Below the pieces are notes generated by a model that did no database searches, had not been told where the DNA came from, and was given only the letters and a program-made list of their open reading frames with translations. Source: an uncultured Planctomycetota bacterium (GTDB lineage Bacteria; Planctomycetota; PLA2; JAEUHO01). From it: 64,000 nt of DNA. The DNA lies in the NCBI GenBank assembly GCA_963772585.1, contig CAVYXV010000013.1, forward strand, positions 62,555-126,554, in the 5' to 3' direction. Numbering within the stretch: the first letter of the stretch is position 1; every line of letters starts with the position of its first letter. The translations under genes and the position numbers were made by a program. This document shows, piece by piece, positions 1-64,000 of the stretch.

Positions 1-1
1 G

Positions 2-376
2 GAGATCGGTGACCGCATCGGCGAGCTCGTCCCACGGCTGATGGCCGTCGCGGGCCCGCACATGGCCGGCCCGCTCGTCGCGCGCTGGCTCGACTGGGAT
101 GGCGACCACGGGGAGATGGAGCTGGCCGTGCCCGTCCGCACGGCCGTCCAGGGCCTGGGCGACGTCCAACCCTCGACGCTGCCGGGCGGGCGCGCGGTGA
201 CGACGCTCCATGTCGGGCCCTACGACGGTCTCAAGGGCACGTGGGCGACCCTGGCCAAGTGGCTGGCGTCGAGCGAGCACGAGGGCAGGGACGCCCCCTG
301 GGAGGAGTACCTCGACGACCCGAGGAGCACCCCGCCGGACAAGCTCCGCACCCGGATCGTCTGGCCGATCGCGTAG
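2..376 (+). CDS. GyrI-like / AraC effector-binding domain protein; 5' end runs off the window start
   Basis: Open frame from the first base to TAG at 374-376. The C-terminal motifs (TLHVGPYDGL...WEEYLDDP) are typical of GyrI-like small-molecule-binding domains. Confidence 0.55.
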   Translation, partial: EIGDRIGELVPRLMAVAGPHMAGPLVARWLDWDGDHGEMELAVPVRTAVQGLGDVQPSTLPGGRAVTTLHVGPYDGLKGTWATLAKWLASSEHEGRDAPWEEYLDDPRSTPPDKLRTRIVWPIA

Positions 377-403
377 CCGGCGCCGAGCCGGGGGGGAGGC
401 TCG

Positions 404-1339
404 TCACTCCGCCTTGCGCGGGATCTCCGAAGAGGTCCCGACGACCAGCGCGTCTCCCGCCACGCGCCAGGCGAGGTCGTAGGGCAGCAGCAGCGTGTCC
501 AGGACCCCGGCGACGGTAGCGTCCTCGAGGTACAGGGTGACCCGCATGGTCTTCAGCTTCGCCGACGCCGCATCCGTCACGCGAAGCGTCCGCCCCAGGC
601 GTTGGGCCACGCTCTCCAGCACGTCCCGGGTCGAAGCGTTCGCCAGCGAGAGGTCGTCCATCGACGTCGTCGCGGGGTCGGCGACCGAGGCGGAGGGCAC
701 GGCGGGCTTCGCTTCGGACGCCGTCGCGCCGCCGAACCGAAACGTCGTGCGGAGCCGGTGGAGCGGGGCCCCGACCCGTCGGAATGCGTCCTTCGCATGC
801 GTCTCGATCCAGGCTCGGAGCGAGGCCGTGTCGCCCGTCAGGTGGACCTGCCGGAGCGCGAGGTCGCCGCTCGCTCCCTCGACCCGTCCCTCGAGGTCTC
901 CCGCGAGGACGCCCTTCGCGAAGCAGGCGACGTCGGGAACGTAGAGCCAGAGATCGTCCTTGGACGCCTCGTCGTACTCGTAGCCGCAGATGCCGTACGC
1001 GTGCGTCTCGTCCGGATTCTGCACGCTCAGGTATCGGCGTCCTCCGATCGTCGTGGGAAGAAGGGGGGTGCGCACCGCTCGAACGTGCTGGTCGCGATCG
1101 AGACCGACGAGGCCGAGTTGCATCGCATCCGCCCCCGCCTGGCCCCGGCCCACGACGAAGATGAAGGGCAGGTCCGTCGGGTTGGACTCTCCCTCCTTCG
1201 TCGCGACCCAGTACCCGACCAGGTCCGGATCGACCTTGGTAGCAAGGCCTTCGCTCAACGGGTAGGCGCTGTCCACACTGCCGCATCCGGCGGCGACGGC
1301 GCCAAGGAGGACGACGAGAGAGACGGCCGTGATGCGCAT
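404..1339 (-). CDS. lipoprotein with a C-terminal STN/secretin-like domain
   Basis: ATG at 1339 preceded by GGGAGAA. Signal peptide plus lipobox (LLGAVAAGC). C-terminal motif (DVLESVAQRLGRTLRV...LYLEDATVAGVLDTLL) resembles the secretin/TonB short N-terminal (STN) domain of FecR-type proteins. Confidence 0.6.
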   Translation of the reverse strand: MRITAVSLVVLLGAVAAGCGSVDSAYPLSEGLATKVDPDLVGYWVATKEGESNPTDLPFIFVVGRGQAGADAMQLGLVGLDRDQHVRAVRTPLLPTTIGGRRYLSVQNPDETHAYGICGYEYDEASKDDLWLYVPDVACFAKGVLAGDLEGRVEGASGDLALRQVHLTGDTASLRAWIETHAKDAFRRVGAPLHRLRTTFRFGGATASEAKPAVPSASVADPATTSMDDLSLANASTRDVLESVAQRLGRTLRVTDAASAKLKTMRVTLYLEDATVAGVLDTLLLPYDLAWRVAGDALVVGTSSEIPRKAE

Positions 1340-1429
1340 GGCGATTCTCCCGAGGAGGCCGGTCGGCACACCAGCGTAGGTCCATGCGCGAGGGCGGGCG
1401 AGCCCCCCCTCTCCCTTCGATCCCGGGGA

Positions 1430-3379
1430 TCAGCCCCCGAGGGCGACGTCGGGAGAGCGCCGAGGGGCCCCCCGGGGCATGTCGGGCCATGCGCGGTCGG
1501 TGACGGAGAGCGGTCGGGCGAGAAGCCCCGCGAGGGCGCCGTCATCGAGGACCAGTCGCGAGCGCCCGAGGCGCGGACACGCGCCGCCCTCCTCCACCGC
1601 CTCTACCGACACCACGTGGGCCGCGGGGGCGTGCTCCGCTTCCAGGATGTCCAGATCGATGCCCGCCCCGGGCTCAGGCGTCCTCTCGCGATCGTGCAGG
1701 GCCTCGAACACGTCGTGCTCTCGGCGTCGCACGAGGAGTGCCGGTGCCGTGCCGATGCGCACCGGGATGTGGAGAAGCACCTCGCCGGCCGCCGCGTCGA
1801 TCCCGCGAAGCGACACCGTTACGAGCGGCGCCGCCTTGTTCTTCACGGAGAGCGGCGGCATCCGGTACCCGTACGCGTGCTCCTGGATGCGCTCCCAGGC
1901 GGCGGGTCCGGCGAGGACCTGCTCGGCGCAAGCGCGGCTCTCGATGCGCATGGCGGTGTTCACGGTGTCGCCGATGACCGTGTACTCCATCCGGCTTTCC
2001 GCGCCGATGTTCCCCGCGACGACGGGGCCGAACTCGAAGCCGACGCCCATGGCCAGCGGCCGCTCTCCGTCCTGGTGGCGCTCGCAGTTGAGCATCCACA
2101 GAGCGTTCTGCATCGCGAGGCCGGCGCGCCCGGCCTGGAGCGTGTGGTTCGCTTCCTCGAAGGGGATGCCCCAGAGCGCCATGATGCAGTCGCCGATGAA
2201 CTTGTCGATCGCGCCACCGGCATCGCGGATGCACGGCACCATGCGATCGAAGAAGGTGTTCATCATCGCGACGATGCCCTCGGGATGCATGCGCTCGGAG
2301 AGGCTCGTGAACCCCACGACATCCGCGAAGAGCGCCGTGCAGTCGCAGGCGGCGCCGCCGAGGTCGATCTTCACCTCTCCGTGGAGCGCCTGCTCCGCCA
2401 CCGGCGCGGGCAGGAAGCGCATGAGGTTCTGCTTGGTCAGGGCCTCCCGCTCGACCTGCTCGACGAGCGCGGCGTTGCTCATGCTGATGGCGATCTGTCG
2501 TCCGACGGCGGCGGCGAGTTGCATGTCGGCGACGCCGAAGGGCCGGAGGTGGTCCTTCGTGTCCACCACGAGCAGGCCGAGGGTGTCGTCGCGAACGATC
2601 AGGGGGATGACGAGCGCGCTCCAGATGTTGAGCGTGAGGAGGCTCCGCGCGGCCCACTCGGACTTGTCGGGCTCGCTCCGGTAGACGATGACCTCCTTCT
2701 TCTCGAGCGCGGCCCGACAGAGCGTCGAGGAGAGGGCCGGCGTCTTCGTCGTCTCCTCGCCCCGAAAGCGCACGGCGCGCGGCTGGAGGGCTTCGTAGGC
2801 ATCCCCCAGCATGACGAAGGCCCGTTCGGCCTGGGGAAAGACGTCCAGCAGGCTCGCGAGGGAACGGTCGAGCGCCTCGCCGAAGCTGGGGATGCTCGCG
2901 AGGCTCTCCGCCACCCCCATCACCGTGTCCAGGCGGCGCTGCATGGCGGGGACGGACATCTCCGGCGCGGGCCCGCCGGCCTCGGCCAGGATGGACATCG
3001 TCGCGTAGGGGAGCAGGTGGGGATCGGAGGGCGAGATGGAGAACGCGCCGTCGTCGGCCCGCTCTCCGGTGCCGGCTTCCTCCTCTTCCTCCTCGTCCTC
3101 GTCCACGATGCCGAGAACGGTATCCCCCACGCGCACGCGGTCGCCGTGCTTCAGGACGCCTCGTTCCACGCGCTCGCCGTCGAGGAGCGTGCCGTACGAC
3201 GAGCCCTCGTCCTTCACCACGAGGTCCAGACCCTCCATGAGGAAGACGGCGTGGCGGCGACTGACCTTGGAGTCCGCGAGCACGAGGTCGGAGGAGGAGA
3301 GACGACCGACGACGACCTCGCCCTGCACCTTCGCAGCGAGCCCCCGGTTGACGCCCTCGACGACCTGGATGCGATACAC
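1430..3379 (-). CDS. FHA domain - GAF domain - class III adenylate/guanylate cyclase
   Basis: FHA motifs (VYRIQVVEG...SRRHAVF...SSYGTLLDG), an acidic linker (DEDEEEEEE), a GAF block, and cyclase motifs (FADVVGFTSL, FIGDCIMALWG, TVIGDTVNTAMRIES). GTG start at 3379 chosen because GGAGG lies 7 nt upstream; the upstream 255 nt of the ORF are Arg/Pro-rich junk. Confidence 0.8.
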   Translation of the reverse strand: MYRIQVVEGVNRGLAAKVQGEVVVGRLSSSDLVLADSKVSRRHAVFLMEGLDLVVKDEGSSYGTLLDGERVERGVLKHGDRVRVGDTVLGIVDEDEEEEEEAGTGERADDGAFSISPSDPHLLPYATMSILAEAGGPAPEMSVPAMQRRLDTVMGVAESLASIPSFGEALDRSLASLLDVFPQAERAFVMLGDAYEALQPRAVRFRGEETTKTPALSSTLCRAALEKKEVIVYRSEPDKSEWAARSLLTLNIWSALVIPLIVRDDTLGLLVVDTKDHLRPFGVADMQLAAAVGRQIAISMSNAALVEQVEREALTKQNLMRFLPAPVAEQALHGEVKIDLGGAACDCTALFADVVGFTSLSERMHPEGIVAMMNTFFDRMVPCIRDAGGAIDKFIGDCIMALWGIPFEEANHTLQAGRAGLAMQNALWMLNCERHQDGERPLAMGVGFEFGPVVAGNIGAESRMEYTVIGDTVNTAMRIESRACAEQVLAGPAAWERIQEHAYGYRMPPLSVKNKAAPLVTVSLRGIDAAAGEVLLHIPVRIGTAPALLVRRREHDVFEALHDRERTPEPGAGIDLDILEAEHAPAAHVVSVEAVEEGGACPRLGRSRLVLDDGALAGLLARPLSVTDRAWPDMPRGAPRRSPDVALGG

Positions 3380-3544
3380 GCGCGTGCCTCCGGCGGAGGA
3401 GGATACCCGAGAGGGCGCGCGGACCGGTCGGCGCGCCGCCCGGCGTGATCTTCCTGGCCGGCACGACCCCCGAACGGGCCTTGCATCGCGCGGCCCGGGT
3501 CCGCATCTCGCGCAGGATGCGTCCAAGCGCGGAAACGGCGGACA

Positions 3545-4147
3545 ATGGCCGCGCCGATGGCCGAAGGCTCCGTCCACGACCGCATCGTCGCCCTCCTCGC
3601 CGACCGGGGCGTGCCGTTTCGGGAGACTCACCACGCCCCCGTGCGCACCTCCGAGGAGGCGGCCGCCGCCCGGGGAGAGCCCATGGCGATCGGGGGGAAG
3701 AGCCTGGTGCTGCGAGTGTCGGACAAGATCCCGCGCTCGGGCGACGGCGGGCCTCGGCGGACCGTGCAGGCCGGCAAGGAGAGGGCGTCGCGGGACGGCC
3801 CGCGCCTGCGGGACGAGTTGCGCACACGCCCCGCAGCCGAACCCCGCTTCGTTCTCTTCGTGCTACCCGCGGCGATGCGCCTTCCTTCCGCCGAAGCGCG
3901 AAGGGCGACCGGAGCCCGGCGCTCCCGGTTCGCGACGGAGAGGGAACTCCGGGCGCTCACCCACTGCGTGCCCGGCTGCGTCCCTCCCTTCGGGGAGCCG
4001 ATCCTGCCCCTCCCCCTCTACGCCCACCGCGCGCTGCTTCGAAACGACCGCATCGCCTTCACGCCCGGCGTCCGCGACGCGTCGATCCTCATGGCGACGG
4101 CGGACTGGGCGCGCCTGGCCCGCCCCCGCTGGTTCGGCGGCGGATAG
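3545..4147 (+). CDS. YbaK/ProX-type aminoacyl-tRNA deacylase (trans-editing domain protein)
   Basis: HHAPVRTSEEAA...GGKSLVL and CVPGCVPPFGEPI motifs typical of the YbaK/ProRS-associated editing domain. Confidence 0.7.
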   Translation: MAAPMAEGSVHDRIVALLADRGVPFRETHHAPVRTSEEAAAARGEPMAIGGKSLVLRVSDKIPRSGDGGPRRTVQAGKERASRDGPRLRDELRTRPAAEPRFVLFVLPAAMRLPSAEARRATGARRSRFATERELRALTHCVPGCVPPFGEPILPLPLYAHRALLRNDRIAFTPGVRDASILMATADWARLARPRWFGGG

Positions 4148-4299
4148 GGGGCCGCCCCTCTCCGACGGCCTCCGCAGCGATCTCTTGCCGGTCTCGGTCC
4201 GTGCCACGTCCGGGCTTGACGCCGTGGTGCCCGCGAGCCTACGATGAATCGGTCCCTTCCGACCCGGGGAGACGCAGTGTGCATGGCGCGCATCCGTGG

Positions 4300-5223
4300 A
4301 TGCGGCGGGCAGGGGCCTTGTGGCTTCTCGCCGCCGCGATGGGACTTCCCTCCGCGAGGGCGGACGAGCCGAAGCCCCCCGACCTCCCGCGACTCGGCAC
4401 GATCGGCCGGCGACCCGATCCCTCGGTGGTGATCCCGGTCGCGATCGACCGCGACGGACGGATCACCGTGGACGGCGGACGGTCCCTCGGGCTCGCCGAG
4501 CTCCGCGACGAGCTTCGCCGTCGAACCGACAAGTCCGAGTGGCGAAACGACGATGGCACGAGCAACCGCGTCCTGCTGGTGGACGCCGACGCCGCCGTCC
4601 CGTGGCGGCTCGGGCAGTGGGTGGTCCAGGTCGCCGCCGACCCGCGGATCCAGATCTCCCGGATCTTCTTCGGCGCGCGCCCCCTGGAGGGCGAAGGACG
4701 CGGCGCGATCGGCTGGACGCTTCCCGTGGATCGCGGACTCAGCCGCTCCGGGACCTTCCCGGATCCGATCCGACACGTCGCCATCAAGGCCTTCGCCGCC
4801 GCGGACGCCGATCGCTCCGATCCGCAGGGCGTGGCGGCGTCGGTCCGGCGCGCGCTGGCGGATGGGAAGGACGGCGAGCCGGCGATCTTCGAGGTGAAGG
4901 CACCGCCGCCCCTCGGCGCGGGCGTCCCGACGGGGACGGTGATGGCCATCCTCGACGTGCTCCACCGCGCCGGTGCACGGGACGTCCGGTTCGAGGGCGC
5001 GGCGCCGCCGCAGGACGCGAGCGCGAACGCGATCCGGGCGTGGGTGAAGGAAACGCGGGCCACGAAGGCCATCCCCTATCTCGTGATGGACGGAAAGGTC
5101 GTCCCCCCCGCCGTGGAGGACGCCGCGCTGGCCAAGCCCGGGGGCTTGCGGGACGCGCTCGTGGGGTTCGGCAGGCTGGCCGGCAATCCCCCCCACGTTG
5201 CGGTGGAGGCACCGGACAAGTAG
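4300..5223 (+). CDS. secreted hypothetical protein with two ExbD/TolR-like domains
   Basis: Signal peptide MRRAGALWLLAAAMGLPSARA. Two repeated ExbD-like segments (RITVDGG...NRVLLVDADAAVPW...VVQ and PAIFEVKAP...VMAILDVLHRAGARDVRF). The upstream 285 codons of the ORF are junk. Confidence 0.5.
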   Translation: MRRAGALWLLAAAMGLPSARADEPKPPDLPRLGTIGRRPDPSVVIPVAIDRDGRITVDGGRSLGLAELRDELRRRTDKSEWRNDDGTSNRVLLVDADAAVPWRLGQWVVQVAADPRIQISRIFFGARPLEGEGRGAIGWTLPVDRGLSRSGTFPDPIRHVAIKAFAAADADRSDPQGVAASVRRALADGKDGEPAIFEVKAPPPLGAGVPTGTVMAILDVLHRAGARDVRFEGAAPPQDASANAIRAWVKETRATKAIPYLVMDGKVVPPAVEDAALAKPGGLRDALVGFGRLAGNPPHVAVEAPDK

Positions 5224-5277
5224 GCGGTACGGCGATACGGAGCCACGGGGCGGTACGGAGCCGGGCTCCGGTACGCC
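5224..5277. repeat. REP-like palindromic units (GGTACGGAGCC-G-GGCTCC) upstream of the hydrolase gene
   Basis: ggcggtacggcgatacggagccacggggcggtacggagccgggctccggtacg contains the same GGTACGGAGCC half-sites as the array downstream of the gene (see 6098-6338). Confidence 0.6.
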
Positions 5278-5317
5278 AAGGAGTTTCGTTCACAGCCAGG
5301 CTTCGTACGGTACGGGG

Positions 5318-6085
5318 ATGGACGCGTACGAGACCCGGCGGATCGAGTTTCCCAACGACGAGGGCGAGTTGCTCGCGGCGCGCCTGGAGGTGCCGACCGA
5401 TGCGGCGCGGGCGTATGCGGTCTTCGCCCATTGCTTCACGTGCTCGAAGGACGTCTTCGCGGCGTCGCGGGTGAGCCGTGGGCTGACGGCCCACGGGATC
5501 GCCGTCCTGCGCTTCGACTTCACGGGGATCGGCGGCAGCGAAGGCGACTTCGCGAATACCAACTTCTCGTCGAACGTGGAGGACCTCGTCTCCGCCGCGC
5601 GCTGGTTGGAGGAGGAACATCGACCCCCCTCGCTGTTGATCGGACACAGCCTCGGCGGAGCGGCGGTGCTGGTCGCCGCCGCGTCGCTCCCGTCGGTCCG
5701 CGCCGTCGCGACGATCGCCGCGCCGTCGGACCCGCGGCACGTGGCGGAACTGCTCGGCCCGGTCGCCGAGCGGATCGAGGAGAAGGGCCTTGCCGCCGTC
5801 TCGCTGGGCGGCCGGACCTTCCGGATCCGCAAGCAGTTCCTGGACGACCTGCAGGACCAGCGCCTGGAGCGGGACCTCGCCCACGGACCGTCGCGCGCCC
5901 TCGTGATCTTCCACTCGCCCGCGGACGAGGTCGTGCCGATCGAGCACGCCCGGCGGCTGTTCGACGCGGCGCGACACCCGAAGAGTTTCGTGTCCCTCGA
6001 CGACGCGGACCACCTGCTCAGCCGCGAGGAGGACTCCCGCTACGTCGCGGAGGTCCTCGCCGCGTGGAGCCGCCGGTACCTCTGA
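5318..6085 (+). CDS. alpha/beta hydrolase (dienelactone-hydrolase/esterase fold)
   Basis: ATG at 5318. Nucleophile elbow GHSLGG, conserved Asp, and HSPADEVVP...H near the C-terminus. Confidence 0.8.
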   Translation: MDAYETRRIEFPNDEGELLAARLEVPTDAARAYAVFAHCFTCSKDVFAASRVSRGLTAHGIAVLRFDFTGIGGSEGDFANTNFSSNVEDLVSAARWLEEEHRPPSLLIGHSLGGAAVLVAAASLPSVRAVATIAAPSDPRHVAELLGPVAERIEEKGLAAVSLGGRTFRIRKQFLDDLQDQRLERDLAHGPSRALVIFHSPADEVVPIEHARRLFDAARHPKSFVSLDDADHLLSREEDSRYVAEVLAAWSRRYL

Positions 6086-6097
6086 CGTTCGGTACGG

Positions 6098-6338
6098 CGG
6101 TACGGAGCCTGGCTCCCGATCAAACCCTTCGACGGTACGGAGCCTGGCTCCCGATCCGACCTTTCGACGGTACGGAGCCTGGCTCCCGATCAGACCTTTT
6201 GCACCCCGACGGGCTCCCCCGAGCGCGTCGAGGGCCCTACTTCCGGGCGCTCCCGGCGAACCGTGTGCATCGGAGCCAGGCTCCGTAGCGAGGCTCCGTA
6301 GCGCGAAAAGGTGTGCCTGGGAGCCAGGCTCCGTACGG
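6098..6338. repeat. array of REP/BIME-like palindromic repeats: 3 direct 35-bp-period units then 2 inverted units
   Basis: CGGTACGGAGCCTGGCTCCCGATC at 6098, 6133 and 6168; the core GGAGCC-T-GGCTCC is a perfect palindrome. Inverted copies GGAGCCAGGCTCCGTA at 6272 and 6319. The array sits between convergent genes (hydrolase stop 6085, HEAT gene stop 6340). Confidence 0.8.
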
Positions 6339-6339
6339 A

Positions 6340-8199
6340 CTACGGCGCGCTTCGGCCTACGAAGGAGCGGCGACAGGACTCGAGGATCGGCGCCGCGACG
6401 GGGGAGGCGGCGGCGATCGCCTCGTCGAGGGCCTTCGCCGTGCCGGACCACCGCGGTCCGAGGGTCGCGAGCGCGACGTACAGCATCCCCTCCCCTCGTC
6501 CCTTCGAAGCGATGGACGCGGCGTAGCGCCCGAGGAGCGCGGGCACGCTCGTGGCGGCGCTGGACGGGCGGCGGGTCAGCGCGCTCGCGGCGAGCCAACG
6601 CGTCGCGTCGTCGTCGAGCGCGGCGACGAGGATCGGCACCAGCCGACTCTCCGGCTCCCCGATCTTGCAGAGCGCATTCAACGCCACCTGCCGCGTGGAC
6701 GCCTCCTCGTCGTGGAGGTGCCGCTCGATCAGCAAGAGGAGCCGGGACGAGTCGGCGGGAGCGTCCGTGGCCGTGAAGAAGCGCAAGGCCGAACGGACGT
6801 CCCCGTCGCCGTCGGGATTCTCGAGCCCCGCCAGGGCCAGGGCCGTCGCCTCCTCCGGGAGGAGCTTGGCGTCCAGGAGCGCCCACGCGACCCGCAGCTT
6901 GTCGCCCGCGTCCCCCTCCTTCGCCCTCGCGAGCAGGAACGCGACCCCGTCGGTTCCGGGGAAGCGGGCGAGGGCGTGCGCGGCGCTGCGGCCGACGACG
7001 GAGCTCTCGTAGTGCCCCTCCAACCACGTGAGCGCCTCCGGGGTGTCCGCCGGCGGGTCCATCCGTGCCACCTGGTCCACCGCCTTGCTCCGGAGGCGAT
7101 CCGAGTCGGACTCGGCGATCCGGAGGAGTACGTCCACCTGCGGACGGACGTCGGCGCCCGCGTCGAGCAACGCCTGGAAGGCGTAGAGGCGCTCGTCGTC
7201 GGTCTCGCCGTCGCGCGCGATGGCGACGAGCGCGGCGCGGCCGGCCTCGCCGAGCGCGGCCAGGGCCTGGCCGGCCCCGACCCCGTGCTCCTCCTGCAGG
7301 AGCCGGGCGAGGGCTCCCACCACGTACGGGGTCGCGACGCCCGACGCCCCCAGCGCCGCCGCCGCCGCGCGGCGGACGTGCGGGTCGTAGTCGTCGAGCA
7401 GAGGGACGACGTCGGGGACCAGGGGGGCACCCGCGGGCCCCAGCGTCGCGAGCGCGTCGAGCAGTCCCGGCCGCGCATCGGTGTCCTCGAGGATCGCGAC
7501 GCGGAGGCTCCTCAGCACGTCGGGAGTACCGCCGGCGATCGCGGCGAGCGCCCTGGCCGCCTGGGCGGGAAGACCCCGCAGCGGAGGCTGGAGTCGCTCC
7601 AGGAGGAAGGGGACGGCGTCGGCGGCCGCGGGACCGATCTGCTGCAGGCTGAAGAAGGCGACCGTACTGCTCCAACCGTAGGCACGGGTCATCGGGACGC
7701 GCTGGAGATACGCGACCAGCGACGCGGTGGCCGGGGCGGCGTCCGGCCCCATCGTCCGGAGCGCTTGCAGCACCATGCCGTCGCGGAGGTCGCTCTCCGT
7801 CCCCAACATGGCCGCCAGCACGCGCGCGCCGTCCGGCCCGAACGCGGCCAGCGCGAGCGTGAGTCGCTGGAGACCGATGCGGCGCCGGGCGAGCTCGGCG
7901 TCCGACAGCTTCGCGAGGGCGGCGAGGCGATCGAAGAGCGTGGGGTCCCGGGAGGCCCGCTCGCGAATCGTGGCCGCGCGGACGCCGTCGCTGCCGCGCC
8001 AATCGATGCCCTCCAGGAACGCCGCCACGTCGACTTCGCGCGGGGCGCCGACGAGCACGGGGGCTTGCCCGGGAACCGTCGGAGCCGCTTCGTCTTGCCC
8101 GGCGTAGGGCTCGGGCGAAGGGAAGAGGGACCGTCCCACCCCCACGAGCAGGCCCGCGGCGAGCAGCACGACCAGGAGGGGAAGGGCCCTTTGCGCCAC
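6340..8199 (-). CDS. HEAT/PBS-lyase repeat protein with N-terminal signal peptide
   Basis: Repeated DxxVRxAAAxALG-type HEAT units throughout. N-terminal hydrophobic leader. Lies 67 bp downstream of the kinase gene on the same strand. Confidence 0.7.
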   Translation of the reverse strand: MAQRALPLLVVLLAAGLLVGVGRSLFPSPEPYAGQDEAAPTVPGQAPVLVGAPREVDVAAFLEGIDWRGSDGVRAATIRERASRDPTLFDRLAALAKLSDAELARRRIGLQRLTLALAAFGPDGARVLAAMLGTESDLRDGMVLQALRTMGPDAAPATASLVAYLQRVPMTRAYGWSSTVAFFSLQQIGPAAADAVPFLLERLQPPLRGLPAQAARALAAIAGGTPDVLRSLRVAILEDTDARPGLLDALATLGPAGAPLVPDVVPLLDDYDPHVRRAAAAALGASGVATPYVVGALARLLQEEHGVGAGQALAALGEAGRAALVAIARDGETDDERLYAFQALLDAGADVRPQVDVLLRIAESDSDRLRSKAVDQVARMDPPADTPEALTWLEGHYESSVVGRSAAHALARFPGTDGVAFLLARAKEGDAGDKLRVAWALLDAKLLPEEATALALAGLENPDGDGDVRSALRFFTATDAPADSSRLLLLIERHLHDEEASTRQVALNALCKIGEPESRLVPILVAALDDDATRWLAASALTRRPSSAATSVPALLGRYAASIASKGRGEGMLYVALATLGPRWSGTAKALDEAIAAASPVAAPILESCRRSFVGRSAP

Positions 8200-8265
8200 G
8201 TCTTCTCCGCGCCCGGTTGTACCGGAGATCGCCCCGCACGGGGAAGGGTCGATCGCCGCCGCGGG

Positions 8266-11200
8266 CTACGACCCGGTGCCCTCCCGTCGCCGCCACGCCG
8301 CGAGGACGGCGCGGTGGATCGGGACGTTCTCCACGACCGAGTCGCGGTACGCGGCCGGAACGCGGGCGGCGAGAGCCCTCAGCTCCTGGTGGGCCGCTTC
8401 CAGGTATCCGATGTCGTGGGTCGCGCGCCACGCCTGGAAATCGGCCTCGATCTCGCTGATCGCGGTGACGGGGCCGTCGCGCGCGGCCACGAGCGCGCGG
8501 ATCGTCTCCGGCGTCGCGTGCGAGAGACCCGCCTCCCGGAGCCGGAGGATCCTCGCGGCGGGGTCGTCGGGCTCCGCGAGCGCCAGTGCCTCGTCGAACA
8601 GCGAACGGGCCCCCGCGGTGTCGCCCGCCTCCTCGGCGACCTCGGCCCGCACGGCGAGGGCGGGAGAGAAGAGTCCCAGGCGCCTGGCCTCCGGGTGCTC
8701 CGTCACCTCCTGCGCCAGGTGGTCGGCGCGGTCGAGGTTCCCGCGCACGAGATGGATCTTCGCGAGACGCAGCAGGACGTAGGCGGTGAGCCGCGGATCG
8801 CCGACCTCGAGCGCGATCCGCCGGCAGGCCTCCAACGCGTCCTGCGCGCCGTCCAGGTCGCCGAGCAGGCGGCGGACGTGCCCGAGATTCAGGAGCACGT
8901 TCGCCTCGCCCTGCCGGTTTCCGATCTCGCGCGACATGCCGAGCGCGCGTTCGTACGTCTCGAGCGCCTCCGCGTAGCCTCCCTGCGAGAGCAGCGAACC
9001 GCCGAGGTTCCCCAGCAGCATGGCCTCCTGGTAGCGGTCGCCGATGCTGCGGGCGAGGATGAGCGCCCGCTCGTAGCAGTCCCGCGCGGACAGGTACTCC
9101 CGCCGGTACGTGTGGACGTTGGCGATGTTTCCGAGTGCGGTCACCTCGGAGGCGGGGTCGCCGATCTCGCGGGCGATCTCGCGGTGGCGTCGGTGATTCG
9201 TGAGCGCCTCGTCGAGCCGGCCGCGGGTACGGAGGACGTTTCCGAGACTCCCCAACGCCGCGGCCTCGCCCGCGCGGTCGGCCCCACGGCGGGCCACGGC
9301 GAGCGCCTCCTCGAGGAGGCGCTCGCTCTCGTCGAGGCGTCCCAGGTAGTAGAGCGCGACGCCGAGGTGGAGGGCCGCGGCGCGGAGGGGGGAATCGCCG
9401 CCGGCTTCGCGCGCGAGGGAGAGCGCCTGGCGGAGCGTCTCCTCCGCCCCGGCGTAGTCGGACACCCGGATCCGGAACCAGCCGAGGTCCGTCAGGACCT
9501 CGGCCTGGAGCGACGGGTCGCCCGCCTTCCGGGCCAGGGCGAGCGCCCTTCGGAGCGCCGATTCCTGGGCGGCTCGCCGGCCGAGATGGCCGCAGCCGGC
9601 CGCCTCGCGCAGCAGGAGGCGGGTCCTCCGCTCCCCGCGCACGAGCCCGGGGACGGCGAGCGCCCGCTCGATCCGGTCCACCACCGCCTCGGTCCGGTAG
9701 GAGTAGCCCAGGTGGTCCAGGGCCCGATCGAGGAACGGCAAGGCGTCCTCCGGTCGCGCGCCCCGGAGATGGTGCGTGACCAGGAACACGCAGGTCCTCG
9801 GGTCGACCTCCTCGACGGGCTTCTCCCCCACCCCCTCCCGTTCGGCCAGGGCGGAGGCAAGAGCCGTGTGGTAGGCGACGCGAAGCGCCTGGGGAAGGGC
9901 GTCGTAGAGGACCTCCTGCACCTGGTGGTGGTCGAACCGGAGCAGCCGGCCCGCGCCGCGAACGAGGCCGCTTCGCCGCTCCACCTCCGCCAGCGCCTGG
10001 AGGACCAGGATCGGCTTCGACTCCAGGACGCGGGCGACGAGGTCGGGGTCGAACTCGAAGCCCTGCACCGCGGCGACGTCCAGGATCGCGCGGTCCGGGC
10101 GCTCGAGGTCCCTGGTGCGGGCCTGCACGAGATCGCGCACGGCGGACGGAACCTCGATCTCCCCGATCTCCTGCGTCTCCAGGTACGTCCCGTCGTCGGA
10201 GCGGGAGAGGTACCCCCCCTCCTCGAGGCCGCGGACCATCTCGAAGACGAAGAAGGGGACGCCGTCCGACTTGAAGGCGATCCGACCGCCCAACCGATCC
10301 GCGAGCGTGGCGCTCGCGAAGGCCTCGCGGAGGACCTCGATCACCTCGCGAGGGGACAGGCGGTCCAGGGCGAGGCGGCGGCAGTGCGGTAGCGCCGTGA
10401 GACGCGCGAGCTCGTCGTCGGCACGCCCCGGGCGCGTCGTCACGAGGAGGAGCACGGGCGCGGCGGCGATGGCCCTTGCCAGCGAGACGAAGAGGGCACG
10501 GCTCTCGGGCGGAGCGAAGTGGAGGTCCTCGACCACCCAGAGGACGGGCTTCTCGCGCGCGAGGGCGCGGACCAGTTGCACCATCAGGGTGTGCGGCGCG
10601 TCGCCCTCCAGTCGCCGCGCGCCGGGTGGGAGGTCGCCGTGGCGGACGAGGGCCGCGAAACCGGGGACGAGCTCCGGCATCGCATCGAGATAGGGTCGCA
10701 GCGCCTGGTCGAGCGTCGCGTCCCCGAACCGTTCGACGATCGCGTCGGAGAACGCGCCCAGGCCGGACGTCGGAAGATAGGCGCCGTAGAGGACGTGCGC
10801 ATCGACGTCGCCGACGCGCTCGATCGCCGCATCCACGAAGCGGGTCTTCCCGATGCCCGCCTCGCCCTCGAGCACGACGACGCGGCCATGACCACGCGTC
10901 GCCTCCTTCCACCACCCGGCGAAGGCGGCGAGCTCCGCGTCCCGGCCGCGGACCGCCGTGTCCCGCCGCACGGGAATCTCCGGCCGAACGACCTGGGAGG
11001 CGAGCAGCGCCTTCTCCCGCCCGACCCACCACCGGGAGCGCTCTCCCTCGGCGAGGACCCTCGCCAGCATCGAGGCGGTCGAGAAGCGGTCCTGGGGACG
11101 CTTGGCGAGGAGCGTCGCGATCACCTCGGAGAGGAACACGGACACCGCCGGGCGGCAGTGGTGCACGGGCGACGGCGTCTCCCGGAGATGCGCGTGGATC

Positions 11201-12021
11201 GTCGTCGCGATGTCCGTCCTGCGAAACGGATTGCCGCCGGTGGCCATCTCGTAGAGGACCACGCCCAGGGCGTACAGGTCGGCGGAGGGCCCCGCGTCTT
11301 CGTGGCGGAACTGCTCGGGCGCAGCGTAGTGGACCGAGCCGGCGAAGTGCCCCGGCGCCGTCAGACCAGAGGTTCCGTCCACCAGCCGGGCCACGCCGAG
11401 GTCCATGATGCAGACGCGCTGCGAGTCGGTGACGAGCACGTTCTCGGGCTTCAGATCGCGGTGGACGATGCCCTGGGCGTGGATCGCCGTGAGGCCCGAG
11501 GCGATCTGACGCGCGAGCTCGCGGAGGAGCAGCTCGGGGACGCACCCCAGATCGAGGAGCATCCGTCGGAGCGTGCGGCCCTCGACGAACTCCATCGCGA
11601 TGTAGAGGACGCTCCTCCCGTCGAGACGGGACTCGCCGGCGTCGAGCGTCCGGACCACGTGTTCGTCGCAAACCTTCCGGCCGATGTCCGCCTCGCGGAG
11701 GAACCGGCGCACGAAGGCGGGCTGGTCCACGAGGTGCGGGTGGATGACCTTGAGGGCGACGACGCGGCCCGGCGGCATGCCGCCGGCGGGTTCCACCACG
11801 GCGGCGCGGTAGACGGTCCCCATCCCGCCCGATCCGATCTCGGCCTCGATGCGATAGGGACCCAACCGGTCCAACGCCCGCCTCCGCGCCTCGCGCAGGG
11901 ATCGCGCGCACGGATCATGCCGGATCGCGCCCCGGATCGCGACCCGGATCGCGACGTCCGGGCTGCGGCGTGGGTCGGAGTGGGAGGTGCCCGCGGCCGA
12001 GGAGCCGCGGGCACCGGACAT
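8266..12021 (-). CDS. STAND-type Ser/Thr protein kinase (kinase - P-loop NTPase - TPR repeats)
   Basis: Kinase subdomains (GSGGMGTVY, VALKVI, HRDLKPENVL, DLGVAR, APE). Walker A (LEGEAGIGKTRF). Long C-terminal TPR array. Start is uncertain: the first ATG is at 12021, and the ORF reaches 12144 from a GTG. Confidence 0.85.
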   Translation of the reverse strand: MSGARGSSAAGTSHSDPRRSPDVAIRVAIRGAIRHDPCARSLREARRRALDRLGPYRIEAEIGSGGMGTVYRAAVVEPAGGMPPGRVVALKVIHPHLVDQPAFVRRFLREADIGRKVCDEHVVRTLDAGESRLDGRSVLYIAMEFVEGRTLRRMLLDLGCVPELLLRELARQIASGLTAIHAQGIVHRDLKPENVLVTDSQRVCIMDLGVARLVDGTSGLTAPGHFAGSVHYAAPEQFRHEDAGPSADLYALGVVLYEMATGGNPFRRTDIATTIHAHLRETPSPVHHCRPAVSVFLSEVIATLLAKRPQDRFSTASMLARVLAEGERSRWWVGREKALLASQVVRPEIPVRRDTAVRGRDAELAAFAGWWKEATRGHGRVVVLEGEAGIGKTRFVDAAIERVGDVDAHVLYGAYLPTSGLGAFSDAIVERFGDATLDQALRPYLDAMPELVPGFAALVRHGDLPPGARRLEGDAPHTLMVQLVRALAREKPVLWVVEDLHFAPPESRALFVSLARAIAAAPVLLLVTTRPGRADDELARLTALPHCRRLALDRLSPREVIEVLREAFASATLADRLGGRIAFKSDGVPFFVFEMVRGLEEGGYLSRSDDGTYLETQEIGEIEVPSAVRDLVQARTRDLERPDRAILDVAAVQGFEFDPDLVARVLESKPILVLQALAEVERRSGLVRGAGRLLRFDHHQVQEVLYDALPQALRVAYHTALASALAEREGVGEKPVEEVDPRTCVFLVTHHLRGARPEDALPFLDRALDHLGYSYRTEAVVDRIERALAVPGLVRGERRTRLLLREAAGCGHLGRRAAQESALRRALALARKAGDPSLQAEVLTDLGWFRIRVSDYAGAEETLRQALSLAREAGGDSPLRAAALHLGVALYYLGRLDESERLLEEALAVARRGADRAGEAAALGSLGNVLRTRGRLDEALTNHRRHREIAREIGDPASEVTALGNIANVHTYRREYLSARDCYERALILARSIGDRYQEAMLLGNLGGSLLSQGGYAEALETYERALGMSREIGNRQGEANVLLNLGHVRRLLGDLDGAQDALEACRRIALEVGDPRLTAYVLLRLAKIHLVRGNLDRADHLAQEVTEHPEARRLGLFSPALAVRAEVAEEAGDTAGARSLFDEALALAEPDDPAARILRLREAGLSHATPETIRALVAARDGPVTAISEIEADFQAWRATHDIGYLEAAHQELRALAARVPAAYRDSVVENVPIHRAVLAAWRRREGTGS
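11920..11955. repeat. 12-bp x3 tandem repeat (CCGGATCGCGMC) in the kinase 5' region
   Basis: ccggatcgcgcc / ccggatcgcgac / ccggatcgcgac; in the kinase ORF frame it reads AIRVAIRGAIR. Confidence 0.7.
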
Positions 12022-12311
12022 TCCAAGCCACACCGGGATCGGGACGGGCCGTATCCTCGCCGGCCGTATCCCAGGGCACCGTTCGCTTGCGGCCGAAGGC
12101 GCCCTCCCTTCCCCCGAACGGAAGGCGAGGCCGAAACCGGACACCCGCCGCCCCGGTCACTAGGCAGAAAGTCCCGATTGCTCCCGCCGTTCCCCGCGCA
12201 TGCGGCCCGGCTTGCGGGGGTTCCCGACCCCGGATCGGGCGCCGTCGCGAGTGGTATGCTCGCCACCCGATGTTCGCCATGGACTTCGGGATGCACGACC
12301 GGGGGGGTCGA

Positions 12312-12646
12312 CTGAGAGAACGTGAAGAAATCGAAGTCCGGGGCTTCGGCCGGCTGCGGGACCACGATGCTGCGTTGCTCGTCGTCAGCGACCCACGGTG
12401 GGGTCGCCTCCTCCTCGCGCCTTGCCTCGTGGCCCCTCGCTCGGCCTCGGGCCCTCGGCCCATTTCTTCACGCCCTCTGAGAGAACGTGAAGAAATCGAA
12501 GTCCGGGGCTTCGGCCGGCTGCGGGACCACGATGCTGCGTTGCTCGTCGTCAGCGACCCACGGTGGGGTCGCCTCCTCCTCGCGCCTTGCCTCGTGGCCC
12601 CTCGCTCGGCCTCGGGCCCTCGGCCCCTTCCTTCACAGCCTCTGAG
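12312..12646. repeat. 165-bp tandem duplication (2.03 near-identical copies) in a divergent intergenic region
   Basis: Copy 1 at 12312-12476, copy 2 at 12477-12641, and the first 5 nt of a third. The two copies differ only in the last ~15 nt. Open in several frames (ORF 11970..12719 reads the same 55-aa peptide twice). A related copy lies at 31464-31590. Confidence 0.9.
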
Positions 12647-12761
12647 ATGGCCGCACTCATCCGGGGCGGTGCGCGACCGGGGCAGGACCTCGCCACCGGG
12701 CGTCGCGCTACCGCCGTGAAGCACGCTCCACGCCTCGCAACCGCGAAGGGACAGCCGCACC

Positions 12762-13940
12762 ATGATGACGCCGCTCCACATGCAGGACCTCGAAGCACTT
12801 CTCGCGCACCGCGAAGGTCCCTGCGTCTCCATCTACATGCCGACGCATCGCACGGGTCACGAGATGCAGCAGGACACGATCCGTCTCAAGAACCTCCTCA
12901 AGGCCTCGGAACGCGAGCTCCAGGGCGTGGCAATTCGGGAGACGTCGGCGCAGGAGATCCTGAAGCCGGCCCGTGACCTGTTGAACGAGGGACCGTTCTG
13001 GGAGAACCTCGGGGACGGGCTCGCCGTGTTCCTCGCACCGGGGTTCTCGCGCATCTACCGCCTTCCCGCGCCCTTCAGCGAGCTCCACGTCGTCGCCGGC
13101 GCATTCCACGTGAAGCGGCTCCTCCCGATCGTGGGCGGCGACGGGCGCTTCTACGTCCTGGCGCTCAGCCAGAACGAAGTGCGCCTGCTACGGGGCACGC
13201 GATTCCACGTGGAGGAACTGGAGCCCGACGGCATGCCCAAGAGCCTGCGGGAAGCGCTCTGGATGGACCACCCCGAGAAGAGCCTCCAGTTCCACACGGG
13301 CTCCTCCGCCGCCACGACGGGCGACGGAGGCTCCCGGCGAGCGGCCGTCTTCCACGGGCAGGGCGGGCCCGCCGCCATCGAGAAGTCGAAGCTGGAGCGG
13401 TACTTCCGCCGCGTCGACGACGGCCTGAGGGAGCACCTGGCCAACGGCAAGGACCCCCTCGTCCTCGCCGGCGTGGATCACTACTTCCCGATCTACCGGG
13501 AGATCAGCAAGGTCCCGACCCTGGAGAAGGAGGGCGTCCCCGGCAACCCGGAGAAACTCAGCATGAGGGAGCTCCACGACCGCGCCTGGGCCATCGTCGA
13601 ACCCCAGTTCCGGAAGGCCGAGACCGACGCGATCGACCGCTACCGGGCGCACGCCGGCCAGGGCAAGACGGCGGCGGGCCTCGAAGCCGTCCTCCCGGCC
13701 GCGCACCATGGTCGGGTGGACACGCTGCTGGTCGCCGCCGGTCGCCAGCAGTGGGGCGCGTGGGTCGCCGGGAGTGGCGCCGACGGGAGCGTCGTCATCC
13801 ACGATCACTACGAGCAGGGCGACCGCGACCTGCTCGACGTCGCGGCGGCCGCCACCTTGAAGTCGGGCGGTCGGGTCTTCCCCCTGGCGGTGGAACGGAT
13901 TCCCGACGGCGCGGATGCGCTGGCCATCCTCCGCTACTGA
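12762..13940 (+). CDS. eRF1/Pelota-like (bacterial aeRF1-type, baeRF family) protein
   Basis: ATG-ATG start with AAGGGA 10 nt upstream. Central segment AVFHGQGGPAAIEKSKLERYFRRV resembles the eRF1 GGQ loop (HGRGGQSALRFARLR). C-terminal GRVDTLLVAAG matches the eRF1/Dom34 domain-3 signature VETLLV. Confidence 0.65.
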   Translation: MMTPLHMQDLEALLAHREGPCVSIYMPTHRTGHEMQQDTIRLKNLLKASERELQGVAIRETSAQEILKPARDLLNEGPFWENLGDGLAVFLAPGFSRIYRLPAPFSELHVVAGAFHVKRLLPIVGGDGRFYVLALSQNEVRLLRGTRFHVEELEPDGMPKSLREALWMDHPEKSLQFHTGSSAATTGDGGSRRAAVFHGQGGPAAIEKSKLERYFRRVDDGLREHLANGKDPLVLAGVDHYFPIYREISKVPTLEKEGVPGNPEKLSMRELHDRAWAIVEPQFRKAETDAIDRYRAHAGQGKTAAGLEAVLPAAHHGRVDTLLVAAGRQQWGAWVAGSGADGSVVIHDHYEQGDRDLLDVAAAATLKSGGRVFPLAVERIPDGADALAILRY

Positions 13941-14007
13941 GGGCCCGGCCGCGCTCCGCCCGCCCCGCCTCCGGGCGTAGGCTGAATCGCCCCCCGGAGG
14001 ACCCATC

Positions 14008-14928
14008 ATGCGCAGAAGCACGCTCCTGCTCCTCGTCGCGGGCCTCTTCGCCCTCGGTGCCTGCGGCGATCGGGGAAGCCCCGCGACAGGACGGACGCGA
14101 CGGGACGGCCCGCCCGTCGTCTACACCGTGAATTACCCGCTCGCCTACTTCGCCGAGCGCATCGGGGGAAAGGCCGTGGACGTCCACTTCCCGGTCCCCG
14201 CGGACATGGATCCGGCCTGGTGGACGCCGACGCCGGAGGAGATCGCCAGGTTCCAGGAGGCCGACCTGATCCTCCTGAACGGCGCGACGTACGCCAAGTG
14301 GGTCCTGAAGGCCTCGCTCCCGGCGTCCCGCGTCGTCGACACCTCCGCGAGCGTGGCGGACCGCTACATCCAGATGAAGGGTGTGATCACCCACTCGCAC
14401 GGACCGGAAGGGAAGCACACCCACAAGGGAACGGCCTTCACCACGTGGCTCGATCCGAACATCGCCGTGGTCCAGGCGAAAGCCGTGCTGGAGGCGCTCG
14501 TGAAGCTCGTGCCGGCCGAGACGAAGACCTTCGAAGACCGTTTCGACGGGATCGAAAGGGACCTGAGGGATGTCGCCGACGCCATCCGCATGGCGGTGGC
14601 GCAGGATCCGAGTCGTCCCGTGCTCTTCTCCCATCCCGTCTACCAGTACCTCGAACGAGCCTTCTCGATGAACGGTCGCTCCGTCCACTGGGAGTCGAAC
14701 GAGGAACCGGACGAGAACATGTGGAAGGAGCTCGACGCGCTCCTGGCCGAGCATCCCGCGAAGGTCATGATCTGGGAGAGCCCGCCGCTCCCCGACGTGG
14801 TGACGGAACTCGAGCACCGGGAAGTGAAGAGCGTCGTCTTCGACCCGGGCGGCAACAAGCCGAGCACCGGAGATTTCCTCACGCTGATGAAGGCGGGCGC
14901 GGAGGCGCTCCACGAGGCCTACCAGTAG
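14008..14928 (+). CDS. metal (Zn/Mn) ABC transporter substrate-binding lipoprotein, ZnuA/TroA family
   Basis: GGAGGA RBS, lipobox LFALGAC, His-rich metal-site loop (HSHGPEGKHTHKG), overall TroA-like motifs. Confidence 0.8.
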   Translation: MRRSTLLLLVAGLFALGACGDRGSPATGRTRRDGPPVVYTVNYPLAYFAERIGGKAVDVHFPVPADMDPAWWTPTPEEIARFQEADLILLNGATYAKWVLKASLPASRVVDTSASVADRYIQMKGVITHSHGPEGKHTHKGTAFTTWLDPNIAVVQAKAVLEALVKLVPAETKTFEDRFDGIERDLRDVADAIRMAVAQDPSRPVLFSHPVYQYLERAFSMNGRSVHWESNEEPDENMWKELDALLAEHPAKVMIWESPPLPDVVTELEHREVKSVVFDPGGNKPSTGDFLTLMKAGAEALHEAYQ

Positions 14929-14956
14929 GGCGTACGAGCAGGGCATACGAGCACGC

Positions 14957-15727
14957 GTGGCCGGGGTTCCGCTCGTTCGCTGGCTCTCCCGCGCGAACGT
15001 CGCGTCGCGCCGGGAGGCGCGGGACCTCGTTCGGGCCGGACGCGTCGCGGTGAACGGCCGCGTGCAGACGGACGGCGCCGTCCGCGTGGACGCGGCCCTC
15101 GACCGCGTGACGGTGGACGGACGCCTCGTCCGCGCCCCCGACCCCGAACGGGACCTCGAGTGGTGGGCCGTGAACAAGCCGCGCGGCGTCGTCGCCACCA
15201 CCGCCGACCCGGAGGGCCGCCCGACCGTCATGGACATCGTGCTCCCGCCCCGCGCCCCGGGACTCGCGCCCGTGGGGCGGCTGGACATGGCGAGCGCGGG
15301 CCTGCTTCTCCTCACCAACGACTCGCTGCTCGCGGCTGCGCTCCTCCAGCCGGAGCACCACGTGCCGAGGGTCTACAGGGTGAAGGCGCGCGGGCACCCC
15401 TCGGCCGAAACGCTGCGGCGGTGGCGGGAGGACACCCTGGTGGTCGGCACCCTCCGGCTGGGGCCGATGGCGGTTGCGATCGAACGCGAGGCTCCCCGTT
15501 CGACGTGGCTCGAGATCGCGTTGACGGAGGGGAAGAACCGTCAGATCCGACGCCGCCTCGAGGCCGAGGGACACCCCGTGGAGATCCTCGTCCGCGTGGC
15601 CTTCGGTCCGATCCGCCTGGGAACGCTGGAGAAGGGGGCGGCGCGCCGCCTCGGCGCGGACGAGGTCACCGCGCTCGCGACGGCCTGCGGTGGCGTCTCC
15701 AGGGCGCCCCGTACCCCCCGGTCGTGA
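14957..15727 (+). CDS. pseudouridine synthase, RsuA/RluB family (S4 domain + PseudoU_synth_2)
   Basis: GTG start. S4-like N-terminus (ARDLVRAGRVAVNGR). Catalytic region GRLDMASAGLLLLTND. KNRQIRR motif. Confidence 0.85.
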   Translation: MAGVPLVRWLSRANVASRREARDLVRAGRVAVNGRVQTDGAVRVDAALDRVTVDGRLVRAPDPERDLEWWAVNKPRGVVATTADPEGRPTVMDIVLPPRAPGLAPVGRLDMASAGLLLLTNDSLLAAALLQPEHHVPRVYRVKARGHPSAETLRRWREDTLVVGTLRLGPMAVAIEREAPRSTWLEIALTEGKNRQIRRRLEAEGHPVEILVRVAFGPIRLGTLEKGAARRLGADEVTALATACGGVSRAPRTPRS

Positions 15728-15801
15728 CGGCGACCAGGGCGCTGGGGATGGGCGCACGGCGGGTGACGTGCTCGGAAGGTGGATACGCTGGCCATCGAGC
15801 G

Positions 15802-15842
15802 CCCCCCCCCGCGCGCGCGACAGAGAGAGAGAGAGAGAGAGG
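15802..15842. repeat. simple-sequence repeats C9 - (GC)4 - (AG)10 immediately 5' of the reductase start codon
   Basis: gccccccccc gcgcgcgcg acagagagagagagagagagagg ends 8 nt before ATG 15850; the (AG)n run doubles as the purine-rich RBS. Confidence 0.9.
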
Positions 15843-15849
15843 AGCCGGC

Positions 15850-16740
15850 ATGGAGAAGCGATGGTTCGGTCGGACCGACATGGAAGTGAGCGTCCTCGGG
15901 TTCGGGGGCGCCGAGATCGGCCTCGAACGGGCATCGGTCGCGACGGCGACCCGCCTGCTCCGCCAGGCGCTCGACGACGGGCTCGACGTCATCGACACGG
16001 CGGAGTGCTACGAGGACAGCGAGACGCTGATCGGCCGCGCGGTCGCCGACCGGCGGAGGGACTTCCACCTCTTCACGAAGTGCGGCCATCCGGAGGGCTT
16101 TGGGACGGAGGACTGGCGCCCGGCATCGATCCTCGCCAGTATCGAGCGGAGCCTGAAACGCCTGCGCACCGACCACGTCGATCTCGTCCAACTCCACAGT
16201 TGCGGGGCGGAGGAGTTGCAGAAGGGCGACGCGATCACCGCGCTTCTCCGCGCGAAGGAGAAGGGTCACACGCGCTACATCGGGTACAGCGGCGACGGCG
16301 AGGCGGCCCGGGTAGCGATCGGGAGCGGCGCCTTCGACGCCCTCCAGACCTCGGTCAGCATCGTGGACCAGGAGGCGATCGAGCGCACGTTGCCGCTCGC
16401 GCGGGAGCGGGGGCTGGGGGTCGTCGCGAAGCGACCCATCGGCAACGCGGTATGGCGCTACGACGGGCCGCCCGACAACGCGTACCACCAGCCGTACTGG
16501 GAGCGATGGCAAGCGCTGGCGTACCCGTTCGCGAAGGAGGGAGACCCCGCCCGCACGGCGCTTCGCTTCACGCTGGGCGTGCCGGGCGTTGCCACGATGA
16601 TCGTCGGGACGAACCGGCCCGGTCGCTGGCGAGAGAACGCCCGGGTCCTCGAGGAGGGGCCCCTGTCCGAGGAGGTCTTCGAGCGCATCCGCGAGCGCTG
16701 GCGGGAGGTCGCCGGCCCCGCGTGGGGCGGCCAGACGTAG
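15850..16740 (+). CDS. aldo/keto reductase
   Basis: GFGGAEIG, DTAECYEDSE, HLFTKCG, LQLHSCG motifs of the AKR superfamily. Confidence 0.85.
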   Translation: MEKRWFGRTDMEVSVLGFGGAEIGLERASVATATRLLRQALDDGLDVIDTAECYEDSETLIGRAVADRRRDFHLFTKCGHPEGFGTEDWRPASILASIERSLKRLRTDHVDLVQLHSCGAEELQKGDAITALLRAKEKGHTRYIGYSGDGEAARVAIGSGAFDALQTSVSIVDQEAIERTLPLARERGLGVVAKRPIGNAVWRYDGPPDNAYHQPYWERWQALAYPFAKEGDPARTALRFTLGVPGVATMIVGTNRPGRWRENARVLEEGPLSEEVFERIRERWREVAGPAWGGQT

Positions 16741-16753
16741 CCCGCGCCCCGCC

Positions 16754-17908
16754 GTGGAGGTCCTCTTCGTCCTCGCCGTAGCGGCGCTCGCCGCTTGGGT
16801 CGCGCTCGGCGTGCTCCGTGCGCGGCGATGGCCCCACGAACACGTCCTCCCGAAGACCGGCGACGCGGCAGGCGCCCCGGTCCACGCCGTCGTCCCGGCC
16901 CGGAACGAGGCCGATCGGCTCCCCGCGACGTTGCCCGCGCTCCTCGCCCAGCGACCGCCGCTCGCATCCGTGACCGTGGTGGACGACCGGTCCTCGGACG
17001 GCACGGCGTCGGTGGCGCGCTCGCTGGCCGCCGGGGCGGAGGTGCCCGTCGGGATCCTCGAGGTCGATCACCTCCCCGCGGGCTGGACGGGCAAGGTCCA
17101 CGCGCTGGCCGAGGGGTGGGCCGCCCTCCGCCGCCGGTCGGCCGAGGACCCGTCTCCCCCGTGGGTCTTCCTGACCGACGCCGACATCCTCCACCCCGCG
17201 GACGGCGTGGCGCGCTTCGTCGCCCAGGCGGCGCGGGGCCCGTTCGACCTCGTGAGCGTGATGGCCAGGCTCCGGACCGAGACGTTCTGGGAGAAGCTCC
17301 TCGCACCCACGTTCGTGTGGTTCTTCCAGGCGATGTACCCCTTCCGCGCCTCGAGCGATCCCGCGTCGAAGGTGGCCAGCGCGGCGGGGGGCGCCGTGCT
17401 CGTCCGGGCGGACGTGTTGGAGCGCGCGGGAGCCTTCATCCCGTGGCGGGATGCCACGATCGACGACCTCGCCCTCGCCCGCCACGCCAAGGACGCGGGC
17501 GCCCGCCTGTGGACGGGGTTCGCCGACGACATCGTCTCCACCCGGGCATGCCCGACGCTCCGGTCCTTCGTGGACATGGTGGCACGCTCCGCGTTCGAGG
17601 AACTCCGCCGCCGCGCCGTTCTCGTCCCCGTGGTGTGGCTTGCGTTGCTCCTCGCCTTCGTCGTGCCGCCGGCGGCCACGGCGGCCGGGGTCCTGGCGGC
17701 GAACGCGCCGCTCCTGGTCGTGGGCGCCGCCGGCTGGTTCCTCCTGCTCGTCCAGGTCCTCCCGTCCTTTCGTCACCACCGGGTGCCGGCCCCGTTCGCG
17801 CTGCTCGTCCCGCTGGCGGCGGTTCTCTACGCGTGGATGACCACGGTCTCGGCGTGGCGGCACCTGCGAGGTACGCGGACTCCCTGGCGTAGCCCGGCGC
17901 CGCAGTAG
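16754..17908 (+). CDS. family-2 glycosyltransferase (HpnB / ceramide-glucosyltransferase-like), membrane
   Basis: N-terminal TM helix. GT2 motifs (AVVPARNEADRL, VVDDRSSDGT, FLTDADI). C-terminal TM helices. Confidence 0.7.
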   Translation: MEVLFVLAVAALAAWVALGVLRARRWPHEHVLPKTGDAAGAPVHAVVPARNEADRLPATLPALLAQRPPLASVTVVDDRSSDGTASVARSLAAGAEVPVGILEVDHLPAGWTGKVHALAEGWAALRRRSAEDPSPPWVFLTDADILHPADGVARFVAQAARGPFDLVSVMARLRTETFWEKLLAPTFVWFFQAMYPFRASSDPASKVASAAGGAVLVRADVLERAGAFIPWRDATIDDLALARHAKDAGARLWTGFADDIVSTRACPTLRSFVDMVARSAFEELRRRAVLVPVVWLALLLAFVVPPAATAAGVLAANAPLLVVGAAGWFLLLVQVLPSFRHHRVPAPFALLVPLAAVLYAWMTTVSAWRHLRGTRTPWRSPAPQ

Positions 17909-17919
17909 AGTCGAGGGCG

Positions 17920-19746
17920 ATGCGTCGATCCCTCCTCCTCCTGTTCGCGTTCGCCCTGCTGTTTCTCGGCCGCAGCGCGGAAGCCGCTCCTCGCGACGAG
18001 CCGCAGGCGAAGGTCCCGCCGGTCGAACGGAACCTCGTGTACGCGACGGCCGGCGACCGGGCGCTGCACCTCGATCTCTACCGCCCGGCGCCGTCCGCTT
18101 CGCCCGCGCCCGTCGTGCTCTGGCTCCACGGCGGCGCTTGGCGCATGGGCAGCAAGCTCTTCTGCCCCATCTTCTGGCTGCGGGACGAGGGCTTCGCCGT
18201 GGCCAGCGTGGACTACCGCCTGAGCGGCGAAGCGACGTGGCCCGCCCAGATCCACGACGTGAAGGCGGCGGTGCGTTGGCTCCGCGCGAACGCGGCGACG
18301 TACGGCTTCGACGCCGGCGCGATCGGCGTGGCCGGCGCGTCGGCGGGGGGCCATCTCGCGGCGCTGCTCGGGACGTCGGGCGGCGTCGAGGCGCTGGAAG
18401 GGGATCTCGGCGACCACGCCGACGTCTCGAGCCGCGTCGCCGCGGTCTACGACATGTTCGGTCCGACCGACCTCGTCCACATCTACGAGGACGCGCGAGT
18501 GGACGGGAAGCTCCCGAAGGAGATGGACGCGGTGGCCGCCTTCCTCGGCGGAGAGAGAGCGGAGAGGAAAGAGAGGGCCCGACTCGCGAGCCCGCTCACC
18601 TGGGTCAGCCCCGACGACCCGCCCTTCCTGATCGTCCACGGAGAAGAGGACTTCCTCGTCCCGGTCGCCCAGAGCGTCCGGCTGGAGAAGGCGCTGAGGG
18701 ACGTCGGCGTCCCCGCGACGCTGGTGGTCATCCCGGGCGCCAGCCACGGCGGGTTGGCGTTCCTCACGAAGACCGAGCGCCATCGCATGCTCGACTTCTT
18801 CCGCCTGCACCTCTTCCACGAAGAGACCGCGGCCGTCCCGAAGGAAGCCGCGCGGATACGCGAGGCGGTCCGGCCCGGCCCCTTCGAGATCGCGCGGTTC
18901 GAAACCCCGCTCCTCGACCCGCTCCGGAAGAAGTCGCTCCCGATCGCCGTCACGTGGCCCGTCCGCAAGGGGCCGTGTCCGGTGATCGTCTTCTCCCACG
19001 GGGCGTTCGGGTCGCGGGAGGGCTATCGCCCGCTCGTCGATCACTGGGCGAGCCACGGGTGGGTCGTCGTGCAGCCCACGCACGAGGACTCCCTCTCGCT
19101 ACGCAAGGGCGCCGGGGCGCGCGCGAACCCCTTCCGGCACTGGCGCTCGCGCATCGGCGACGTGCGGCTCGTGCTCGACGACCTGGAGGCCATCGGCGCG
19201 ATGCTCCCCGGTTTCGAGGGGACCCTCGATACCGGGCACGTCGCCGTGGCCGGCCACTCGTTCGGCGCGCACACGGCCCAACTCCTGGCCGGCGCCACGA
19301 CGCGCGAGGAGGGAGCGACGGAGCGCGGCGTCCATCGGGATGGGCGGCCGAAGGCCTTCCTGCTGATCTCCCCGCAGGGGAGCGGCGACCTCCTCGACGC
19401 GGACTCCTGGACGACGATGACGCCGCCCGTGATGGTGATCACGGGGACGGAGGACAGGGGGCGCGGCGGGCAGCCCTTCAACTGGCGGACCGAGCCGTGG
19501 TCGCGGGCCGCGCCCGGCGAGAAGTTCCTCGCCGTCCTCCAGGGCGCCGACCACGGCTTCGGAGGGATCGCCGGCGCGCACGCCCTCGCGCGGCGCCGCG
19601 ACCCGGCGATGGTCGATCGCGTCCGCGCCCTCTCGCTCCTCTTCCTCGAGGCCGAGGTCCGTGGCGACGAGGCCGCCCGCGCGGCCTTGGCCCAGGCGCC
19701 GCTCCGCGCGGTCCTCGGCCCGGAGGTCCGCCTCTCCGTCCGGTAG
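17920..19746 (+). CDS. secreted tandem alpha/beta-hydrolase (esterase/lipase-type domain + PAF-acetylhydrolase/dienelactone-hydrolase-like domain)
   Basis: Signal peptide. Domain 1: HGGAW...GASAGGHLA...HGEED. Domain 2: VIVFSHGAFGS...VAGHSFGAHTA...GADHGF. Confidence 0.8.
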   Translation: MRRSLLLLFAFALLFLGRSAEAAPRDEPQAKVPPVERNLVYATAGDRALHLDLYRPAPSASPAPVVLWLHGGAWRMGSKLFCPIFWLRDEGFAVASVDYRLSGEATWPAQIHDVKAAVRWLRANAATYGFDAGAIGVAGASAGGHLAALLGTSGGVEALEGDLGDHADVSSRVAAVYDMFGPTDLVHIYEDARVDGKLPKEMDAVAAFLGGERAERKERARLASPLTWVSPDDPPFLIVHGEEDFLVPVAQSVRLEKALRDVGVPATLVVIPGASHGGLAFLTKTERHRMLDFFRLHLFHEETAAVPKEAARIREAVRPGPFEIARFETPLLDPLRKKSLPIAVTWPVRKGPCPVIVFSHGAFGSREGYRPLVDHWASHGWVVVQPTHEDSLSLRKGAGARANPFRHWRSRIGDVRLVLDDLEAIGAMLPGFEGTLDTGHVAVAGHSFGAHTAQLLAGATTREEGATERGVHRDGRPKAFLLISPQGSGDLLDADSWTTMTPPVMVITGTEDRGRGGQPFNWRTEPWSRAAPGEKFLAVLQGADHGFGGIAGAHALARRRDPAMVDRVRALSLLFLEAEVRGDEAARAALAQAPLRAVLGPEVRLSVR

Positions 19747-19809
19747 TCCGCGGGGCCGCGTCCGGGGACGCTGCCGTACGGCCCGAGGGCCTGCCTACAA
19801 TGCGCCGCC

Positions 19810-20313
19810 ATGCGCACGCTCCCCCTGCTCGTCGTCCCTCTGCTCCTGCTGGCCGCCTGCGGCCAGGACACGCCCCCGCCCGCGGTCCGCGAAATGAAGC
19901 CCCCGACGACGGTCTACCGGACGCCGCCGCCGCAGCCCGACGCGGGCAAGGAGCCCTCGTGGGTCACCGTGGACCACATCCTGATCGCCGCCAAGGGCGA
20001 TCGGATCCCGAACCCTCGCCACGCGGACCCCGAGGAGGCGAAGGCCCTCGCCTACCGCCTCCTCGACGAGTTGGAGAAGGGCGCGGACTGGGACGCGTTG
20101 AAGCGGAAGTACTCCGAGGACCCGCCCCCCGGCGGCCCCTACGCCCTGGCGAACCACGGCGTCTCGCCCCGCAAGGGGGAATTCGAGAGGCGCAGCATGG
20201 CCAAGTGCTTCGGCGACGTCGCCTTCTCGCTGGAGATCGGCGAGATCGGCATCGCGGACTACGACCCGAAGACCTGTCCCTTCGGATGGCACATCATCAA
20301 GCGCATCCGCTGA
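19810..20313 (+). CDS. PpiC/parvulin-type peptidyl-prolyl isomerase lipoprotein
   Basis: Lipobox LLLAACG. Parvulin motifs (VDHILIAAKG...GWHIIKRI). Confidence 0.8.
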   Translation: MRTLPLLVVPLLLLAACGQDTPPPAVREMKPPTTVYRTPPPQPDAGKEPSWVTVDHILIAAKGDRIPNPRHADPEEAKALAYRLLDELEKGADWDALKRKYSEDPPPGGPYALANHGVSPRKGEFERRSMAKCFGDVAFSLEIGEIGIADYDPKTCPFGWHIIKRIR

Positions 20314-20428
20314 AGTGGGCGGAAAGGAAGGGTCCGAGGGCGCGAGGGGCCGCGAGCGGCGCAGCCGCCAAGGGCTTCTCGAAGGGCAACGCCGCATCGC
20401 GGTTCGCGGCCAAGGCGCGGCGTGGGCT

Positions 20429-21274
20429 ATGCTCCGTCGCGTGCTCGCCGCGATCCTCGTCGCCGTCCTCCTGTTGGGGATCGGACTCTTCCTCTTCCGA
20501 CGGCCGTTGACCGACGCGATGCTCTTCTACCCGGACCACGGTCAGGGCCGATCGCCCGACGACGTGGGACTCGCGTACGAGTCGCTGTGGGTAGAGGCCT
20601 CCGACGGTGTCCGCACGGAGGCGTGGTGGATCCCGGCGGGACCCGATGCGCCGGTGATCCTGTTCTTCCACGGCAACGCAGGAACCATCTCGGATCGGCT
20701 GGAAAACGCGGCCGAGCTCCACGGACGGGGCGCGAGCGTGCTGCTCGCCGAGTACCGGGGCTACGGAAACAGCGGGGGCAAGCCCTCCGAGCAGGGGTTC
20801 TACCGAGACGCCCGTGCGGCGCTGGCGGTGGCGCGGGAGCGCGCGGGCGATGCACCTGTCGTGGTCTTCGGCCGGTCGCTCGGCGGTGCCGTCGCGATCG
20901 ACGTGGCCTCCCGGGAACGCGTAGACGGGCTGGTCGTCGAATCGTCGTTCACGTCGCTCGGAGAGATGGCGAAGCGGGCGGTGTCGGTGCCGTTCGCGAG
21001 CGTACTGGCCGCGTACGACTTCGATTCCGTGGCGAAGATCGGGAGGGTGACCGTTCCCGTCCTCGTGATCCACGGCGAGGACGACGAGCTGGTTCCCATG
21101 GAAATGGGCCGCCGGCTCTACGAAGCGGCGCGGGGAGCGCCGTGGCGACGCATCCACGCCGTCGAGGGCGGCGACCACGACTCGACGCTCGCCGTCGGCG
21201 GGGAGGCGTACTGGGAAGCGTGGAAGGCGTTCCTGGCGACGGTGGAGCACCGGGCGGAAGAACCCCGGCGCTGA
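20429..21274 (+). CDS. membrane-anchored alpha/beta hydrolase (S9/S33-like, BEM46-type)
   Basis: ATG at 20429 precedes the TM helix (LAAILVAVLLLGIGLFLF). FFHGNAG, GRSLGG, HGEDDELVP motifs. The ORF extension from 20315 is Arg/Gly-rich junk. Confidence 0.75.
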   Translation: MLRRVLAAILVAVLLLGIGLFLFRRPLTDAMLFYPDHGQGRSPDDVGLAYESLWVEASDGVRTEAWWIPAGPDAPVILFFHGNAGTISDRLENAAELHGRGASVLLAEYRGYGNSGGKPSEQGFYRDARAALAVARERAGDAPVVVFGRSLGGAVAIDVASRERVDGLVVESSFTSLGEMAKRAVSVPFASVLAAYDFDSVAKIGRVTVPVLVIHGEDDELVPMEMGRRLYEAARGAPWRRIHAVEGGDHDSTLAVGGEAYWEAWKAFLATVEHRAEEPRR

Positions 21275-21350
21275 GGGTGTCCGGACGCGGCCTCTCGAAG
21301 GTGGGGTAGGCTCCGATCCCCGGACGAACGGTCCGGGCGGGACCCGAAGC

Positions 21351-21713
21351 ATGGCGCGTCAAGGCCGATCCGTTCCGGCGTGGTCGAGCGACCCGGAGAC
21401 CTGTCCCCGTTGCCGGCGCCCCCTCCCCGCCTGCGCCTGCGAGGCTCCGGCGGGGCGGGAGGCGCCCCGCCCCGCGGGCGTCGTGCGGGTGGGCCGACAG
21501 ACGAAGGGCCGAAAGGGCGCGGGCGTGACCGTGGTGACCGGCACGGGACTGGACGCCGCCGCGCTCCGGGACCTGGCGCGCGATCTCAAGGTCCTGTGCG
21601 GGGCCGGAGGCGCGGTGAAAGCGGGCGACATCGAGATCCAGGGCGAGCACCGGGACCGGATCGTGAAGGCCCTCGCGGCCCGGGGATGGACCGTCAAGCG
21701 GGCCGGGGGATGA
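21351..21713 (+). CDS. SUI1/eIF1 (YciH) family translation initiation factor
   Basis: KGRKGAGVTVVTG...GAVKAGDIEIQGEHRDRIVKAL matches the SUI1 domain signature. Confidence 0.85.
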   Translation: MARQGRSVPAWSSDPETCPRCRRPLPACACEAPAGREAPRPAGVVRVGRQTKGRKGAGVTVVTGTGLDAAALRDLARDLKVLCGAGGAVKAGDIEIQGEHRDRIVKALAARGWTVKRAGG

Positions 21714-21828
21714 GTCCGTGGGCCCCGGAGCCGCGCCTCGCGCCGAACGGGGGCGCTTGATTGTCTCGCCTTCCCCGGCACAATATGCGCGCACTCTCCG
21801 TTCCGAACGTGGGGGAAACGTCCACTCG

Positions 21829-22836
21829 ATGCGCTGGCTGCTCCCGTTCCTCGTGCTGACCTTCCTGCTCCCCGTGCCCGCCCGGGCGGGGGAGGAGGAG
21901 GAGTCCTCGCAGCAGGCCCCCGCCCCCGAGGCTCCGTCCGAGGAAGCGGTGGAAGAGCCGCCGTCCACCGGCCTCGTCGTCAAGGACGTGGACGTCAAGA
22001 TGGAGAAGGTCGAGAAGGTCAAGCGCCGGCTCCAGGGCAGCCACATCGTGCGCGACCACGTCGTCGTCGGCTGGAACTGGGAGGTCGAGGTCTCGCTGGA
22101 GCGGACCCCCGAGGCGGAGTCCGGTCGGTGGATCGTCTCCGGGGACGTCTTCGACAAGCTCAAGGCGGCTTCCCAACGCGTGTCGGACTGGCACTGGGGG
22201 AAGAAGTCGAAGCTGCGGGTGCGGATCGTCGCGCAGGGCTACCTGCCGGCGGACAAGGGCGACATCCTCTCCTCGGTGCCGCTCATGGCCGCTCGCACGC
22301 TGCGCGACGACATCCAGATCGCGCCCCCGCCGGAACCGAAGCCGGAGCCCGAACCGGAACCCGAGCCCGAAGCCACGCCCCCGGCCCCCGAGCCCGTCCG
22401 GGAGAAGCCCAAGCCGAAGCGCAGCAACCCGCAGGACCCGCGCCTCAGCCGCAAGGAGAGCATCGACCTGGTCGCGAGCTGGGCGAAGGAGCGGGAAGAC
22501 ATCAAGACGCGGATCGCGCGCTACCGCACCGTCATCAAGGGCGCGGAGGGGCAGGGGCACGAGGACAAGACGAAGCAGGCGACCCGGCTGCTCGACGGGG
22601 CGGCGAAAGCCCTCGAGGACTCCACGGGGCCCTACCTCGCGTGCCAGGCGCTCGTCGATGCGGGCGAGCGCGTCCTGCTGCGGCTGCGCCTCGAGGTCAA
22701 CACGCAGCACTTCAAGGCCGAGCGGGACCTCCTGTCCGTGGACGAGCTGCTGCTCGTCTTCACGGGTCCCGGGAGCGGCGGCGGCACCGACGACGGCGGC
22801 GGTGACCAGGGCGGCGGGACCGGCGAGGGCGGGTAG
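21829..22836 (+). CDS. secreted hypothetical protein with an acidic and (PE)n linker
   Basis: ATG at 21829 followed by a signal peptide (MRWLLPFLVLTFLLPVPARA). PEPKPEPEPEPEPEA low-complexity linker. No recognisable domain. Confidence 0.5.
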   Translation: MRWLLPFLVLTFLLPVPARAGEEEESSQQAPAPEAPSEEAVEEPPSTGLVVKDVDVKMEKVEKVKRRLQGSHIVRDHVVVGWNWEVEVSLERTPEAESGRWIVSGDVFDKLKAASQRVSDWHWGKKSKLRVRIVAQGYLPADKGDILSSVPLMAARTLRDDIQIAPPPEPKPEPEPEPEPEATPPAPEPVREKPKPKRSNPQDPRLSRKESIDLVASWAKEREDIKTRIARYRTVIKGAEGQGHEDKTKQATRLLDGAAKALEDSTGPYLACQALVDAGERVLLRLRLEVNTQHFKAERDLLSVDELLLVFTGPGSGGGTDDGGGDQGGGTGEGG

Positions 22837-22863
22837 CCGCGGCGCAGGCCGCGGTGTCCCATC

Positions 22864-23205
22864 TCACCGGTGGTCTTCGCCCGGGACGCACACGCAGCCC
22901 CCGATCCACAGGCGATCGAGGAACGAGGACGGACCGTGCGGCCGGTACCGCACGAGCTCGCGCAAGCGTTCGGGCGAGACGTCGAGATCGAGGGGGGACG
23001 TGCCATCGGCGAGGTTGGACGGCGGCGCTTCGCGCGCGCCCGCGCGCATCCACCGTCCCGGCCTCGCGGGGGTTCCTTTTCGCGCCGCAGCGACGGCGCG
23101 GGACGGTTCGAGCGCGCCCCGGTCCAGGGGAAGGCGCGCCCGGCAGGCCGCGAGGCCGAAGAAGAGGGCCGCCGCCCCTGCGACTCGGATCCGCCGTCGT
23201 GTCAT
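22864..23205 (-). CDS. small hypothetical lipoprotein
   Basis: Lipoprotein signal MTRRRIRVAGAAALFFGLAAC. Occupies an otherwise empty gap between convergent genes. Composition is otherwise Arg/Pro-rich, so this is uncertain. Confidence 0.35.
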   Translation of the reverse strand: MTRRRIRVAGAAALFFGLAACRARLPLDRGALEPSRAVAAARKGTPARPGRWMRAGAREAPPSNLADGTSPLDLDVSPERLRELVRYRPHGPSSFLDRLWIGGCVCVPGEDHR

Positions 23206-23312
23206 GCCCGGCCTCCCGGCTCCATCCTACGCGGCGGATGACCGTTCGTTGGAAGCCACGCCCCCCGGCCGGTCCCCCCGGGGCGGGGAAGGGGCGCTGG
23301 TACCCTCCGGGC

Positions 23313-26300
23313 ATGCTGGGTCGCCTTCCCAAGGTCGGGTCGTCGGTCGCGGGACTCCTCCTCCTCCTCGCCCTGGGCCTCGCCGGCGGGGGCGCCCGCG
23401 CCGGCGAGGAGACGCCCCTGGAGGCGGGCCTCGCCGTGGTGGACCTCACCCCCGCGCCCGGGGTGGCGCTGGGCGGGTACGCGGCGCGGTGGGGTCGCCC
23501 GAGCCTCGCCGTCCACGACGCGGTCGAGGCGCGCGCCCTCGTGCTCCGCCAGGGCGACCGGAGCGTCGCCCTCGTCTCGGTGGATCTCGTGGGCGTGAGC
23601 CGACGCGTGACCGAGCTCGTGCGACGCCGCGTCGCCGATCTCGGATTGGACGACGTCGTGCTCACCGCGACCCACACCCACGCAGGCCCCGGGGGCTTGA
23701 CGACCGTCCCTCTCTGGCGAACGTCCATGGGCGCCTTCGACCGCGGTCTCTTCGCGCGCACGGCCGCGCGGATCGAGGCTGCCATCCGACGCGCCTACGC
23801 GGATCTCGACCCGGCGGTGATCCGTGCAGGCCGCACGTCCGGCGAACGCCTGCGCGGCGCGGTGCGCCGCCGCGCCGAGGTCGGCGTCGAACCCGACGCC
23901 TCGCTGGGCGTGATCCGGATCGACCGACCCGACGGTTCTCCCCGCGGCGCGGTCGTGCACTTCGGCGCCCACCCGACGCTGATCGGGGCGGGAGTGCGGG
24001 CGATCAGCGCGGGGTGGCCGGGGGCGGCGCGTCGCGAGGTCGAACGACGGCTGCCCGGCGTGACCGCAATCTTCCTCCAGGGCGCGGAGGGCGACGTCTC
24101 CCCCGTTACGCCGCCGAACACGTCGCCCGACGTGTGGGCGAAGGTGGCGGCGTACGGACGCCTGGTGGGCGACGCGGCCATCGAGGAGTACGGCCGCCTC
24201 GGCGAGCGGGACCGGGAGCGCATCGGACTCGTCGTCGAAGGCACGCGCATCGCGCACGTGCCGACGGTGGCCGCCGCGCTCCTCGGCGGCTCGCCCGAGA
24301 GCGCGTTGCTGGGTTCCTGGTCCGTTCCCGTCGCCCGCCTACGCCTCGGAACGCTGGAGCTCGTGACGGTGCCGGGGGAACCGACGAGCGCCGTCGCGAA
24401 ACGGATGGGTGCGGGCTCCGCGCGTTGGATCCTCGCCTGCGCCCAGGACCACCTCGGCTACTTCGTGGATCGGCCGACGTGGCGAGCGGCCCGCGACATG
24501 GAGGCGGAGCTCTGCCTGTTCGGACCGGGGATCGCCGACACCCTCACCGCGCTCGCGGACGGCGATCCGCCCCCCCTCGCCGAGGCACCTCCCGGGGCCC
24601 CGACCGCGGACGTCCCCGTCGAACCGGTGGTCCTGCGCGCCCCGACGGGCGGCGGCCCCCGGGGGCTCGGGCGCGAGCACGGGCGACGACTGGCCGTGCC
24701 GATCCGGGGGCTGCTCGCCGCGGCCGAGCGCGCGCTCGAGGACGAGGCCCTCGGCCACGGAGCCGGGCTGCTCCTCGCGCCGGTAGGCCTGGCCACCGGG
24801 CTCTCGCCCCGCGACATGGTGATGCCGTTGCTGGTCCGCGCGGTCCGGAAGCTGCAGCGCCACGCGCCCCCGGCGTTGCTCGACGAGATGGAGGCCGTCG
24901 CCGGGGGTGCCGGCGTTCCGTTCGACGCGATCCTGCTGGAGAACATGTTCCTCACGCTCGCCGAACAGCCCGACAAGCGAGCGCTCCTCGCACTCCCCGC
25001 CCGGTGCACGAACCTCGTCGCGGTCGGCGATGCGACGAGCATGGGCCAGCTCATCCACGGCTCGACGCTCGACTGGGGCATGCACGGCGTCCTCGCCGAT
25101 CGCGTGGCGATCCTCGTGATGGAGCCGGATACGGGGCATCCGTTCGTCAGCGTCACCTGGCCGGGCATGGTCGGCACCCTGCGCGCGATGGGCGCCCAGG
25201 GGATCGCGCTGACGGAGGAGTCCTGCGCGGCGCCCGACGACACGACCACCGACGGCGTCCCGGTGAACCTCCTCATGCGCGACGTCGTGCAGCACGCCTC
25301 CTCCCTCGAGGACGCCGTGCGTCGCGTGGTCGATGCGCCGGGCACGTGCGGCTACAAGATCACCGTCTCCGACGGCCGCGAACTCGACGCCCGGGTGGTC
25401 GAGGTGACGGCGCACCACCACCACGTACGCGCGCCCCGGGGCGGTCTCCTCTACGGATGCGATCCGGAGAGCCCCTGCGTAGGGGGCGACTGCGATCCCC
25501 GCATTCCTCGCAACGACGGTTCGTCGGCACGGCGGTACCCGGTCGTGCGAACCCGGCTCGAAGGGCGGCGCGAACGGATCCGGGTCACGGACGTCGAGGC
25601 GGCGCTGTCGTCGCGCGACGGAGGCGTCCTGAACGGCGGAACGCTCCTCGCGTGCGTCTTCGAGCCGCAGCTCCTCCGCTTCCACGTGGCCCGCGGCGAT
25701 GGCCTGGACGCGCGCGCGGGACGGCTCGCGTTCGTCGCGTACGATCTCGCGCCCCTGCTCTCGCCCGCGGCGCGCGAGCGATACACACCGCCCTGGCCCG
25801 TGACGGACACCGGCGACATCCGGGCGCGAGTGAAGTTGGAGGACTTCCTCGGTATGCGGGTCGAGGAGCTGTCCATCCCCTCGCCGGTGCGGTCCGGGTC
25901 CGCGCGAAACGACCGGTTCACGGCCGAGCTCTACACGCCGAAGGATCCGATCGGCGTCGTGATCCAGCTCCCGCACTGGAAGGACCCGTCGGGAGGGCAG
26001 GGGCAGAAGCTCGTCGCCGTGGGCCTCGCGCGCGAAGGCATCGCCTCGGTCCTCCTCCCGCTACCGTGGCAGTATGGACGGACCCCCGACGGGGCCTCCT
26101 CGGGGGAACGCACGCTATCGCGGGATTTGGCGAGGACGAGGGAGGCCGCGTTCCAGGGCGTCGCGGACGTGCTTCGCGTGGGCCTCTGGCTGGAGCGCGA
26201 GCGCGGCTACCCGCCGTCCCGGCAGGCTCTCCTCGGCCTCAGCCTCGGCGGCCACATCGCCTCGCTCGCCTATGGGGCGACCCCGGACCGCTTCGCCGGC

Positions 26301-26693
26301 GCGGCGCTGCTCCTGGCGGGAAGCCACCGGCAGGGCGCGATCTTCCGGAAGAACGGCGTCACGGACTCGATCCTCGCGCGCCTGCGGGAGCGGGATGTCA
26401 CCTTCGAGGAGGCGCGGGGCTTCTTGCTCCCCATCGATCCCGCCGCGCTCGCTCGGCCGGCGCTGGCCGACCGCGTCCTGATCGTGGCGGGCACGGAGGA
26501 TCCGGTGGTCCCGCGGGAGGCGGTCGAGGCGCTCGCCCAAGCGTGGGGTGGCGCCCGCGTGTCGTGGTTCGAGGGCGATCACTACAGCGTGATCCGGCAC
26601 GTCGCCGACATCATCCACGCCGTCACGGAACACGTGCGGCGTCGTTTCGCGGCCTCCGACCCCACGGACGGCCGAGCCGAGATGCGCCGCTAA
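23313..26693 (+). CDS. secreted three-domain hydrolase: neutral/alkaline ceramidase-like N domain, C45 acyl-CoA:6-APA acyltransferase-like Ntn domain, and alpha/beta hydrolase
   Basis: Signal peptide from ATG 23313. Ceramidase motifs (VDLTP...GGYAAR...HDAVEARALVL...ATHTHAGPGG). C45 region with nucleophile context ARCTNLVAVGDATSMGQLIHGSTLDWG. C-terminal GLSLGGHIA...VAGTEDPVVP alpha/beta hydrolase. Confidence 0.8.
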   Translation: MLGRLPKVGSSVAGLLLLLALGLAGGGARAGEETPLEAGLAVVDLTPAPGVALGGYAARWGRPSLAVHDAVEARALVLRQGDRSVALVSVDLVGVSRRVTELVRRRVADLGLDDVVLTATHTHAGPGGLTTVPLWRTSMGAFDRGLFARTAARIEAAIRRAYADLDPAVIRAGRTSGERLRGAVRRRAEVGVEPDASLGVIRIDRPDGSPRGAVVHFGAHPTLIGAGVRAISAGWPGAARREVERRLPGVTAIFLQGAEGDVSPVTPPNTSPDVWAKVAAYGRLVGDAAIEEYGRLGERDRERIGLVVEGTRIAHVPTVAAALLGGSPESALLGSWSVPVARLRLGTLELVTVPGEPTSAVAKRMGAGSARWILACAQDHLGYFVDRPTWRAARDMEAELCLFGPGIADTLTALADGDPPPLAEAPPGAPTADVPVEPVVLRAPTGGGPRGLGREHGRRLAVPIRGLLAAAERALEDEALGHGAGLLLAPVGLATGLSPRDMVMPLLVRAVRKLQRHAPPALLDEMEAVAGGAGVPFDAILLENMFLTLAEQPDKRALLALPARCTNLVAVGDATSMGQLIHGSTLDWGMHGVLADRVAILVMEPDTGHPFVSVTWPGMVGTLRAMGAQGIALTEESCAAPDDTTTDGVPVNLLMRDVVQHASSLEDAVRRVVDAPGTCGYKITVSDGRELDARVVEVTAHHHHVRAPRGGLLYGCDPESPCVGGDCDPRIPRNDGSSARRYPVVRTRLEGRRERIRVTDVEAALSSRDGGVLNGGTLLACVFEPQLLRFHVARGDGLDARAGRLAFVAYDLAPLLSPAARERYTPPWPVTDTGDIRARVKLEDFLGMRVEELSIPSPVRSGSARNDRFTAELYTPKDPIGVVIQLPHWKDPSGGQGQKLVAVGLAREGIASVLLPLPWQYGRTPDGASSGERTLSRDLARTREAAFQGVADVLRVGLWLERERGYPPSRQALLGLSLGGHIASLAYGATPDRFAGAALLLAGSHRQGAIFRKNGVTDSILARLRERDVTFEEARGFLLPIDPAALARPALADRVLIVAGTEDPVVPREAVEALAQAWGGARVSWFEGDHYSVIRHVADIIHAVTEHVRRRFAASDPTDGRAEMRR

Positions 26694-26882
26694 GGGCCCG
26701 TCCGTGAACAAGTGTCGCCCTTTGCACTCGCCTTCACGCCGCCTGCGGCCCTTCCTCGGTCGCGAATTCCTCAGCGTAGCTGGCGCTACGCCTCCGGATC
26801 CGCTCCCTCGTCATGACCACATCCGACGCGAATCCGAGCGTCCTTCTCAACACGCATTCCTCGGCCAGGCCCTAACGGAGAG

Positions 26883-27332
26883 TCAGTCGGGACGGTAGGC
26901 GCCGTAGCGCCGGAGATTCGTGCTCGCCGTGGCGGCCTGGGCGCTGAGCAGGGCGCGCACGCGCCGCGCGAGGGGACGGTTCAGGGCGTCCAGGGTCCGG
27001 GCGACCACCTCGCGCTCCGAAGCGACCAGCTCGTCGAGCAGGGCTTGGGTGTCCGCTTGCGCCGCCGTCTCGAAGGCGCCGAGCCAGGGCTGGTGGAAGG
27101 CGCCGGCCGGGACCCCTTCGGGCTGCGGCAGGCCGCCGAGGCTCTCGATGGCCTCGCTGAGTTGCCGGACGACCGCCCGGCGCTCGCTCTCGGACGCCAG
27201 GAACGCCAGCGACAGACGGCGGTCGTGGGCGCACTCGCGGGCTCGGCCGTACGCCCGCTCACCGGCCTTGGAGAGTTGCAGAAGGTCTTGCAGGACGTCG
27301 AGGGTCTCTTGCGTGGTCAGCCGGGTCATCAT
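26883..27332 (-). CDS. DUF2383 (PA2169-family) four-helix-bundle ferritin-like protein
   Basis: ATG-ATG at 27332/27329 with GGAGG upstream. Conserved LxxLLQLSKDGExxY and RRxxxAxxLxxLG motifs of the TIGR02284 family. Paralogue at 37427-37870. Confidence 0.7.
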   Translation of the reverse strand: MMTRLTTQETLDVLQDLLQLSKAGERAYGRARECAHDRRLSLAFLASESERRAVVRQLSEAIESLGGLPQPEGVPAGAFHQPWLGAFETAAQADTQALLDELVASEREVVARTLDALNRPLARRVRALLSAQAATASTNLRRYGAYRPD

Positions 27333-27446
27333 GGTCGCGGGCGCCTCCGTGAATGCGCCGGCGAGTCGCCGCCGCAAGGGCACGTCGTCCTCTGCATGCT
27401 CGTCCCGCACGACGCACACGCCGTGCCGCCTCGCCCGCATCATCAT

Positions 27447-27480
27447 TCACGAGCGGACGTTGAATCGCGGGGACCTGGCA
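27447..27480 (+). promoter_or_regulatory. copy (a) of a recurrent GG-N10-GC motif (sigma-54 -24/-12-like)
   Basis: cacgagcGGacgttgaatcGCggggacc; shares the ACGAACGGACGTTGMATCGCG core with copies at 29262, 35562 and 52881. Confidence 0.35.
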
Positions 27481-27565
27481 CGCATCTCGCGCCTTGCCTC
27501 GCGGCCCGGTCGGATGCGGCGCCTCCGACAGCCCGGCGCTTCGGACGTCCCACCCCCGGCCGTGA

Positions 27566-28070
27566 CCGTACGACGACGGCGAGTTCCAACGGCCCTTCGA
27601 GGCCCTGGCCGGCGCGGGTCACCCCTGCGCGGTCGTCGGATGCGACGCGGGCGAGCGACATCACCCGCCTTTGCGGAGGCAGCCACGCGACGGTGGAAGT
27701 CGCCGCGTCCCAGGCCCGCGCCACCGACTTCGACGCCCTGGTCGTCCCCGGCGGCCACGGCCCGGACCACCTGCGCCATCGCGACGACGTGGCGCGCTTC
27801 ACGCGGGACTTCTTCACCTCGAGGAAGCTCGTCGCCGCGATCGGTCACGGCGGTCAGGTCCTGATCGACGCCGGCGTCGTCGAGGGTCGCAGGGTGACGT
27901 CGGCGCCCGCGATCCAGCGGGATCTCGAGAACGCCGGGTCGGAGTGGCTCGACGTCGAGGTCGTCGTGGACGGCAACCTGATTACGTCGCGGGGCGCGAC
28001 CGACATCCACAGCTTCATCCGCGTGCGGAAGAAGGAGGTGGGCGCCGATTCGTCGTCGGAGGCGACGTAG
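27566..28070 (+). pseudogene. DJ-1/PfpI family protein, N-terminally truncated and frameshifted near 27655
   Basis: One frame encodes DDGEFQRPFEALAGAGHPCAVVG.DAGE and opens right after a TGA. A second frame continues ITRLCGGSHATVEV...DALVVPGGHGP...AAIGHGGQVL...VVDGNLITSR. No start codon covers the first beta-strand. Confidence 0.5.
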
Positions 28071-28540
28071 CGACGTGCCCGGCGGCCCGCCAGGACGCCG
28101 GTAGCTCGATCGCCCGGGTGCGGACGATCGCCAGCATCAACAGCACGAGGCCGGTCACCATGTCGCTCTGGGCCGGCCCGTCGGCATCGCCGCCCGCCGC
28201 GAGGTAGACGGAGGCAACGAGCCATCCGGCGGCACCGGTGACGAGAACGAGGGGACGGTCGGTTCCGTCCTTCATGCCCGCCGCGCGGCAAACGCCCCTC
28301 CACCCGCCCCGGCTGACGGCCCCGTTCATCGGCAATGGCGGAACGCCCCATCGGAACGACGGACTCCGACCCCTTCGGAGGCGGACGCGCGGGGCGGCGG
28401 CACTCCCGGCGGCGTGCCGGCCCGCATGCCGGGGCGAAGACGCGTACGGGGCGGGCCTCGCTGCCCACCGCTTCGGCCCGTGGGATCGGCACGGCTTCTG
28501 CGTGCCCTGCCAAGCCCCTCGACAAGGAAGGGGACCTCCC

Positions 28541-28828
28541 ATGAGCACCGACACCGACATGCGAGACGTGGAGACACGGCTGGAGAAGATCGGCCTCCAC
28601 CTGCAACAGATGACGCTCGATGCCAAGAAGGCGGGCTTGAAGCTGAAGGAGGAACGAATCGGGCTGCTGTCCGATCTCCAGCGGCGCTACGACGACGCCC
28701 GGCGACGGCTGGACGCCACGAAGACCTCCGCGGCGAACCGGGCCTCGACGGCGGAGCAGGAGTTCCGCAAGGCCTGGGAGGAGTTGAAGCTTCACTACGA
28801 GCGCGTCGCCAGGGGCCCCGCCGACTAG
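28541..28828 (+). CDS. small coiled-coil hypothetical protein (95 aa)
   Basis: ATG with AAGGAAGGGGA upstream. Heptad-like sequence with no known domain. Similar in layout to the proteins at 28886 and 38871. Confidence 0.45.
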   Translation: MSTDTDMRDVETRLEKIGLHLQQMTLDAKKAGLKLKEERIGLLSDLQRRYDDARRRLDATKTSAANRASTAEQEFRKAWEELKLHYERVARGPAD

Positions 28829-28885
28829 CCCACGGGCTGGACGACGGACCCCGAACGACGATCACGAGTCCATGCGGGGTCGATC

Positions 28886-29227
28886 ATGACGGAGGTTCGG
28901 AATAGCGGTACTGGCGATGCGAAGGCGTTCCGCCAGGAGGCCCGCGCGAGGCTGTCGCAAGAAGGCCCCGAGATGATCCGGCTGTTGTCCAAGGCACGGA
29001 GCCACCTCGCCATGCAGAGCCGGGGGCTGAGCGAGCAGATCGAGGCCTTGGTGCATCATCTGTCGTGCGTCCGGACCAAGGTCGATCGCATCCAGGCTGC
29101 GCGGGGTGAGGACCTCGAGGCGCTCGAGAGCGAGCTTGCGGAGGGTTGGACCGCGCTCGAGGGTTGCGCGGCACGCATCCAGGACAAGCTCGAGCGGTCC
29201 GCGCGGACGCACGCCCAGGGCAGGTAG
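28886..29227 (+). CDS. small coiled-coil hypothetical protein (113 aa)
   Basis: Open frame with helical/coiled-coil character. Adjacent to and co-oriented with the 28541 gene. Confidence 0.4.
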   Translation: MTEVRNSGTGDAKAFRQEARARLSQEGPEMIRLLSKARSHLAMQSRGLSEQIEALVHHLSCVRTKVDRIQAARGEDLEALESELAEGWTALEGCAARIQDKLERSARTHAQGR

Positions 29228-29261
29228 CTCGAAGGCGCCTTCCCGTTCGGACGTCCGCGAC

Positions 29262-29310
29262 GGCCACGAACGGACGTCCCGTCGCGCGCTTCGCGGGGAG
29301 TGCAGGCACG
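29262..29310 (+). promoter_or_regulatory. copy (b) of the recurrent GG-N10-GC motif plus an inverted partner, upstream of the sigma-54 activator gene
   Basis: ccacgaacGGacgtcccgtcGCgcgcttcgcggggagtgcaggc, then acggccgttcgtg as the inverted half. Confidence 0.35.
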
Positions 29311-29449
29311 ACGCCAACGGCCGTTCGTGCATAGTGCGGGCTGGATGCGGGATTCCCCCACGCCAACCTCTGGACGGCGGCTTGCGTACGACACCACGGG
29401 GCCACCCGCGCCCGTGCGCGCCGGTGTACTCTCGCGCTCCTGGGATTGG

Positions 29450-30889
<1,440 letters not shown>

Positions 30890-31013
30890 CCAGGCCACCC
30901 GCACGCGTTCGACGCTTGCGCGCGACGACCTCCCGAGCGCGTGCGACCCGGGTGGGATGCGACCGCCCGGTGCCCGCGTCCCACCACGGAGCCCTGCGCG
31001 GCGGGGGACAATG

Positions 31014-31032
31014 GGCCCGCTCATCGCAGTCG
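31014..31032 (+). promoter_or_regulatory. candidate sigma-54 promoter for the EncFtn-encapsulin operon
   Basis: tGGGCCCgctcaTCGCA matches the -24 GG / -12 GC elements with exact 10-nt spacing. The -12 GC lies 31 nt upstream of ATG 31061. A sigma-54 activator gene is immediately upstream. Confidence 0.4.
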
Positions 31033-31060
31033 AGGGAGCGCGTCCCAAGGAGGTCCCGAC

Positions 31061-31447
31061 ATGTCGGAAAGCAGCGGCGGTCTTCACGAGGCGAAGAGCG
31101 ATCTCGGCCCGGAGACCGTGGACCGGCACCGGGCGATCGCGTCCCTGATGGAAGAACTCCAGGCGATCGACTGGTACGAGCAACGCGTCCAGGCGACGCA
31201 GGACGAAACGCTCGGCGCGATCCTCGCGCACAACCGGGACGAGGAGAAGGAGCACGCCGCCATGCTGCTGGAGTGGCTTCGGCGCCATGATCCCGCCCTG
31301 GACGGCGAGTTGAGGACCTACCTCTTCCGCGACGGAGACATCACGACCTTGGAAGGGGCGGGAGCCGAGGGGGCCGACGACACGGGCAGTACGCCGCCCC
31401 GAACGACCCCGGACGGTTCGCTGGGCATCGGGGACATGGGAGGATGA
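31061..31447 (+). CDS. encapsulated ferritin-like cargo protein (EncFtn) with a C-terminal encapsulin targeting peptide
   Basis: AAGGAGG RBS. EncFtn ferroxidase motif (IDWYEQRV...ILAHNRDEEKEHAAMLLEWLRR). C-terminal ...DGSLGIGDMGG resembles the SLGIGxL cargo-loading peptide. Confidence 0.85.
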   Translation: MSESSGGLHEAKSDLGPETVDRHRAIASLMEELQAIDWYEQRVQATQDETLGAILAHNRDEEKEHAAMLLEWLRRHDPALDGELRTYLFRDGDITTLEGAGAEGADDTGSTPPRTTPDGSLGIGDMGG

Positions 31448-31463
31448 GAAGGAACCGGATGCA

Positions 31464-31590
31464 GTGTTTCGGCCGGCTGCGGAGCCACGACGCGCCTTGC
31501 CCCTTCGACGGGCTCACGGCGGCTGCGCCGCTCGCGGCTCCTCGCGAGGCCTCGGACCCTCGCCCCATTCCCTCAGACCCTCCGAGAGGA
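31464..31590. repeat. third member of the 165-bp repeat family, between encFtn and the encapsulin shell gene
   Basis: Shares ttcggccggctgcgg.(g/a)ccacga at its 5' end and cctcgg.ccctcg.ccc.tt.c.tca...ccctc.gagag.a at its 3' end with the tandem units at 12312-12646. Its 3' end supplies the shell-gene RBS (gagagga). Confidence 0.6.
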
Positions 31591-31597
31591 GACGACG

Positions 31598-32404
31598 ATG
31601 TTGTTCCTGCGGCGTGAACAGGCCCCGGTCTCGGAGGCCGCGTGGGCCCGGATCGACGCGGAGGCGAGACGCACGTTGCGCCTCCGCATGGGCGCTCGCA
31701 AGTTCTTCGACGTCCTCGGTCCGAAGGGGTGGGCCGACGCGTGCGTGAATCTCGGACGCAAGGCCGAGACCACGGGATTCGACCCCGGCGTGGACGCCGC
31801 AACGCGGCTCGTCCAGCCGCTGCTGGAGCTCCGTGTCCCGTTCACGCTGTCGCGCGCGGACCTGGATGACGTGGACCGGGGTTGCCCGAACCCCGATCTC
31901 GATCCCGTGATCGACGCGGCGAAGAGCCTCGCTCGCGCCGAAGGCCGGGTGCTCTTCCACGGCCACGCGGACTCGGGCGTGGTCGGCATGGCGGACGGCG
32001 GCACGCACGATCCGCTGCCGCTCCCCGAAGATCCGGAAGGCATTCCGGGCGCGGCGGCCGCCGCGGTCAACCTGCTCCGGGACGAGGGCATCGAAGGGCC
32101 CTACGGCATCGCGCTCGGGTCCCGGCCCTACACCGGCCTCGTGCAGGCGCCCGCCTCCGGCGGCTATCCCGCTCTCGATCGGCTTCGCAACGTCCTCAGC
32201 GGCCCGGTCGTCTGGGCGCCGTCGCTCGAGGGCGCGGTGGTGCTGAGCATGCGCGGCGGCGACTTCGAGTTGCACGTCGGCCAGGACGCCTCGATCGGCT
32301 TCCACTCGCACACGCCGGAAGACGTCCACTTCTTCCTGGTGGAGACCTTCACGATGCTGAATCTCACGCCCGAAGCGGCGATCGGCCTCCAGTACGGAGG
32401 ATAG
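31598..32404 (+). CDS. family-1 encapsulin nanocompartment shell protein (linocin M18 / CFP29 type)
   Basis: MLFLRREQAPVSEAAW...GRKFFDV, ELRVPFTL, RGCPNPDL, DEGIEGPYGIALG, GGDFELHVGQDASIGF, VHFFLVETFT. These are collinear with the T. maritima and M. xanthus encapsulin sequences. Confidence 0.9.
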   Translation: MLFLRREQAPVSEAAWARIDAEARRTLRLRMGARKFFDVLGPKGWADACVNLGRKAETTGFDPGVDAATRLVQPLLELRVPFTLSRADLDDVDRGCPNPDLDPVIDAAKSLARAEGRVLFHGHADSGVVGMADGGTHDPLPLPEDPEGIPGAAAAAVNLLRDEGIEGPYGIALGSRPYTGLVQAPASGGYPALDRLRNVLSGPVVWAPSLEGAVVLSMRGGDFELHVGQDASIGFHSHTPEDVHFFLVETFTMLNLTPEAAIGLQYGG

Positions 32405-32478
32405 ATGGCGGGGGACGTCGGAGCGTGTCTCGCCGGCGGGCGACCGAACCCCGTCGCCTGCCCGACAACGCCCGTCCG

Positions 32479-32904
32479 TCAGCTCCTCGGGGGCGCCGCG
32501 CTGATCTTCCCGAGTGCGGATCGGGAGGCGTGGTCCTCGGCGAGATCGCCCAGGGAGATGACGCCGACGGGTTTCCCGCCGTCGTCCGCCACGGGCAGGC
32601 GCCGCACCGCCTTCTCCTTCATGAGCTCGATCGCTCGATCCGGCGCGTCCGACATCGACAGGGTGACGAGGTCCCCGCCGCACGCGTTCTCGCACGTCGT
32701 CTTCCCGGGGTCCTTGCCCTCGGCGAGCACGCGCACGACGATGTCCCGGTCGGTCAGGATCCCCGTGAGCTTCCCCTTCGTGTCGGTCAGAAGCGCGTTG
32801 CCGACGTTGGAGTGTCGCATCCGTTGCGCGGCATCCAGGACGGAGGTCGTGAACTCCAGCGTCACCAGGTCCTTGCTCATCAACTCCGCGAGTGACGTCG
32901 TCAT
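32479..32904 (-). CDS. CBS-pair domain protein
   Basis: ATG at 32904 with AAGGAG 8 nt upstream. Two CBS motifs (VGNALLTD.KGKLTGILTDRDIV and RRLPVADDGGKPVGVISLGDL). Confidence 0.8.
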   Translation of the reverse strand: MTTSLAELMSKDLVTLEFTTSVLDAAQRMRHSNVGNALLTDTKGKLTGILTDRDIVVRVLAEGKDPGKTTCENACGGDLVTLSMSDAPDRAIELMKEKAVRRLPVADDGGKPVGVISLGDLAEDHASRSALGKISAAPPRS

Positions 32905-33011
32905 GGTCCTGGCTCCTTCTCGTGGCAGGCTCGCGGCCTCCCCGCGTTTCGGGGAGCGCCGAGGCCGTGGGCACCGCACGCTCCGTGCCGCCGTCGTCCT
33001 TCGTCGGGGCG

Positions 33012-33418
33012 CTACGCGCGGACGTGCGCGTAGAACTCCCGAACCCGCCGATCCATCGCCGCATCGACCGGCTCCTCCGCGTCGTACGCGGCACGCTCCC
33101 GGACCTTGCGACCTGGTACGGCCCTCGCGAGAACGCCCTCGGGCCCGTGGATCCCGGTCAGCACGGTCGGAGGCAGGAGGGCGCTTCGACCGGAGTGCCA
33201 GGGGCCGGTCCCCACCACCACGAAGGAGAGTTCCCGGGTCTCCGCGTCGAGGCGGAAGCCGCGCACATGTCCGATGGCCGGCTCGCCCACGGGACGACGC
33301 CGTAGCCGTGCACCTCGCGGCTGGCGCGGAGGTGGCGCTCGTCGCCGTCCCTCGCGGCGAAGCGGAAACCGTCAAGGCTCTCGATGCTGTGCAACCTCTC
33401 CTGCTCCGTCGGCACCAT
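33012..33418 (-). CDS. PRC-barrel domain protein; apparent frameshift between 33290 and 33160
   Basis: ATG 33418 lies 33 nt after the upstream gene stop and opens LDGFRFAARDGDERHL. A second frame continues VRGFRLDAETRELSFVVVGTGPW...LLPP, a PRC-barrel signature. Either one frameshifted gene or a 92-aa GTG-initiated gene (33290-33012). Confidence 0.4.
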
Positions 33419-33451
33419 CGTTGCGTTCCACGGAAGGGGACAGGGGTGCCG

Positions 33452-33739
33452 TCAGTCCCGGCTCCCGTGGCTTTCGAGCTGGTCGATGTCGCGCCGGAGA
33501 TGCTCGAGCCTCTCTACGATCTCGGGCCTCTGCGACTTCATGTGATCGGGCCCGAGTTGTGACCGTTTCACGAGATCCAGGATCTCCGCGTGCCGATCGC
33601 GAAGGCTCGCCCGCTGTTTCGTGAAGAGAGGGCTGGGGCCTTTGCCGGGCATCGGAACGCGAGGCGCGAGCACGTCGATCCGCTCTCCGTAGTCGTCCAT
33701 GGTGGACTTCCACTCGTCGAACGGGGGAGGCTGTGTCAT
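33452..33739 (-). CDS. small hypothetical protein (95 aa), first gene of a three-gene minus-strand operon
   Basis: ATG at 33739 with GGGAGGAG RBS. Hydrophilic. No known domain. Confidence 0.45.
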   Translation of the reverse strand: MTQPPPFDEWKSTMDDYGERIDVLAPRVPMPGKGPSPLFTKQRASLRDRHAEILDLVKRSQLGPDHMKSQRPEIVERLEHLRRDIDQLESHGSRD

Positions 33740-33895
33740 GGGGATCTCCTCCCGAATTCCGAACGCGGATGCCCTCTGGCACTCGATGACGGACCCGTGT
33801 CCGGCGAAGAACACGCGGCAAGCGCTGTGCCGGGGGAACGCGGCGCGTTTCGTTCCGCGCATGCGGCGGCCGCGGGGCCGGTGGCGGGCTGCCCG

Positions 33896-34813
33896 CTACG
33901 CCGTCGCCTTCTCGCCCAGGCGGACGAGCGCGCGCTGCCGGCCCTCGTCGAGCCGCCGGGCCCTCCGCGCGATGTCCGCCCACGGGTCGTCGCGGGCTCC
34001 GAGGCGCCGGAGGATGTTCTCCAGGCGCCACCGTCTCGCGTCGAGGTCCGGATCGTCGAGCTCGTCCCACTCCAGCGGGGTGGCCACCGGTGCCCCTTCA
34101 CGCGCCCTCACGGCGTACGGAGCGACCGCCGTCTGGCCGCGGGCGTTCCGCATCACGTCGAGATACACGCGGTCGCCTCGCTTCGTCTTCCGCACCTCCA
34201 GCGTCAGCGCTCGGGGCTGACGCCGTACGAGAACCTCCGCGGCCCCGCGTGCGAACGCACGGACTTCATCGAAGGTCCTTTCTGGCCGGATGGGGACCAC
34301 GACGTGCAGCCCCCGAGAACCCGTCGTCTGGACGAAAGGAACGAGATCGATCTCCCGCATGAGCTCCCCCAGTCGTCGGGCCGCCTCGCGAATCCTCCCG
34401 AAGGGAGCGCCCGCGGGGGGATCCACATCGAAGACGATCCGGTCGGGGTGGTCGAGGTCCGGCTCCCTGCTCAGCCAGACGTGCAGCGTGATGCACGCCT
34501 GATCGACCAGGAAGGCGAGGCTGGAGCGGCTCTGTGCCGTCAGCTGTCGCTGGTGGCCCTCGGCGGTCCGCACCGTCGTGCGGTGGACCCAGTCGGGCGT
34601 CCTGGCGGGCACGCGCTTCTGGTAGAAGCCCTCGCCCTCGATGCCGTCGGGGTATCGCTGGAGCGTGAGCGGCCGGCCCCGGAGGTGGCGCAGCATGGTC
34701 TCGCCGACCCCCACGTAGTAATCCAGGAGATCCCGCTTCGTCACGCCGCAATCCGGGAACAGGACCTTGTCGGGATGGGACAGTTCGACGCGCCCGAACC
34801 CATGGGCCATCAT
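33896..34813 (-). CDS. stand-alone LigD polymerase/primase domain (NHEJ PolDom)
   Basis: ATG-ATG with AAGGAGG RBS. HPDKVLFPD.GVTKRDLLDYY, GRPLTLQRYPDGI, FYQKRVP, and SRGLHVVVPI motifs of the LigD polymerase domain. Confidence 0.85.
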   Translation of the reverse strand: MMAHGFGRVELSHPDKVLFPDCGVTKRDLLDYYVGVGETMLRHLRGRPLTLQRYPDGIEGEGFYQKRVPARTPDWVHRTTVRTAEGHQRQLTAQSRSSLAFLVDQACITLHVWLSREPDLDHPDRIVFDVDPPAGAPFGRIREAARRLGELMREIDLVPFVQTTGSRGLHVVVPIRPERTFDEVRAFARGAAEVLVRRQPRALTLEVRKTKRGDRVYLDVMRNARGQTAVAPYAVRAREGAPVATPLEWDELDDPDLDARRWRLENILRRLGARDDPWADIARRARRLDEGRQRALVRLGEKATA

Positions 34814-34896
34814 TGAAGGTCCTCCTTGGCGCGTCCCCCCGCCCGGTCCCTCGCTTGCGGGCCGTGCCGCGCCCCGGAGCGCGGTCGGAGCGGACC

Positions 34897-35514
34897 ATGA
34901 GCACACGGAAGGAACCGCTGGAAACGTACGCGAGCCGGCGCTCGTTCGGCAAGACGCCCGAGCCGGATGTCGCCGACGACAGCCCGGTTCGCTGGCGAAA
35001 GGCCGACAATCCCATCTTCGTGATCCAGAAGCACGCCGCCAGCCGTCTGCACTACGACTTCCGTCTCGAAGTGGACGGGGTGTTGAAGTCCTGGGCCGTG
35101 CCCAAGGGTCCTTCCACGGATCCCCGGGAGAAACGCCTTGCGGTGGAGACGGAGGACCACCCCCTCGCGTACGCCGACTTCGAAGGGGTGATCCCCGAAG
35201 GCGAGTACGGGGCGGGGCGCGTGATCGTCTGGGACGCGGGGCCGTACCGCGTCCTGCCGGGCGAGGACGGCGAGGCACCGGACGCGGGCGAGGCGCTGCG
35301 GAAGGGGTACCTCGACGTCTGGCTCGAGGGTCGCAAGGTCCGCGGCGGATACGCCTTGATCCACGCGAAGGTCGGAGGGAAGCACGAGAACTGGCTCCTG
35401 GTCAAGCACGACGACGACGCGGCGGACGCGCGAAGGAAGCCCACGAGCACGCAACCCGAGAGCGTCGTGTCCGGGCGGACGATCGAGGAGATCGGTGACG
35501 ACGAGGACCCCTGA
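34897..35514 (+). CDS. stand-alone LigD 3'-phosphoesterase domain
   Basis: FVIQKHAASRLHYDFRLE.DGVLKSWAVPKGPS, TEDHPL.YADFEG.IPEGEYGAG; divergent from the polymerase-domain gene. Confidence 0.85.
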   Translation: MSTRKEPLETYASRRSFGKTPEPDVADDSPVRWRKADNPIFVIQKHAASRLHYDFRLEVDGVLKSWAVPKGPSTDPREKRLAVETEDHPLAYADFEGVIPEGEYGAGRVIVWDAGPYRVLPGEDGEAPDAGEALRKGYLDVWLEGRKVRGGYALIHAKVGGKHENWLLVKHDDDAADARRKPTSTQPESVVSGRTIEEIGDDEDP

Positions 35515-35561
35515 CGGGGCCCGTCGCCACACTCCCAATGCTGCGGGCTAGTTGGCACTAC

Positions 35562-35605
35562 CCACGAACTGGCGTTGAATCGCGCGCTTCGCGGGGAATG
35601 CAGGC
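35562..35605 (+). promoter_or_regulatory. copy (c) of the recurrent motif: CCACGAACTGGCGTTGAATCGCGCGCTTCGCGGGGAATGCAGGC
   Basis: Lies between the LigD phosphoesterase stop and the BON gene stop. TGGCGT-N5-ATCGC resembles sigma-54 -24/-12 with a 9-nt spacer. Its 3' half is near-identical to the copy at 29281. Confidence 0.35.
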
Positions 35606-37242
35606 TAGTCACCGAGCCCGGCCTCTGCGTCCGTAGAGGAAGGGGTCCCTTCCTCGTCCTTCGGCAGCGGCGGCAGCTTCGGAGGATTCACGTCCAGGTC
35701 GTCCACGACCCATCCGGCTCCCGCTTCGTACGCATTCATGATCGCGGCGTGCTTCTCGCTCCAGCTGTCCACCTCGCCCGAGAGACGCACCACGCCGTTC
35801 TCGACCGCGACGTCCACGTCCATCAGGTCCACGAACGGGCTCCACCAGATCTCCTGTTCCACGCGGCTCTTCAGCTTCCGGTCGCTGATCGGCACGCTGT
35901 AAGACGACGGCTGATACCACCTGACGTTCGCCCACGCGAGATCGTCCACGTACGGTCCGTAGACCAGCGGCGTGTAGTGATCGCGGACGTCGAGGGCGTT
36001 GTCCACGTCTTGGACCCCGCGAGCCCTGGAAACCAGGTCCTCGGCCCGCATCTTCTCCCAATAGGTGTTGACGGTCCCGTCCAGGCGAATCTTCCCGTCG
36101 TCAGCCGTGATCTCGATGTCGTGGGAGTCCACGATGGGATCTCGTACCACGTTTCCGAGAGCGCGCATCTCGAGCTCGTCGTCGGCGACGTGCGGGGGAC
36201 GCACCTTCACGCGATTCCACACCCCGAGAACCCCGGTCACGTTCCGGGCGTCGGCGCCTGCGCAGCGCCGCGCCTTCAGATTGTCCACCGTACCTCGGAG
36301 GGTCACGAAACCGTCCTGCAACGTCGGCTCGATGTCGAACGAATGGACCCGCGGATCGACGGAGAGCGCATCGATGACCGCCGCCTTCACGTCCTCAACG
36401 GCACGCCGGGCCGGTCTTCCTCTCACGTCGGGGCCTTCGGTCCAGTCGCGGACGGAGACGCCGCTCACGTCCACGCTCTTCACCCCCATGACGTAGGCAT
36501 CACCCTCGGCTCTGTCCTTCTCCGCAGCGCTACGGACCACGCCGACGAGGCGCACGCCACCGTCTTCCACATCGACCTGGAGCAGACGGTCATCGACACG
36601 AACGTCCCAATCCAGGGAACGGGCGATCTCGCTTTGGATCTCGCCGTCCGAGCGAGGTGTCATGAGATTCACGGACATCGCGTCCTCGACGTCCAGCACG
36701 CCGTCTACGCTCTTCGCGACCTTCCGTGCGAGCTGGTCCTCGCGCCAGGAGTCCACCGCGCCGTGCAGGGTGACGACCCCGCCCCCGACGTTCACCTTCA
36801 ACTCGTAGGCGTCCGTTGCAGGATCCGCGTGGAGGGCCTCCTGGACGTCCTTCTTGACGATGGCGTCGGATCGCACGGAATCCGGATCGATCTTCAGGCG
36901 ATTCACCACGCCTCGCACGCCACGCATGGCCTTGGCGATGCGGACGGCCCGCTCTTTCTCCAGGAGGCTGTCCACCTCCCCCTCGAGGGTGACGATGCCC
37001 CCGACGACGCGGACGTCCACGTCGTCGAGCGTGACGACGGGATCGTGGGCGATCTGGTCCTCGACGGCGATCAGCACGCTCGGGTCGTCGAGCGAGGGCG
37101 TATTCGGCTCGTCGGCGAAGGCAGGGCCGGACCGGACGACGACGACGGCCGCGGCGAGAACGGCAAGGACCCCGACGAAGGCCGGTCCCCCCATGACGCG
37201 AAGACGTCGCGTCGACGCGTGGATGCGGTTGTCGTATCTCAT
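35605..37242 (-). CDS. secreted protein with about six BON (OsmY-like) domains
   Basis: Signal peptide. Repeated ~70-aa units with the BON signature (V.V.GG.VTL.G.V.S...R..A....GV..V.N.L.V). Confidence 0.85.
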   Translation of the reverse strand: MRYDNRIHASTRRLRVMGGPAFVGVLAVLAAAVVVVRSGPAFADEPNTPSLDDPSVLIAVEDQIAHDPVVTLDDVDVRVVGGIVTLEGEVDSLLEKERAVRIAKAMRGVRGVVNRLKIDPDSVRSDAIVKKDVQEALHADPATDAYELKVNVGGGVVTLHGAVDSWREDQLARKVAKSVDGVLDVEDAMSVNLMTPRSDGEIQSEIARSLDWDVRVDDRLLQVDVEDGGVRLVGVVRSAAEKDRAEGDAYVMGVKSVDVSGVSVRDWTEGPDVRGRPARRAVEDVKAAVIDALSVDPRVHSFDIEPTLQDGFVTLRGTVDNLKARRCAGADARNVTGVLGVWNRVKVRPPHVADDELEMRALGNVVRDPIVDSHDIEITADDGKIRLDGTVNTYWEKMRAEDLVSRARGVQDVDNALDVRDHYTPLVYGPYVDDLAWANVRWYQPSSYSVPISDRKLKSRVEQEIWWSPFVDLMDVDVAVENGVVRLSGEVDSWSEKHAAIMNAYEAGAGWVVDDLDVNPPKLPPLPKDEEGTPSSTDAEAGLGD

Positions 37243-37426
37243 CGGTCGTACTCCTCTCTGACGCTGCCCGCGTCACGACACGCAGGGGGCGCAACCCGCA
37301 TGCCGCCGTCTCCGGGCAGGGGGGCGTGTCCCGGGAAGGGTGAATCGGAGGGAGAGCCACCAGGGGTTTCGGAACCCCCGGCACGGACCGCAAGACGACG
37401 GGGGGAGGGCCTGGACCCTCCGACGT

Positions 37427-37870
37427 TCAGGCGCGGTGCGCCGTGAGCCCCTCGAATCGGCGCAGATTCGCCTTTGCTCCGGCCGCCTGGCTCGTGACGA
37501 GGCCGCGAATGTCGTCGCCGAGAGGCGCCGCCATGGCCTCGTCGTAGTGCTTCACCGCGGCACGTTCTGCACGGACGATCTCCTCGAGCAGCGTCTTGTC
37601 GGCGCTCCCGGAGAGCGTGCTGCGTGCCTCCAGCCACGTCCTGCCAAAGGCCCCCGGCACCGTCCCTCGCTCCGCCGGTCTCCCGCCCAGCTCCTCGATC
37701 TTGTCCACGAGTTGTTGCGCCGCGATCGCGCACGACTCGAGACTCGTCTCGAACGCCGCCTTCAGCGTCTCGTCGTCGGTGATCTCCTTGGCCCGCCCGA
37801 AGGTCTCTTCGCCGTCCTTCGAAACGTGGAGCAGATCGCCCAGGAGACTGATGGTCGCCGCCTCGTCCAT
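37427..37870 (-). CDS. DUF2383 (PA2169-family) four-helix-bundle protein, second paralogue
   Basis: LLGDLLHVSKDGEETFGRA, RAERAAVKHYDEA; same family as 26883-27332. Confidence 0.7.
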   Translation of the reverse strand: MDEAATISLLGDLLHVSKDGEETFGRAKEITDDETLKAAFETSLESCAIAAQQLVDKIEELGGRPAERGTVPGAFGRTWLEARSTLSGSADKTLLEEIVRAERAAVKHYDEAMAAPLGDDIRGLVTSQAAGAKANLRRFEGLTAHRA

Positions 37871-38214
37871 GGTCTTGTCATCTCCGGATGGGTTTCATTC
37901 GGGGATCGAGGCCTGTCGTCATGCCTATCTTCGATCCTGCTTGCCCTCCGGCAAATCACGGACCGGGCGTCGATCCGCCCGCCTACCCCGGACCGCGGCG
38001 CCGGGGAGGTCGTCAGGCCCCGGTCCGGGCGCACTCCGGGAGGGCGCTTCGAGCCGGCAGGTTCGCGCTTCGCTCCCCGCGATTCTCGCCCTTTGCCGGC
38101 CGACGGCGACTCTCACCGGCACTGCCCGCCCCTTCTTCGACCGCGACGCGGACCCTCTGGTGATCGCACTCCAGGCCGATCCAGGAGCCGCGGAAACGGA
38201 TCCGGAAGTCCAGC

Positions 38215-38780
38215 CGACGGATCGCGACGGGGAGCCTCGGATTCAGCCGGAGGGTGCCGTCCGGGATCTCGAGCCCCGTGAGACCGCGCTGGACCCGGTC
38301 GACCGTGCTTTCCATCGCTCCCACGTGGATGCCCTCGGGGGATGGGAGGGACTGATCGCCAAGAACGCCGCCTCTCCCTACGTCGGAGGGCGATCGCCCC
38401 ACGGGCTCGAGTTCAAGTGCCACGGCGAACAGGAGTTCGTCGTCGCCGGCTTCACCGACCCCGAGGCCGACGAGGACTGGATCGGCGCCCTGGTTCTGGG
38501 GATCTACGAGAAGGGCGATCTCGTCCACGCCGGCCGGGTCGGTACGGGCTTCGACGACGACGAGCGAGGGGACCTTCGACGGCGTCTGGCGCGCTCGGAG
38601 CGCAGGTCCCCACCGTTCCCGGCGGAGGTGCCCCACCCGTCCGAGGTGCCCTGGACGACGCCCAGGATGGTCGTGCAGGTCGCCTTCACGGGGTGGACGA
38701 GGAAGGGGCGGCTTCGTCACCCCCGCTACCTGGGAATCCGACACGACAAGGACCCGACCGCGGTCCACCGGGAGGGCTGA
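38215..38780 (+). pseudogene. remnant of an ATP-dependent DNA ligase (LigD ligase domain, C-terminal motifs IV-VI and OB fold only)
   Basis: EGLIAKNAASPYVGGRS..W.K.K, EFVVAGF, and RHPRYLGIRHDKDP motifs. There is no motif I (KxDGxR) in any frame, and only ~345 nt of space before the upstream gene. Confidence 0.5.
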
Positions 38781-38870
38781 CCGTCCCCCCCGCCCGCCGC
38801 TTCGCCCATGGCGCTGCGGCACGAGATATGCTTGAGAGGGCATGGCCACCGGGCCGACTTCGGAGCCCCC

Positions 38871-39164
38871 ATGACGAGACGAACGGCCTTCGACGATCTG
38901 GAAGCGAACATCGCGACGCTCCGGGCGGACCTCGATCGACTCCGTACGGACTTCACGGACCTCCACTGGGAGAAACACCCCACGGAGAAGACCCTCCTCG
39001 AAGAGGCGGAACAGAGCTACAGCAAGACCCTCGCCAACCTGGAGCGGGTCCGGCTCCAGGCCCTGGCGGACTCGGACGAGTTGCCGGAGGATCTGCGGGC
39101 GAGCTGGCACGAGCTCCGACACGCCTTCCAGCGCCTCGTGGAGCACCGCTCCCGCGCCACCTGA
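38871..39164 (+). CDS. small coiled-coil hypothetical protein (97 aa)
   Basis: ATG with GGAG upstream. Helical heptads (LEANIATLRADLDRLRTDF...). Layout resembles the 28541 and 28886 proteins. Confidence 0.45.
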   Translation: MTRRTAFDDLEANIATLRADLDRLRTDFTDLHWEKHPTEKTLLEEAEQSYSKTLANLERVRLQALADSDELPEDLRASWHELRHAFQRLVEHRSRAT

Positions 39165-39256
39165 TCCGCGCACGCGCGACGTCCTCGATTGGCATGCGGG
39201 ATGCGACTTCCCGGTCGGACCGGTCGCAGGAGTGCGACCGCTCCGGGAGATCGATC

Positions 39257-39754
39257 GTGCACCGACACGTGCTGCTTCCCGTGGACGGTTCCGAAGGGAC
39301 CCGACTCGCCGTTGCCGAGGTCTGCAACTGGGGGGAGTCGATGCGACCCGATCGGCTCACGCTCCTCCAGGTGCTCGGGCCCTATCCGCCCGCCCTGCTC
39401 GAGAGCGGCGGATCGAGCGACCCCGAAGAAGAACGCAGGCAGCACGATCGGCTCGCTCAGGAGCGGCGCCGGTGGGATCGTGAGGCCGAAGAAAGGGCCA
39501 GGCCGGTCGTGGAGGCCGCCCTCCAGGGGCTCCACGCCGCAGGCTACGGAAAGGACGTGGAGGTCGTGCACACCACGCTCATCCCCGAAGACGACGTGGC
39601 GCGCAGGGTGATCGAGGTGGCGCGGGACCACCATTGCGATCGCATCGTCGTCGGCCGCTCGCCCGGCGACGACGAAGGCCGACTCGACGCCTCGGTCGTG
39701 GACAAGCTCGAAGACCTTGCCAGCGGCGACGTGGACACCCTCGTCGTCGGCTGA
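39257..39754 (+). CDS. universal stress protein (UspA family)
   Basis: GTG at 39257 with GGGAGA 7 nt upstream. HVLLPVDGSEG...RIVVGRSPG...VLVV-type Usp motifs. Confidence 0.75.
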   Translation: MHRHVLLPVDGSEGTRLAVAEVCNWGESMRPDRLTLLQVLGPYPPALLESGGSSDPEEERRQHDRLAQERRRWDREAEERARPVVEAALQGLHAAGYGKDVEVVHTTLIPEDDVARRVIEVARDHHCDRIVVGRSPGDDEGRLDASVVDKLEDLASGDVDTLVVG

Positions 39755-39842
39755 CCCGCCGTCCGCCCGACCCCACGTCGGGATTCGGCCCCCGCCGCGG
39801 TTTCCCGTTGGAATTCCTGCGCGAAACGAGAAGAATCCCGCC

Positions 39843-41231
39843 ATGCGCCCCTTTGCATGCGTATCCAGTGGGCTCTCGATCCTCCTGTTCGCGGCTCTGC
39901 TCCCCTTCGTCACGGACGCCCGGGCGGAAGATCCGGACACGGCCGCTCCGCCTCTCGATTTCCGAGAGATCATCCACCAGGCGAAGAGCCGCGTCTTTCC
40001 CGCCGTCCTCTTCGTCCGGTGCATCAGCGAGTCGCACGAGGGGGGGAAGCGGGAGACGCAGCAGGTGTCCGGAAGCGGCGTCCTGATCACCGCCGACGGG
40101 GAGTTCCTCACCAACTGGCACGTCGTGGAGAAGGCCGTGGAGGTCCGATGCCTGCTGCTCGACGGGCGGGCGTTTCCGGCGAAGGTGCTGGGTACGGACA
40201 AGTCGACGGATCTGGCCCTCTGCCGTCTCGAGGGCGGAGAGGACACAGGGCCCTTCCCCTGCGCGAGTCTCGGCGACTCGGACGCGCTGACCGAGGGCGA
40301 CTTCGTGATGGCGATGGGAGCACCCTGGGGCCTCAGCCGATCGGTATCCCTCGGCATCGTCGCGTGCACGCGACGCTACCTTCCCGGCAACAGCGAGTAC
40401 AGCCTCTGGATCCAGACGGACGCATCCATCAGTCCCGGCAACTCGGGCGGCCCCCTCGTGAACACCGACGGCGCGGTCATCGGTCTCAACACGCGCGGGG
40501 TCCGCAGCGGCGGCGACATGGGCTTCGCCGTGCCCTCCGCGACGATCCGCCTCGTCCTCGACCACCTCCGCAAGGACGATCGGGTCCCGTGGAGCTGGAG
40601 CGGCCTGCTCCTGCAACCGCTGCGGGACTTCGACAAGGACATGGTCTACGAAGGCGATCACGGCGTGATCGTCACCGGGACGGAACCGGAGAGTCCCGCC
40701 CGGCGGGCCGGCATCAAGGCCCGGGATCGTCTCCTCGCGGTGAACGGCCGACCGCTGGACGCCCGGGTGACGGAAGACCTTCCTGCCCTCCGTCGGCTGC
40801 TCGCTCTGCTCCCCGGCGGAGAGCCCGCCCGCTTCGAGGTGCAGAGGGATGGCCAGACGATCGAGGTGGAGTTCGCGCCGCGCGCGAAAGGCAGTGTCGA
40901 AGGCGAGGAGCTGGACCTCCCGCGCTGGGACTTCTCCGTGAAGGAGATCAACCAGTTCGACAATCCAGAGTTGTTCTTCTACCGAAAGAAGGGCGTATTC
41001 GTCCAGGGGATCCGTCAACCCGGCAACGCGGCGGATGCCGGGTTGCGGCGGGGCGACATCATCGTGAGGGTCGGGTCGGACGACGTCGAGACCCTCGATC
41101 GGCTGAAGGCCGTCCACGAGGCCGCCGTGGCCGACGTGGGGCGCCATCCGAAGATCGTCCTGACCGTCCTTCGCCAGGGCCTCATGCGGCAGATCGTTCT
41201 CGACTTCGCACGGGATTACGAACGGAAGTAG
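39843..41231 (+). CDS. HtrA/DegP/DegQ-family periplasmic serine protease with two PDZ domains
   Basis: Signal peptide. Catalytic triad context (TNWHVV, D..LCRL, GNSGGPLVN). Two PDZ segments. Confidence 0.85.
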   Translation: MRPFACVSSGLSILLFAALLPFVTDARAEDPDTAAPPLDFREIIHQAKSRVFPAVLFVRCISESHEGGKRETQQVSGSGVLITADGEFLTNWHVVEKAVEVRCLLLDGRAFPAKVLGTDKSTDLALCRLEGGEDTGPFPCASLGDSDALTEGDFVMAMGAPWGLSRSVSLGIVACTRRYLPGNSEYSLWIQTDASISPGNSGGPLVNTDGAVIGLNTRGVRSGGDMGFAVPSATIRLVLDHLRKDDRVPWSWSGLLLQPLRDFDKDMVYEGDHGVIVTGTEPESPARRAGIKARDRLLAVNGRPLDARVTEDLPALRRLLALLPGGEPARFEVQRDGQTIEVEFAPRAKGSVEGEELDLPRWDFSVKEINQFDNPELFFYRKKGVFVQGIRQPGNAADAGLRRGDIIVRVGSDDVETLDRLKAVHEAAVADVGRHPKIVLTVLRQGLMRQIVLDFARDYERK

Positions 41232-41250
41232 GTGAGCGGGAGGGGAAGTC

Positions 41251-43422
41251 GTGTCCGACAAGAGCAGATTCCCGGCGACGTCGGCCGGATCCATCGTGGT
41301 CGCGATGCTGGTCGTCGCCGCTTGGGCGACCGCGCCGGCTTCGGCGAACGAGGACGAGCAGCCGGAAGGAGAGACCGCGCTCGCGGTGGCCCGTGCCGTG
41401 GCACCGTCCTGCGCGCGCGTGGAGATCTACCTCCGCTACGACAAGGGCGAGGCCCCGCACGGATTCAATGCGAGCGCGAGCCAGTTGCAGGATCTCCTCC
41501 TCGAGCGGAGGCCTTGGGAGATGAGCGGGTTCGTCATCGCGCCGGACCGTGTCCTCATGCCCGACATCCAGATCCACCCGCGCTTCATCGAGAAGATCCG
41601 GGTCCGCTTCGGGGATCAGGACGTGAGCGCGAAGCCGATCACGTGGTACGACGCGCAGGACGGGGTGCTCCTCGCCCTGGACGAGCCTCTGAGGGAGGCG
41701 AAGCCGCTCGCCTTCGACCCCGGCAGGGACGGACCGTACTTCGCCGCGTACTACGGTGCCTACGACACGGCGTGGGCGGTCACCGTCTCGAAGACGTTCG
41801 GGAGACCGTTCCTCTACACCGAGGTCACCGGCGGCCGCGAGCGGTACTCGACATGGGCCGGCGCCGTCATCACGGACGCGTCCGGTGCGCCGGCGGGCAT
41901 CACGCTCGACGACGAGGTCTCCCTGGACGGACCGTGGCGAGGCTCTCCGGTCGACTGGGCCGGCTACGACGAGGCGGCGTACCAGTCGCTCCTCCGAACG
42001 GTGGAGGGAGTCGCGGATCGCGGCCTGCTCCACCTGCACCTGCAATTCCGCAGCCCCAAGCAGGAGGCCTCCGGCGGCTCGCCGTTCCTCGGGTCGATCC
42101 GAGAGGATGCGGAGACACCCGCCACCGACCTCTACGCGCCCGGGCTTCTGCTCGAAGGGGGGCGGGTCCTCGTCCTGATGAGCCTGGATCCCTCCGCGAC
42201 CGCGCGCCTGGAACACGTCGAGGTGCTGTCGCACGGCGATCCCGCACCGCGCGCCGCCTTCGTCGCGAGCCTCGAAGACTACGGGGCGCTCGTGGTCCAG
42301 TTCGAGCATCCGATGGACGGCGCCCTCGCCTTCTCGAGCCGCCCCGTGCGGAGCGACAAGGATCGGCTTCTTCTCCTGGTTCAGCAGGAGATCCAAGGCG
42401 AGCGCCGCACGACCTACTACGAACACGCGAGAATCCACCACTTCCAGCGCTCCTGGGAGAACCAGGTCGTGCCCAACTCCGACGGAGGGGGCGAGGGCCG
42501 GTATCTCTTCGACACGGACGGCCGCCTGGTCGCCTTCCCCATCCTGAGGCGGATGCCTACCGGCGAGAGGCCCCGCTGGTCGCGACCCGATCCCGTCATG
42601 CTGCCGGTTGCCTACATGCAGCGGGTCCTACAGGACCTGGACGCGAACGTCGATTTGAACAACGTGCCCCGCTCCGCCGAGGATGAGAATCAACTGGCGT
42701 GGCTGGGAATCGAGGTCCAGTCCCTCGACAGCGAGCTCGCCCGACTGAACGACGTCTCTCATCTGACGAACGACGGAAAGACCGGCGCGATCGTCGCGTA
42801 CGTGTATCCCGAGTCTCCCGCGGCCCGGGCCGGAATCGAGGCGGGAGACATCGTCATCCGTATCCGCGCAGCGGGACGCCCGAAACCCATCGAGGTGACG
42901 GGGGGTGGCGAGTCGCTCCACGGGTTCTTCGACGATCTGCCCGACGAGTTGCGGGACCAGTTCCGCGACGAGATGCCCGGCTCCCAGCCCTGGCCCTCCG
43001 CCGACAACGCCCTGAACCGGGCCTTGACCGAACTGGGCTTCGGGAAGCCGTTCACCCTCGTCACGGTCCGCGGCGGCGAAGTCCGGGAGCTCGACATGGT
43101 GGTCGAGCAGGGGCCGCAGTACTTCGAGGCGGCACCGCTCTTCGAGGACAAGGACCTCGGGCTCACCGTCAAGAACCTCACGTACGAGGCGCGTCGCTAC
43201 TTCCGGCTCTCCGAGGACGACCCGGGCGTCGTGATCGCCAAGGTGGAGCGCGGCCGGAAGGCAGCGGTGGGCGGGCTGCATGCGTACGAGATCCTCACGC
43301 ACGTGAACGGAACGGCCGTCCACGACGTGCATGCGTTCGAGAAGGCCTTGGAGGGACGGGAGGTTCTCCAGTTCAAGGTGCGCCAGAAGCTGCGGGAACG
43401 GCTGGTGAAGATCCGCCGTTGA
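41251..43422 (+). CDS. large secreted PDZ-domain protein (two C-terminal PDZ domains; N-terminal part without recognisable domain)
   Basis: GTG start with GGGAGGGGAAG RBS. Signal peptide. PDZ-like regions (GAIVAYVYPESPAARAGIEAGDIVIRI and GVVIAKVERGRKAAVGGLHAYEILTHVNG). Confidence 0.65.
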   Translation: MSDKSRFPATSAGSIVVAMLVVAAWATAPASANEDEQPEGETALAVARAVAPSCARVEIYLRYDKGEAPHGFNASASQLQDLLLERRPWEMSGFVIAPDRVLMPDIQIHPRFIEKIRVRFGDQDVSAKPITWYDAQDGVLLALDEPLREAKPLAFDPGRDGPYFAAYYGAYDTAWAVTVSKTFGRPFLYTEVTGGRERYSTWAGAVITDASGAPAGITLDDEVSLDGPWRGSPVDWAGYDEAAYQSLLRTVEGVADRGLLHLHLQFRSPKQEASGGSPFLGSIREDAETPATDLYAPGLLLEGGRVLVLMSLDPSATARLEHVEVLSHGDPAPRAAFVASLEDYGALVVQFEHPMDGALAFSSRPVRSDKDRLLLLVQQEIQGERRTTYYEHARIHHFQRSWENQVVPNSDGGGEGRYLFDTDGRLVAFPILRRMPTGERPRWSRPDPVMLPVAYMQRVLQDLDANVDLNNVPRSAEDENQLAWLGIEVQSLDSELARLNDVSHLTNDGKTGAIVAYVYPESPAARAGIEAGDIVIRIRAAGRPKPIEVTGGGESLHGFFDDLPDELRDQFRDEMPGSQPWPSADNALNRALTELGFGKPFTLVTVRGGEVRELDMVVEQGPQYFEAAPLFEDKDLGLTVKNLTYEARRYFRLSEDDPGVVIAKVERGRKAAVGGLHAYEILTHVNGTAVHDVHAFEKALEGREVLQFKVRQKLRERLVKIRR

Positions 43423-43540
43423 CGCCGCGGAGGAGGAGGAAGGCTCGTCCACGGCCGCCCGCCCGTCTCGCGGGTTCTCGTCCCGGCCCGAGAGGGGCTT
43501 CCTCCGGCCCCCTCGCGCACGCGGCGTCGTCCACCATCCG

Positions 43541-43772
43541 CTACGTGGCGCGCCATCCGCCCACGATGAGGCCGTTCAGGAAGATCACGAGGGAGACGAC
43601 GAGCAGGATCTTCGCGATGCCGGCGGCGCCGACCGCGATGCCCGTGAAACCTGGCCTGCACACGAGCCCGTCCGTGAACGACTCTCGTCTTCCCCGAGAC
43701 CGATTCCCGGCGAGTCTTCGACAGCGCGGCGACGAGCGCGGCCACGAAAAGGAGGACGCTCCATCCGAGCAC
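43541..43772 (-). CDS. possible GlsB/YeaQ/YmgE-like small membrane protein, frameshifted (low confidence)
   Basis: GTG 43772 with GGAGG 6 nt upstream gives MLGWSVLLFVAALVAALSK... (TM1). A second frame continues GFTGIAVGAAGIAKILLVVSLVIFLNGLIVGGWRAT (TM2) to the stop at 43541. Confidence 0.3.
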
Positions 43773-44046
43773 GAGACACCTCCAAGCCGAGGCTCGAAGA
43801 CGCGGTCGGCCCGATCGGGGGGAAACGGCCGGATCCGCCGGGGCGCGGGCGAGAGCCCTCCCTCCTCCGCGTACCCGACCGCGCGCCACCGGCCCCATCG
43901 GCAGGCACACAGGCCCCTGAGCACCGCGAGGAGCGTCACCGGCCACGCGAGGCGGCCGCGGTCGCCTCGCGTCCGGATGTCGTCGAGGTGAGCCCCCGCG
44001 TAGGATGCGCGCCTCTCGCCGACGACGGACACGGCGGAAAGGACCC

Positions 44047-47000
44047 ATGGACGAATCCGCGATCGGATGGGTGGACGCCTTGCTCGCCCTGGACGAGGAA
44101 CGGCTCCTGCGGATCGGCGTCCGCCACGCGGCGAAGTTGGGACGGCTCCGGGACAAGCTCGCGCTGGTGGGCGGGCACGCCCCCTCCCCGAGGGCTCCGG
44201 GGGAACGCTACGGGGACGCCCACAAGATCGCCCAGGGTTCCATGGGCGCCGTGTTCCGGGTGCGCGACCGCATCCTCGACCGCGATGTCGTCCTGAAGGT
44301 CCTCTCCCCGGACCCTTCGGGCGAGGAGGGCTGCGCCTCGCCGGACGAGATCCGCCCCCCGTCGGCGACCGAGGCAGGGGGCGTCGACTACGAGAGCTAC
44401 CGGGCGCGTTTCGTCGAGGAGGCGAGGATCGCCGCCGACCTCGAACACCCGGGCGTGGTTCCGGTGTACGACCTCGGCGAGACGCCCGCGGGCGTGCCGT
44501 ATCAGGTGCTCCGGATGATCCGCACCGAGCGGACCCTGGCGGGCCTCCTCGCCGACGCCGGCCGGAGCCACTGGCGCGAACGACGTCGGCTCCTGGACCC
44601 CTTCCTGGATGCCTGCGACACGATCGCCTACGCCCACGCCAACGAGGTGATGCACCGCGACCTGAAGCCGGACAACATCATGGTCGGGGAGTTCGGCCAG
44701 GTGTTCGTCGTGGACTGGGGCCTGGCCCGGCGGCTCGGCGCACCCTCCGACGCGGCGCGGACCCCCGAAGACATCCGCGATCGACCCTCGCCGCGAACGC
44801 CGCTCACCGGCATCGCCGGAACCCCCGGCTACATCGCACCGGAGGTCCTGCTCCAGCGCACGCGCTATCCCGACCCGCGGCAGGACGTCTACGCGCTGGG
44901 CGTCATCCTCTACGAGATCCTGGCGGGCCGATCGCTGCATCCGCGGGTCGGCCTCCAGGAGTACCTCGAATGGATGAAGGCGGGAGGGGAACCGTCCTTC
45001 GAAGACGTGCCGTGGGAACCGCCGCCGGCGCTGGTCGCGTGCTGCCGCGACGCCCTGGATCCCGATCCCGAGCGGCGACTGGCCTCGGTCAAGGAACTCA
45101 TCCGACGCATCCGACTCTGGCGGGAAGAGGAGATCCTCGAGAAGCTCGCCTTGCGGGTGGAGGCGGATTTCCAGGCGGCGGCCGAGGCGCCCGAGGCGCA
45201 GCGTCTCGCGATCGCGGACCGCGCCGGCGCCAACCTCGAGCGCTTGCGGCGGCAGGGAGGCGCCGCTTCGACCGTGGATCGCCTCCAGCGAGATCTGGAC
45301 GAGCTCCGGGCCCGGATCCATGACGAGGCGATCCGCTTGCAGCGCCGCCGGCTCCTCCGCACGGCGGGACTCCTCGGCCTCTTGGTCTTCGCCGTCGCCG
45401 GCGTCCTGGTGTCCCTCTCCTTGGAGGCACGCCGGAAGGAGGTGAGCGCGGCGTACGAGCGCGCGAGCGCCGCCGCCGAGAACGCCCGCCGAGCCCAGGA
45501 GCGGACCCAATCCGCTCTGGGTCTGGCTCTCCAGGCGCGGGAGGCGGCCGAGACCGCGAAGAACCGCGCCGCCTCGTACGGCCTCGTGAGCGCATCCCGG
45601 GAGGTTCAGCTCGACGATCCGGCTCTCTCCTACGCGCTCGCGAACCGGGCCGCGTGTTGCGCGGGTCCGCCGCCCGAGCGGGCGGTGACCCGGCTCCACG
45701 AGGCGTTCGCGCACCTGACGGAGATCCGCAGGATCGACGCCTCGCCGACGGCGGTGACCGCCGCGGACTGGTCGCCCGACCACGACCTGCTCGTCACGGG
45801 CGACGCGGCGGGAACCCTCGCCGGCCGGTCTCTCGACGGCACGCTGACCTGGACCGCCGAAGCCCACACCGACGCCGTGACGACCTGCGTCCTCTCCCCG
45901 GACGGCAGCCGGATCCTGACGACATCGCGGGACGGCTCGGCGCGGCTTTGGAAGGCCGACGGGACGCCGGTCGCGACGCTCGAGGGCCATGAGGGTCCCG
46001 TGCTCGCGGGCGCCTTCTCGCCCTCCGGCCGCCAGGTGGCCACGGCCGGAGCGGACGGAGACGTCCGCATCTGGAACGCGGACGGTACCTCGGCCGGGGT
46101 GCTCGGCGGGCCAGACCACGGTCACCAGGGCGAGGTCGGCCAACTCCTCTGGCTCCCCAACGGCAAGGGAATCGTGACGGGATCGCGGGACGGCACCGCC
46201 CGGTTGTGGCGGGAGGACGGGAAGCAGTGGATGGTGCTGAACGGCCACGTCGGGGGCGTCACGAGCCTGGCCACCGACGCGGAGGGGCGCTTCCTCCTGA
46301 CCGGATCCATGGATGGCGCCGTCCGGCTCTGGGACATGAAAGGCGTACGGCTCCAGGAGCTGCGCGCCGGCGAAGATGCCTTCCCGGTGCTTTGCGTGGC
46401 GGTCTCGCCGTCGGGCGATCTCCTCGTCGCCGGCCGCGAGGACGGCTCCGTCGCGATGTGGTCGGAGAAGGGCGAGCTGCAGGCATCCATGCAGGTCCAC
46501 GAGGGCCCCGTACGGCACATCGCCTTCGCGCGGGCCGGGCTCCGCGTCCTCACCGGCTCCGACGATCGGACGATCTGCGCCTGGGATCGCACGGGACGGC
46601 TCGTCGCCTCCCACCACGGCCACCACGGGGGAATCACGAAACTGCTGGTCGCTCCCGGACGGGGTGGATTCGCGTCGGCCTCCGAGGACGGGACGGTCCG
46701 CTTCTGGGCCTGGTACGGGCACGAGGTCTTCACCCGATCCGAGCCGGGCGATCCGCTGACGGGGGTCGTGCCCGGGCCCGACGACGGGAGTTTCGTGACC
46801 TGGAGCGACGGCGTCGTCCGGGCATGGCGTCCCGGCGCGACGACACCGCTACCGGTGGCCCGTCTCCCGGAGGGCTGTCGCCGCTGGGCCGCCGTCGCAG
46901 GGGCCCAAGGGCCGTTCGCCGCCCTCTGCGCGGAAGGCGCACTCGTCGTCGACGCGTCGGGCGGACGAACGGAGATCCCCCTCCCCGAAGGAGAGGCGCC

Positions 47001-47679
47001 GTCCCATACCGCGTTCCTGCCCGACGGACGCGGGCTCCTCCTGGCCTGGCCTTCCGGGCGCGTCCTCGTCCGTCCGGACGCCGGCCCGGAACGCGTACTC
47101 TCGACCGAGACCGGCGTTGCCGTGGTGGCGGTCAGCGTTTCCCCCGACGGCGCGCTCGCGGCGTACGGAAACGCCGAGGGACTCGTCCGCGTCCAGGACC
47201 TCGAAGACGGCCGCGAGGTGTGGTCCCGTCGCATCGGCGAGGCCGTGAACGACGTGGTCCTTTCGCCGGACGGCCGACGACTCGCCATCGCCGCGGCGGC
47301 GGCCCCGGTGCGCGTCTACTCCCTGGACGACGACCGGCGCTGGCCGTACGCCGACGACCTCCAGGACGCCACGGCCGTGCGGTGGGACCATGGCGGGGCG
47401 TCGCTCCTGATCGGCACCCCGGATGGAACGATGCACCGTCGGAACGAAGCAGGGGACGACCTCGCGATCTACCGGGCACCCGACGGCCCCCTCCAGGCGG
47501 TCGCCGCTTCCGCCGACGGGCGACTCGTCGCGACGCTCTCCCGGACCGGGGTCTTCCGCGTGTGGCACGCCACGGCGGAGAGCCTCCTCCAGGAGGCGCG
47601 GGCGCGCCCCCCGCGCGCACTGACCCCTGCGGAGCGTGCACGCTATCAGGACGTGCTGCCCCCGCGCGGCGGCGGGTAG
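44047..47679 (+). CDS. Ser/Thr protein kinase - transmembrane segment - WD40 beta-propeller protein
   Basis: AAAGGA RBS. Kinase motifs (VFRVRDR..DRDVVLKV, HRDLKPDNIM, DWGLAR, GTPGYIAPE). TM helix (LLGLLVFAVAGVLVSL). More than seven WD40-like repeats (SRDGSARLW, GADGDVRIW, SRDGTARLW, SMDGAVRLW...). Confidence 0.85.
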   Translation: MDESAIGWVDALLALDEERLLRIGVRHAAKLGRLRDKLALVGGHAPSPRAPGERYGDAHKIAQGSMGAVFRVRDRILDRDVVLKVLSPDPSGEEGCASPDEIRPPSATEAGGVDYESYRARFVEEARIAADLEHPGVVPVYDLGETPAGVPYQVLRMIRTERTLAGLLADAGRSHWRERRRLLDPFLDACDTIAYAHANEVMHRDLKPDNIMVGEFGQVFVVDWGLARRLGAPSDAARTPEDIRDRPSPRTPLTGIAGTPGYIAPEVLLQRTRYPDPRQDVYALGVILYEILAGRSLHPRVGLQEYLEWMKAGGEPSFEDVPWEPPPALVACCRDALDPDPERRLASVKELIRRIRLWREEEILEKLALRVEADFQAAAEAPEAQRLAIADRAGANLERLRRQGGAASTVDRLQRDLDELRARIHDEAIRLQRRRLLRTAGLLGLLVFAVAGVLVSLSLEARRKEVSAAYERASAAAENARRAQERTQSALGLALQAREAAETAKNRAASYGLVSASREVQLDDPALSYALANRAACCAGPPPERAVTRLHEAFAHLTEIRRIDASPTAVTAADWSPDHDLLVTGDAAGTLAGRSLDGTLTWTAEAHTDAVTTCVLSPDGSRILTTSRDGSARLWKADGTPVATLEGHEGPVLAGAFSPSGRQVATAGADGDVRIWNADGTSAGVLGGPDHGHQGEVGQLLWLPNGKGIVTGSRDGTARLWREDGKQWMVLNGHVGGVTSLATDAEGRFLLTGSMDGAVRLWDMKGVRLQELRAGEDAFPVLCVAVSPSGDLLVAGREDGSVAMWSEKGELQASMQVHEGPVRHIAFARAGLRVLTGSDDRTICAWDRTGRLVASHHGHHGGITKLLVAPGRGGFASASEDGTVRFWAWYGHEVFTRSEPGDPLTGVVPGPDDGSFVTWSDGVVRAWRPGATTPLPVARLPEGCRRWAAVAGAQGPFAALCAEGALVVDASGGRTEIPLPEGEAPSHTAFLPDGRGLLLAWPSGRVLVRPDAGPERVLSTETGVAVVAVSVSPDGALAAYGNAEGLVRVQDLEDGREVWSRRIGEAVNDVVLSPDGRRLAIAAAAAPVRVYSLDDDRRWPYADDLQDATAVRWDHGGASLLIGTPDGTMHRRNEAGDDLAIYRAPDGPLQAVAASADGRLVATLSRTGVFRVWHATAESLLQEARARPPRALTPAERARYQDVLPPRGGG

Positions 47680-47716
47680 CGTGGGATCGAACACCTTGAC
47701 GAATCCGGGAGAGGCC

Positions 47717-48655
47717 GTGCCGCCGAGCGATAGCCCCCACGAGACGTGCCTGGTCGAGCGCGGCCACGACCACACCTTCGGTCAGCAGCACCGCAAGACC
47801 GGTGAGAGCCGGACCAGGATCGTGATCGTCCTCACCGCGCTCATGATGGTCGCGGAGATCCTCGCGGGCCTGGCCTTCGGATCGATGGCCCTTCTGGCCG
47901 ACGGCCTCCACATGGCCTCGCACGCGGTGGCTCTCGCCATCACGGCCGTGGCGTACTACTACGCGAGACGCCACGCGACCGACGAGCGGTTCTCGTTCGG
48001 GACCGGAAAGGTGAATGCGCTCGGCGGCTACACCGGCGCCGTCCTGCTCGGGATCTTCGCCGCCTTCATGGCCGTCGAGAGCTTCCGCCGCTTCTTTCAA
48101 CCGGTGACCATCCAGTTCGACCAGGCCATCCTCGTCGCGACGATCGGACTCGTCGTGAACGCGGTGAGCGCGTGGGTCCTGGGGAGCGGTCACCACGAGC
48201 ACGACGAGCACGGCCATCACCACCACGACCACAACCTGCGCTCCGCCTACCTCCACGTGCTGGCCGACGCCCTGACCTCGCTCGCCGCCATCGTCGCGCT
48301 CCTCGCCGGCAAGTACTTCCAGCTCGGCTGGATGGATCCCGCAATGGGGGTCTTGGGCGGCGCGCTCGTCGCCCGATGGTCGGTGGGCCTGCTGCGCCAG
48401 AGCGGGCGCGTCCTCCTCGACCGCCAAGCGCCGGAGGACGTCCGCCGCGAGGTCGGCCGGGCCGTGGAGGAAGGGAGCACCGACCGCGTGAGCGATCTCC
48501 ACGTCTGGTCCATCGGGCCGGGGATCTGGGCGGCGGAGATCGTGGTGCTGGCCGAGGAACCGCGGCCGCCCGAGCACTACAAGGAGCGCCTGCCCCGGGG
48601 TCTGGGCCTCGTACACGTGACCGTCGAGGTCCTTCCCTGCGTCCACGGGGGGTAG
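47717..48655 (+). CDS. cation diffusion facilitator (CDF) family metal efflux transporter (CzcD/ZitB-like)
   Basis: GTG with GGGAGAGG upstream. TM core with HxxxD metal-site motifs (HMASHAVAL, HVLADALTS). His-rich loop (HHEHDEHGHHHHDH). C-terminal cytoplasmic domain. Confidence 0.8.
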   Translation: MPPSDSPHETCLVERGHDHTFGQQHRKTGESRTRIVIVLTALMMVAEILAGLAFGSMALLADGLHMASHAVALAITAVAYYYARRHATDERFSFGTGKVNALGGYTGAVLLGIFAAFMAVESFRRFFQPVTIQFDQAILVATIGLVVNAVSAWVLGSGHHEHDEHGHHHHDHNLRSAYLHVLADALTSLAAIVALLAGKYFQLGWMDPAMGVLGGALVARWSVGLLRQSGRVLLDRQAPEDVRREVGRAVEEGSTDRVSDLHVWSIGPGIWAAEIVVLAEEPRPPEHYKERLPRGLGLVHVTVEVLPCVHGG

Positions 48656-48691
48656 GAACCCGAGCCTCTGCGCAGCGCCCCGCGCGGGGGG

Positions 48692-49216
48692 CTACTCCAT
48701 GCGGCGGAAGACGAGGCGGAAGGGGGCGCTCGCCGTGGGCTTGACCCGGAGCCTCCGCCCCTCCAGCGTCCCCGTGATCGTCTCCGGGGCGTCGAGCATC
48801 TCGCCGCGCTCCTCGACCTGCACCAGCGTGAGGATGTCGCCCTCCCTGCTCCACGTGCCCCTTCCGACGGCCTCGCCGGACTCCCCCGGCGTCTCGGTCC
48901 GCATCGCGAAGGTGCCGTCCGCGTGGAACACGAGGCGCGCCCCGCGGAGCCGCCTCACCACGCCGGGGCGCATGTTCTCCAACGCCGCTTCACGGAGGGT
49001 CCGGATGTCCTCTTCGCTCTTGCCCTCGCGAGGGATCCGGATCGTGCGAAGGACCATCTCGTCGATGTCCGGCGCCACGGCGTCCACGTCCACCTGCCAG
49101 GTCCCGACGAGGTCCGACGCCCGCGCCCGGGCGGACGACGTCCCCGAGGGTTCGTTTCCCCGACCGCATCCCCCGACGAGCGCGGCCACGAGCAGGCAGG
49201 GTCCCAGGACGCGCAT
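48692..49216 (-). CDS. small hypothetical lipoprotein
   Basis: ATG at 49216. Lipobox LVGGCG. No known domain. Confidence 0.5.
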   Translation of the reverse strand: MRVLGPCLLVAALVGGCGRGNEPSGTSSARARASDLVGTWQVDVDAVAPDIDEMVLRTIRIPREGKSEEDIRTLREAALENMRPGVVRRLRGARLVFHADGTFAMRTETPGESGEAVGRGTWSREGDILTLVQVEERGEMLDAPETITGTLEGRRLRVKPTASAPFRLVFRRME

Positions 49217-49281
49217 CGGGTTCCTCCCGCCCACGAACACGACGAATGTATCCCGCTCCGCCGGGCCGGCGGCCCCGGGGA

Positions 49282-49836
49282 TCAGCCGCTGGGTGCGCTC
49301 GCCTCCCGACGTCGCCGTCGGAGCACGAGGACGGTCCCCCACAGGGCGAGCAGCGGGACCCAGAGCCGGGTCAGCTCCCAGCCCGCGATCTCCGCTCCGC
49401 GGGCCGTGAAGAAGCCCCGGATGGAGAGCGGGGCCACGGGAATGGGGGTCCAGGGAAGGAAGGTGCGCTCCGTGCGGAAGGGAGCGAGGAAGGCGACGCC
49501 CAGTCCGCCGGTGGTCATCGCGTCCAGGACGCCGTGGCTGGCCGTCGCGAGCACGAGGGCGGTGGCCGCGCGCCCCCAACCGAGGCCCGTTCTCCGGGAG
49601 AAGATCGCAGCGGCGACAGCCCCCACCACCACCGCGAACAAGACGCCGTGGGTGATCCCGCGGTGCCCCCACGGGTCGGCATAGGCCACGTGGGCGTAGC
49701 GCATCAGCAGGACGTCGGCGTCGGGAAGCGCGGCGAGCAGCGCCCCGGCGACGCGCAGTCCCGTTCCCCCCTGCGGCCCGCCGACCACGTCCGCGATCAC
49801 CAGCCCGGCGAGCGCGTGCGTGGGGATCGTCGCCAT
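49282..49836 (-). CDS. membrane-bound metal-dependent hydrolase (DUF457/YdjM-like)
   Basis: Multi-TM protein with conserved His/Asp positions (HRGITHG, SHGVLD) typical of the family. Confidence 0.65.
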   Translation of the reverse strand: MATIPTHALAGLVIADVVGGPQGGTGLRVAGALLAALPDADVLLMRYAHVAYADPWGHRGITHGVLFAVVVGAVAAAIFSRRTGLGWGRAATALVLATASHGVLDAMTTGGLGVAFLAPFRTERTFLPWTPIPVAPLSIRGFFTARGAEIAGWELTRLWVPLLALWGTVLVLRRRRREASAPSG

Positions 49837-49898
49837 CCTCGCGATGGTAGCGGCGGCACGAGGAGGCTCGTCAGGACGGCTTGGTAGGCTTGGCGCGC

Positions 49899-51605
49899 AT
49901 GCGCCCCGGCCCCCCCCACCCCCCCGGCTCCGGCGGCGCCGACTGGGCTGCGAGCATCGCGCAGGAGCCGGCCGCGCGGTTCGCGGTGGCCGTGCTCGTC
50001 CTGTGCACGGTCCTGAGCGCGTTCGTCGCCCGCGACCTGTGGTCGCCCGACGAACAGCGCTACGGTCAGGTGGGACGCGAGATCCTCCATGGCGGCGACT
50101 GGCTCGTCCTCCACCTCGGCGAGAGGCCGTACGCGGAGAAGCCTCCCGTCTACTTCTGGGCGGAGGCCCTGGTGTCCCTTCCGTTCGGCGGGGTGTCTTC
50201 GTTCACGGCCCGGCTCACGGGTTGTCTCTTCGCCGCGGGAGCGTACCTGCTCGTGTTCCTCCTGGGGCGCCGGTGGTTCGCGAGCGAGGCGGCCGGGGCG
50301 ATCGCCGCGCTGGCCTTCGGCACGAACCTGCTTCTGCTCCAGAACGGGACGCGGGCGACGATGGACCTCGCCCTGGCGTTCTTCGTGCTGGCGGCGGTGG
50401 AGCGGGGATCGGCCTGGTTGCGCCGGGGCGGCACGTGGCGCGCCCTCCTCGCCGGTCTCGCCTGGGCGGCCGGCACGCTGACGAAGGGGCCGATGGGCGC
50501 GCTCCTCCCGCCGATCGCGCTGGCGGGCGAAGCGCTCTTCCTCGCGCGACGGCCGGCGTGGCGCGCGCCGGGGTGGTGGCTCGCCCCCCTCGCCTTCGCG
50601 GGCGCCACGCTCGCGTGGGCGCTTCCCGCCGCCCACGCGGGCGGCGAGGCGTACCGGCAACGGTTGTTCGGTCAGATCACGTCCCGGGTGTCGGGCACGG
50701 AGGGACACCACGTCCTGGGAGCAGGGTGGTATTGGGGGGTCCTCGCCGTGACCTCCCTGCCCTGGCTCCTCCACTTCGCCCTGGGCACGATGTACGGCGC
50801 CACCTGCTACCGCCGGGAGCATCGCGCGGGGCTCGCCGCCGCCACGGGAGCCGGCGTCCTCGGGATGACGATGCTCTTCCTCGCGGCGACGAAGCGGGAG
50901 GTCTACCTGATCACGCCGCTCCCCTTCCTCGCGCTGTCGGCGGGGGCGGTCGTCGCCAGGCACGGCTTCCCTCGCCTCCTCGCCGTCGCGCGCGGCCTCC
51001 TCGTGGCGGCCCCGCTGGGCGGGCTCTTGTTGACACTCGCGCTGCCCTTCTTCGGGCTCCGCTTCCTCGTCGCCGAGCAGCCATGGCCCGCGGCGCCGTA
51101 CGACGCCGGGCGCCTGCTCCATCTGCTCCCCGCCGCCGCGGTCTTCGCCGTGGGCGCCGCGTGGGTGCTTCGGGTGCACCGGGACGGCGTCCGCGTCGCG
51201 CTCCGAGCCGGAACGGTCCTGGCGATCGGGGCGTTGCTCGTGAAGGCCGGCCTGTTCCCCGAGATCGACCGCGTCAAGTCCTTCTCCGCGGCGGCGCGGC
51301 TCGCGACGAGCGCGGCACACGACGGTCGTGTGGTGATCGCGGGACCGATCGGTGCGGACTGGCTCTGGAACCTGGGCACCACCCGGCTCGACCGCGCCGC
51401 GGCCCTCCCCGACCTCCTGGAGCGCATGGAGGCTCCCGGCGGTCCCCGCACGGCGCTCGTCGAGTCGAAGTGGTGGGACGACATGCGGGACGTGGCCCGC
51501 CGCCGCGCCCCCGAGCTCGCGACGCAGGCCGAGCGACTCGCCGAGGTCGGCCGCGCCCGGGCCGAGCATCGCACCTGGATCGTCCTGCAGGACGAGGGAA
51601 GGTGA
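49899..51605 (+). CDS. GT39/GT83-type glycosyltransferase (ArnT / PMT-like, undecaprenyl-phosphate-sugar dependent)
   Basis: About 12 TM helices. N-terminal DEQRYGQVGREIL...PYAEKPPVYFW motif of the ArnT/PMT_2 family. Start could also be the TTG at 49881. Confidence 0.75.
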   Translation: MRPGPPHPPGSGGADWAASIAQEPAARFAVAVLVLCTVLSAFVARDLWSPDEQRYGQVGREILHGGDWLVLHLGERPYAEKPPVYFWAEALVSLPFGGVSSFTARLTGCLFAAGAYLLVFLLGRRWFASEAAGAIAALAFGTNLLLLQNGTRATMDLALAFFVLAAVERGSAWLRRGGTWRALLAGLAWAAGTLTKGPMGALLPPIALAGEALFLARRPAWRAPGWWLAPLAFAGATLAWALPAAHAGGEAYRQRLFGQITSRVSGTEGHHVLGAGWYWGVLAVTSLPWLLHFALGTMYGATCYRREHRAGLAAATGAGVLGMTMLFLAATKREVYLITPLPFLALSAGAVVARHGFPRLLAVARGLLVAAPLGGLLLTLALPFFGLRFLVAEQPWPAAPYDAGRLLHLLPAAAVFAVGAAWVLRVHRDGVRVALRAGTVLAIGALLVKAGLFPEIDRVKSFSAAARLATSAAHDGRVVIAGPIGADWLWNLGTTRLDRAAALPDLLERMEAPGGPRTALVESKWWDDMRDVARRRAPELATQAERLAEVGRARAEHRTWIVLQDEGR

Positions 51606-51980
51606 GAGGGCGGAGGGGGGCCCCGGCGCCCTTGCATGCTGGACTCTCCGCTCCAACAACGCCCACTCCCGCTTCTCCCAGACTACCGGCCGGGCTCTCG
51701 AGGCATCGCGTTCGGGCTTCCGCCGTCGCGGCGGGCGATGCCCCTTCCTCGCCGCGTGCGCGTACCGCCGCCGCCCGCCGCCACCGACCCGCACCCCGAC
51801 ACGACTGATGATGAGAGTCGCTCTCGACGAGTTCCGTGACGTTCATCCGCTCGGTGGCGCGAACCCGCATTGCGCCCGTGCCGTGGTCCACGAGACTCTA
51901 GCGATCCGAACGATTGGTCTTGCCCATCGGTCCCGGAAGGGGTGAAACGGCATCGCCGACCGTCGCCGAGGGAGGACGTC

Positions 51981-52871
51981 ATGCGGATCCCGGGTCTGAT
52001 CGTGTTGGGCGCGCTCGTGCTCGGCGTGGGTGCTTGCGGCACAGGCGCGGGTTCCACGACACCGGGCACCCCCCTCGTGACGGTGCAGGGCGTCGTGATG
52101 GCGACGGACGGCTCCACCGCGTCGGTCGACGGCATCGACGTCGCCTGCCCCGAGGCAGGCGTACAGGTCACGACCGACGCGGAGGGACGATTCCAGTTCC
52201 AGGTTCCGATGGACCAGACGTTCCACATGGGCTTCGCGGACCCGACGTGGCCCGTGACCGGCCAACACCGCGGCGTCGATCAAGAGCCCTCCGATCCGAC
52301 GGCGGACCCCACGGAGGTCGATGGCTCCATCGTCACGTGCCGCCCCGAACAGCCTCTCCCCTGGTGCGACGTCGAGGTCTACCTCGAGGAGGGTGAGGTC
52401 GCCGAGTGCGACGTGCACTGGTACGGCGCCGACGGCGACAGCCACGACGGCGAAGACGTCCTCGAGTGCATGGGGCCCTGGCACGACTCGGGTGTCCTCG
52501 CCGAGGTCGAAACCACGCTCGAAGGTGCCTGCATGACCGTCGAGTGCGAGGTCGAGGGACTGCCCGCGGACACCTCTTACCAGATCGTGATGATGGACGC
52601 CGACGGAAACGTCCGGCCCCTGGCCATGCTCGACGTGGACGATGGGGGCACGGGTCACATGGAGTGGTCGTGGTGCGATGGCGACGACCTCCCCTTCGAC
52701 GCCATGATACCGGCCGACTGCCTCGGGTACGGGATGGCGATCCTCGACGCCCAGGGCGAGATGGTCTTCCAGGGCCACCTTCCGCAGGGCGAGATGTACG
52801 CCGGCCATCACCACGGCGGCGGGATGGGTGGTATGGGCGGCATGGGCGGCATGGGACCGTACGCCCGCTAG
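51981..52871 (+). CDS. lipoprotein with a carboxypeptidase-regulatory-like domain, an acidic Cys-containing middle, and a C-terminal HHHGGGMGGMGGMGGMG tail
   Basis: GGGAGGA RBS. Lipobox GVGACG. VQGVVMATDG...VTTDAEGRFQFQVP resembles CarbopepD_reg. The Met/Gly/His-rich C-terminus is typical of Cu(I)/Ag(I)-binding periplasmic proteins. Confidence 0.6.
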   Translation: MRIPGLIVLGALVLGVGACGTGAGSTTPGTPLVTVQGVVMATDGSTASVDGIDVACPEAGVQVTTDAEGRFQFQVPMDQTFHMGFADPTWPVTGQHRGVDQEPSDPTADPTEVDGSIVTCRPEQPLPWCDVEVYLEEGEVAECDVHWYGADGDSHDGEDVLECMGPWHDSGVLAEVETTLEGACMTVECEVEGLPADTSYQIVMMDADGNVRPLAMLDVDDGGTGHMEWSWCDGDDLPFDAMIPADCLGYGMAILDAQGEMVFQGHLPQGEMYAGHHHGGGMGGMGGMGGMGPYAR

Positions 52872-52880
52872 CCGGCACGA

Positions 52881-52906
52881 CCCACGAACGGACGTTGCAT
52901 CGCGCG
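52881..52906 (+). promoter_or_regulatory. copy (d) of the recurrent motif (cccacgaacGGacgttgcatcGCgcgg)
   Basis: Same core as copies a-c; sits 10 nt after the 51981 gene stop and 190 nt upstream of the 53096 lipoprotein gene. Confidence 0.35.
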
Positions 52907-53095
52907 GCCCTCGTGTCCGGGGCCGGGAGGACTCCAAGGAGGCGAGTCCGGCGGGCGAGAGGGATCCCGTCTGGCGAATCGGTCGTACGCGTCTCGCGCC
53001 CGGAACCTCGGTTGCTCGTCGTCCGCGAGCCTACGGACGAGGGCGTTTCGGACGGGATCTTCCCCCGCCCCCTTCCGACGGGTAGAACGCTCCGC

Positions 53096-54133
53096 ATGCG
53101 CTCCGCCCGGCTCCTGCTCTGCTCGGTCCTTCTCGGGCTCGCCGCCTGCGGTCTCGGCGACGGCCGGCCCGAGAGCATCCAGGGGCCCTGGTGGCTGACC
53201 CGCTACGTGGACGGCGTCGCCCAGGATCCGATCCACCTGACCGTCGCCCAGAGCGGCTCGGACATCCAGGTGCGCTTCAGCTGCGACGACACCAGTCCGG
53301 TCGGCATCGGCAGCTACCTGGACGGCACCTTCGGCGTCCTGTTCGACTTCGGGGGCGGCGACACGGCCCACCTGCAGGGGCTCCGGATCGCGACCGGCAT
53401 CGTGGGCACGTTCAACGCCGGCCCCGAGTCGGGTACGTTTCTCATGGTGCCGGCACCGTCGTACCTCGATTGCTCCATGGCGTGCGCCCCCGTCGCACCT
53501 CTGAGGTTCGTGGACACGTCCTTCACCGAGTTGGACAAGATCGAGCGCATCTCCCTCTTCCGCTCCTCCGCGGGTCACTCGTACGTCGATGGCTGCGAGA
53601 CGTGCCGCAGCATGAAGCACTACTTCGCCCCCTACGCCGCCTGGCGGATGAACGACGCCGTGGAGGTCTACGCGCCGGTGAACGGCACGATCGTCTCCAT
53701 CCAGGACGAGGGCCACGGCGCCAGCGTCGGAGACACCAACAAGCAGGTCCGCATCCGCTCGAGCGCCCACCCCGACTACACCTTCGTGCTCTTCCACGTG
53801 GACCTCACGGCCCCCGTCGTGACACCCGGGTCCCTCGTGACCGCGGGCCAGGTGCTCGGGCACGCGAGACTGGAGTACCCCGACATCCCGGAGGTCGCGG
53901 ACAACTTCGACATCGGCGTGCGGGTCCACACGGCGTTCGGCGAGCGCTTCGTCTCGTGGTTCGACGTCCTGACCGACGCGGCGTTCGCCGCCTATGTCGC
54001 CCGGGGGGCTTCGGCGCGCTCGGACTTCGTGATCTCCGAGGCCGCACGGGACGCGGATCCGCTGACCTGCGACGGCGAGGCGTTCACCTCCACGGGCACC
54101 CTCAACGCCTGGGTGATGCTCGATCCTCCGTAA
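53096..54133 (+). CDS. lipoprotein with a degenerate M23/LytM-like peptidase domain
   Basis: Lipobox LLGLAACG. GHSYVDG (HxxxD), APVNGTIVS, and FHVDL...GSLVTAGQVLGHA resemble M23 motifs. Confidence 0.55.
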   Translation: MRSARLLLCSVLLGLAACGLGDGRPESIQGPWWLTRYVDGVAQDPIHLTVAQSGSDIQVRFSCDDTSPVGIGSYLDGTFGVLFDFGGGDTAHLQGLRIATGIVGTFNAGPESGTFLMVPAPSYLDCSMACAPVAPLRFVDTSFTELDKIERISLFRSSAGHSYVDGCETCRSMKHYFAPYAAWRMNDAVEVYAPVNGTIVSIQDEGHGASVGDTNKQVRIRSSAHPDYTFVLFHVDLTAPVVTPGSLVTAGQVLGHARLEYPDIPEVADNFDIGVRVHTAFGERFVSWFDVLTDAAFAAYVARGASARSDFVISEAARDADPLTCDGEAFTSTGTLNAWVMLDPP

Positions 54134-54257
54134 CCCACCGCAGGCGGCGCCGCCGGGACCAAGATCCCTCCGGGACGCGGCTCGGGGCGAGCATGCGGTT
54201 CCCCCTCCGACACCGGCGTCTTGTGGAGGCCGGGTTCTGGAGTAGACTTCTGCCAAT

Positions 54258-54737
54258 ATGTCGCATCCCGCCGGGAAGGCCCTGCTGATGGCGGCCACGG
54301 TCCTTGCGCTCGTGGTGGCCCCCGCTGTTCCGGCGCAGTGCCTTTGCGGAGAGAGCCACGGCCGCGCAGGCTCGCAGCACGTCGCGTCCCTGCCCTCCTG
54401 CTGCGCCGACGAGCACGAGTCCTCCTGCGGCGCAGCGGGCACCGAGGACGCATGCGGCCACGGATGTACGGGTGCGCAGCCCGAAGGCGGCCCCTGTCGC
54501 CGGCCCGACTGCCCCTGCCGCCACCGCCCCCCGCTCGTCAGCTCGCTCACGGGCACCCTCGGCGCGTCGATGCTCTCCCTCGGCACGACCCCCACGACCT
54601 TCCTCGCGCCCTGGGCGTCGTGGGGTCGGCCGGGCGTCCCGATTCCGGCATCGGCGGCTGTTCGCCAGGGGGCGTTTCCCGTCGAACGACCACCTGGTTC
54701 GCTCGGCCGCCTCGCCACCCAGGTCCTCCTGATCTAG
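54258..54737 (+). CDS. small secreted Cys/His-rich hypothetical protein
   Basis: Hydrophobic N-terminus, 13 Cys in ~60 aa (CLCGESHG...CCADEHESSCG...CGHGCTG...CRRPDCPC). Weak RBS. Positioned at the head of the metal-efflux cluster. Confidence 0.35.
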   Translation: MSHPAGKALLMAATVLALVVAPAVPAQCLCGESHGRAGSQHVASLPSCCADEHESSCGAAGTEDACGHGCTGAQPEGGPCRRPDCPCRHRPPLVSSLTGTLGASMLSLGTTPTTFLAPWASWGRPGVPIPASAAVRQGAFPVERPPGSLGRLATQVLLI

Positions 54738-54972
54738 CCGCTCCCCTACCCGGTTGAACGGCGGCGCGCCTCCTACGCGAAGGGCGACCGCCTTTTCGAA
54801 GCACGGCGCGGAGGCGCGGGGCGCGCCCCCACCACGACCGACGTGCTTCTCTTGCCCGGCCCGCACGGCGATTCGCCGCGGAGTTTCGATCGAACGTCGA
54901 AACGAGTAGGGTCGAACCGGAACCCGGAGTCGGTTGCGCCCAGGACCCGTCGTCCTGGACGGGAGGTACGAC

Positions 54973-56470
54973 ATGCACACCAGGAGGAACCCTCCGGCCG
55001 CCGTGGTGGCGTGCACCCTGTTGCTCGCACTCGCGTCGTGCCGGACGTCCAGGGGGACCCTTGCCTCCCCCGGGGAGCGCGTGTCCACCACCTCGGAGGT
55101 GGCCACCGGCGCGCACGGTGGGCGTGAGGTCGCGGCGACCCACCCGCCGGGAACGCCCCCGGTCGCAGAGCCGGCGACGCCGGCCGCTCCGACGCGACCG
55201 GGCCCCGCCGGACACCGGACGGTCTCGACCCCGCTGCTCTCCATCCTGTCCATGACCTTCACGCGAAATCCGGACATCCGGCGGGCTCGCGCCCAGTGGC
55301 GGGCGGCGATCGAGAAGATCCCGCAGGCGAAGGCGCTCCCCGATCCCTCGTTCCAGGTCCTCCACTGGGTGGAGAGCGTGGAGACGCGGGTCGGCCCGCA
55401 GGAACAGGCCTTCACGCTCACACAGAAGATCCCGTGGCCCGCGAAGCTCGCGAACGCGGGTCGCGTGGCGGAGGCGGGTGCACGCATCGCCGCATTGCGG
55501 TACTCGGCGGTTGTCCGCGACGCGCTCGCGGCGGCGAAGGCGTCCTACTACGAGTATTCCTATCTCGTCCGGGCGCGCGAACTCGTCAGGCAGAACCAGG
55601 AGATCGCCGCCCGCCTCGCCGGTCTCGGCGCGGAGATGATGGCCGAGGACAGGGCCCTCCTGATCGACGTCCTCAAGGCCCAGTCGCAACTCGCGCAGCT
55701 CCAGTACGACCTGATCACCCTCGAGGAACTGATCGCGGCCGAGCGAACCCGGCTGAACGGTTTGATGAACCGCCAACCCGACGAGCCGATTCCGGAGCCG
55801 CCCGAACCACTCTTCCCTCGTCTCGTGATTTCCGTCGACAGGCTCTTCCAGCTCGCGATGTCGAATCGGGAGGAGATCCGCATCGCGGATCGGACCATCC
55901 AGCAGGCGTGCGCCCGCCTCGCCCTGGCGCACAGCCAGGCCCGCCCCGACTTCACGCTCGGTGGAACCTGGATCCGCGTGGGGGAGAACAGCGCCGCCGC
56001 CGCGCCTCCCCCCCGACAGCGGCAAGGACGCGTGGGGCGTCGTGCTGGGCGTCAGTATTCCGCTCTGGGCGAACAAGAACGCCGCGGTGATCCGCCAGGC
56101 GGACGCGGAGCGCGACGCCGCGGTCGCCGGACGGGCGTCGGTTGTCGTCGAGACGAAGACGATGATCCAGGACGCCTACACGAAGCTCTCCAACGCCGAG
56201 CGACTCGTACTCCTGTACCGCGACAGTCTCGTCCCCCAAGCGGAACAGGTGATGCTGTCCACGGAGGAACTGGCCCGAGAAGACCGTATGCGCCTCGGGG
56301 ACTACCTCGAGGCCCAGACGGTCTGGCTCAACTTCACCCTCGCCAAGGAGCGCGCCCTCGCGGACTACCAGCAGGCGATCGCTCGGCTGGAGCGCCTGAC
56401 CGGTGCCAACCTCGCCCCTTCCCCCCCGCAGCCGCCCATGGCGGCCCCCACCGAAGAGGAGTCGCGATGA
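54973..56470 (+). CDS. TolC/CusC-family outer-membrane efflux lipoprotein (copy 1), interrupted by a +1 frameshift at a C7 tract (56008-56014)
   Basis: GGGAGG RBS. Lipobox LLALASC. The N-terminal half is in frame 1 up to ...ENSAAAAPP. The C-terminal half (ORF 55961..56470, DSGKDAWGVVLGVSIPLW...) is in frame 2. Removing one C restores a contiguous OMP. Confidence 0.7.
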
Positions 56471-58013
56471 ACAGGGAACGCGGTAGAGGCGAGGGTCGAG
56501 CGTTCCCGCTACTCCTCCCGCTCCTCCTGTTCGCGGGCGCCTGCAGCGCCAGCCCGCTGCGCGGGGACTACGCGGGAGGCGGCGAGACCCCCTTTGCCCG
56601 ACGGGCCATCGCGGGAGAGTCGGCGATCCCCATCGCTGCCCATCCCGAACCCGTCCGCGCCGGCGAGGACCAGGTGATCGAGAAGGTGCGGAACCAACTG
56701 GATGCCCTGGCCCGGACCTTCCGCGAGCGAGCGAAGCGAGGTCCCTCGGATCCGAAACGCCTCGGCTTCGACGTCGAGCGGGACGTGAGCAACGAACGGC
56801 TCCAGCAGGACCTGACGCTGGCGGTCGTGCTCGGAGCGGCCTTCGAGATGAGCCCGGCCATCCAATCCGCGCGGGACGCCTTCCGCGCCACCGTGGAGCA
56901 GTTCAGTCAGGTGGCCTTCCTCGACACGATCCTGCGGCAGTACGTGTCCTTCACGAAGGACCTGAACCTCCGGGTGGGCAAGCCGCGGCAGAAGGAGACG
57001 GTCGAATCGCTGTTCCCGTTCCCGGGCACGCTCGCGCTGAAGAGTCGCATCGTGGAGGAAGAGGCGAAGGCCGCGGAGGAGCACCTCCAGGCGACCGTCC
57101 GCCGGACGCTCGTATCTGCGGGGAAGACCTACTACGACTACGGGTACGCCCAGGAAGCCATCGGGATCGTCGAGGAGAACATCCAGGTTCTTCGCGGCAT
57201 GGTCGAGATCGCGGAGTCCCGGTACGGCGTCGGCGAGACCAAGCAGGGCGTCGTCCTCAAGACCCATACGGAGATCGCCACGCTCGAGGAGAAGCTGGTC
57301 ACGCTGAAGCAGGAGGTGCAGACCGCGAGGGCGCGGCTGGCCTCCGTTCTCGGCCTGCCGCCCGACTTCCCTCTGGGCCCCGCCCAGGTACCGGAACCCA
57401 GCGCGCCGCCGTCGGCCGTCGAACCGCTCTACGACCTGGCCCGTCGCTCCCGACAGGAGATCCTGGCCCTCGACGCGAAGATCGCTCGAACCGAGGCGCT
57501 CATCGAACTCTCGGAGACCCAGACGTACCCGGATCTCTCGCTGGGCTACAGCCGTTTCGAGGAGGGGACGGGCACGCGCGTCGGGGGCGCTCGGATGACG
57601 GAGCCGTTCGCCGAGAAGCCGACCCAGATGCCGAAGCCGTGGTTCGGTCAGAGCGCGTCCTTCATCGAGGAGATGAAGGGCCGCTTGCGGGCCATGCAGG
57701 CATCCCGCGCCGATCTCGTCGCGACGGTCGCGTACCAGGTCAAAGACGCGTGGTTCAAGTGGGACGCGGCCTGGCGTCAGACCGCCCTCTACCACTCGAC
57801 ACTCCTTCCCTCCGCGGAGCAGACGTACGAAGTGCTCCAGTCCGGTTGGCAAGAGGGTGTCGTGGACTTCCTCGACGCGCTCGACGCTCAGCGCGTCTGG
57901 TTGAAGGTCCGTCTCCAGGAGAAGGCCGTCATCCGCGACACGCTCGCCGGAAGATTGGCCCTGCTCGACGCGCTGGGGACCGGCCTCCCCCCGAGACCCC
58001 GAACTCACACTGA
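56467..58013 (+). CDS. TolC/CusC-family outer-membrane efflux lipoprotein (copy 2); the stop is reached only after a frameshift at a C6 tract (57987-57992)
   Basis: ATGA overlap with the copy-1 stop. Lipobox LLFAGACS. TolC-like repeats. The reading frame has no stop for 2.7 kb, while the -1 frame gives ...LPPETPNSH* ending at 58013, matching the ORF 57639..58013 tail. Confidence 0.7.
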
Positions 58014-58024
58014 AGACCAAAGCC

Positions 58025-60691
58025 ATGAAGACTTCGAACAACCTCTCCGTGATCCTGGCGATCGGCGCCGCCCTCGTCGGCCTCGGCGCCGGATACCTCC
58101 TGTTCCACCGGGGCCAGAATGGTGCGACGACGCCGACGGGGCAGTCGGCGACCGCGGAAGGTCCCACGACGCTCTACACGTGCGGCATGCACCCGGAGGT
58201 GATCCAGGACCACCCCGGAACATGCCCGCAGTGCGGCATGACGCTGACGCCTCTCCAGACGGACGAGGCGGAAGAGGGCAATGGCGGAGGGAAGGACCGC
58301 AAGGTCCTCTACTGGGTCGCGCCCATGGACCCTTCCTACATCAAGGACAAGCCCGGGAAGTCTCCGATGGGCATGGACCTCGTGCCCGTCTACGAGGACG
58401 AGGTGAAGGGCGGCCCCACGGTCAAGATCGATCCGACCACGCAACAGAACATGGGGATCCGAACCGCTCCCGTCGAGAAGGGCCCCCTCGTTCACCAGGT
58501 TCGGGCCGTGGGGAACGTCGGGTACGACGAGACCAAGATCGGCATCGTCTCGCTGAAGGTCGGCGGATACATCGACGAGCTGTTCGTGAGCGAGACCGGC
58601 GTCGCGGTGAAGAAGGGCCAGCCCCTCTTCTCCATGTACGCGCCGGAGGTGGTCCAGGCCCAGGAAGAGTACTTGCTGGCGAAGCGGAGCCTCGAGAAGA
58701 GCGACGCGGTGGACCCCAAGCACTGGCGCAATCTGCTCGCCGCTTCGCGCCTCAAGCTGCTCCGATGGGACATCTCCGAGGACCAGATCCACGAGCTCGA
58801 GAAGCGAGGCAGGCCCGAGAAGAACGTCGTCTGGAGGAGCCGCTTCGATGGCATCGTCCTCCACAAGAACGCCGTCGAGGGCGCGTACTTCAAGCCGGGA
58901 GATCCTCTCTACAAGATCGCCGGCCTCGACACGATCTGGGTGGAAGTCTCGATCTACGAGTACGAATTCCCGTGGATCAAGACCGGACAGCCCGCTCGGA
59001 TGGAGCTCCCCTACTACCCGGGGGAAGTCTTCCAGGGCGTCGTGGACTTCATCTATCCCTACCTCGACCCCCGCACACGCGACCTGAAGGTGCGACTCGT
59101 GTTCGACAACCCGGGACGCGAACTGCTCCCCGACATGTACGTCACGGTGATCATCGATTCGAAGCTCGCCGACGAGGCCATCCTCGTGCCGGGCGAAGCC
59201 GTTCTCGACACCGGTACGCGACAGGTCGCATTCGTCGCCCGCGGGAAGGGGCACTTCGAGCCGCGCAACATCACGGTCGGCGTGGAGGGCGAAGGCGGCC
59301 GGCGCGAGGTGGTGATGGGGCTCGTTCCCGGCGAGTACGTCGTCACGTCCGGCCAGTTCCTTCTCGACTCCGAGTCGAAGATCAAGGAGGCGATCCAGAA
59401 GATGCTGGAGAGCCGAAAGCAAGGCGGGAACGCCGGCGAGTCCGAAGCGCGGGGCGCTCCTTCCGGGTCGCTGGCGGCCCTGCCGAAAAAGGACCGGTCG
59501 GCGTTCAAGGCCCCTCCGGGACTGGTCCCGGTCGTGGGCGACGTCTGCCCGGTGATGGGCGGGGAGCCCCAACCCGACGTCTTCGTCGACTACAAGGGCT
59601 ACCGCGTCTTCTTCTGCTGCACCGGGTGCCCCCCCCGCTTCCTCGCCGAACCCGAGAAGTACATGCAGAAGCTCCGCCGCATGGGCGCCGTCCCCTCCAC
59701 GGAACCCGAGAGCGGGACTGCCCCACCCGACGCGCGGTTCTCCGCGCCGGAGGGCCTGATCCCCGTCGTGCCGAAGGCGTGCCCCGTCATGGGCGGCGAA
59801 CCCCAACCCGACGTCTACGTGGACTACAAGGGCTATCGCATCTTCTTCTGCTGCGCCGGCTGCCCCGAAGAGTTCGAGAAGGACCCCGAGACCTACATGA
59901 AGAAGCTCCGCGAGGAGGGCGCGATTCCCGCGGAAACCCCGACCGCCGCACCGGCACCGGCACCGGCGCCGGCACCGGACGACCGTTTCAAGGCACCCGA
60001 GGGCCTCGTCCCGGTCGTGCCCAAGGCGTGCCCCGTCATGGGCGGCGAACCCCAACCCGACGTCTACGTGGACTACGAGGGCTATCGCATCTTCCTCTGC
60101 TGCGCCGGCTGCCCCGAAGAGTTCGAGAAGGACCCCGAGACCTACATGAAGAAGCTCCGCGAGGAGGGCGCGATTCCCGCGGAAACCCCGACCGCCGCAC
60201 CGGCACCGGCACCGGCGCCGGCACCGGACGACCGTTTCAAGGCACCCGAGGGCCTCGTCCCGGTCGTGCCCAAGGCGTGCCCCGTCATGGGCGGCGAACC
60301 CCAACCCGACGTCTACGTGGACTACGAGGGCTATCGCATCTTCCTCTGTTGCGCCGGCTGCCCCGAAGAGTTCGAGAAGGACCCCGAGACCTACATGAAG
60401 AAGCTCCGCGAGGAGGGCGCGATTCCCGCGGAAACCCCGACCGCCGCACCGGCACCGGCACCGGCGCCGGCACCGGACGACCGTTTCAAGGCACCCGAGG
60501 GCCTCATCCCGGTCGTGCCCAAGGCGTGCCCCGTCATGGGCGGCGAACCCCAACCCGACGTCTACGTGGACTACAAGGGCTATCGCTTCTTCTTCTGCTG
60601 CCAGGGCTGCCCCGAGAAGTTCCTGGCCGACCCAGGCCGCTACATCGAGGAGCTCCGCGCCCAGGGCATCCACATCGGCATCCATGACTGA
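58025..60691 (+). CDS. RND efflux periplasmic adaptor (CusB-like) with an N-terminal CxxC metal-binding domain and five C-terminal YHS/TRASH domains
   Basis: N-terminal TM. TCGMHPEV...CPQCGM heavy-metal-binding domain. Membrane-fusion-protein core (barrel-sandwich/beta-barrel motifs). Then 5 x [CPVMGGEPQPDV(Y/F)VDYKGYR(I/V)FFCC(A/T/Q)GCP] separated by AP-rich linkers. Confidence 0.85.
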   Translation: MKTSNNLSVILAIGAALVGLGAGYLLFHRGQNGATTPTGQSATAEGPTTLYTCGMHPEVIQDHPGTCPQCGMTLTPLQTDEAEEGNGGGKDRKVLYWVAPMDPSYIKDKPGKSPMGMDLVPVYEDEVKGGPTVKIDPTTQQNMGIRTAPVEKGPLVHQVRAVGNVGYDETKIGIVSLKVGGYIDELFVSETGVAVKKGQPLFSMYAPEVVQAQEEYLLAKRSLEKSDAVDPKHWRNLLAASRLKLLRWDISEDQIHELEKRGRPEKNVVWRSRFDGIVLHKNAVEGAYFKPGDPLYKIAGLDTIWVEVSIYEYEFPWIKTGQPARMELPYYPGEVFQGVVDFIYPYLDPRTRDLKVRLVFDNPGRELLPDMYVTVIIDSKLADEAILVPGEAVLDTGTRQVAFVARGKGHFEPRNITVGVEGEGGRREVVMGLVPGEYVVTSGQFLLDSESKIKEAIQKMLESRKQGGNAGESEARGAPSGSLAALPKKDRSAFKAPPGLVPVVGDVCPVMGGEPQPDVFVDYKGYRVFFCCTGCPPRFLAEPEKYMQKLRRMGAVPSTEPESGTAPPDARFSAPEGLIPVVPKACPVMGGEPQPDVYVDYKGYRIFFCCAGCPEEFEKDPETYMKKLREEGAIPAETPTAAPAPAPAPAPDDRFKAPEGLVPVVPKACPVMGGEPQPDVYVDYEGYRIFLCCAGCPEEFEKDPETYMKKLREEGAIPAETPTAAPAPAPAPAPDDRFKAPEGLVPVVPKACPVMGGEPQPDVYVDYEGYRIFLCCAGCPEEFEKDPETYMKKLREEGAIPAETPTAAPAPAPAPAPDDRFKAPEGLIPVVPKACPVMGGEPQPDVYVDYKGYRFFFCCQGCPEKFLADPGRYIEELRAQGIHIGIHD
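59730..60480. repeat. 249-bp near-perfect tandem repeat x3 inside the adaptor gene (YHS domains 2-4)
   Basis: Identical 62-aa wrong-frame ORFs at 59787, 60036 and 60285 (period 249). The encoded 83-aa units differ only at K/E and F/L positions. Confidence 0.9.
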
Positions 60692-60763
60692 GCGCCGTCA
60701 AGGGACACGTCCTACGGGGCGACAACCGGTTCCGCGAACGAGAACGCCGGGAGACCATCGAGC

Positions 60764-63700
60764 ATGATCGGCCGCCTGATCGCCTTCTGCATCCGCAACA
60801 AGTTCCTGGTCCTCCTCCTCGCGTTCCTCCTCTTCGCCGCGGGCATCTACTCGATCCAGGCCATCAAGCTGGACGCGATCCCCGACCTCTCCGACGTACA
60901 GGTCATTATCTATACGGACTATCCCGGACAGGCTCCCCAGGTCGTGGAGGACCAGGTCACCTATCCACTGACCACGGCGATGCTCGCCGTTCCGTACGCG
61001 AAGGTCGTCCGCGGTTACTCCTTCTTCGGTCTCTCCTTCGTCTACATCATCTTCGAGGACGGGACCGACCTGTACTGGGCCCGTTCCCGCGTCCTCGAGT
61101 ACCTGAACTTCGCCCGGGGGCGGCTGCCCCAGGGCGTGACCCCCAGCCTCGGGCCGGACGCCACCGGCGTCGGGTGGGTGTACGAGTACAGCCTCGTCAA
61201 CGGCTACTACTGCCCGGATCACCCGCAGGGGATCTGGCGGGACGACTCGCAGGATCGGTGGTACGCCGCGCCGGAAGACGCGCCCGAGCGGCGCCGTGGC
61301 TACCTCCGGAGGGTGCGCGTCTTCGACACCCCGGGGACCTGCCCCCTCGACGGGACCACGAAGCTCGCCCTGGCGGAGTTCGATCTCTCCGAACTCCGAA
61401 GCCTCCAGGACTGGTACCTGCGCTACGAGTTGACCGCGGTACCCGGCGTCTCGGAGGTTGCCTCCATCGGTGGATTCGTCCGGCAGTACCAGGTGGTCGT
61501 CGATCCCGACAAGCTCCTGGCGCACGGGATTCCCCTGCCGAGGGTGAAACAGGCCATCCAGACGATCCAACAACGACGTCGGGGGCCGCCTGCTGGAGCA
61601 ATCCGAGACCGAGTACATGGTGCGGGGGCGCGGCTACCTGGGCGAATTGTCCGACGCGCAGAGGCAGGAAGCGCTCGCGCAGGGAATCCCGCTCTCCCGC
61701 GTCCGCCAGGAACGCGTCGTCGCCGACCTGAAGCAGATCCCCCTTGGCGCGACCTCCAGCGGCACGCCCATCTTGCTCGGCGACGTCGCCACGGTGCAGG
61801 TGGGCCCCGAACTCCGCCGCGGGCTGGCCGAGCGGAACGGGAAGGGGGAAGTCGCGGGCGGCATCGTCGTGATGCGTTCCGGAGAGAACGCCCTCGAGGT
61901 CATACAGAGGACGAAGACGAAGATCCGCGAGCTCGAGAACGGGCTGCCTGCGGGCGTCGCTGTCCGCACCGAGTACGACCGCTCGGATCTCATCGAGCGA
62001 GCCGTGGACACGCTCAAGGAGAAACTCCTCGAGGAGATGCTCGTCGTCGCCCTCGTTTGCGTGATCTTCCTCCTCCACGTACGGAGCGCCTTCGTAGCCG
62101 TCTTCGTGCTTCCCATGGGCGTTTTGATCTCCATCATCGTGATGCACATTCTCGGCATCAATGCCAACATCATGAGCCTGGGCGGCATCGCGATCGCCAT
62201 CGGCGTGATGGTCGACTCCTCGATCATCATGGTGGAAAACGCCCACAACCACTACGAGCGAGAGAGCGGAACACGCAGCCACGAGGAGGTGATCACGGCG
62301 GCGGCGACGGAGGTCGGCCCGAGCCTGTTCTTCTCGCTGCTCGTCATCACCGTCAGCTTCTTCCCGGTCTTCGTGCTCGGCGAGCAGTCGGGCCGGATGT
62401 TCAAGCCGCTGGCGTACACCAAGACCTTCGCGATGGGCGCGGCGGCTCTCCTCGCCGTCACCGTCATCCCGGTGTTGATGGTGTTCTTCGTGCGGCGCCG
62501 CGCCCTCCCGGAGTCTCTCACCCGAGCCCGCGTCCTCCGCTGGATCGCGACGATCGCGGGCGTGCCCCTGATCCTTCTCACCGCCTGGGCGCTCTTCCTC
62601 CCCAAGGACCTCACGTCCCGAACCACGATCTGGCTCCAGGACCACTGGGTGCTCGTGGGCCTCGGATGGACCGTCTTCGCCCTCGTCCTCTTCCTGCCGC
62701 AGCGGATCCTTCCGGAGGAGAAGAACCCGATCTCCAGGGTCCTGATCCGTCTCTACGAGCTCCCCTTCTGGATCGCCATGAAGGGGAAATGGCTCACACT
62801 CGTCGTGGCGGTCGCCTTCGTGGCCAGCATGGTCTACCCGTTCTCGCGGCTCGGGAGCGAGTTCATGCCGCCGCTCAACGAAGGCGATCTCCTCTACATG
62901 CCCACGACGGACCCCGGAATCAGCATCACCAAGGCGAGGCAACTTCTCCAGCAGACGGACAAGCTCATCGCGAGCTTCCCCGAGGTGGCGAACGTCTTCG
63001 GGAAGATCGGACGCGCGGAGACCGCAACGGATCCAGCGCCCCTCTCGATGATCGAGACGACCATCACCCTGGAGCAAGACAAGTCCAAGTGGCGGAAGCG
63101 AAAAGTCCCCGGCTTGTTCGGCCGAGGGGAAGTCGAGCGACCCATCACCATCAAGGAACTCACCTACGGCTGGCACGATCCCGACGGCACGCACCACGAC
63201 GGCCTGAACGACGTCGTCCGCTTCCCCGGCCTCACCAACGCGTGGACGATGCCGATCAAGACGCGCATCGACATGCTCTCCACGGGCATCAAGACGCCGG
63301 TGGGCATCAAGATCATGGGAGAGAACCTGGAGACGCTCGCCTCCCTGGCCCAGCGGATCGCGAGCGAGGTGCGGACGATCCCCGGGACCGTCTCTGCCTA
63401 CCCCGAGAAGACCGTTGGCGGCAACTACGTCGACTTCGACATCGACCGGGAGGCCGCGGCGCGCTACGGGCTCACCGTGGGCGACGTCGAAGACGTGATC
63501 ATGTCGGCCCTGGGAGGCATGAACATCACCACGACGGTAGAGGGGCTAGAGCGCTATCCGGTGAACCTCCGCTACATGCGCGAGCTCCGGGACTCGCTTC
63601 CGGCCCTGAGACGCACGCTCGTGCCCACCCCCGGGGGTGCGCAGGTCCCCCTGACCCAGGTCGCGGACATCCGCATCCACCGCGGCCCTCCCGGCATCAA

Positions 63701-64000
63701 GAGCGAGAACGCGCGGAAGACGGCGTGGATCTACGTGGATCTGTCCACGTCCGACATCGGCGGGTGGGTGGACCAGGCCAAGGGCGTGGTCGCCGACCAC
63801 GTGGACATGCCCGCCGGCTACACCCTCCAATGGTCCGGGCAGTACGAGTACATGCAGGCCGCCTCGAAGCGCCTCCGGCTCGTGATCCCGTTCACCCTCC
63901 TCCTCATCATCATCCTGCTCTACACCTCCACACGCAGTTGGTTCCGGACGGCTGTCGTGCTGCTGGCGGTTCCCTTCAGCCTCGTGGGCGCCATGTGGTT
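60764..64000 (+). CDS. CusA/CzcA-family heavy-metal efflux RND transporter (3' end runs off the window), with a 1-nt frameshift near 61565
   Basis: [23 protein letters not shown]...[32 protein letters not shown] is canonical. After ...RVKQAIQT the frame slips (cag acg a tcc aac aac gac gtc ggg ggc = SNNDVGG). RND motifs continue to the window end. Confidence 0.8.

Follow-up and report, generated by a model that had tools for sequence, protein, structure and literature searches.

The 64-kb stretch of DNA analysed here (hereafter the window; G+C content 70.8%) carries between 28541 and 32404 a run of genes, all on one strand, in which the gene of a sigma-54 enhancer-binding protein stands upstream of, and co-directional with, encFtn and the encapsulin gene. 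The features of this locus are:

28487-28502, + strand: sigma-54-type site CGGCACGGCTTCTGCG, 9.0 bits, 38 nt before the ATG at 28541, heading the small-gene/activator operon
28541-29227, + strand: two small coiled-coil-like genes of 95 aa and 113 aa (ORFs with no Pfam family)
29450-30889, + strand: sigma-54 enhancer-binding protein, 479 aa (Sigma54_activat PF00158, E 4e-70; AAA_lid_14 PF25601; HTH_8 PF02954)
30900-30989, + strand: two GC-rich inverted repeats/hairpins, with arms 30900-11/30934-45 and 30951-61/30975-85
31013-31028, + strand: candidate sigma-54 (-24/-12) promoter GGGCCCGCTCATCGCA, from reading of the sequence and from consensus and matrix scoring
31039, + strand: predicted transcription start, 12 nt after the C of the -12 GC by standard sigma-54 geometry
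31048-31054, + strand: strong ribosome-binding site AAGGAGG, 6 nt 5' of the ATG
31061-31447, + strand: encFtn, encapsulin-associated ferritin-like cargo, 128 aa (PF22277, E 2e-38; TIGR04535, 135.9 bits with a cut-off of 125)
31598-32404, + strand: family 1 encapsulin shell gene, 268 aa (PF04454, E 1e-76; NF041155, 265.5 bits with a cut-off of 100)

The activator combines a degenerate receiver-like N-terminus with an AAA+ domain containing GAFTGA and a C-terminal Fis-type HTH, its translation showing both 'GHEKGAFTGA' and the Walker A stretch 'GETGVGKE'. Similarity of its N-terminus (29450-29850) to receiver domains is sub-threshold (PF00072, E 0.068); inspection by eye shows the phosphorylation-site Asp, but S-E at the acidic pair and no clear conserved Lys, and control of the protein may not be via phosphorylation. 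It reaches the cut-off of none of the NCBIfam equivalogs, and its gene is the single one for an enhancer-binding protein in the window. The EncFtn protein ends in GSLGIGDMGG, a targeting peptide as read from the translation, and such a cargo beside a gene for an HK97-fold shell is the arrangement that identifies an EncFtn/family 1 encapsulin operon. The two genes are separated by 150 nt (31448-31597), the gap being of 10 nt in one related locus (L171) and the genes overlapping in two others (L004 and L173); the structure of the 150-nt gap is not unusual (z +0.67) and it has no Rfam match.

The region following the activator stop codon folds with -56.5 kcal/mol (z -2.46) into two mutually dissimilar hairpins, of which no further copies were found in the window and which have no counterpart in L171 and L173, where the spacer is 89-90 nt long. 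They are possibly a terminator, an insulator or protein-binding sites.

A candidate sigma-54 promoter upstream of encFtn

A first, sequence-only reading of this DNA had placed a sigma-54 promoter at 31014-31032 and credited it with 11 of 13 consensus positions. The coordinates were wrong and the match overstated: the motif, GGGCCCgctcaTCGCA, spans 31013-31028 and agrees with the consensus TGGCAC-N5-TTGCA at 8 of the 11 specified positions, the mismatches at -26 (G), -22 (C) and -14 (C) occurring all three together. The exact spacing that had been claimed did stand, GG (31014-15; -25/-24) and GC (31026-27; -13/-12) being separated by the canonical 10-nt gap. The domain and cut-off scores likewise bore out the calls of a sigma-54 activator, EncFtn and a family 1 encapsulin, and the geometry described was found to hold, since the site is intergenic and on the coding strand, begins 123 nt past the activator stop codon (30887-89) and has its 3' end 32 nt from the encFtn ATG (31061), within a stop-to-ATG spacer of 171 nt and with a predicted +1 near 31039.

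The GG-N10-GC pattern occurs 1601 times in the window, where shuffles lead to expect 1613 +/- 40, that is, at chance frequency, and 76 window sites reach at least 8 of 11 consensus positions, 40 of them with both GG and GC. With a generic sigma-54 weight matrix, an approximate one modelled on a published compilation and yielding rough scores, the candidate reaches 5.75 bits; 79 window positions are equal or better, and 0.05-0.08 such sites are expected by chance in the encFtn spacer. A lineage matrix made from 14 strong local sites gives it 0.7 bits, which is background (1044 sites, with 1038 under a Markov null). This matrix is overfitted (n=14) and penalises every deviation, and its score is treated here as a warning and not as a verdict; it is not decisive because another locus (L174) uses GGCCCG and the window site at 27476 uses TCGC. 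Without comparison the candidate does not go beyond chance and is no more than suggestive; in 70% GC DNA a GG-N10-GC match means little unless comparison backs it.

A scan of 30500-31700 revealed neither a sigma-70-like promoter nor an intrinsic terminator with a T-tract, and an Rfam scan of 30700-31700 returned zero family matches. A reading of GACAATG...CATCGCA as a Fur box was dropped by eye, the spacing being wrong.

Neighbouring sites and tolerated deviations

At least nine stronger, correctly oriented intergenic sigma-54-type sites lie within 12 kb; the stronger sites of this lineage stand 27-47 nt before their genes. Besides that at 28487, the nine are:

27428, - strand: before a DUF2383 gene
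27476, + strand: TGGCACGCATCTCGCG, before a DJ-1/PfpI gene
32990, - strand: before a CBS gene
33832, - strand: before a 95-aa gene
37305, - strand: before the gene of a six-BON-domain protein
37965, - strand: before a second DUF2383 gene
38817, + strand: before a 97-aa gene
39190, + strand: upstream of an HtrA-type protease gene

Locally the sites follow a consensus of approximately CGGCA(C/T)G-N4-NTGCG. No rpoN was found among the annotated ORFs of the window; the activator, which is intact, and these strong sites together imply a functioning sigma-54 system.

The sites belong to a stress-type gene island (26883-41231), most genes of which are preceded by sigma-54-like sites stronger than that of encFtn. 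The island contains two DUF2383 ferritin-like genes and genes for DJ-1/PfpI, CBS, six-BON-domain and small coiled-coil proteins, as well as LigD primase-polymerase and phosphoesterase genes and the HtrA-type protease. Elsewhere in the window there are an intergenic 35-nt tandem repeat in 2.9 copies with 94% matches (6098-6199), related copies of which lie inverted about 100 nt downstream (6274-6338), and a 249-nt tandem repeat of 3.5 copies and 97% identity (59750-60622) within a 928-codon ORF (57905-60691), where a module of 83 residues has been duplicated recently. At 12720-13937 a gene of the baeRF family (bacterial archaeo-eukaryotic release-factor-like) adjoins one for a ZnuA-type metal-binding protein.

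Two of the three deviations of the candidate recur at other sites. The conserved operon promoter of L174 (CGGCCCGGGGCTTGCG) has GGCCCG for its -24 element where other loci have GGCAC/TG, so this variant would work at -24 in this group; the window site at 27476, perfect in all else, has TCGC at -12. No site in the compared set combines the two changes. The Salmonella sites bound by sigma-54 holoenzyme in ChIP-chip experiments include TGGCCCATTGAATGCATC and TGGAACGCTTTTCGCATT, TGGCCC...TGCA and ...TCGCA thus both occurring among them (PMC3844500). These share C at -22 or the TCGCA -12 element with the window's site, but neither of the two combines both deviations and both keep T at -26; many of the Salmonella bound sites are intragenic and of unknown function (PMC3844500).

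Conservation in related loci

Contig look-ups by exact protein retrieved two metagenomic relatives (n=2), L171 and L173, with the gene order of the window, namely activator, EncFtn and encapsulin. L171 comprises the last 56 residues of an orthologous activator (47/56 identical to the window's), an 89-nt spacer, EncFtn and an encapsulin 64% identical to that of the window, followed by a homologue of the window's 95-aa gene (33452-33739); in L173 the activator is complete (67% identical), and EncFtn, with GTG 3030 as its start codon, follows after 90 nt of spacer. EncFtn identity among the three loci is 65-67%, and third-codon identity at conserved residues is as low as 53-62%, so that divergence at neutral sites is heavy.

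The spacers of L171 and L173 have one 23-nt block in common, CGGCCCGC(C/G)GATTGCT, which can be written as ACCG(g/a)TCGGCCCGC(c/g)GATTGCTG and is identical in the two loci at 21/23 positions. Its score of 17 compares with 7.7 +/- 1.3 under the null and was reached in 0/500 shuffles. The block contains the -24/-12 elements of both loci (CGGCCCGCCGATTGCT in L171 and CGGCCCGCGGATTGCT in L173) as a properly spaced CGGCCCG-N4-TTGCT, scoring 8.2 and 7.9 bits where about 0.01 such sites are expected per spacer. No other conserved block that might be an alternative promoter was found in these two spacers, the remainder of which is unalignable.

The L171/L173 site lies 41-42 nt 5' of the start codon, and the window's site is 10 nt nearer to the start. 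Pairwise comparison of the window spacer with that of L171 or L173 gave no significant block. Against the 17-mer consensus of the block, the window's site matches at 12/16 positions, a level equalled at 11 of 127,968 window positions and expected by chance 0.013 times in the encFtn spacer, in which it is the best match by three positions. We take the window's site to be the corresponding element in a degenerate form and the weakest of the three copies. Conservation of the -24/-12 element in relatives, which the sequence-only reading had named as a check on its promoter, was accordingly found within the window's clade. Of the proposed sigma-54 promoter for the operon, what gains support from L171 and L173 is the element itself; the strength ascribed to its match in the window does not stand.

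The activator family and its own operon

Activator homologues 54-73% identical to that of the window are followed by varied genes, which encode RtcB-RtcA (L008), an ACT-domain protein (ACT_8; L009), a SEC-C protein (L010) or small unknown proteins (the P0122 contig and L174). What the family conserves lies upstream, in the form of a small-gene operon headed by a sigma-54 promoter of its own: the arrangement of small genes and activator is kept in L008, L009, L010, L173 and L174, all of which have a site at the position matching 28487. The operon consists of a sigma-54 promoter, 1-3 small coiled-coil genes (95, 45-57 and 109-114 aa) and the activator, at the following positions:

Window, 28487-30889: conserved activator operon
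L008, 4046-6434: conserved activator operon
L009, 4587-6539: conserved activator operon
L010, 4002-6263: conserved activator operon
L173, 973-2939: conserved activator operon
L174, 3559-5428: conserved activator operon

This layout suggests autoregulation, and the small coiled-coil proteins may be partners of the activator or anti-activators. The activators are related in a star-like manner (63-73% identity; 85% between L008 and L010, 54-58% for L174), the two EncFtn-linked ones being just marginally closer to each other than to the rest. In L010 the gene seems frameshifted near its 3' end (6230-6385), the called protein having 420 aa and the HTH lying in another frame.

In L009 a good site, CGGAACGTCGATTGCG, occurs between the activator and the downstream gene, 36 nt before its ATG. 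No properly spaced site was found in the corresponding spacers of L008, L010 and L174, that of L174 holding a wrongly spaced TGGCCC-N7-TTGC, and these three refute as a rule the idea that the activator always drives its downstream neighbour. The L008 region 5001-8822 carries an activator homologue 73% identical to the window's followed by the RNA repair genes rtcB-rtcA; the 140-nt spacer before these has no properly spaced -24/-12 site of at least 6 bits. In E. coli rtcB-rtcA are under the control of the sigma-54 activator RtcR.

A search for an enhancer motif common to these loci found none. TCGGAA/TTCCGA shows no overall enrichment (27 occurrences with about 18 expected) and is not apparent ahead of encFtn; palindromes of this type were seen 5' of the promoter that heads the activator operon in the window, L008, L010 and L173. 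In several loci TCGGA/TCCGA-type palindromes are seen 70-170 nt upstream of the operon promoter.

Survey of EncFtn and encapsulin loci

The wider survey covered 80 encapsulin loci from species-representative genomes and 80 EncFtn loci from metagenomes, the closest of which show 55% (encapsulin) and 64% (EncFtn) identity. A sigma-54 activator lies within 4 kb in 2 of the 160 loci and upstream in none (0/160); judged from these gene orders, the activator-EncFtn linkage is clade-specific. The nearest homologues of the encapsulin with usable context (L004-L006, 56% identical) show a TPR gene on the upstream side, with no site. Over 157 loci, the p-values of the best upstream matrix scores were distributed near-uniformly; sigma-54 control is therefore not general among EncFtn operons. 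A search with the EncFtn protein cannot single out the clade, all matches being 60-67% identical and spread across phyla.

At the upper end of the distribution, upstream sites of at least 14 bits were observed three times with 0.21 expected. In a Competibacteraceae locus (L062), TGGTACATTTATTGCT lies at 3530-3545, 80 nt before EncFtn, and a convergent receiver-AAA+-HTH activator gene (4883-6241) follows just after the shell gene. The mutually related L142 (40-55) and L151 (3823-3838) have a common TGGCACCAA(TT/AC)CTGCA upstream of EncFtn. Near-canonical sigma-54 sites, here too in other, unrelated lineages, are also present upstream of EncFtn in L150 (3865-3880) and L169 (3939-3954), the latter, CGGCCCTCACCTTGCA, again with GGCCC.

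Discussion

On balance, and with moderate confidence, we regard 31013-31028 as a genuine, sub-consensus sigma-54-dependent promoter of the encFtn-encapsulin operon. The promoter is probably real because two distant relatives keep a better copy in the same place, beside the same activator gene. Sigma-54 binding, the start site, the neighbour as cognate activator, the place where that activator binds and its signal are what we infer from this arrangement. Sigma-54 promoters have very low basal activity and fire solely through an activator. In the mechanism that we propose, sigma-54 RNA polymerase would bind the GG at 31014-15 and the GC at 31026-27 in a closed complex unable to start alone. A hexamer of the enhancer-binding ATPase, most likely the product of 29450-30889, would then touch sigma-54 via the GAFTGA loop and open the DNA with ATP, so that transcription starting near 31039 would yield a 22-nt leader with AAGGAGG, followed by EncFtn and then the shell protein. 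Production of the cage would in this way be off by default and switched on when a signal activates the ATPase.

The alternative that survives best, unlikely in our judgement and yet deserving serious weight, is that the candidate is a chance match or a decayed remnant, and that the operon is transcribed by read-through from 28487 or from an unrecognised promoter that another sigma factor uses. A chance or decayed site would account for the background score under the lineage matrix, the 79 equal or better generic sites and the three simultaneous deviations, but not readily for the 12/16 match to the relatives' block, of which so few are expected in this spacer. Transcripts from the activator operon could in principle reach encFtn, as the genes from 28541 to 32404 share a strand and no T-tract terminator separates the activator gene from encFtn; the two strong hairpins after the activator stop codon are nonetheless expected to impede read-through and may shield encFtn from it, making an internal promoter necessary. 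As for another sigma factor, no sigma-70-like promoter turned up in the scanned region, and the relatives' spacers have no other conserved block in which such a promoter might be sought.

Even if the sigma-54 promoter is real, the neighbouring gene need not encode its activator: it might serve its own operon (28487) while another enhancer-binding protein serves encFtn. We hold this to be improbable. It would fit the finding that the family's conserved partner is the upstream small-gene operon with a sigma-54 promoter, the downstream neighbours being variable, and that no shared enhancer motif was found. However, all three loci with the encFtn promoter have this activator immediately upstream, it is the sole such gene in the 64-kb window, and L009 too has a site between the activator and the downstream gene. 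Slightly less probable still is a reading in which a dimeric DNA-binding regulator has its operator in the conserved block, which would then be no sigma-54 site, as an imperfect 14-bp palindrome present in all three loci (ATGGGCCCGCTCAT at 31011-31024 in the window, GTCGGCCCGCCGAT in L171, ATCGGCCCGCGGAT in L173) with a symmetric change of the third half-site base (G/C in the window, C/G in the relatives) might suggest, since such a palindrome (5/6 arm match) is frequent in 70% GC DNA (an estimated 1% or so of positions), the symmetric change counts as a single event, conservation runs past the palindrome into T(T/C)GC(T/A)G, the -12 element, and the block fits an external, pre-specified consensus with the correct spacing.

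Returning to the sigma-54 promoter, it is possible, and we put it forward tentatively, that the locus exemplifies a modular cassette in which a first sigma-54 promoter, one or more small coiled-coil genes and the gene of a degenerate-receiver activator are followed by another sigma-54 promoter and an exchangeable stress 'payload', which in the window's clade would be EncFtn-encapsulin. Only when the activator fires would the compartment be made, as one member of a local sigma-54 stress/dormancy island, and sigma-54 would have been recruited independently to EncFtn operons in other phyla (L062, L142/L151). The literature found does not say how cells time the building of iron-storing encapsulin compartments. 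If the promoter is what we propose, the compartment would be a tightly gated stress response and not a housekeeping iron store, and the locus would name a specific regulator and offer, for engineered expression of encapsulins, a promoter-activator pair that is both compact and tight.

Comparison with known systems

Classical sigma-54 promoters such as glnAp2 and nifH (TGGCAC-N5-TTGCA/T) have GG and GC doublets one helical turn apart, as does the site described here, which resembles them also in its position just upstream of the start and in its expected dependence on an AAA+ GAFTGA activator. It differs in having G at -26, C at -22 and C at -14, the relatives' CGGCCCG-N4-TTGCT being closer to the classical form, and in its target, a nanocompartment operon instead of nitrogen, flagellar or envelope-stress genes. 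The flagellar sigma-54 promoters of Caulobacter crescentus, which have the form TGGCCC-N5-TTGC, are activated by FlbD. A literature check for Caulobacter TGGCCC promoters found nothing; these promoters, which likewise belong to a high-GC organism, have a -24 element of the GGCCC form as the present one does, but regulon and activator differ, and we regard the likeness as a lead and not as a test.

Activator genes located beside a sigma-54 target operon are known from E. coli in rtcR-rtcBA, pspF-pspABCDE and norR-norVW. The window repeats this plan, with the gene of an enhancer-binding protein directly beside an operon with a -24/-12 site. In contrast to these systems, the activator here is co-directional, upstream and part of its own sigma-54 operon with two coiled-coil genes, and its N-terminus is a degenerate receiver in place of a CARF, PspA-binding or NO-sensing domain.

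EncFtn-family 1 encapsulin operons occur in Rhodospirillum rubrum and Haliangium ochraceum, and Myxococcus xanthus EncA forms an iron compartment (see PMC7762939). The window has in common with these a two-gene cargo-shell unit and a C-terminal targeting peptide on the cargo. Its cargo and shell genes are 150 nt apart, whereas they abut in known EncFtn operons. No link of encapsulins to sigma-54, RpoN or an enhancer-binding protein was found in the literature. A sigma-54 promoter beside its putative activator would be an arrangement of a known kind, in which the encapsulin target is new.

Follow-up and report, generated by a model that had tools for sequence, protein, structure and literature searches.

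Among the described sequences dispersed between bacterial genes, the element analyzed here stands closest to the REP/REPIN and BIME repeats, the MITEs and the putative mobile promoters. REP units measure tens of nucleotides, lie only between genes and occur singly or as inverted doublets that fold into long hairpins; in E. coli they are found about once per 8 kb. MITEs, too, are small dispersed elements that lie between genes and do not code; they have inverted repeats at their termini and target-site duplications. As defined by Matus-Garcia et al. 2012 (PMC3488235), putative mobile promoters are stretches 50 nt or longer that share 80% identity or more and lie no farther than 100-150 nt upstream of start codons, before genes that are not themselves homologous. 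Sigma-54 (RpoN) promoters enter the comparison through a first-pass annotation, which read the motif described below either as a promoter of this class, perhaps combined with an activator site, or as a small dispersed repeat.

In the window, by which we mean the whole 64-kb stretch of DNA analyzed (71% G+C, Myxococcota-like), a motif of about 45 bases recurs, and its best reading is an ordinary sort of feature, a repeat resembling the REP or 'mobile promoter' kind. More precisely, we see about an even chance that it represents a lineage-specific family of short interspersed intergenic repeats, 40-60 nt long and modular. The core (CCACGAACGGACGTTGMATCGCGCG), searched with up to 3 mismatches, matches the window five times, always on the plus strand (3468, 27447, 29264, 35562 and 52882), and is not matched once in 100 dinucleotide-preserving shuffles at the same tolerance. 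An nhmmer profile of these copies recovers all five on the plus strand (E = 4e-10 to 3e-6) and also gives a minus-strand match at 29315-29342 (E = 0.0027), which a gapped alignment extends to a full-length inverted copy with its left module included (c6, z = 7.2 against shuffles). The window thus holds six copies, five plus and one inverted, more than the four first annotated; copy c1 (core at 3468) is an addition to that list. Between cores, pairwise identity is 18-22 of 25 positions, and c5 (52882) is the nearest to every other copy, which places it at the center of what is a mosaic family. Copies, neighboring genes and sigma-54-like sites are collected in the table.

Copies of the repeat, the genes on either side and sigma-54-like sites, by position in the window
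Feature	Position	Strand	Remarks
c1 left neighbor, FHA-GAF-adenylate cyclase gene	start GTG 3379	-	GGAGG ribosome-binding site
c1 left module and core (CTGGCCGGCACGACCCCCGAACGGGCCTTGCATCGCGCGGCCC)	3454-3496	+	165-nt divergent gap; 91% identity to c5
c1 tail, type A (...GCATCTCGCGC)	3497-3513	+	also in c2
c1 right neighbor, YbaK-like gene	ATG 3545	+	
c2 left neighbor, DUF2383 gene	probable ATG 27332	-	
c2 core and type-A tail, without left module	27447-27492	+	360-nt divergent gap
sigma-54-like 16-mer TGGCACGCATCTCGCG in c2 type-A tail	27476-27491	+	10.1 bits
c2 right neighbor, DJ-1/PfpI gene, frameshifted	27550-28070	+	
c3a/c6 left neighbor, 113-aa gene	stop 29227	+	c3a starts 37 nt after stop
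c3a core and type-B tail (CTTCGCGGGGAGTGCAGGC)	29264-29307	+	222-nt tandem gap
c6 inverted copy (AGCCCGCACTATGCACGAACGGCCGTTGGCGTCGTGCC... on minus strand)	29298-29342	-	tail-to-tail with c3a
c3a/c6 right neighbor, sigma-54 activator, 479 aa, HTH_8 domain	29450-30889, ATG 29450	+	confirmed by protein look-up
c4 left neighbor, LigD 3'-phosphoesterase gene	34897-35514	+	
c4 (focal), left module, core and type-B tail	35548-35605	+	90-nt convergent gap
c4 right neighbor, six-BON-domain protein gene	ATG 37242, stop 35605-35607	-	
sigma-54-like site CGGCATGCGGGTTGCG	37290-37305	-	~50 nt upstream of six-BON-domain gene
sigma-54-like site TGGCATGCGGGATGCG	39190-39205	+	67 nt upstream of Usp (universal stress protein) gene, 39257
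c5 left neighbor	TAG stop, ends 52871	+	stop lies inside c5 left module
c5 left module and core	52868-52910	+	224-nt tandem gap
sigma-54-like site CGGAACCTCGGTTGCT	53001-53016	+	10.9 bits; 80 nt upstream of M23-like gene
c5 right neighbor, M23-like lipoprotein gene	ATG 53096	+	start confirmed by P0121

The unit is built from a left module (CTAGYYGGCACKAC), the core and one of two alternative tails. A 14-nt left module (CTRGYYGGCACKAC) stands 5' of the core in three of the five plus-strand copies, c1 (3454), c4 (35548) and c5 (52868), and again in the inverted copy, and is missing from c2 and c3a; like the type-A tail described next, it was no part of the first-pass annotation. The type-A tail of c1 and c2 runs for about 10 nt and then continues as GCATCTCGCGC; by inspection it reads as a second unit with an internal deletion, in which GGCACG would be fused to CATC-T-CGCGC. 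The type-B tail of c3a and c4 is CTTCGCGGGGARTGCAGGC, and the 44-nt extension ending in it, earlier described as common to 29264 and 35562, is borne out at 84% identity; the two best-matching pairs of copies span 43 nt (91%) and 44 nt (84%). Arrangements include singlets, singlets followed by a partial second unit and one inverted doublet of about 95 nt, c3a with c6, whose predicted fold pairs CACGAACGG with CCGTTCGTG. After the tail of c4 comes GGCTAGTCACC, which repeats the left end of the unit in truncated form, and here positions 35546-35609 are predicted to fold as a 64-nt hairpin (-33.2 kcal/mol, z = -1.7); flanking GGCTAGT repeats are found at c4 only. Folding is confined to type-B copies, through their own tails or an inverted partner, and no consistent hairpin was found within the left module and core, in single-copy or consensus folds. 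The 7-mer CGAACGG was dropped as an enriched word, being frequent throughout the window (19 plus-strand and 18 minus-strand occurrences).

All six copies lie in gene-free gaps, with genes deduced from GC3 periodicity, Pfam matches and exact-protein look-ups. Gaps of this kind account for no more than about 15% of the window, and five loci out of five would fall there by chance with a probability of about 0.15^5 = 8e-5. Two of the occupied gaps are divergent, two tandem and one convergent; this use of every gap type fits a repeat that is tolerated anywhere non-coding, and not a signal with one fixed function. The focal copy c4 fills most of a 90-nt gap between two convergent stop codons and has no plus-strand gene downstream. 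It is the exception among the plus-strand copies, four of which precede a co-oriented gene, the distance from core start to start codon being 77 nt for c1, 246 nt for c2 (GTG 27693), 186 nt for c3a and 214 nt for c5. The earlier statement that three copies lie 100-200 nt upstream of a plus-strand gene holds roughly for c2, c3a and c5. Since about 75% of the genes are on the plus strand, both the strand bias of the copies (five of six) and the co-oriented downstream gene (four of five) are near what chance would give.

Several genes near the copies were noted in passing. In the frameshifted DJ-1/PfpI gene, the reading frame from GTG 27693 spans only profile positions 54-160 of 165, and the N-terminal part (YDDGEFQRPFEALAGAGH...) is encoded in a different frame immediately before this, following a stop codon. 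Within 33533-38780 the functions of LigD are split over three genes: a primase-polymerase (33896-34813, minus), the 3'-phosphoesterase (34897-35514, plus) and a ligase (37596-38780, plus). Downstream of the sigma-54 activator, genes for an encapsulated ferritin (EncFtn-like, 31061-31447) and for an encapsulin shell protein (Linocin_M18, 31598-32404) form an operon. Toward the right end, 55829-64000 is a Cus-like heavy-metal efflux cluster of lower G+C (66-67%), in which the outer-membrane-factor gene appears truncated to its second OEP repeat (55961-56470), the CusB-like protein has 249-nt repeats encoding YHS domains (59504-60770) and the CusA-like gene extends past the window end; the gaps 54738-55960 and 56471-58024 hold no convincing gene.

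Sequence comparison beyond the window suggests that the motif is lineage-restricted, because scans of the collections gave only chance coding matches or an unrelated locus. Among 185,579 species genomes (one per species; source genome not included), a degenerate exact-pattern scan found no motif locus; its 30 single matches all fall in coding sequence of unrelated taxa, with dissimilar flanks. The same kind of scan returned, from JGI metagenome contigs, one unrelated locus in 12 contigs and two isolated single matches with dissimilar flanks, and, from IMG/VR viral contigs, five chance matches only. The soil-metagenome locus, shared by 12 JGI contigs (L032-L045) and without an Rfam family, is conserved over more than 130 nt (GTTGCAAGCGCGACTTCCGCGAGCTGACGTTGCATCGCGCGCACGTGTAACGGGGGCAGG...); it stands at both ends of L039 in inverted orientation, suggesting a mobile-element terminal repeat in another organism. 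Literature searches with the sequence strings, and for myxobacterial extragenic repeats, found nothing.

Closer to the source, the same population is represented in JGI and Logan samples by contigs of 99.95-100% identity to the window, and the 6.3 kb upstream of it (L053) hold no copy. The motif is absent from relatives' contigs whose LigD 3'-phosphoesterase homologues are 68-78% identical (L047, L048, L049 and L051) and from about 27 kb of relatives at 68-69% protein identity. In the nearest relative compared, L047, the phosphoesterase is 78% identical and faces a convergent DUF2383 gene across a 50-nt motif-free spacer. The gene order of the LigD region has evidently been rearranged, since the BON gene and c4 lie between the phosphoesterase and DUF2383 in the window, whereas the two face each other directly in L047. 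Homologues of the M23-like protein are at most 59% identical, and thus too distant for a comparison of intergenic DNA.

The reading as a small dispersed repeat, the second of the two options offered at first pass, fits these data: copies are intergenic only, form a mosaic of modules, include an inverted doublet and partial units, and are absent from relatives. With REP/REPIN and BIME elements they share a unit of tens of nucleotides placed only between genes, the occurrence as singlets plus one inverted doublet folding into a long hairpin, and the presence of other repeat families in the same genome. Their density in the window, about 1 per 11-13 kb, is similar to that of REPs in E. coli, about 1 per 8 kb. 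There are also a number of differences: (i), the core is not an imperfect palindrome, which sets it apart from classical REPs, and lacks a conserved GTAG head; (ii), REPs are rare in divergent promoter regions, and two of the five loci are of that kind; (iii), no RAYT gene is seen within the 64 kb. With MITEs, the copies have in common that they are small, non-coding, dispersed, intergenic and in part hairpin-capable; unlike MITEs, they have neither terminal inverted repeats common to all copies nor target-site duplications, the units are shorter than is typical, and no parent insertion sequence was found. A Pfam scan of roughly 50 window proteins detected no transposase or RAYT-like gene. In the best-supported reading, the element works like REP/REPIN or MITE-type repeats while being a demonstrated member of neither; we do not place it in either class because its core is non-palindromic, terminal repeats and target duplications are missing, and no RAYT or transposase is among the window proteins scanned.

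How such a family would arise can be outlined. A short DNA segment may have been copied into intergenic DNA, either by a mobilizing enzyme supplied in trans, the route of REP/REPIN and MITE elements, or by recombination or gene conversion, and copies would persist only where coding sequence stays undisrupted. Any effect on neighboring genes would then be secondary and differ from copy to copy: the long hairpins predicted for the doublet (29264-29342) and the focal copy (35546-35609) could serve as transcript-end structures, and copies 5' of genes could contribute sites for protein binding or sequence that resembles a promoter.

Besides this one, at least two more families of short intergenic repeats are present in the window, which indicates that this genome tends to accumulate such sequences. 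One has a palindromic core (GGTACGGAGCCTGGCTCC), with three tandem 35-nt units at 6095-6199 (plus), two inverted copies (6272, 6320) and two incomplete ones (5237, 5255; extent in the window 5237-5262 and 6095-6340); these repeats stand on either side of an alpha/beta-hydrolase gene (5318-6085), an arrangement resembling a REP/BIME cluster. The other is a G+C-rich 29-mer (GAGGGGCCGCGAGCGGCGCAGCCGCC...) at 20352-20380 (plus) and 31528-31556 (minus), in unrelated gaps, the inverted copies being 96.5% identical, with a weaker match near 12620. In addition, a 165-nt tandem duplication (12312-12641, 98% identical) occupies part of the 728-nt gap that precedes a baeRF-family gene (12762-13940); within the duplication is a 22-mer (CTCGCGCCTTGCCTCGTGGCCC) that recurs with one mismatch directly after c2 (27486-27507).

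It is possible, although on the unlikely side, that the motif is instead a shared cis-regulatory module controlling the plus-strand gene downstream, that is, an operator or promoter recognized by some uncharacterized regulator or by an alternative sigma factor, or else a 'mobile promoter' duplicated before unrelated genes. This would account for the four plus-strand copies that stand 77-246 nt upstream of co-oriented, unrelated genes (YbaK-like, DJ-1/PfpI, sigma-54 activator and M23-like lipoprotein) and for the five of six copies on one strand, and the conserved stretch is longer than a single binding site, as in putative mobile promoters (PMC3488235). However, those distances vary, the downstream genes have no evident common function, the motif has no dyad symmetry, and c4, between convergent stops, would have only antisense RNA to drive. 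The copy c4 does read TTGGCA-N17-TTGAAT, but in TTGAAT the near-invariant A of position 2 is missing, and the hexamer TTGGCA is not kept, being replaced by CCGGCA in c1 and c5 and lacking altogether from c2 and c3a; a consensus scan found no sigma-70-like promoter or intrinsic terminator at any copy. Nor do other sigma factors offer a match, since by inspection the spacings of ECF (GGAAC-N16-17-CGT), SigH/R (GGAAT-N18-GTT), sigma-32 and sigma-28 promoters do not fit. As to the mobile promoters themselves, the likeness lies in homologous non-coding sequence before non-homologous genes, with a conserved core and divergent edges (PMC3488235). The published thresholds are nevertheless missed: the best pairs reach 43-44 nt at 84-91% identity, the copies stand 77-246 nt upstream, and one is upstream of no gene. 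Among other known signals, a Cheo-type LexA box (GAAC-N4-GTTC) was considered and set aside, as most cores read GAAC-N4-GTTG, which breaks the dyad, and conservation extends asymmetrically; IHF sites, attC core sites and ops/JUMPStart-like elements do not fit on inspection either.

Decidedly doubtful, in our estimate, is the idea that the unit is the recognition sequence of an undescribed lineage-specific protein, either the mobilizing enzyme of a new REPIN-like system with asymmetric, strand-biased units or the neighboring sigma-54 activator. If the activator did recognize the unit, the copies would constitute a small enhancer-driven regulon, with autoregulation through the doublet at 29264-29342.

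We consider it improbable that the motif is an RNA element, be it the 5' portion conserved among paralogous small RNAs or a motif of leaders or 3'-UTRs that acts within the transcript. The bias of the copies to one strand would suit such an element, as would the variable G+C-rich hairpin that follows the conserved core in each copy and the fact that three copies start 0-37 nt past the stop of an upstream plus-strand gene. Against this, Rfam returned no match for the motif: at the gathering score there were none in the whole window, and around the focal copy, with E allowed up to 10, the only matches were at E of about 3 and none lay on the motif. Single-copy folds differ from one another (z-scores -1.7 to +1.2), the consensus fold is weak (-7 kcal/mol) with a covariation term that is a penalty, no promoter or terminator brackets any copy, and c1 and c2, being in divergent promoter regions, have no plus-strand transcript coming from upstream. 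No tRNA or tmRNA was found. A small ORF on the minus strand of c5 (MQRPFVGRAG*) was rejected, its ATG being missing in c2, c3a and c4 and its frame not kept.

Just as improbable is a role as upstream activator sequence, or enhancer, for the sigma-54 activator encoded beside c3, serving separate sigma-54 promoters downstream and including autoregulation. The inverted doublet does stand upstream of that gene (29450-30889, HTH_8), and sigma-54-like sites follow the c3a core (29371, only 5.6 bits) and the c5 core (53001, 10.9 bits) at 109-121 nt, a typical distance for enhancer-binding proteins. The similar site after c2, TGGCACGCATCTCGCG at 10.1 bits, is however only about 30 nt from the core and so too close, c1 and c4 have no such site downstream, and sigma-54-like matches are in any case at chance level in the window (11 matches to TGGCAC-N5-TTGCW at no more than 2 mismatches, where 10.8 would be expected). 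The unit itself is asymmetric and about 40 nt long, whereas such binding sites are usually dyads of about 17 bp. Finally, the two sites that we regard, from their sequence, as the window's best sigma-54 promoter candidates, 37305 (minus) and 39190 (plus), have no motif copy upstream; they are nearly identical to each other, take the canonical form GGCATGCGGGWTGCG and are unrelated to the motif. In L047, a textbook sigma-54-like site (CGGCACGTGGCTTGCC, 2310-2345) stands about 45 nt upstream of a small gene whose window homologue is at 33533-33739 (minus).

The sequence does not support the core as a sigma-54 -24/-12 promoter. That it would be one, with GG at -24 and GC at -12, was the first option at first pass, and the features behind it are there: GG-N10-GC is literally present in three of the four copies then known (35562 being the exception) and in four of the five plus-strand copies once c1 is added, the activator gene adjoins c3, and the left module contains GGCAC and the core TTGCAT, reminiscent of the two sigma-54 boxes. 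In DNA of 71% G+C, however, the GG-N10-GC spacing is almost uninformative, and the two blocks are 16 nt apart where sigma-54 requires 5. On a -24/-12 matrix whose frequencies are approximations of the Barrios et al. 1999 compilation, the proposed site CGGACGTTGCATCGCG at 52889 scores -4.1 bits, ranking about 4,285th of some 128,000 positions; the core is not among the 11 window matches to TGGCAC-N5-TTGCW and does not match the extended consensus YTGGCACGrNNNTTGCW. With c4 between convergent genes and good sites elsewhere that bear no relation to the motif, this reading is scarcely credible.

The correction is a general one, in that GG-N10-GC in DNA of 71% G+C should not be taken as a sigma-54 promoter; the window's real candidates for such promoters are elsewhere, upstream of the BON, Usp and M23-like genes. 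Read as a dispersed repeat, the motif adds one lineage-specific family to the many short intergenic repeats of bacteria. Given a whole genome, it could mark this uncultured high-G+C lineage, and it may offer a small model for studying the spread of asymmetric short repeats and the way they begin to affect adjacent genes.

Follow-up and report, generated by a model that had tools for sequence, protein, structure and literature searches.

The window, a 64,000-nt stretch of DNA from an uncultured Planctomycetota bacterium, carries an operon in the order OMF-OMF-adaptor-CusA (Table 1), and its synteny is identical to that of locus L001, which encodes a 70%-identical ortholog of the adaptor. Coding of 58025..60691 on the + strand is supported by a GC3 of 0.88. 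The product matches HlyD_D23 (Pfam, 1e-73) and TIGR01730 RND_mfp (NCBIfam, 127.5 against a cutoff of 94.9), it finds E. coli CusB in the PDB at 1e-53 (phmmer), and its AlphaFold2 model aligns with 3ne5_C at a TM of 0.75 (Foldseek). The NCBIfam CusB subfamily model NF007303 scores 206.7 bits, short of its cutoff of 390, so the adaptor is a distant CusB-like protein and not an enterobacterial-type CusB.

Table 1. Features of the adaptor gene and its operon; positions are those of the window.
Feature	Position	Strand	Details
Outer-membrane factor (OMF) gene 1 (TolC/CusC-like)	55057..56419	+	Pfam OEP; tblastn with L001 ortholog
Outer-membrane factor gene 2	56467..58013	+	64% identity to L001 OEP2 ortholog; Pfam OEP 6e-30
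CusB-type periplasmic adaptor gene	58025..60691	+	888 aa, ATG start, reading frame intact
Membrane-anchor helix, N-terminal	58037..58108	+	aa 5-28; helix in AlphaFold2 model, hydrophobic sequence
HMBD module 1	58175..58252	+	aa 51-76; C53, H56, C67, C70; Pfam PF19335 1.4e-11
CusB N-terminal metal site (predicted)	58304..58393	+	aa 94-123, YWVAPMDP...SPMGMDLVPVY
Adaptor core: membrane-proximal, beta-barrel, lipoyl and hairpin domains	58418..59428	+	aa 132-468; HlyD_D23, PDB CusB, Foldseek
YHS unit 1	59522..59683	+	aa 500-553; Pfam 29.8 bits alone; ortholog of unit A in two-unit relatives
YHS unit 2	59756..59917	+	aa 578-631; Pfam 30.8 bits alone; chimeric B-N-half/A-C-half type
YHS unit 3	60005..60166	+	aa 661-714; Pfam 23.6 bits alone; pLDDT above 90
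YHS unit 4	60254..60415	+	aa 744-797; 23.6 bits alone; protein identical to unit 3
YHS unit 5	60503..60664	+	aa 827-880; Pfam 37.7 bits alone; ortholog of unit B and of the relatives' single unit
Near-identical tandem zone	59774..60574	+	801 nt, 3.2 units of 249 nt (83 codons), four mismatches
CusA-type RND pump gene	60764..64000	+	cut by window end; E. coli CusA 5e-202

Two N-terminal stretches of the adaptor match the HMBD model (PF19335). The second of these (1.8e-9) is the CusB Met site, and alignment to E. coli CusB shows that the three-Met site is kept (APM / SP-MGMD in the adaptor, DPM / SPFMDMD in 3h94_A); the Cu(I)/Ag(I) ligands of the E. coli site are M49, M64 and M66. The first stretch is the HMBD module, in which C53, C67 and C70 hardly vary across alignment A1. 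It had originally been described as a CxxC...CxxC domain, which is incorrect, since the module reads C-x2-H...C-x2-C. The identification of the protein as a CusB-like adaptor stands, given the match to E. coli CusB, the conserved N-terminal Met ligands and an adjoining pump that matches CusA. In that pump the Met triad of CusA is kept, with LLYMP, PLSMIE and RIDMLS conserved. The adaptor is predicted from its sequence and its neighbors to belong to a Cu(I)/Ag(I) CusCBA-type RND efflux pump with export activity. An insertion in the pump resembles an HMBD, and Pfam gives no match for it. Within the window, tblastn with a CusF query sequence found no CusF homolog. A Cys/His-rich ORF at 54258-54737 was dropped as a chaperone candidate because it is not conserved in L001.

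Three of the operon genes are interrupted. OMF gene 1 loses its frame within a C7 run (~56008-56014), where tblastn with the L001 ortholog passes from frame 1 (55057-56010) to frame 2 (55862-56419). The 3' end of OMF gene 2 is without an in-frame stop, and a 1-nt correction in a C6 run (~57982-57987) would close the gene at TGA 58011-58013. The pump gene is disrupted at ~61562, where the tblastn match moves from frame 2 to frame 3 (61560-61564) and the window has one base more than the ortholog; this site lies outside any homopolymer. With three breaks in frame over 9 kb, two of which fall at C-runs, the assembly appears to be an error-prone long-read one, so copy number and single-base identities at this locus rest on the unverified letters of one contig. 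The disruption of three of four operon genes, with the cusA one outside a homopolymer, could also be read as decay, with both OMF genes and cusA being true frameshift pseudogenes and the repeat expansion in the adaptor gene a product of neutral slippage or recombination without selection. We consider this extremely improbable: past each disruption the frames are open and 55-85% identical to the ortholog, two disruptions lie in C6/C7 runs that are typical sites of long-read consensus errors, the adaptor ORF is intact over all 888 codons with high GC3, and every duplication is in frame.

The C-terminal tail of the adaptor holds the repeats. An HMM search for YHS and HMBD, as had been suggested, returns HMBD in two stretches and YHS (Pfam PF04945) in five, with a whole-protein YHS score of 91.6 bits (cutoff 30.3). 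AlphaFold2 models the YHS domains with pLDDT values above 90 and the linkers with values below 50, giving the appearance of beads on a string. These matches and the low linker pLDDT bear out the original prediction that the C-terminus carries five YHS domains joined by flexible linkers, with two adjustments of detail. CPVMGG...CCxGC occurs in all five units (motif starts at aa 508, 586, 669, 752 and 835), but the longer form CPVMGG...FFCCxGCP does not, as units 3 and 4 read FLCC. Linkers of the (AP)n type follow units 2-4, each encoded by a GCACCG hexanucleotide repeated five times (59948..59978, 60197-60227 and 60446-60476, + strand; Tandem Repeats Finder) in identical copies, but the linker of unit 1 differs.

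Tandem Repeats Finder reports the array at 59750-60622 with a period of 249, 3.5 copies, 97% matches and a score of 1634, far beyond chance. In a lag-249 self-comparison, the four mismatches of the near-identical zone fall at 59828, 59846, 60100 and 60257, and the 249-nt units starting at 59973 and 60222, which correspond to YHS units 3 and 4, are one synonymous base apart. The register of the repeat runs from mid-domain to mid-domain, so the near-identical zone takes in units 3 and 4 whole, the greater part of unit 2 and the N-terminal half of unit 5. The near-identical 249-nt units noted at the outset are present in the sequence, and they imply very recent amplification.

Comparison with relatives that have one or two units gives the individual units a history. 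Unit 1 shares 87% identity with unit A of the Planctomycetota MAG adaptor P0002, while the identity of unit 5 to the B units of P0002 and a second MAG adaptor, P0003, is 70-74%. Units 2-4 are composite: their N-terminal halves are B-like (84%) and their C-terminal halves A-like (59% against 45%). Per-site patterns require two or more rounds of duplication and no fewer than four distinct units. At the level of sequence, the repeats show that the tail expanded through tandem duplications inside the gene, all of which kept the reading frame. The ancestral tail evidently had two units (A, B) and first gained a chimeric unit that joined a B N-half to an A C-half, and the 249-nt register of this unit was then, to judge from the near-identity of the copies, amplified very recently to three copies.

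Could the number of units nevertheless be an artefact? The true number of YHS units in the gene may be lower (four, for example) or higher, and mis-assembly, or consensus polishing across the repeats, may have made units 3 and 4 nearly identical. The adaptor protein is a singleton on one contig, no independent assembly was found, the 249-nt units of domains 3 and 4 are a single base apart, and the three nearby frame disruptions, two of them in C-runs, reveal residual consensus errors. Yet substitutions peculiar to single units tell four or more of them apart, so an artefact cannot account for the whole multi-YHS tail, and the array keeps its frame throughout. The contig extends over 292 kb, and long reads, from which the window presumably derives, would span an array of 750 nt; a Nanopore long-read MAG set (PMC12313526) is the source of the closest relative. 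Equally clean YHS duplications are also found in the Anaerohalosphaera lusitana genome. On balance, we regard a miscounted array as distinctly unlikely.

It had been supposed that adaptors of this kind carry at most one extra metal-binding module. This fails in the clade: 47 of the 121 closest adaptor homologs have tails of more than 150 aa rich in Cys, His and Met, the homologs sampled carry 4-8 HMBD copies, and close relatives of the adaptor have one or two YHS units each. The multi-HMBD CusB-like adaptors of Planctomycetota, Verrucomicrobiota and related groups (P0009, P0030, P0047 and P0090), known as database sequences only, are of the same clade (45-55% identity) and likewise have long C-terminal tails with 4-8 small Cys-based modules. 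Unlike the window adaptor, their tail module is HMBD (PF19335) instead of YHS, and near-identical recent repeats are absent. P0002, a syntenic ortholog with 70% identity, P0003 and A. lusitana CusB (P0274) share both the architecture and the YHS subtype, but have one or two YHS units, as against five, and the chimeric middle units are specific to the window. Near-identical YHS duplications arose independently in P0274, which is encoded on a 4.25-Mb contig, and in P0141.

Among the relatives surfaced by our searches, none has more than two YHS units. In a scan of GTDB genomes, a set without the window's own genome, YHS tails occur in two of 80 related loci, with one and two units, and a scan of JGI metagenomes with the tail returned only distant YHS proteins (at most 50% identity over short segments). 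Searching a set of 5.8 billion proteins with the tail gave only 41 matches, which may be due to crowding of the candidate list by AP-rich words. An exhaustive representative search with one unit found arrays of 3-9 YHS copies only in non-adaptor proteins, in a set clustered at 50% identity that may hide adaptor tails. Metal-binding tails are already common in the adaptor family, and the five-YHS tail is an unusually enlarged example.

Every unit has the form C-x22-C-C-x2-C and so satisfies the YHS/TRASH signature C-x(19-22)-C-x3-C. C5, C28, C29 and C32 (unit-alignment numbering) are invariant in 27 adaptor-borne YHS units. The subtype, C-P-V-M...C-C-x-x-C, has Met in place of the second knuckle Cys plus an extra Cys, and this combination is kept across the subtype. 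The ligand set and the copper-responsive behavior of a YHS module reported earlier (PMC4626032) suggest that the units would bind a transition metal. A profile of the units matches the YHS region of phenol hydroxylase (2inp_A, E=0.002), which together with Ta0938 (E=0.03) is the nearest solved YHS relative; an AlphaFold2 model of a single unit, built on a 5-sequence alignment, reached a pLDDT of 58 and was left out of the fold search. Both the phenol hydroxylase YHS domain and Ta0938 hold structural Zn.

The same subtype is abundant as proteins of ~90 aa with signal peptides, as found in a profile search with adaptor-borne units; this search returned almost only such single-domain proteins and missed the query itself, which makes it uninformative on copy number. 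In Desulfoferrobacter suflitae (P0341) the gene order is OMF-YHS-adaptor-RND, with a Cu-type ATPase gene nearby, and in the E. coli cus operon it is cusF that occupies this position between the OMF and adaptor genes. In a Planctomycetota MAG (P0419), a separate YHS lipoprotein gene lies between the adaptor and the RND pump, and the C-terminus of its product matches the fused YHS units of A. lusitana CusB, a pattern of fusion or fission. P0341 and P0419 share with the window adaptor the YHS subtype, the periplasmic setting and the proximity to adaptor and RND genes, but they are separate single-domain proteins of ~90-100 aa with their own signal peptides. One standalone YHS gene adjoins a CDF transporter and not a Cu pump, which tells against a fixed specificity for Cu. 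The occurrence of standalone YHS proteins in cus-like operons supports a probable role for the tail as a tethered periplasmic chaperone or buffer.

So, are the units carriers of metal or merely held together by it? They may be structural zinc fingers, or sensor or interaction modules that gate pump assembly or activity in response to metal or anchor the adaptor to another component of the envelope, rather than chaperones that relay metal. This accords with the nearest solved relatives, the phenol hydroxylase YHS domain and Ta0938, with the grouping of YHS/TRASH among the treble-clef zinc fingers (PMC4999995), and with the single YHS characterized biochemically, which senses copper and thereby switches an enzyme (PMC4626032). 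We nevertheless hold it to be fairly unlikely, because the subtype-wide replacement of Cys by Met and the extra Cys suit the exchange of soft metals, cus-like operons also encode the module as a free, exported protein, and five sensors or structural fingers on floppy linkers have no obvious rationale.

We instead favor, as moderately probable, the explanation that this is a Cus-type adaptor with a YHS tail duplicated in-frame, the units of which would serve as tethered periplasmic acceptors, donors or buffers of metal. Soft metal ions would be captured by YHS units near the inner membrane and handed to the Met site of the adaptor or the Met cleft of the pump. Should the pump assemble with six adaptors, the number in E. 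coli, it would have ~30 YHS sites, and extra copies would enlarge the capture radius and the local buffering capacity. A literature search found no paper on metal binding or transfer by adaptor-linked YHS domains.

The known systems offer partial parallels. E. coli CusB (CusCFBA; PDB 3ne5, 3h94) has in common with the window protein the adaptor core, the N-terminal three-Met site and the partnership with a Met-triad CusA pump and an OMF, but has neither the membrane-anchor-plus-HMBD module nor a C-terminal tail, and depends on the separate chaperone CusF. In Cupriavidus metallidurans SilB, by the account of Bersch et al. (2011) given in PMC4446572, a CusF-like metallochaperone domain is fused to the C-terminus of the adaptor. 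According to the same source, this chaperone-type domain of an HME-RND adaptor also exists standalone, as the YHS module does here. The YHS units may function like soluble CusF or the C-terminal domain of SilB. SilB has one OB-fold Met/Trp CusF domain, whereas the tail described here has five Cys/Met treble-clef YHS domains of an unrelated fold. Pfam finds no CusF-family domain in the adaptor, so the resemblance to SilB is functional only.

The array gives a clear picture of the way in which multi-domain metal-binding tails arise: mid-domain unequal recombination yields chimeric yet intact domains. We know of no studied adaptor-fused chaperone domain other than that of SilB, and a different fold appears to do a SilB-like job here, in up to five copies. 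A bolder proposal, which we consider a long shot, is that C-P-V-M...C-C-x-x-C YHS proteins are an unrecognised class of periplasmic HME-RND metallochaperone, analogous to CusF and occurring free, as lipoproteins or fused, and that the present array is a fast-evolving, recombination-prone cassette of 249-nt units and GCACCG microsatellite linkers whose strain-variable copy number would tune metal capture and buffering by the pump. For copper biology the gain is incremental and changes no paradigm. The free YHS proteins of cus-like operons are a concrete candidate for the missing CusF in many CusF-less phyla.

The adaptor is a real, intact CusB-like protein with an expanded tail of five YHS domains. 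Its coding strand is favoured over the antisense ORF by a GC3 of 0.88, and E. coli CusB matches its core (aa 89-461) at 1e-53. The three N-terminal Met ligands of CusB align with it (APM...SP-MGMD, against DPM...SPFMDMD in E. coli); it passes the generic RND adaptor model and fails the enterobacterial CusB subfamily model (206.7 versus 390). Pfam places HMBD (PF19335) in two stretches and YHS (PF04945) in five, with 91.6 bits for the whole protein against a cutoff of 30.3, so the five domains of the original prediction are recovered by the profile search proposed with it. Scanned singly, units 1 to 5 score 29.8, 30.8, 23.6, 23.6 and 37.7 bits. The N-terminal module reads C-x2-H...C-x2-C rather than the predicted CxxC...CxxC, the predicted FFCCxGCP motif is replaced by FLCC in units 3 and 4, and (AP)n linkers follow units 2-4 only. 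In an AlphaFold2 model built with 40 homologs as input (mean pLDDT 84), the core superposes with CusB of the CusBA complex (3ne5_C, TM 0.75). All five YHS units exceed a pLDDT of 90 and the linkers (470-487, 560-567, 638-650, 721-732, 803-816) fall below 50, so the tail is predicted to resemble beads on a string.

Coordinates of features in the window (nt) and in the adaptor (aa)
Feature	Position	Strand	Remarks
Ser/Thr kinase with WD40 repeats, 1224 aa	44005-47676	+	Upstream of operon
CDF-family cation efflux gene	47636-48652	+	Upstream of operon
Predicted lipoprotein, 333 aa	51870-52868	+	2 kb upstream of pump operon
Predicted lipoprotein, 345 aa	53096-54130	+	Signal peptide with LAAC lipobox
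Cys/His-rich ORF, 159 aa	54258-54737	+	Directly upstream of operon; GC3 0.84
OMF1 frame change	56008-56014		C7 run; frame disruption
OMF2 3' end	57982-57987		C6 run; without in-frame stop unless run corrected
Adaptor ORF, 888 aa	58025-60691	+
cusA	~61562		One extra base versus ortholog, outside homopolymer
CusB/HlyD barrel-sandwich domain	aa 155-373		Pfam 1e-73
CPVMGG...CCxGC motif starts	aa 508, 586, 669, 752, 835

The near-identical 249-bp units that had been predicted are borne out. Tandem Repeats Finder reports a period of 249 nt at 59750-60622 (3.5 copies, 97% matches, score 1634) and finds GCACCG x5 in three linkers, once per linker; a lag-249 self-comparison delimits a near-identical zone of 801 nt (59774-60574, 3.2 units). 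Mismatches within it fall only at 59828, 59846, 60100 and 60257, and the units that begin at 59973 and at 60222 are separated by one synonymous C/T; these single-base statements are provisional because assembly consensus errors are likely. The operon is disrupted in OMF1, OMF2 and cusA, which could alternatively signal recent pseudogenisation, but beyond each disruption the frames continue open and conserved, which makes consensus errors in a long-read assembly the likelier cause. A long-read assembly in turn favours a repeat count that was directly observed, and the five-unit copy number is provisional.

The first unit (A) of two-unit relatives is matched by unit 1 at 87% identity, and their last (B) by unit 5 at 70-74%. 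The N-halves of units 2-4 are B-like (84%) and their C-halves A-like (59% versus 45%), a pattern that tandem duplication of a segment comprising the A C-half, linker and B N-half would produce. Per-site patterns are mosaic: at offsets 0-49 unit 2 stands apart from the agreeing units 3, 4 and 5, whereas from offset 131 on unit 5 stands apart from the agreeing units 2, 3 and 4. Units 2 and 5 differ from units 3 and 4 at three first-codon-position sites (I/V, K/E, F/L), and at one synonymous site unit 4 differs from all the others. These patterns show at least two duplication rounds with point changes in between, and were the last duplication due to misassembly, at least four distinct units would still stand. 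The CusB of Anaerohalosphaera lusitana and one other database protein, P0141, have comparable near-identical YHS duplications.

One or two C-terminal YHS units are present in 15 of the 121 best homologs, against five here, and adaptors with more than two were absent from those surfaced by homolog, tail and genome searches of limited sensitivity. Cys/His/Met-rich tails of >150 aa occur in 47 of the 121, and each of seven scanned homologs with extended tails (P0009, P0016, P0025, P0030, P0047, P0090, P0107) has 4-8 HMBD modules, most of them within C-terminal tails 200-540 aa long. Multi-module metal-binding tails are thus normal in this clade, contradicting the premise that such adaptors carry at most one extra module. 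The multi-HMBD architecture is common, in Phycisphaerae, Verrucomicrobiota (Limisphaera) and others, and none of the literature searched describes it. Non-adaptor proteins do have YHS arrays of 3-9 copies. Another multi-YHS architecture is seen in the representative-library proteins P0129, P0156 and P0176, where 4-5 YHS units accompany leucine-rich repeats and a planctomycete cytochrome c domain (PSCyt1).

The adaptor's YHS subtype is C-P-V-M...C-C-x-x-C. Among YHS matches of a representative-library search with one unit, Met replaces the usual second knuckle Cys in 220 motifs and CC is present in 337 of 363. The subtype is also abundant in ~90-aa proteins that bear a signal peptide or a lipobox. 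Desulfoferrobacter suflitae (L095, 6001-6279) has the order OMF-YHS-adaptor-RND, with an exported standalone YHS at the position of cusF in the E. coli cus operon and a Cu-type ATPase gene nearby. In a Planctomycetota MAG (L096, 4476-6303), a lipoprotein YHS gene lies between genes for a 496-aa adaptor and the RND pump, and its C-terminus (...EKYLEKLPQFSD) matches fused units of A. lusitana CusB. Standalone genes and fused tails are thus fusion/fission counterparts. A Desulfobaccales standalone copy adjoins a CDF transporter; YHS genes also adjoin a CDF gene in L001 and L089-L092.

The window (GC ~70%), probably of planctomycete origin, encodes two OMFs upstream of the adaptor and, from 60764 to its end, a CusA homolog (5e-202) that keeps the LLYMP, PLSMIE and RIDMLS methionines. 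The closest relative, P0002 (70% identity, 659 aa), belongs to a Planctomycetota MAG in the long-read set of Microflora Danica. Its locus (L001) has the same OMF-OMF-adaptor-CusA order; next come a P-type ATPase that carries YHS and HMBD domains, a YHS protein of 254 aa and a CDF transporter. CusA and its ortholog (1227 aa, versus 1047 aa in E. coli) share a ~58-aa insertion (aa ~140-200; window ~61180-61360) containing YYCPDHP...PGTCPLDG, which resembles a degenerate HMBD and was not detected as one by Pfam. Pfam matched neither predicted lipoprotein; the first ends in a His/Met/Gly-rich, putatively soft-metal-binding periplasmic tail (...AGHHHGGGMGGMGGMGGMGPYAR), and the second sits between it and the operon. 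The Cys/His-rich ORF has a signal-like N-terminus and may not be a gene, since the ortholog locus does not conserve it. Upstream of OMF1, a 30-nt stretch (TCCTCCTGATCTAGC.GC..CCCT.CCCGG; window 54724-54753, L001 6812-6841) is 87% conserved between these two sequences, in intergenic DNA that otherwise does not align; it is a possible regulatory site.

What might the tail do? The main counter-argument to a role in metal acceptance or buffering is that the nearest solved relatives of the YHS units, 2inp (E=0.002) and Ta0938 (E=0.03), hold structural Zn. In its favour, the subtype occurs free in cus-like operons, and no CusF homolog was detected in the 64-kb window with a CusF sequence as query. 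We found no paper linking YHS to CusB in the open-access literature. Precedents exist in SilB, which has a fused CusF-like chaperone domain (PMC4446572), and in a mycobacterial cyclase with a YHS domain as copper-responsive module (PMC4626032). From these we infer that the tail may act in the periplasm as a tethered acceptor or buffer of metal, which would feed the Met site of CusB or the cleft of CusA, a plausible mechanism that gene context supports.
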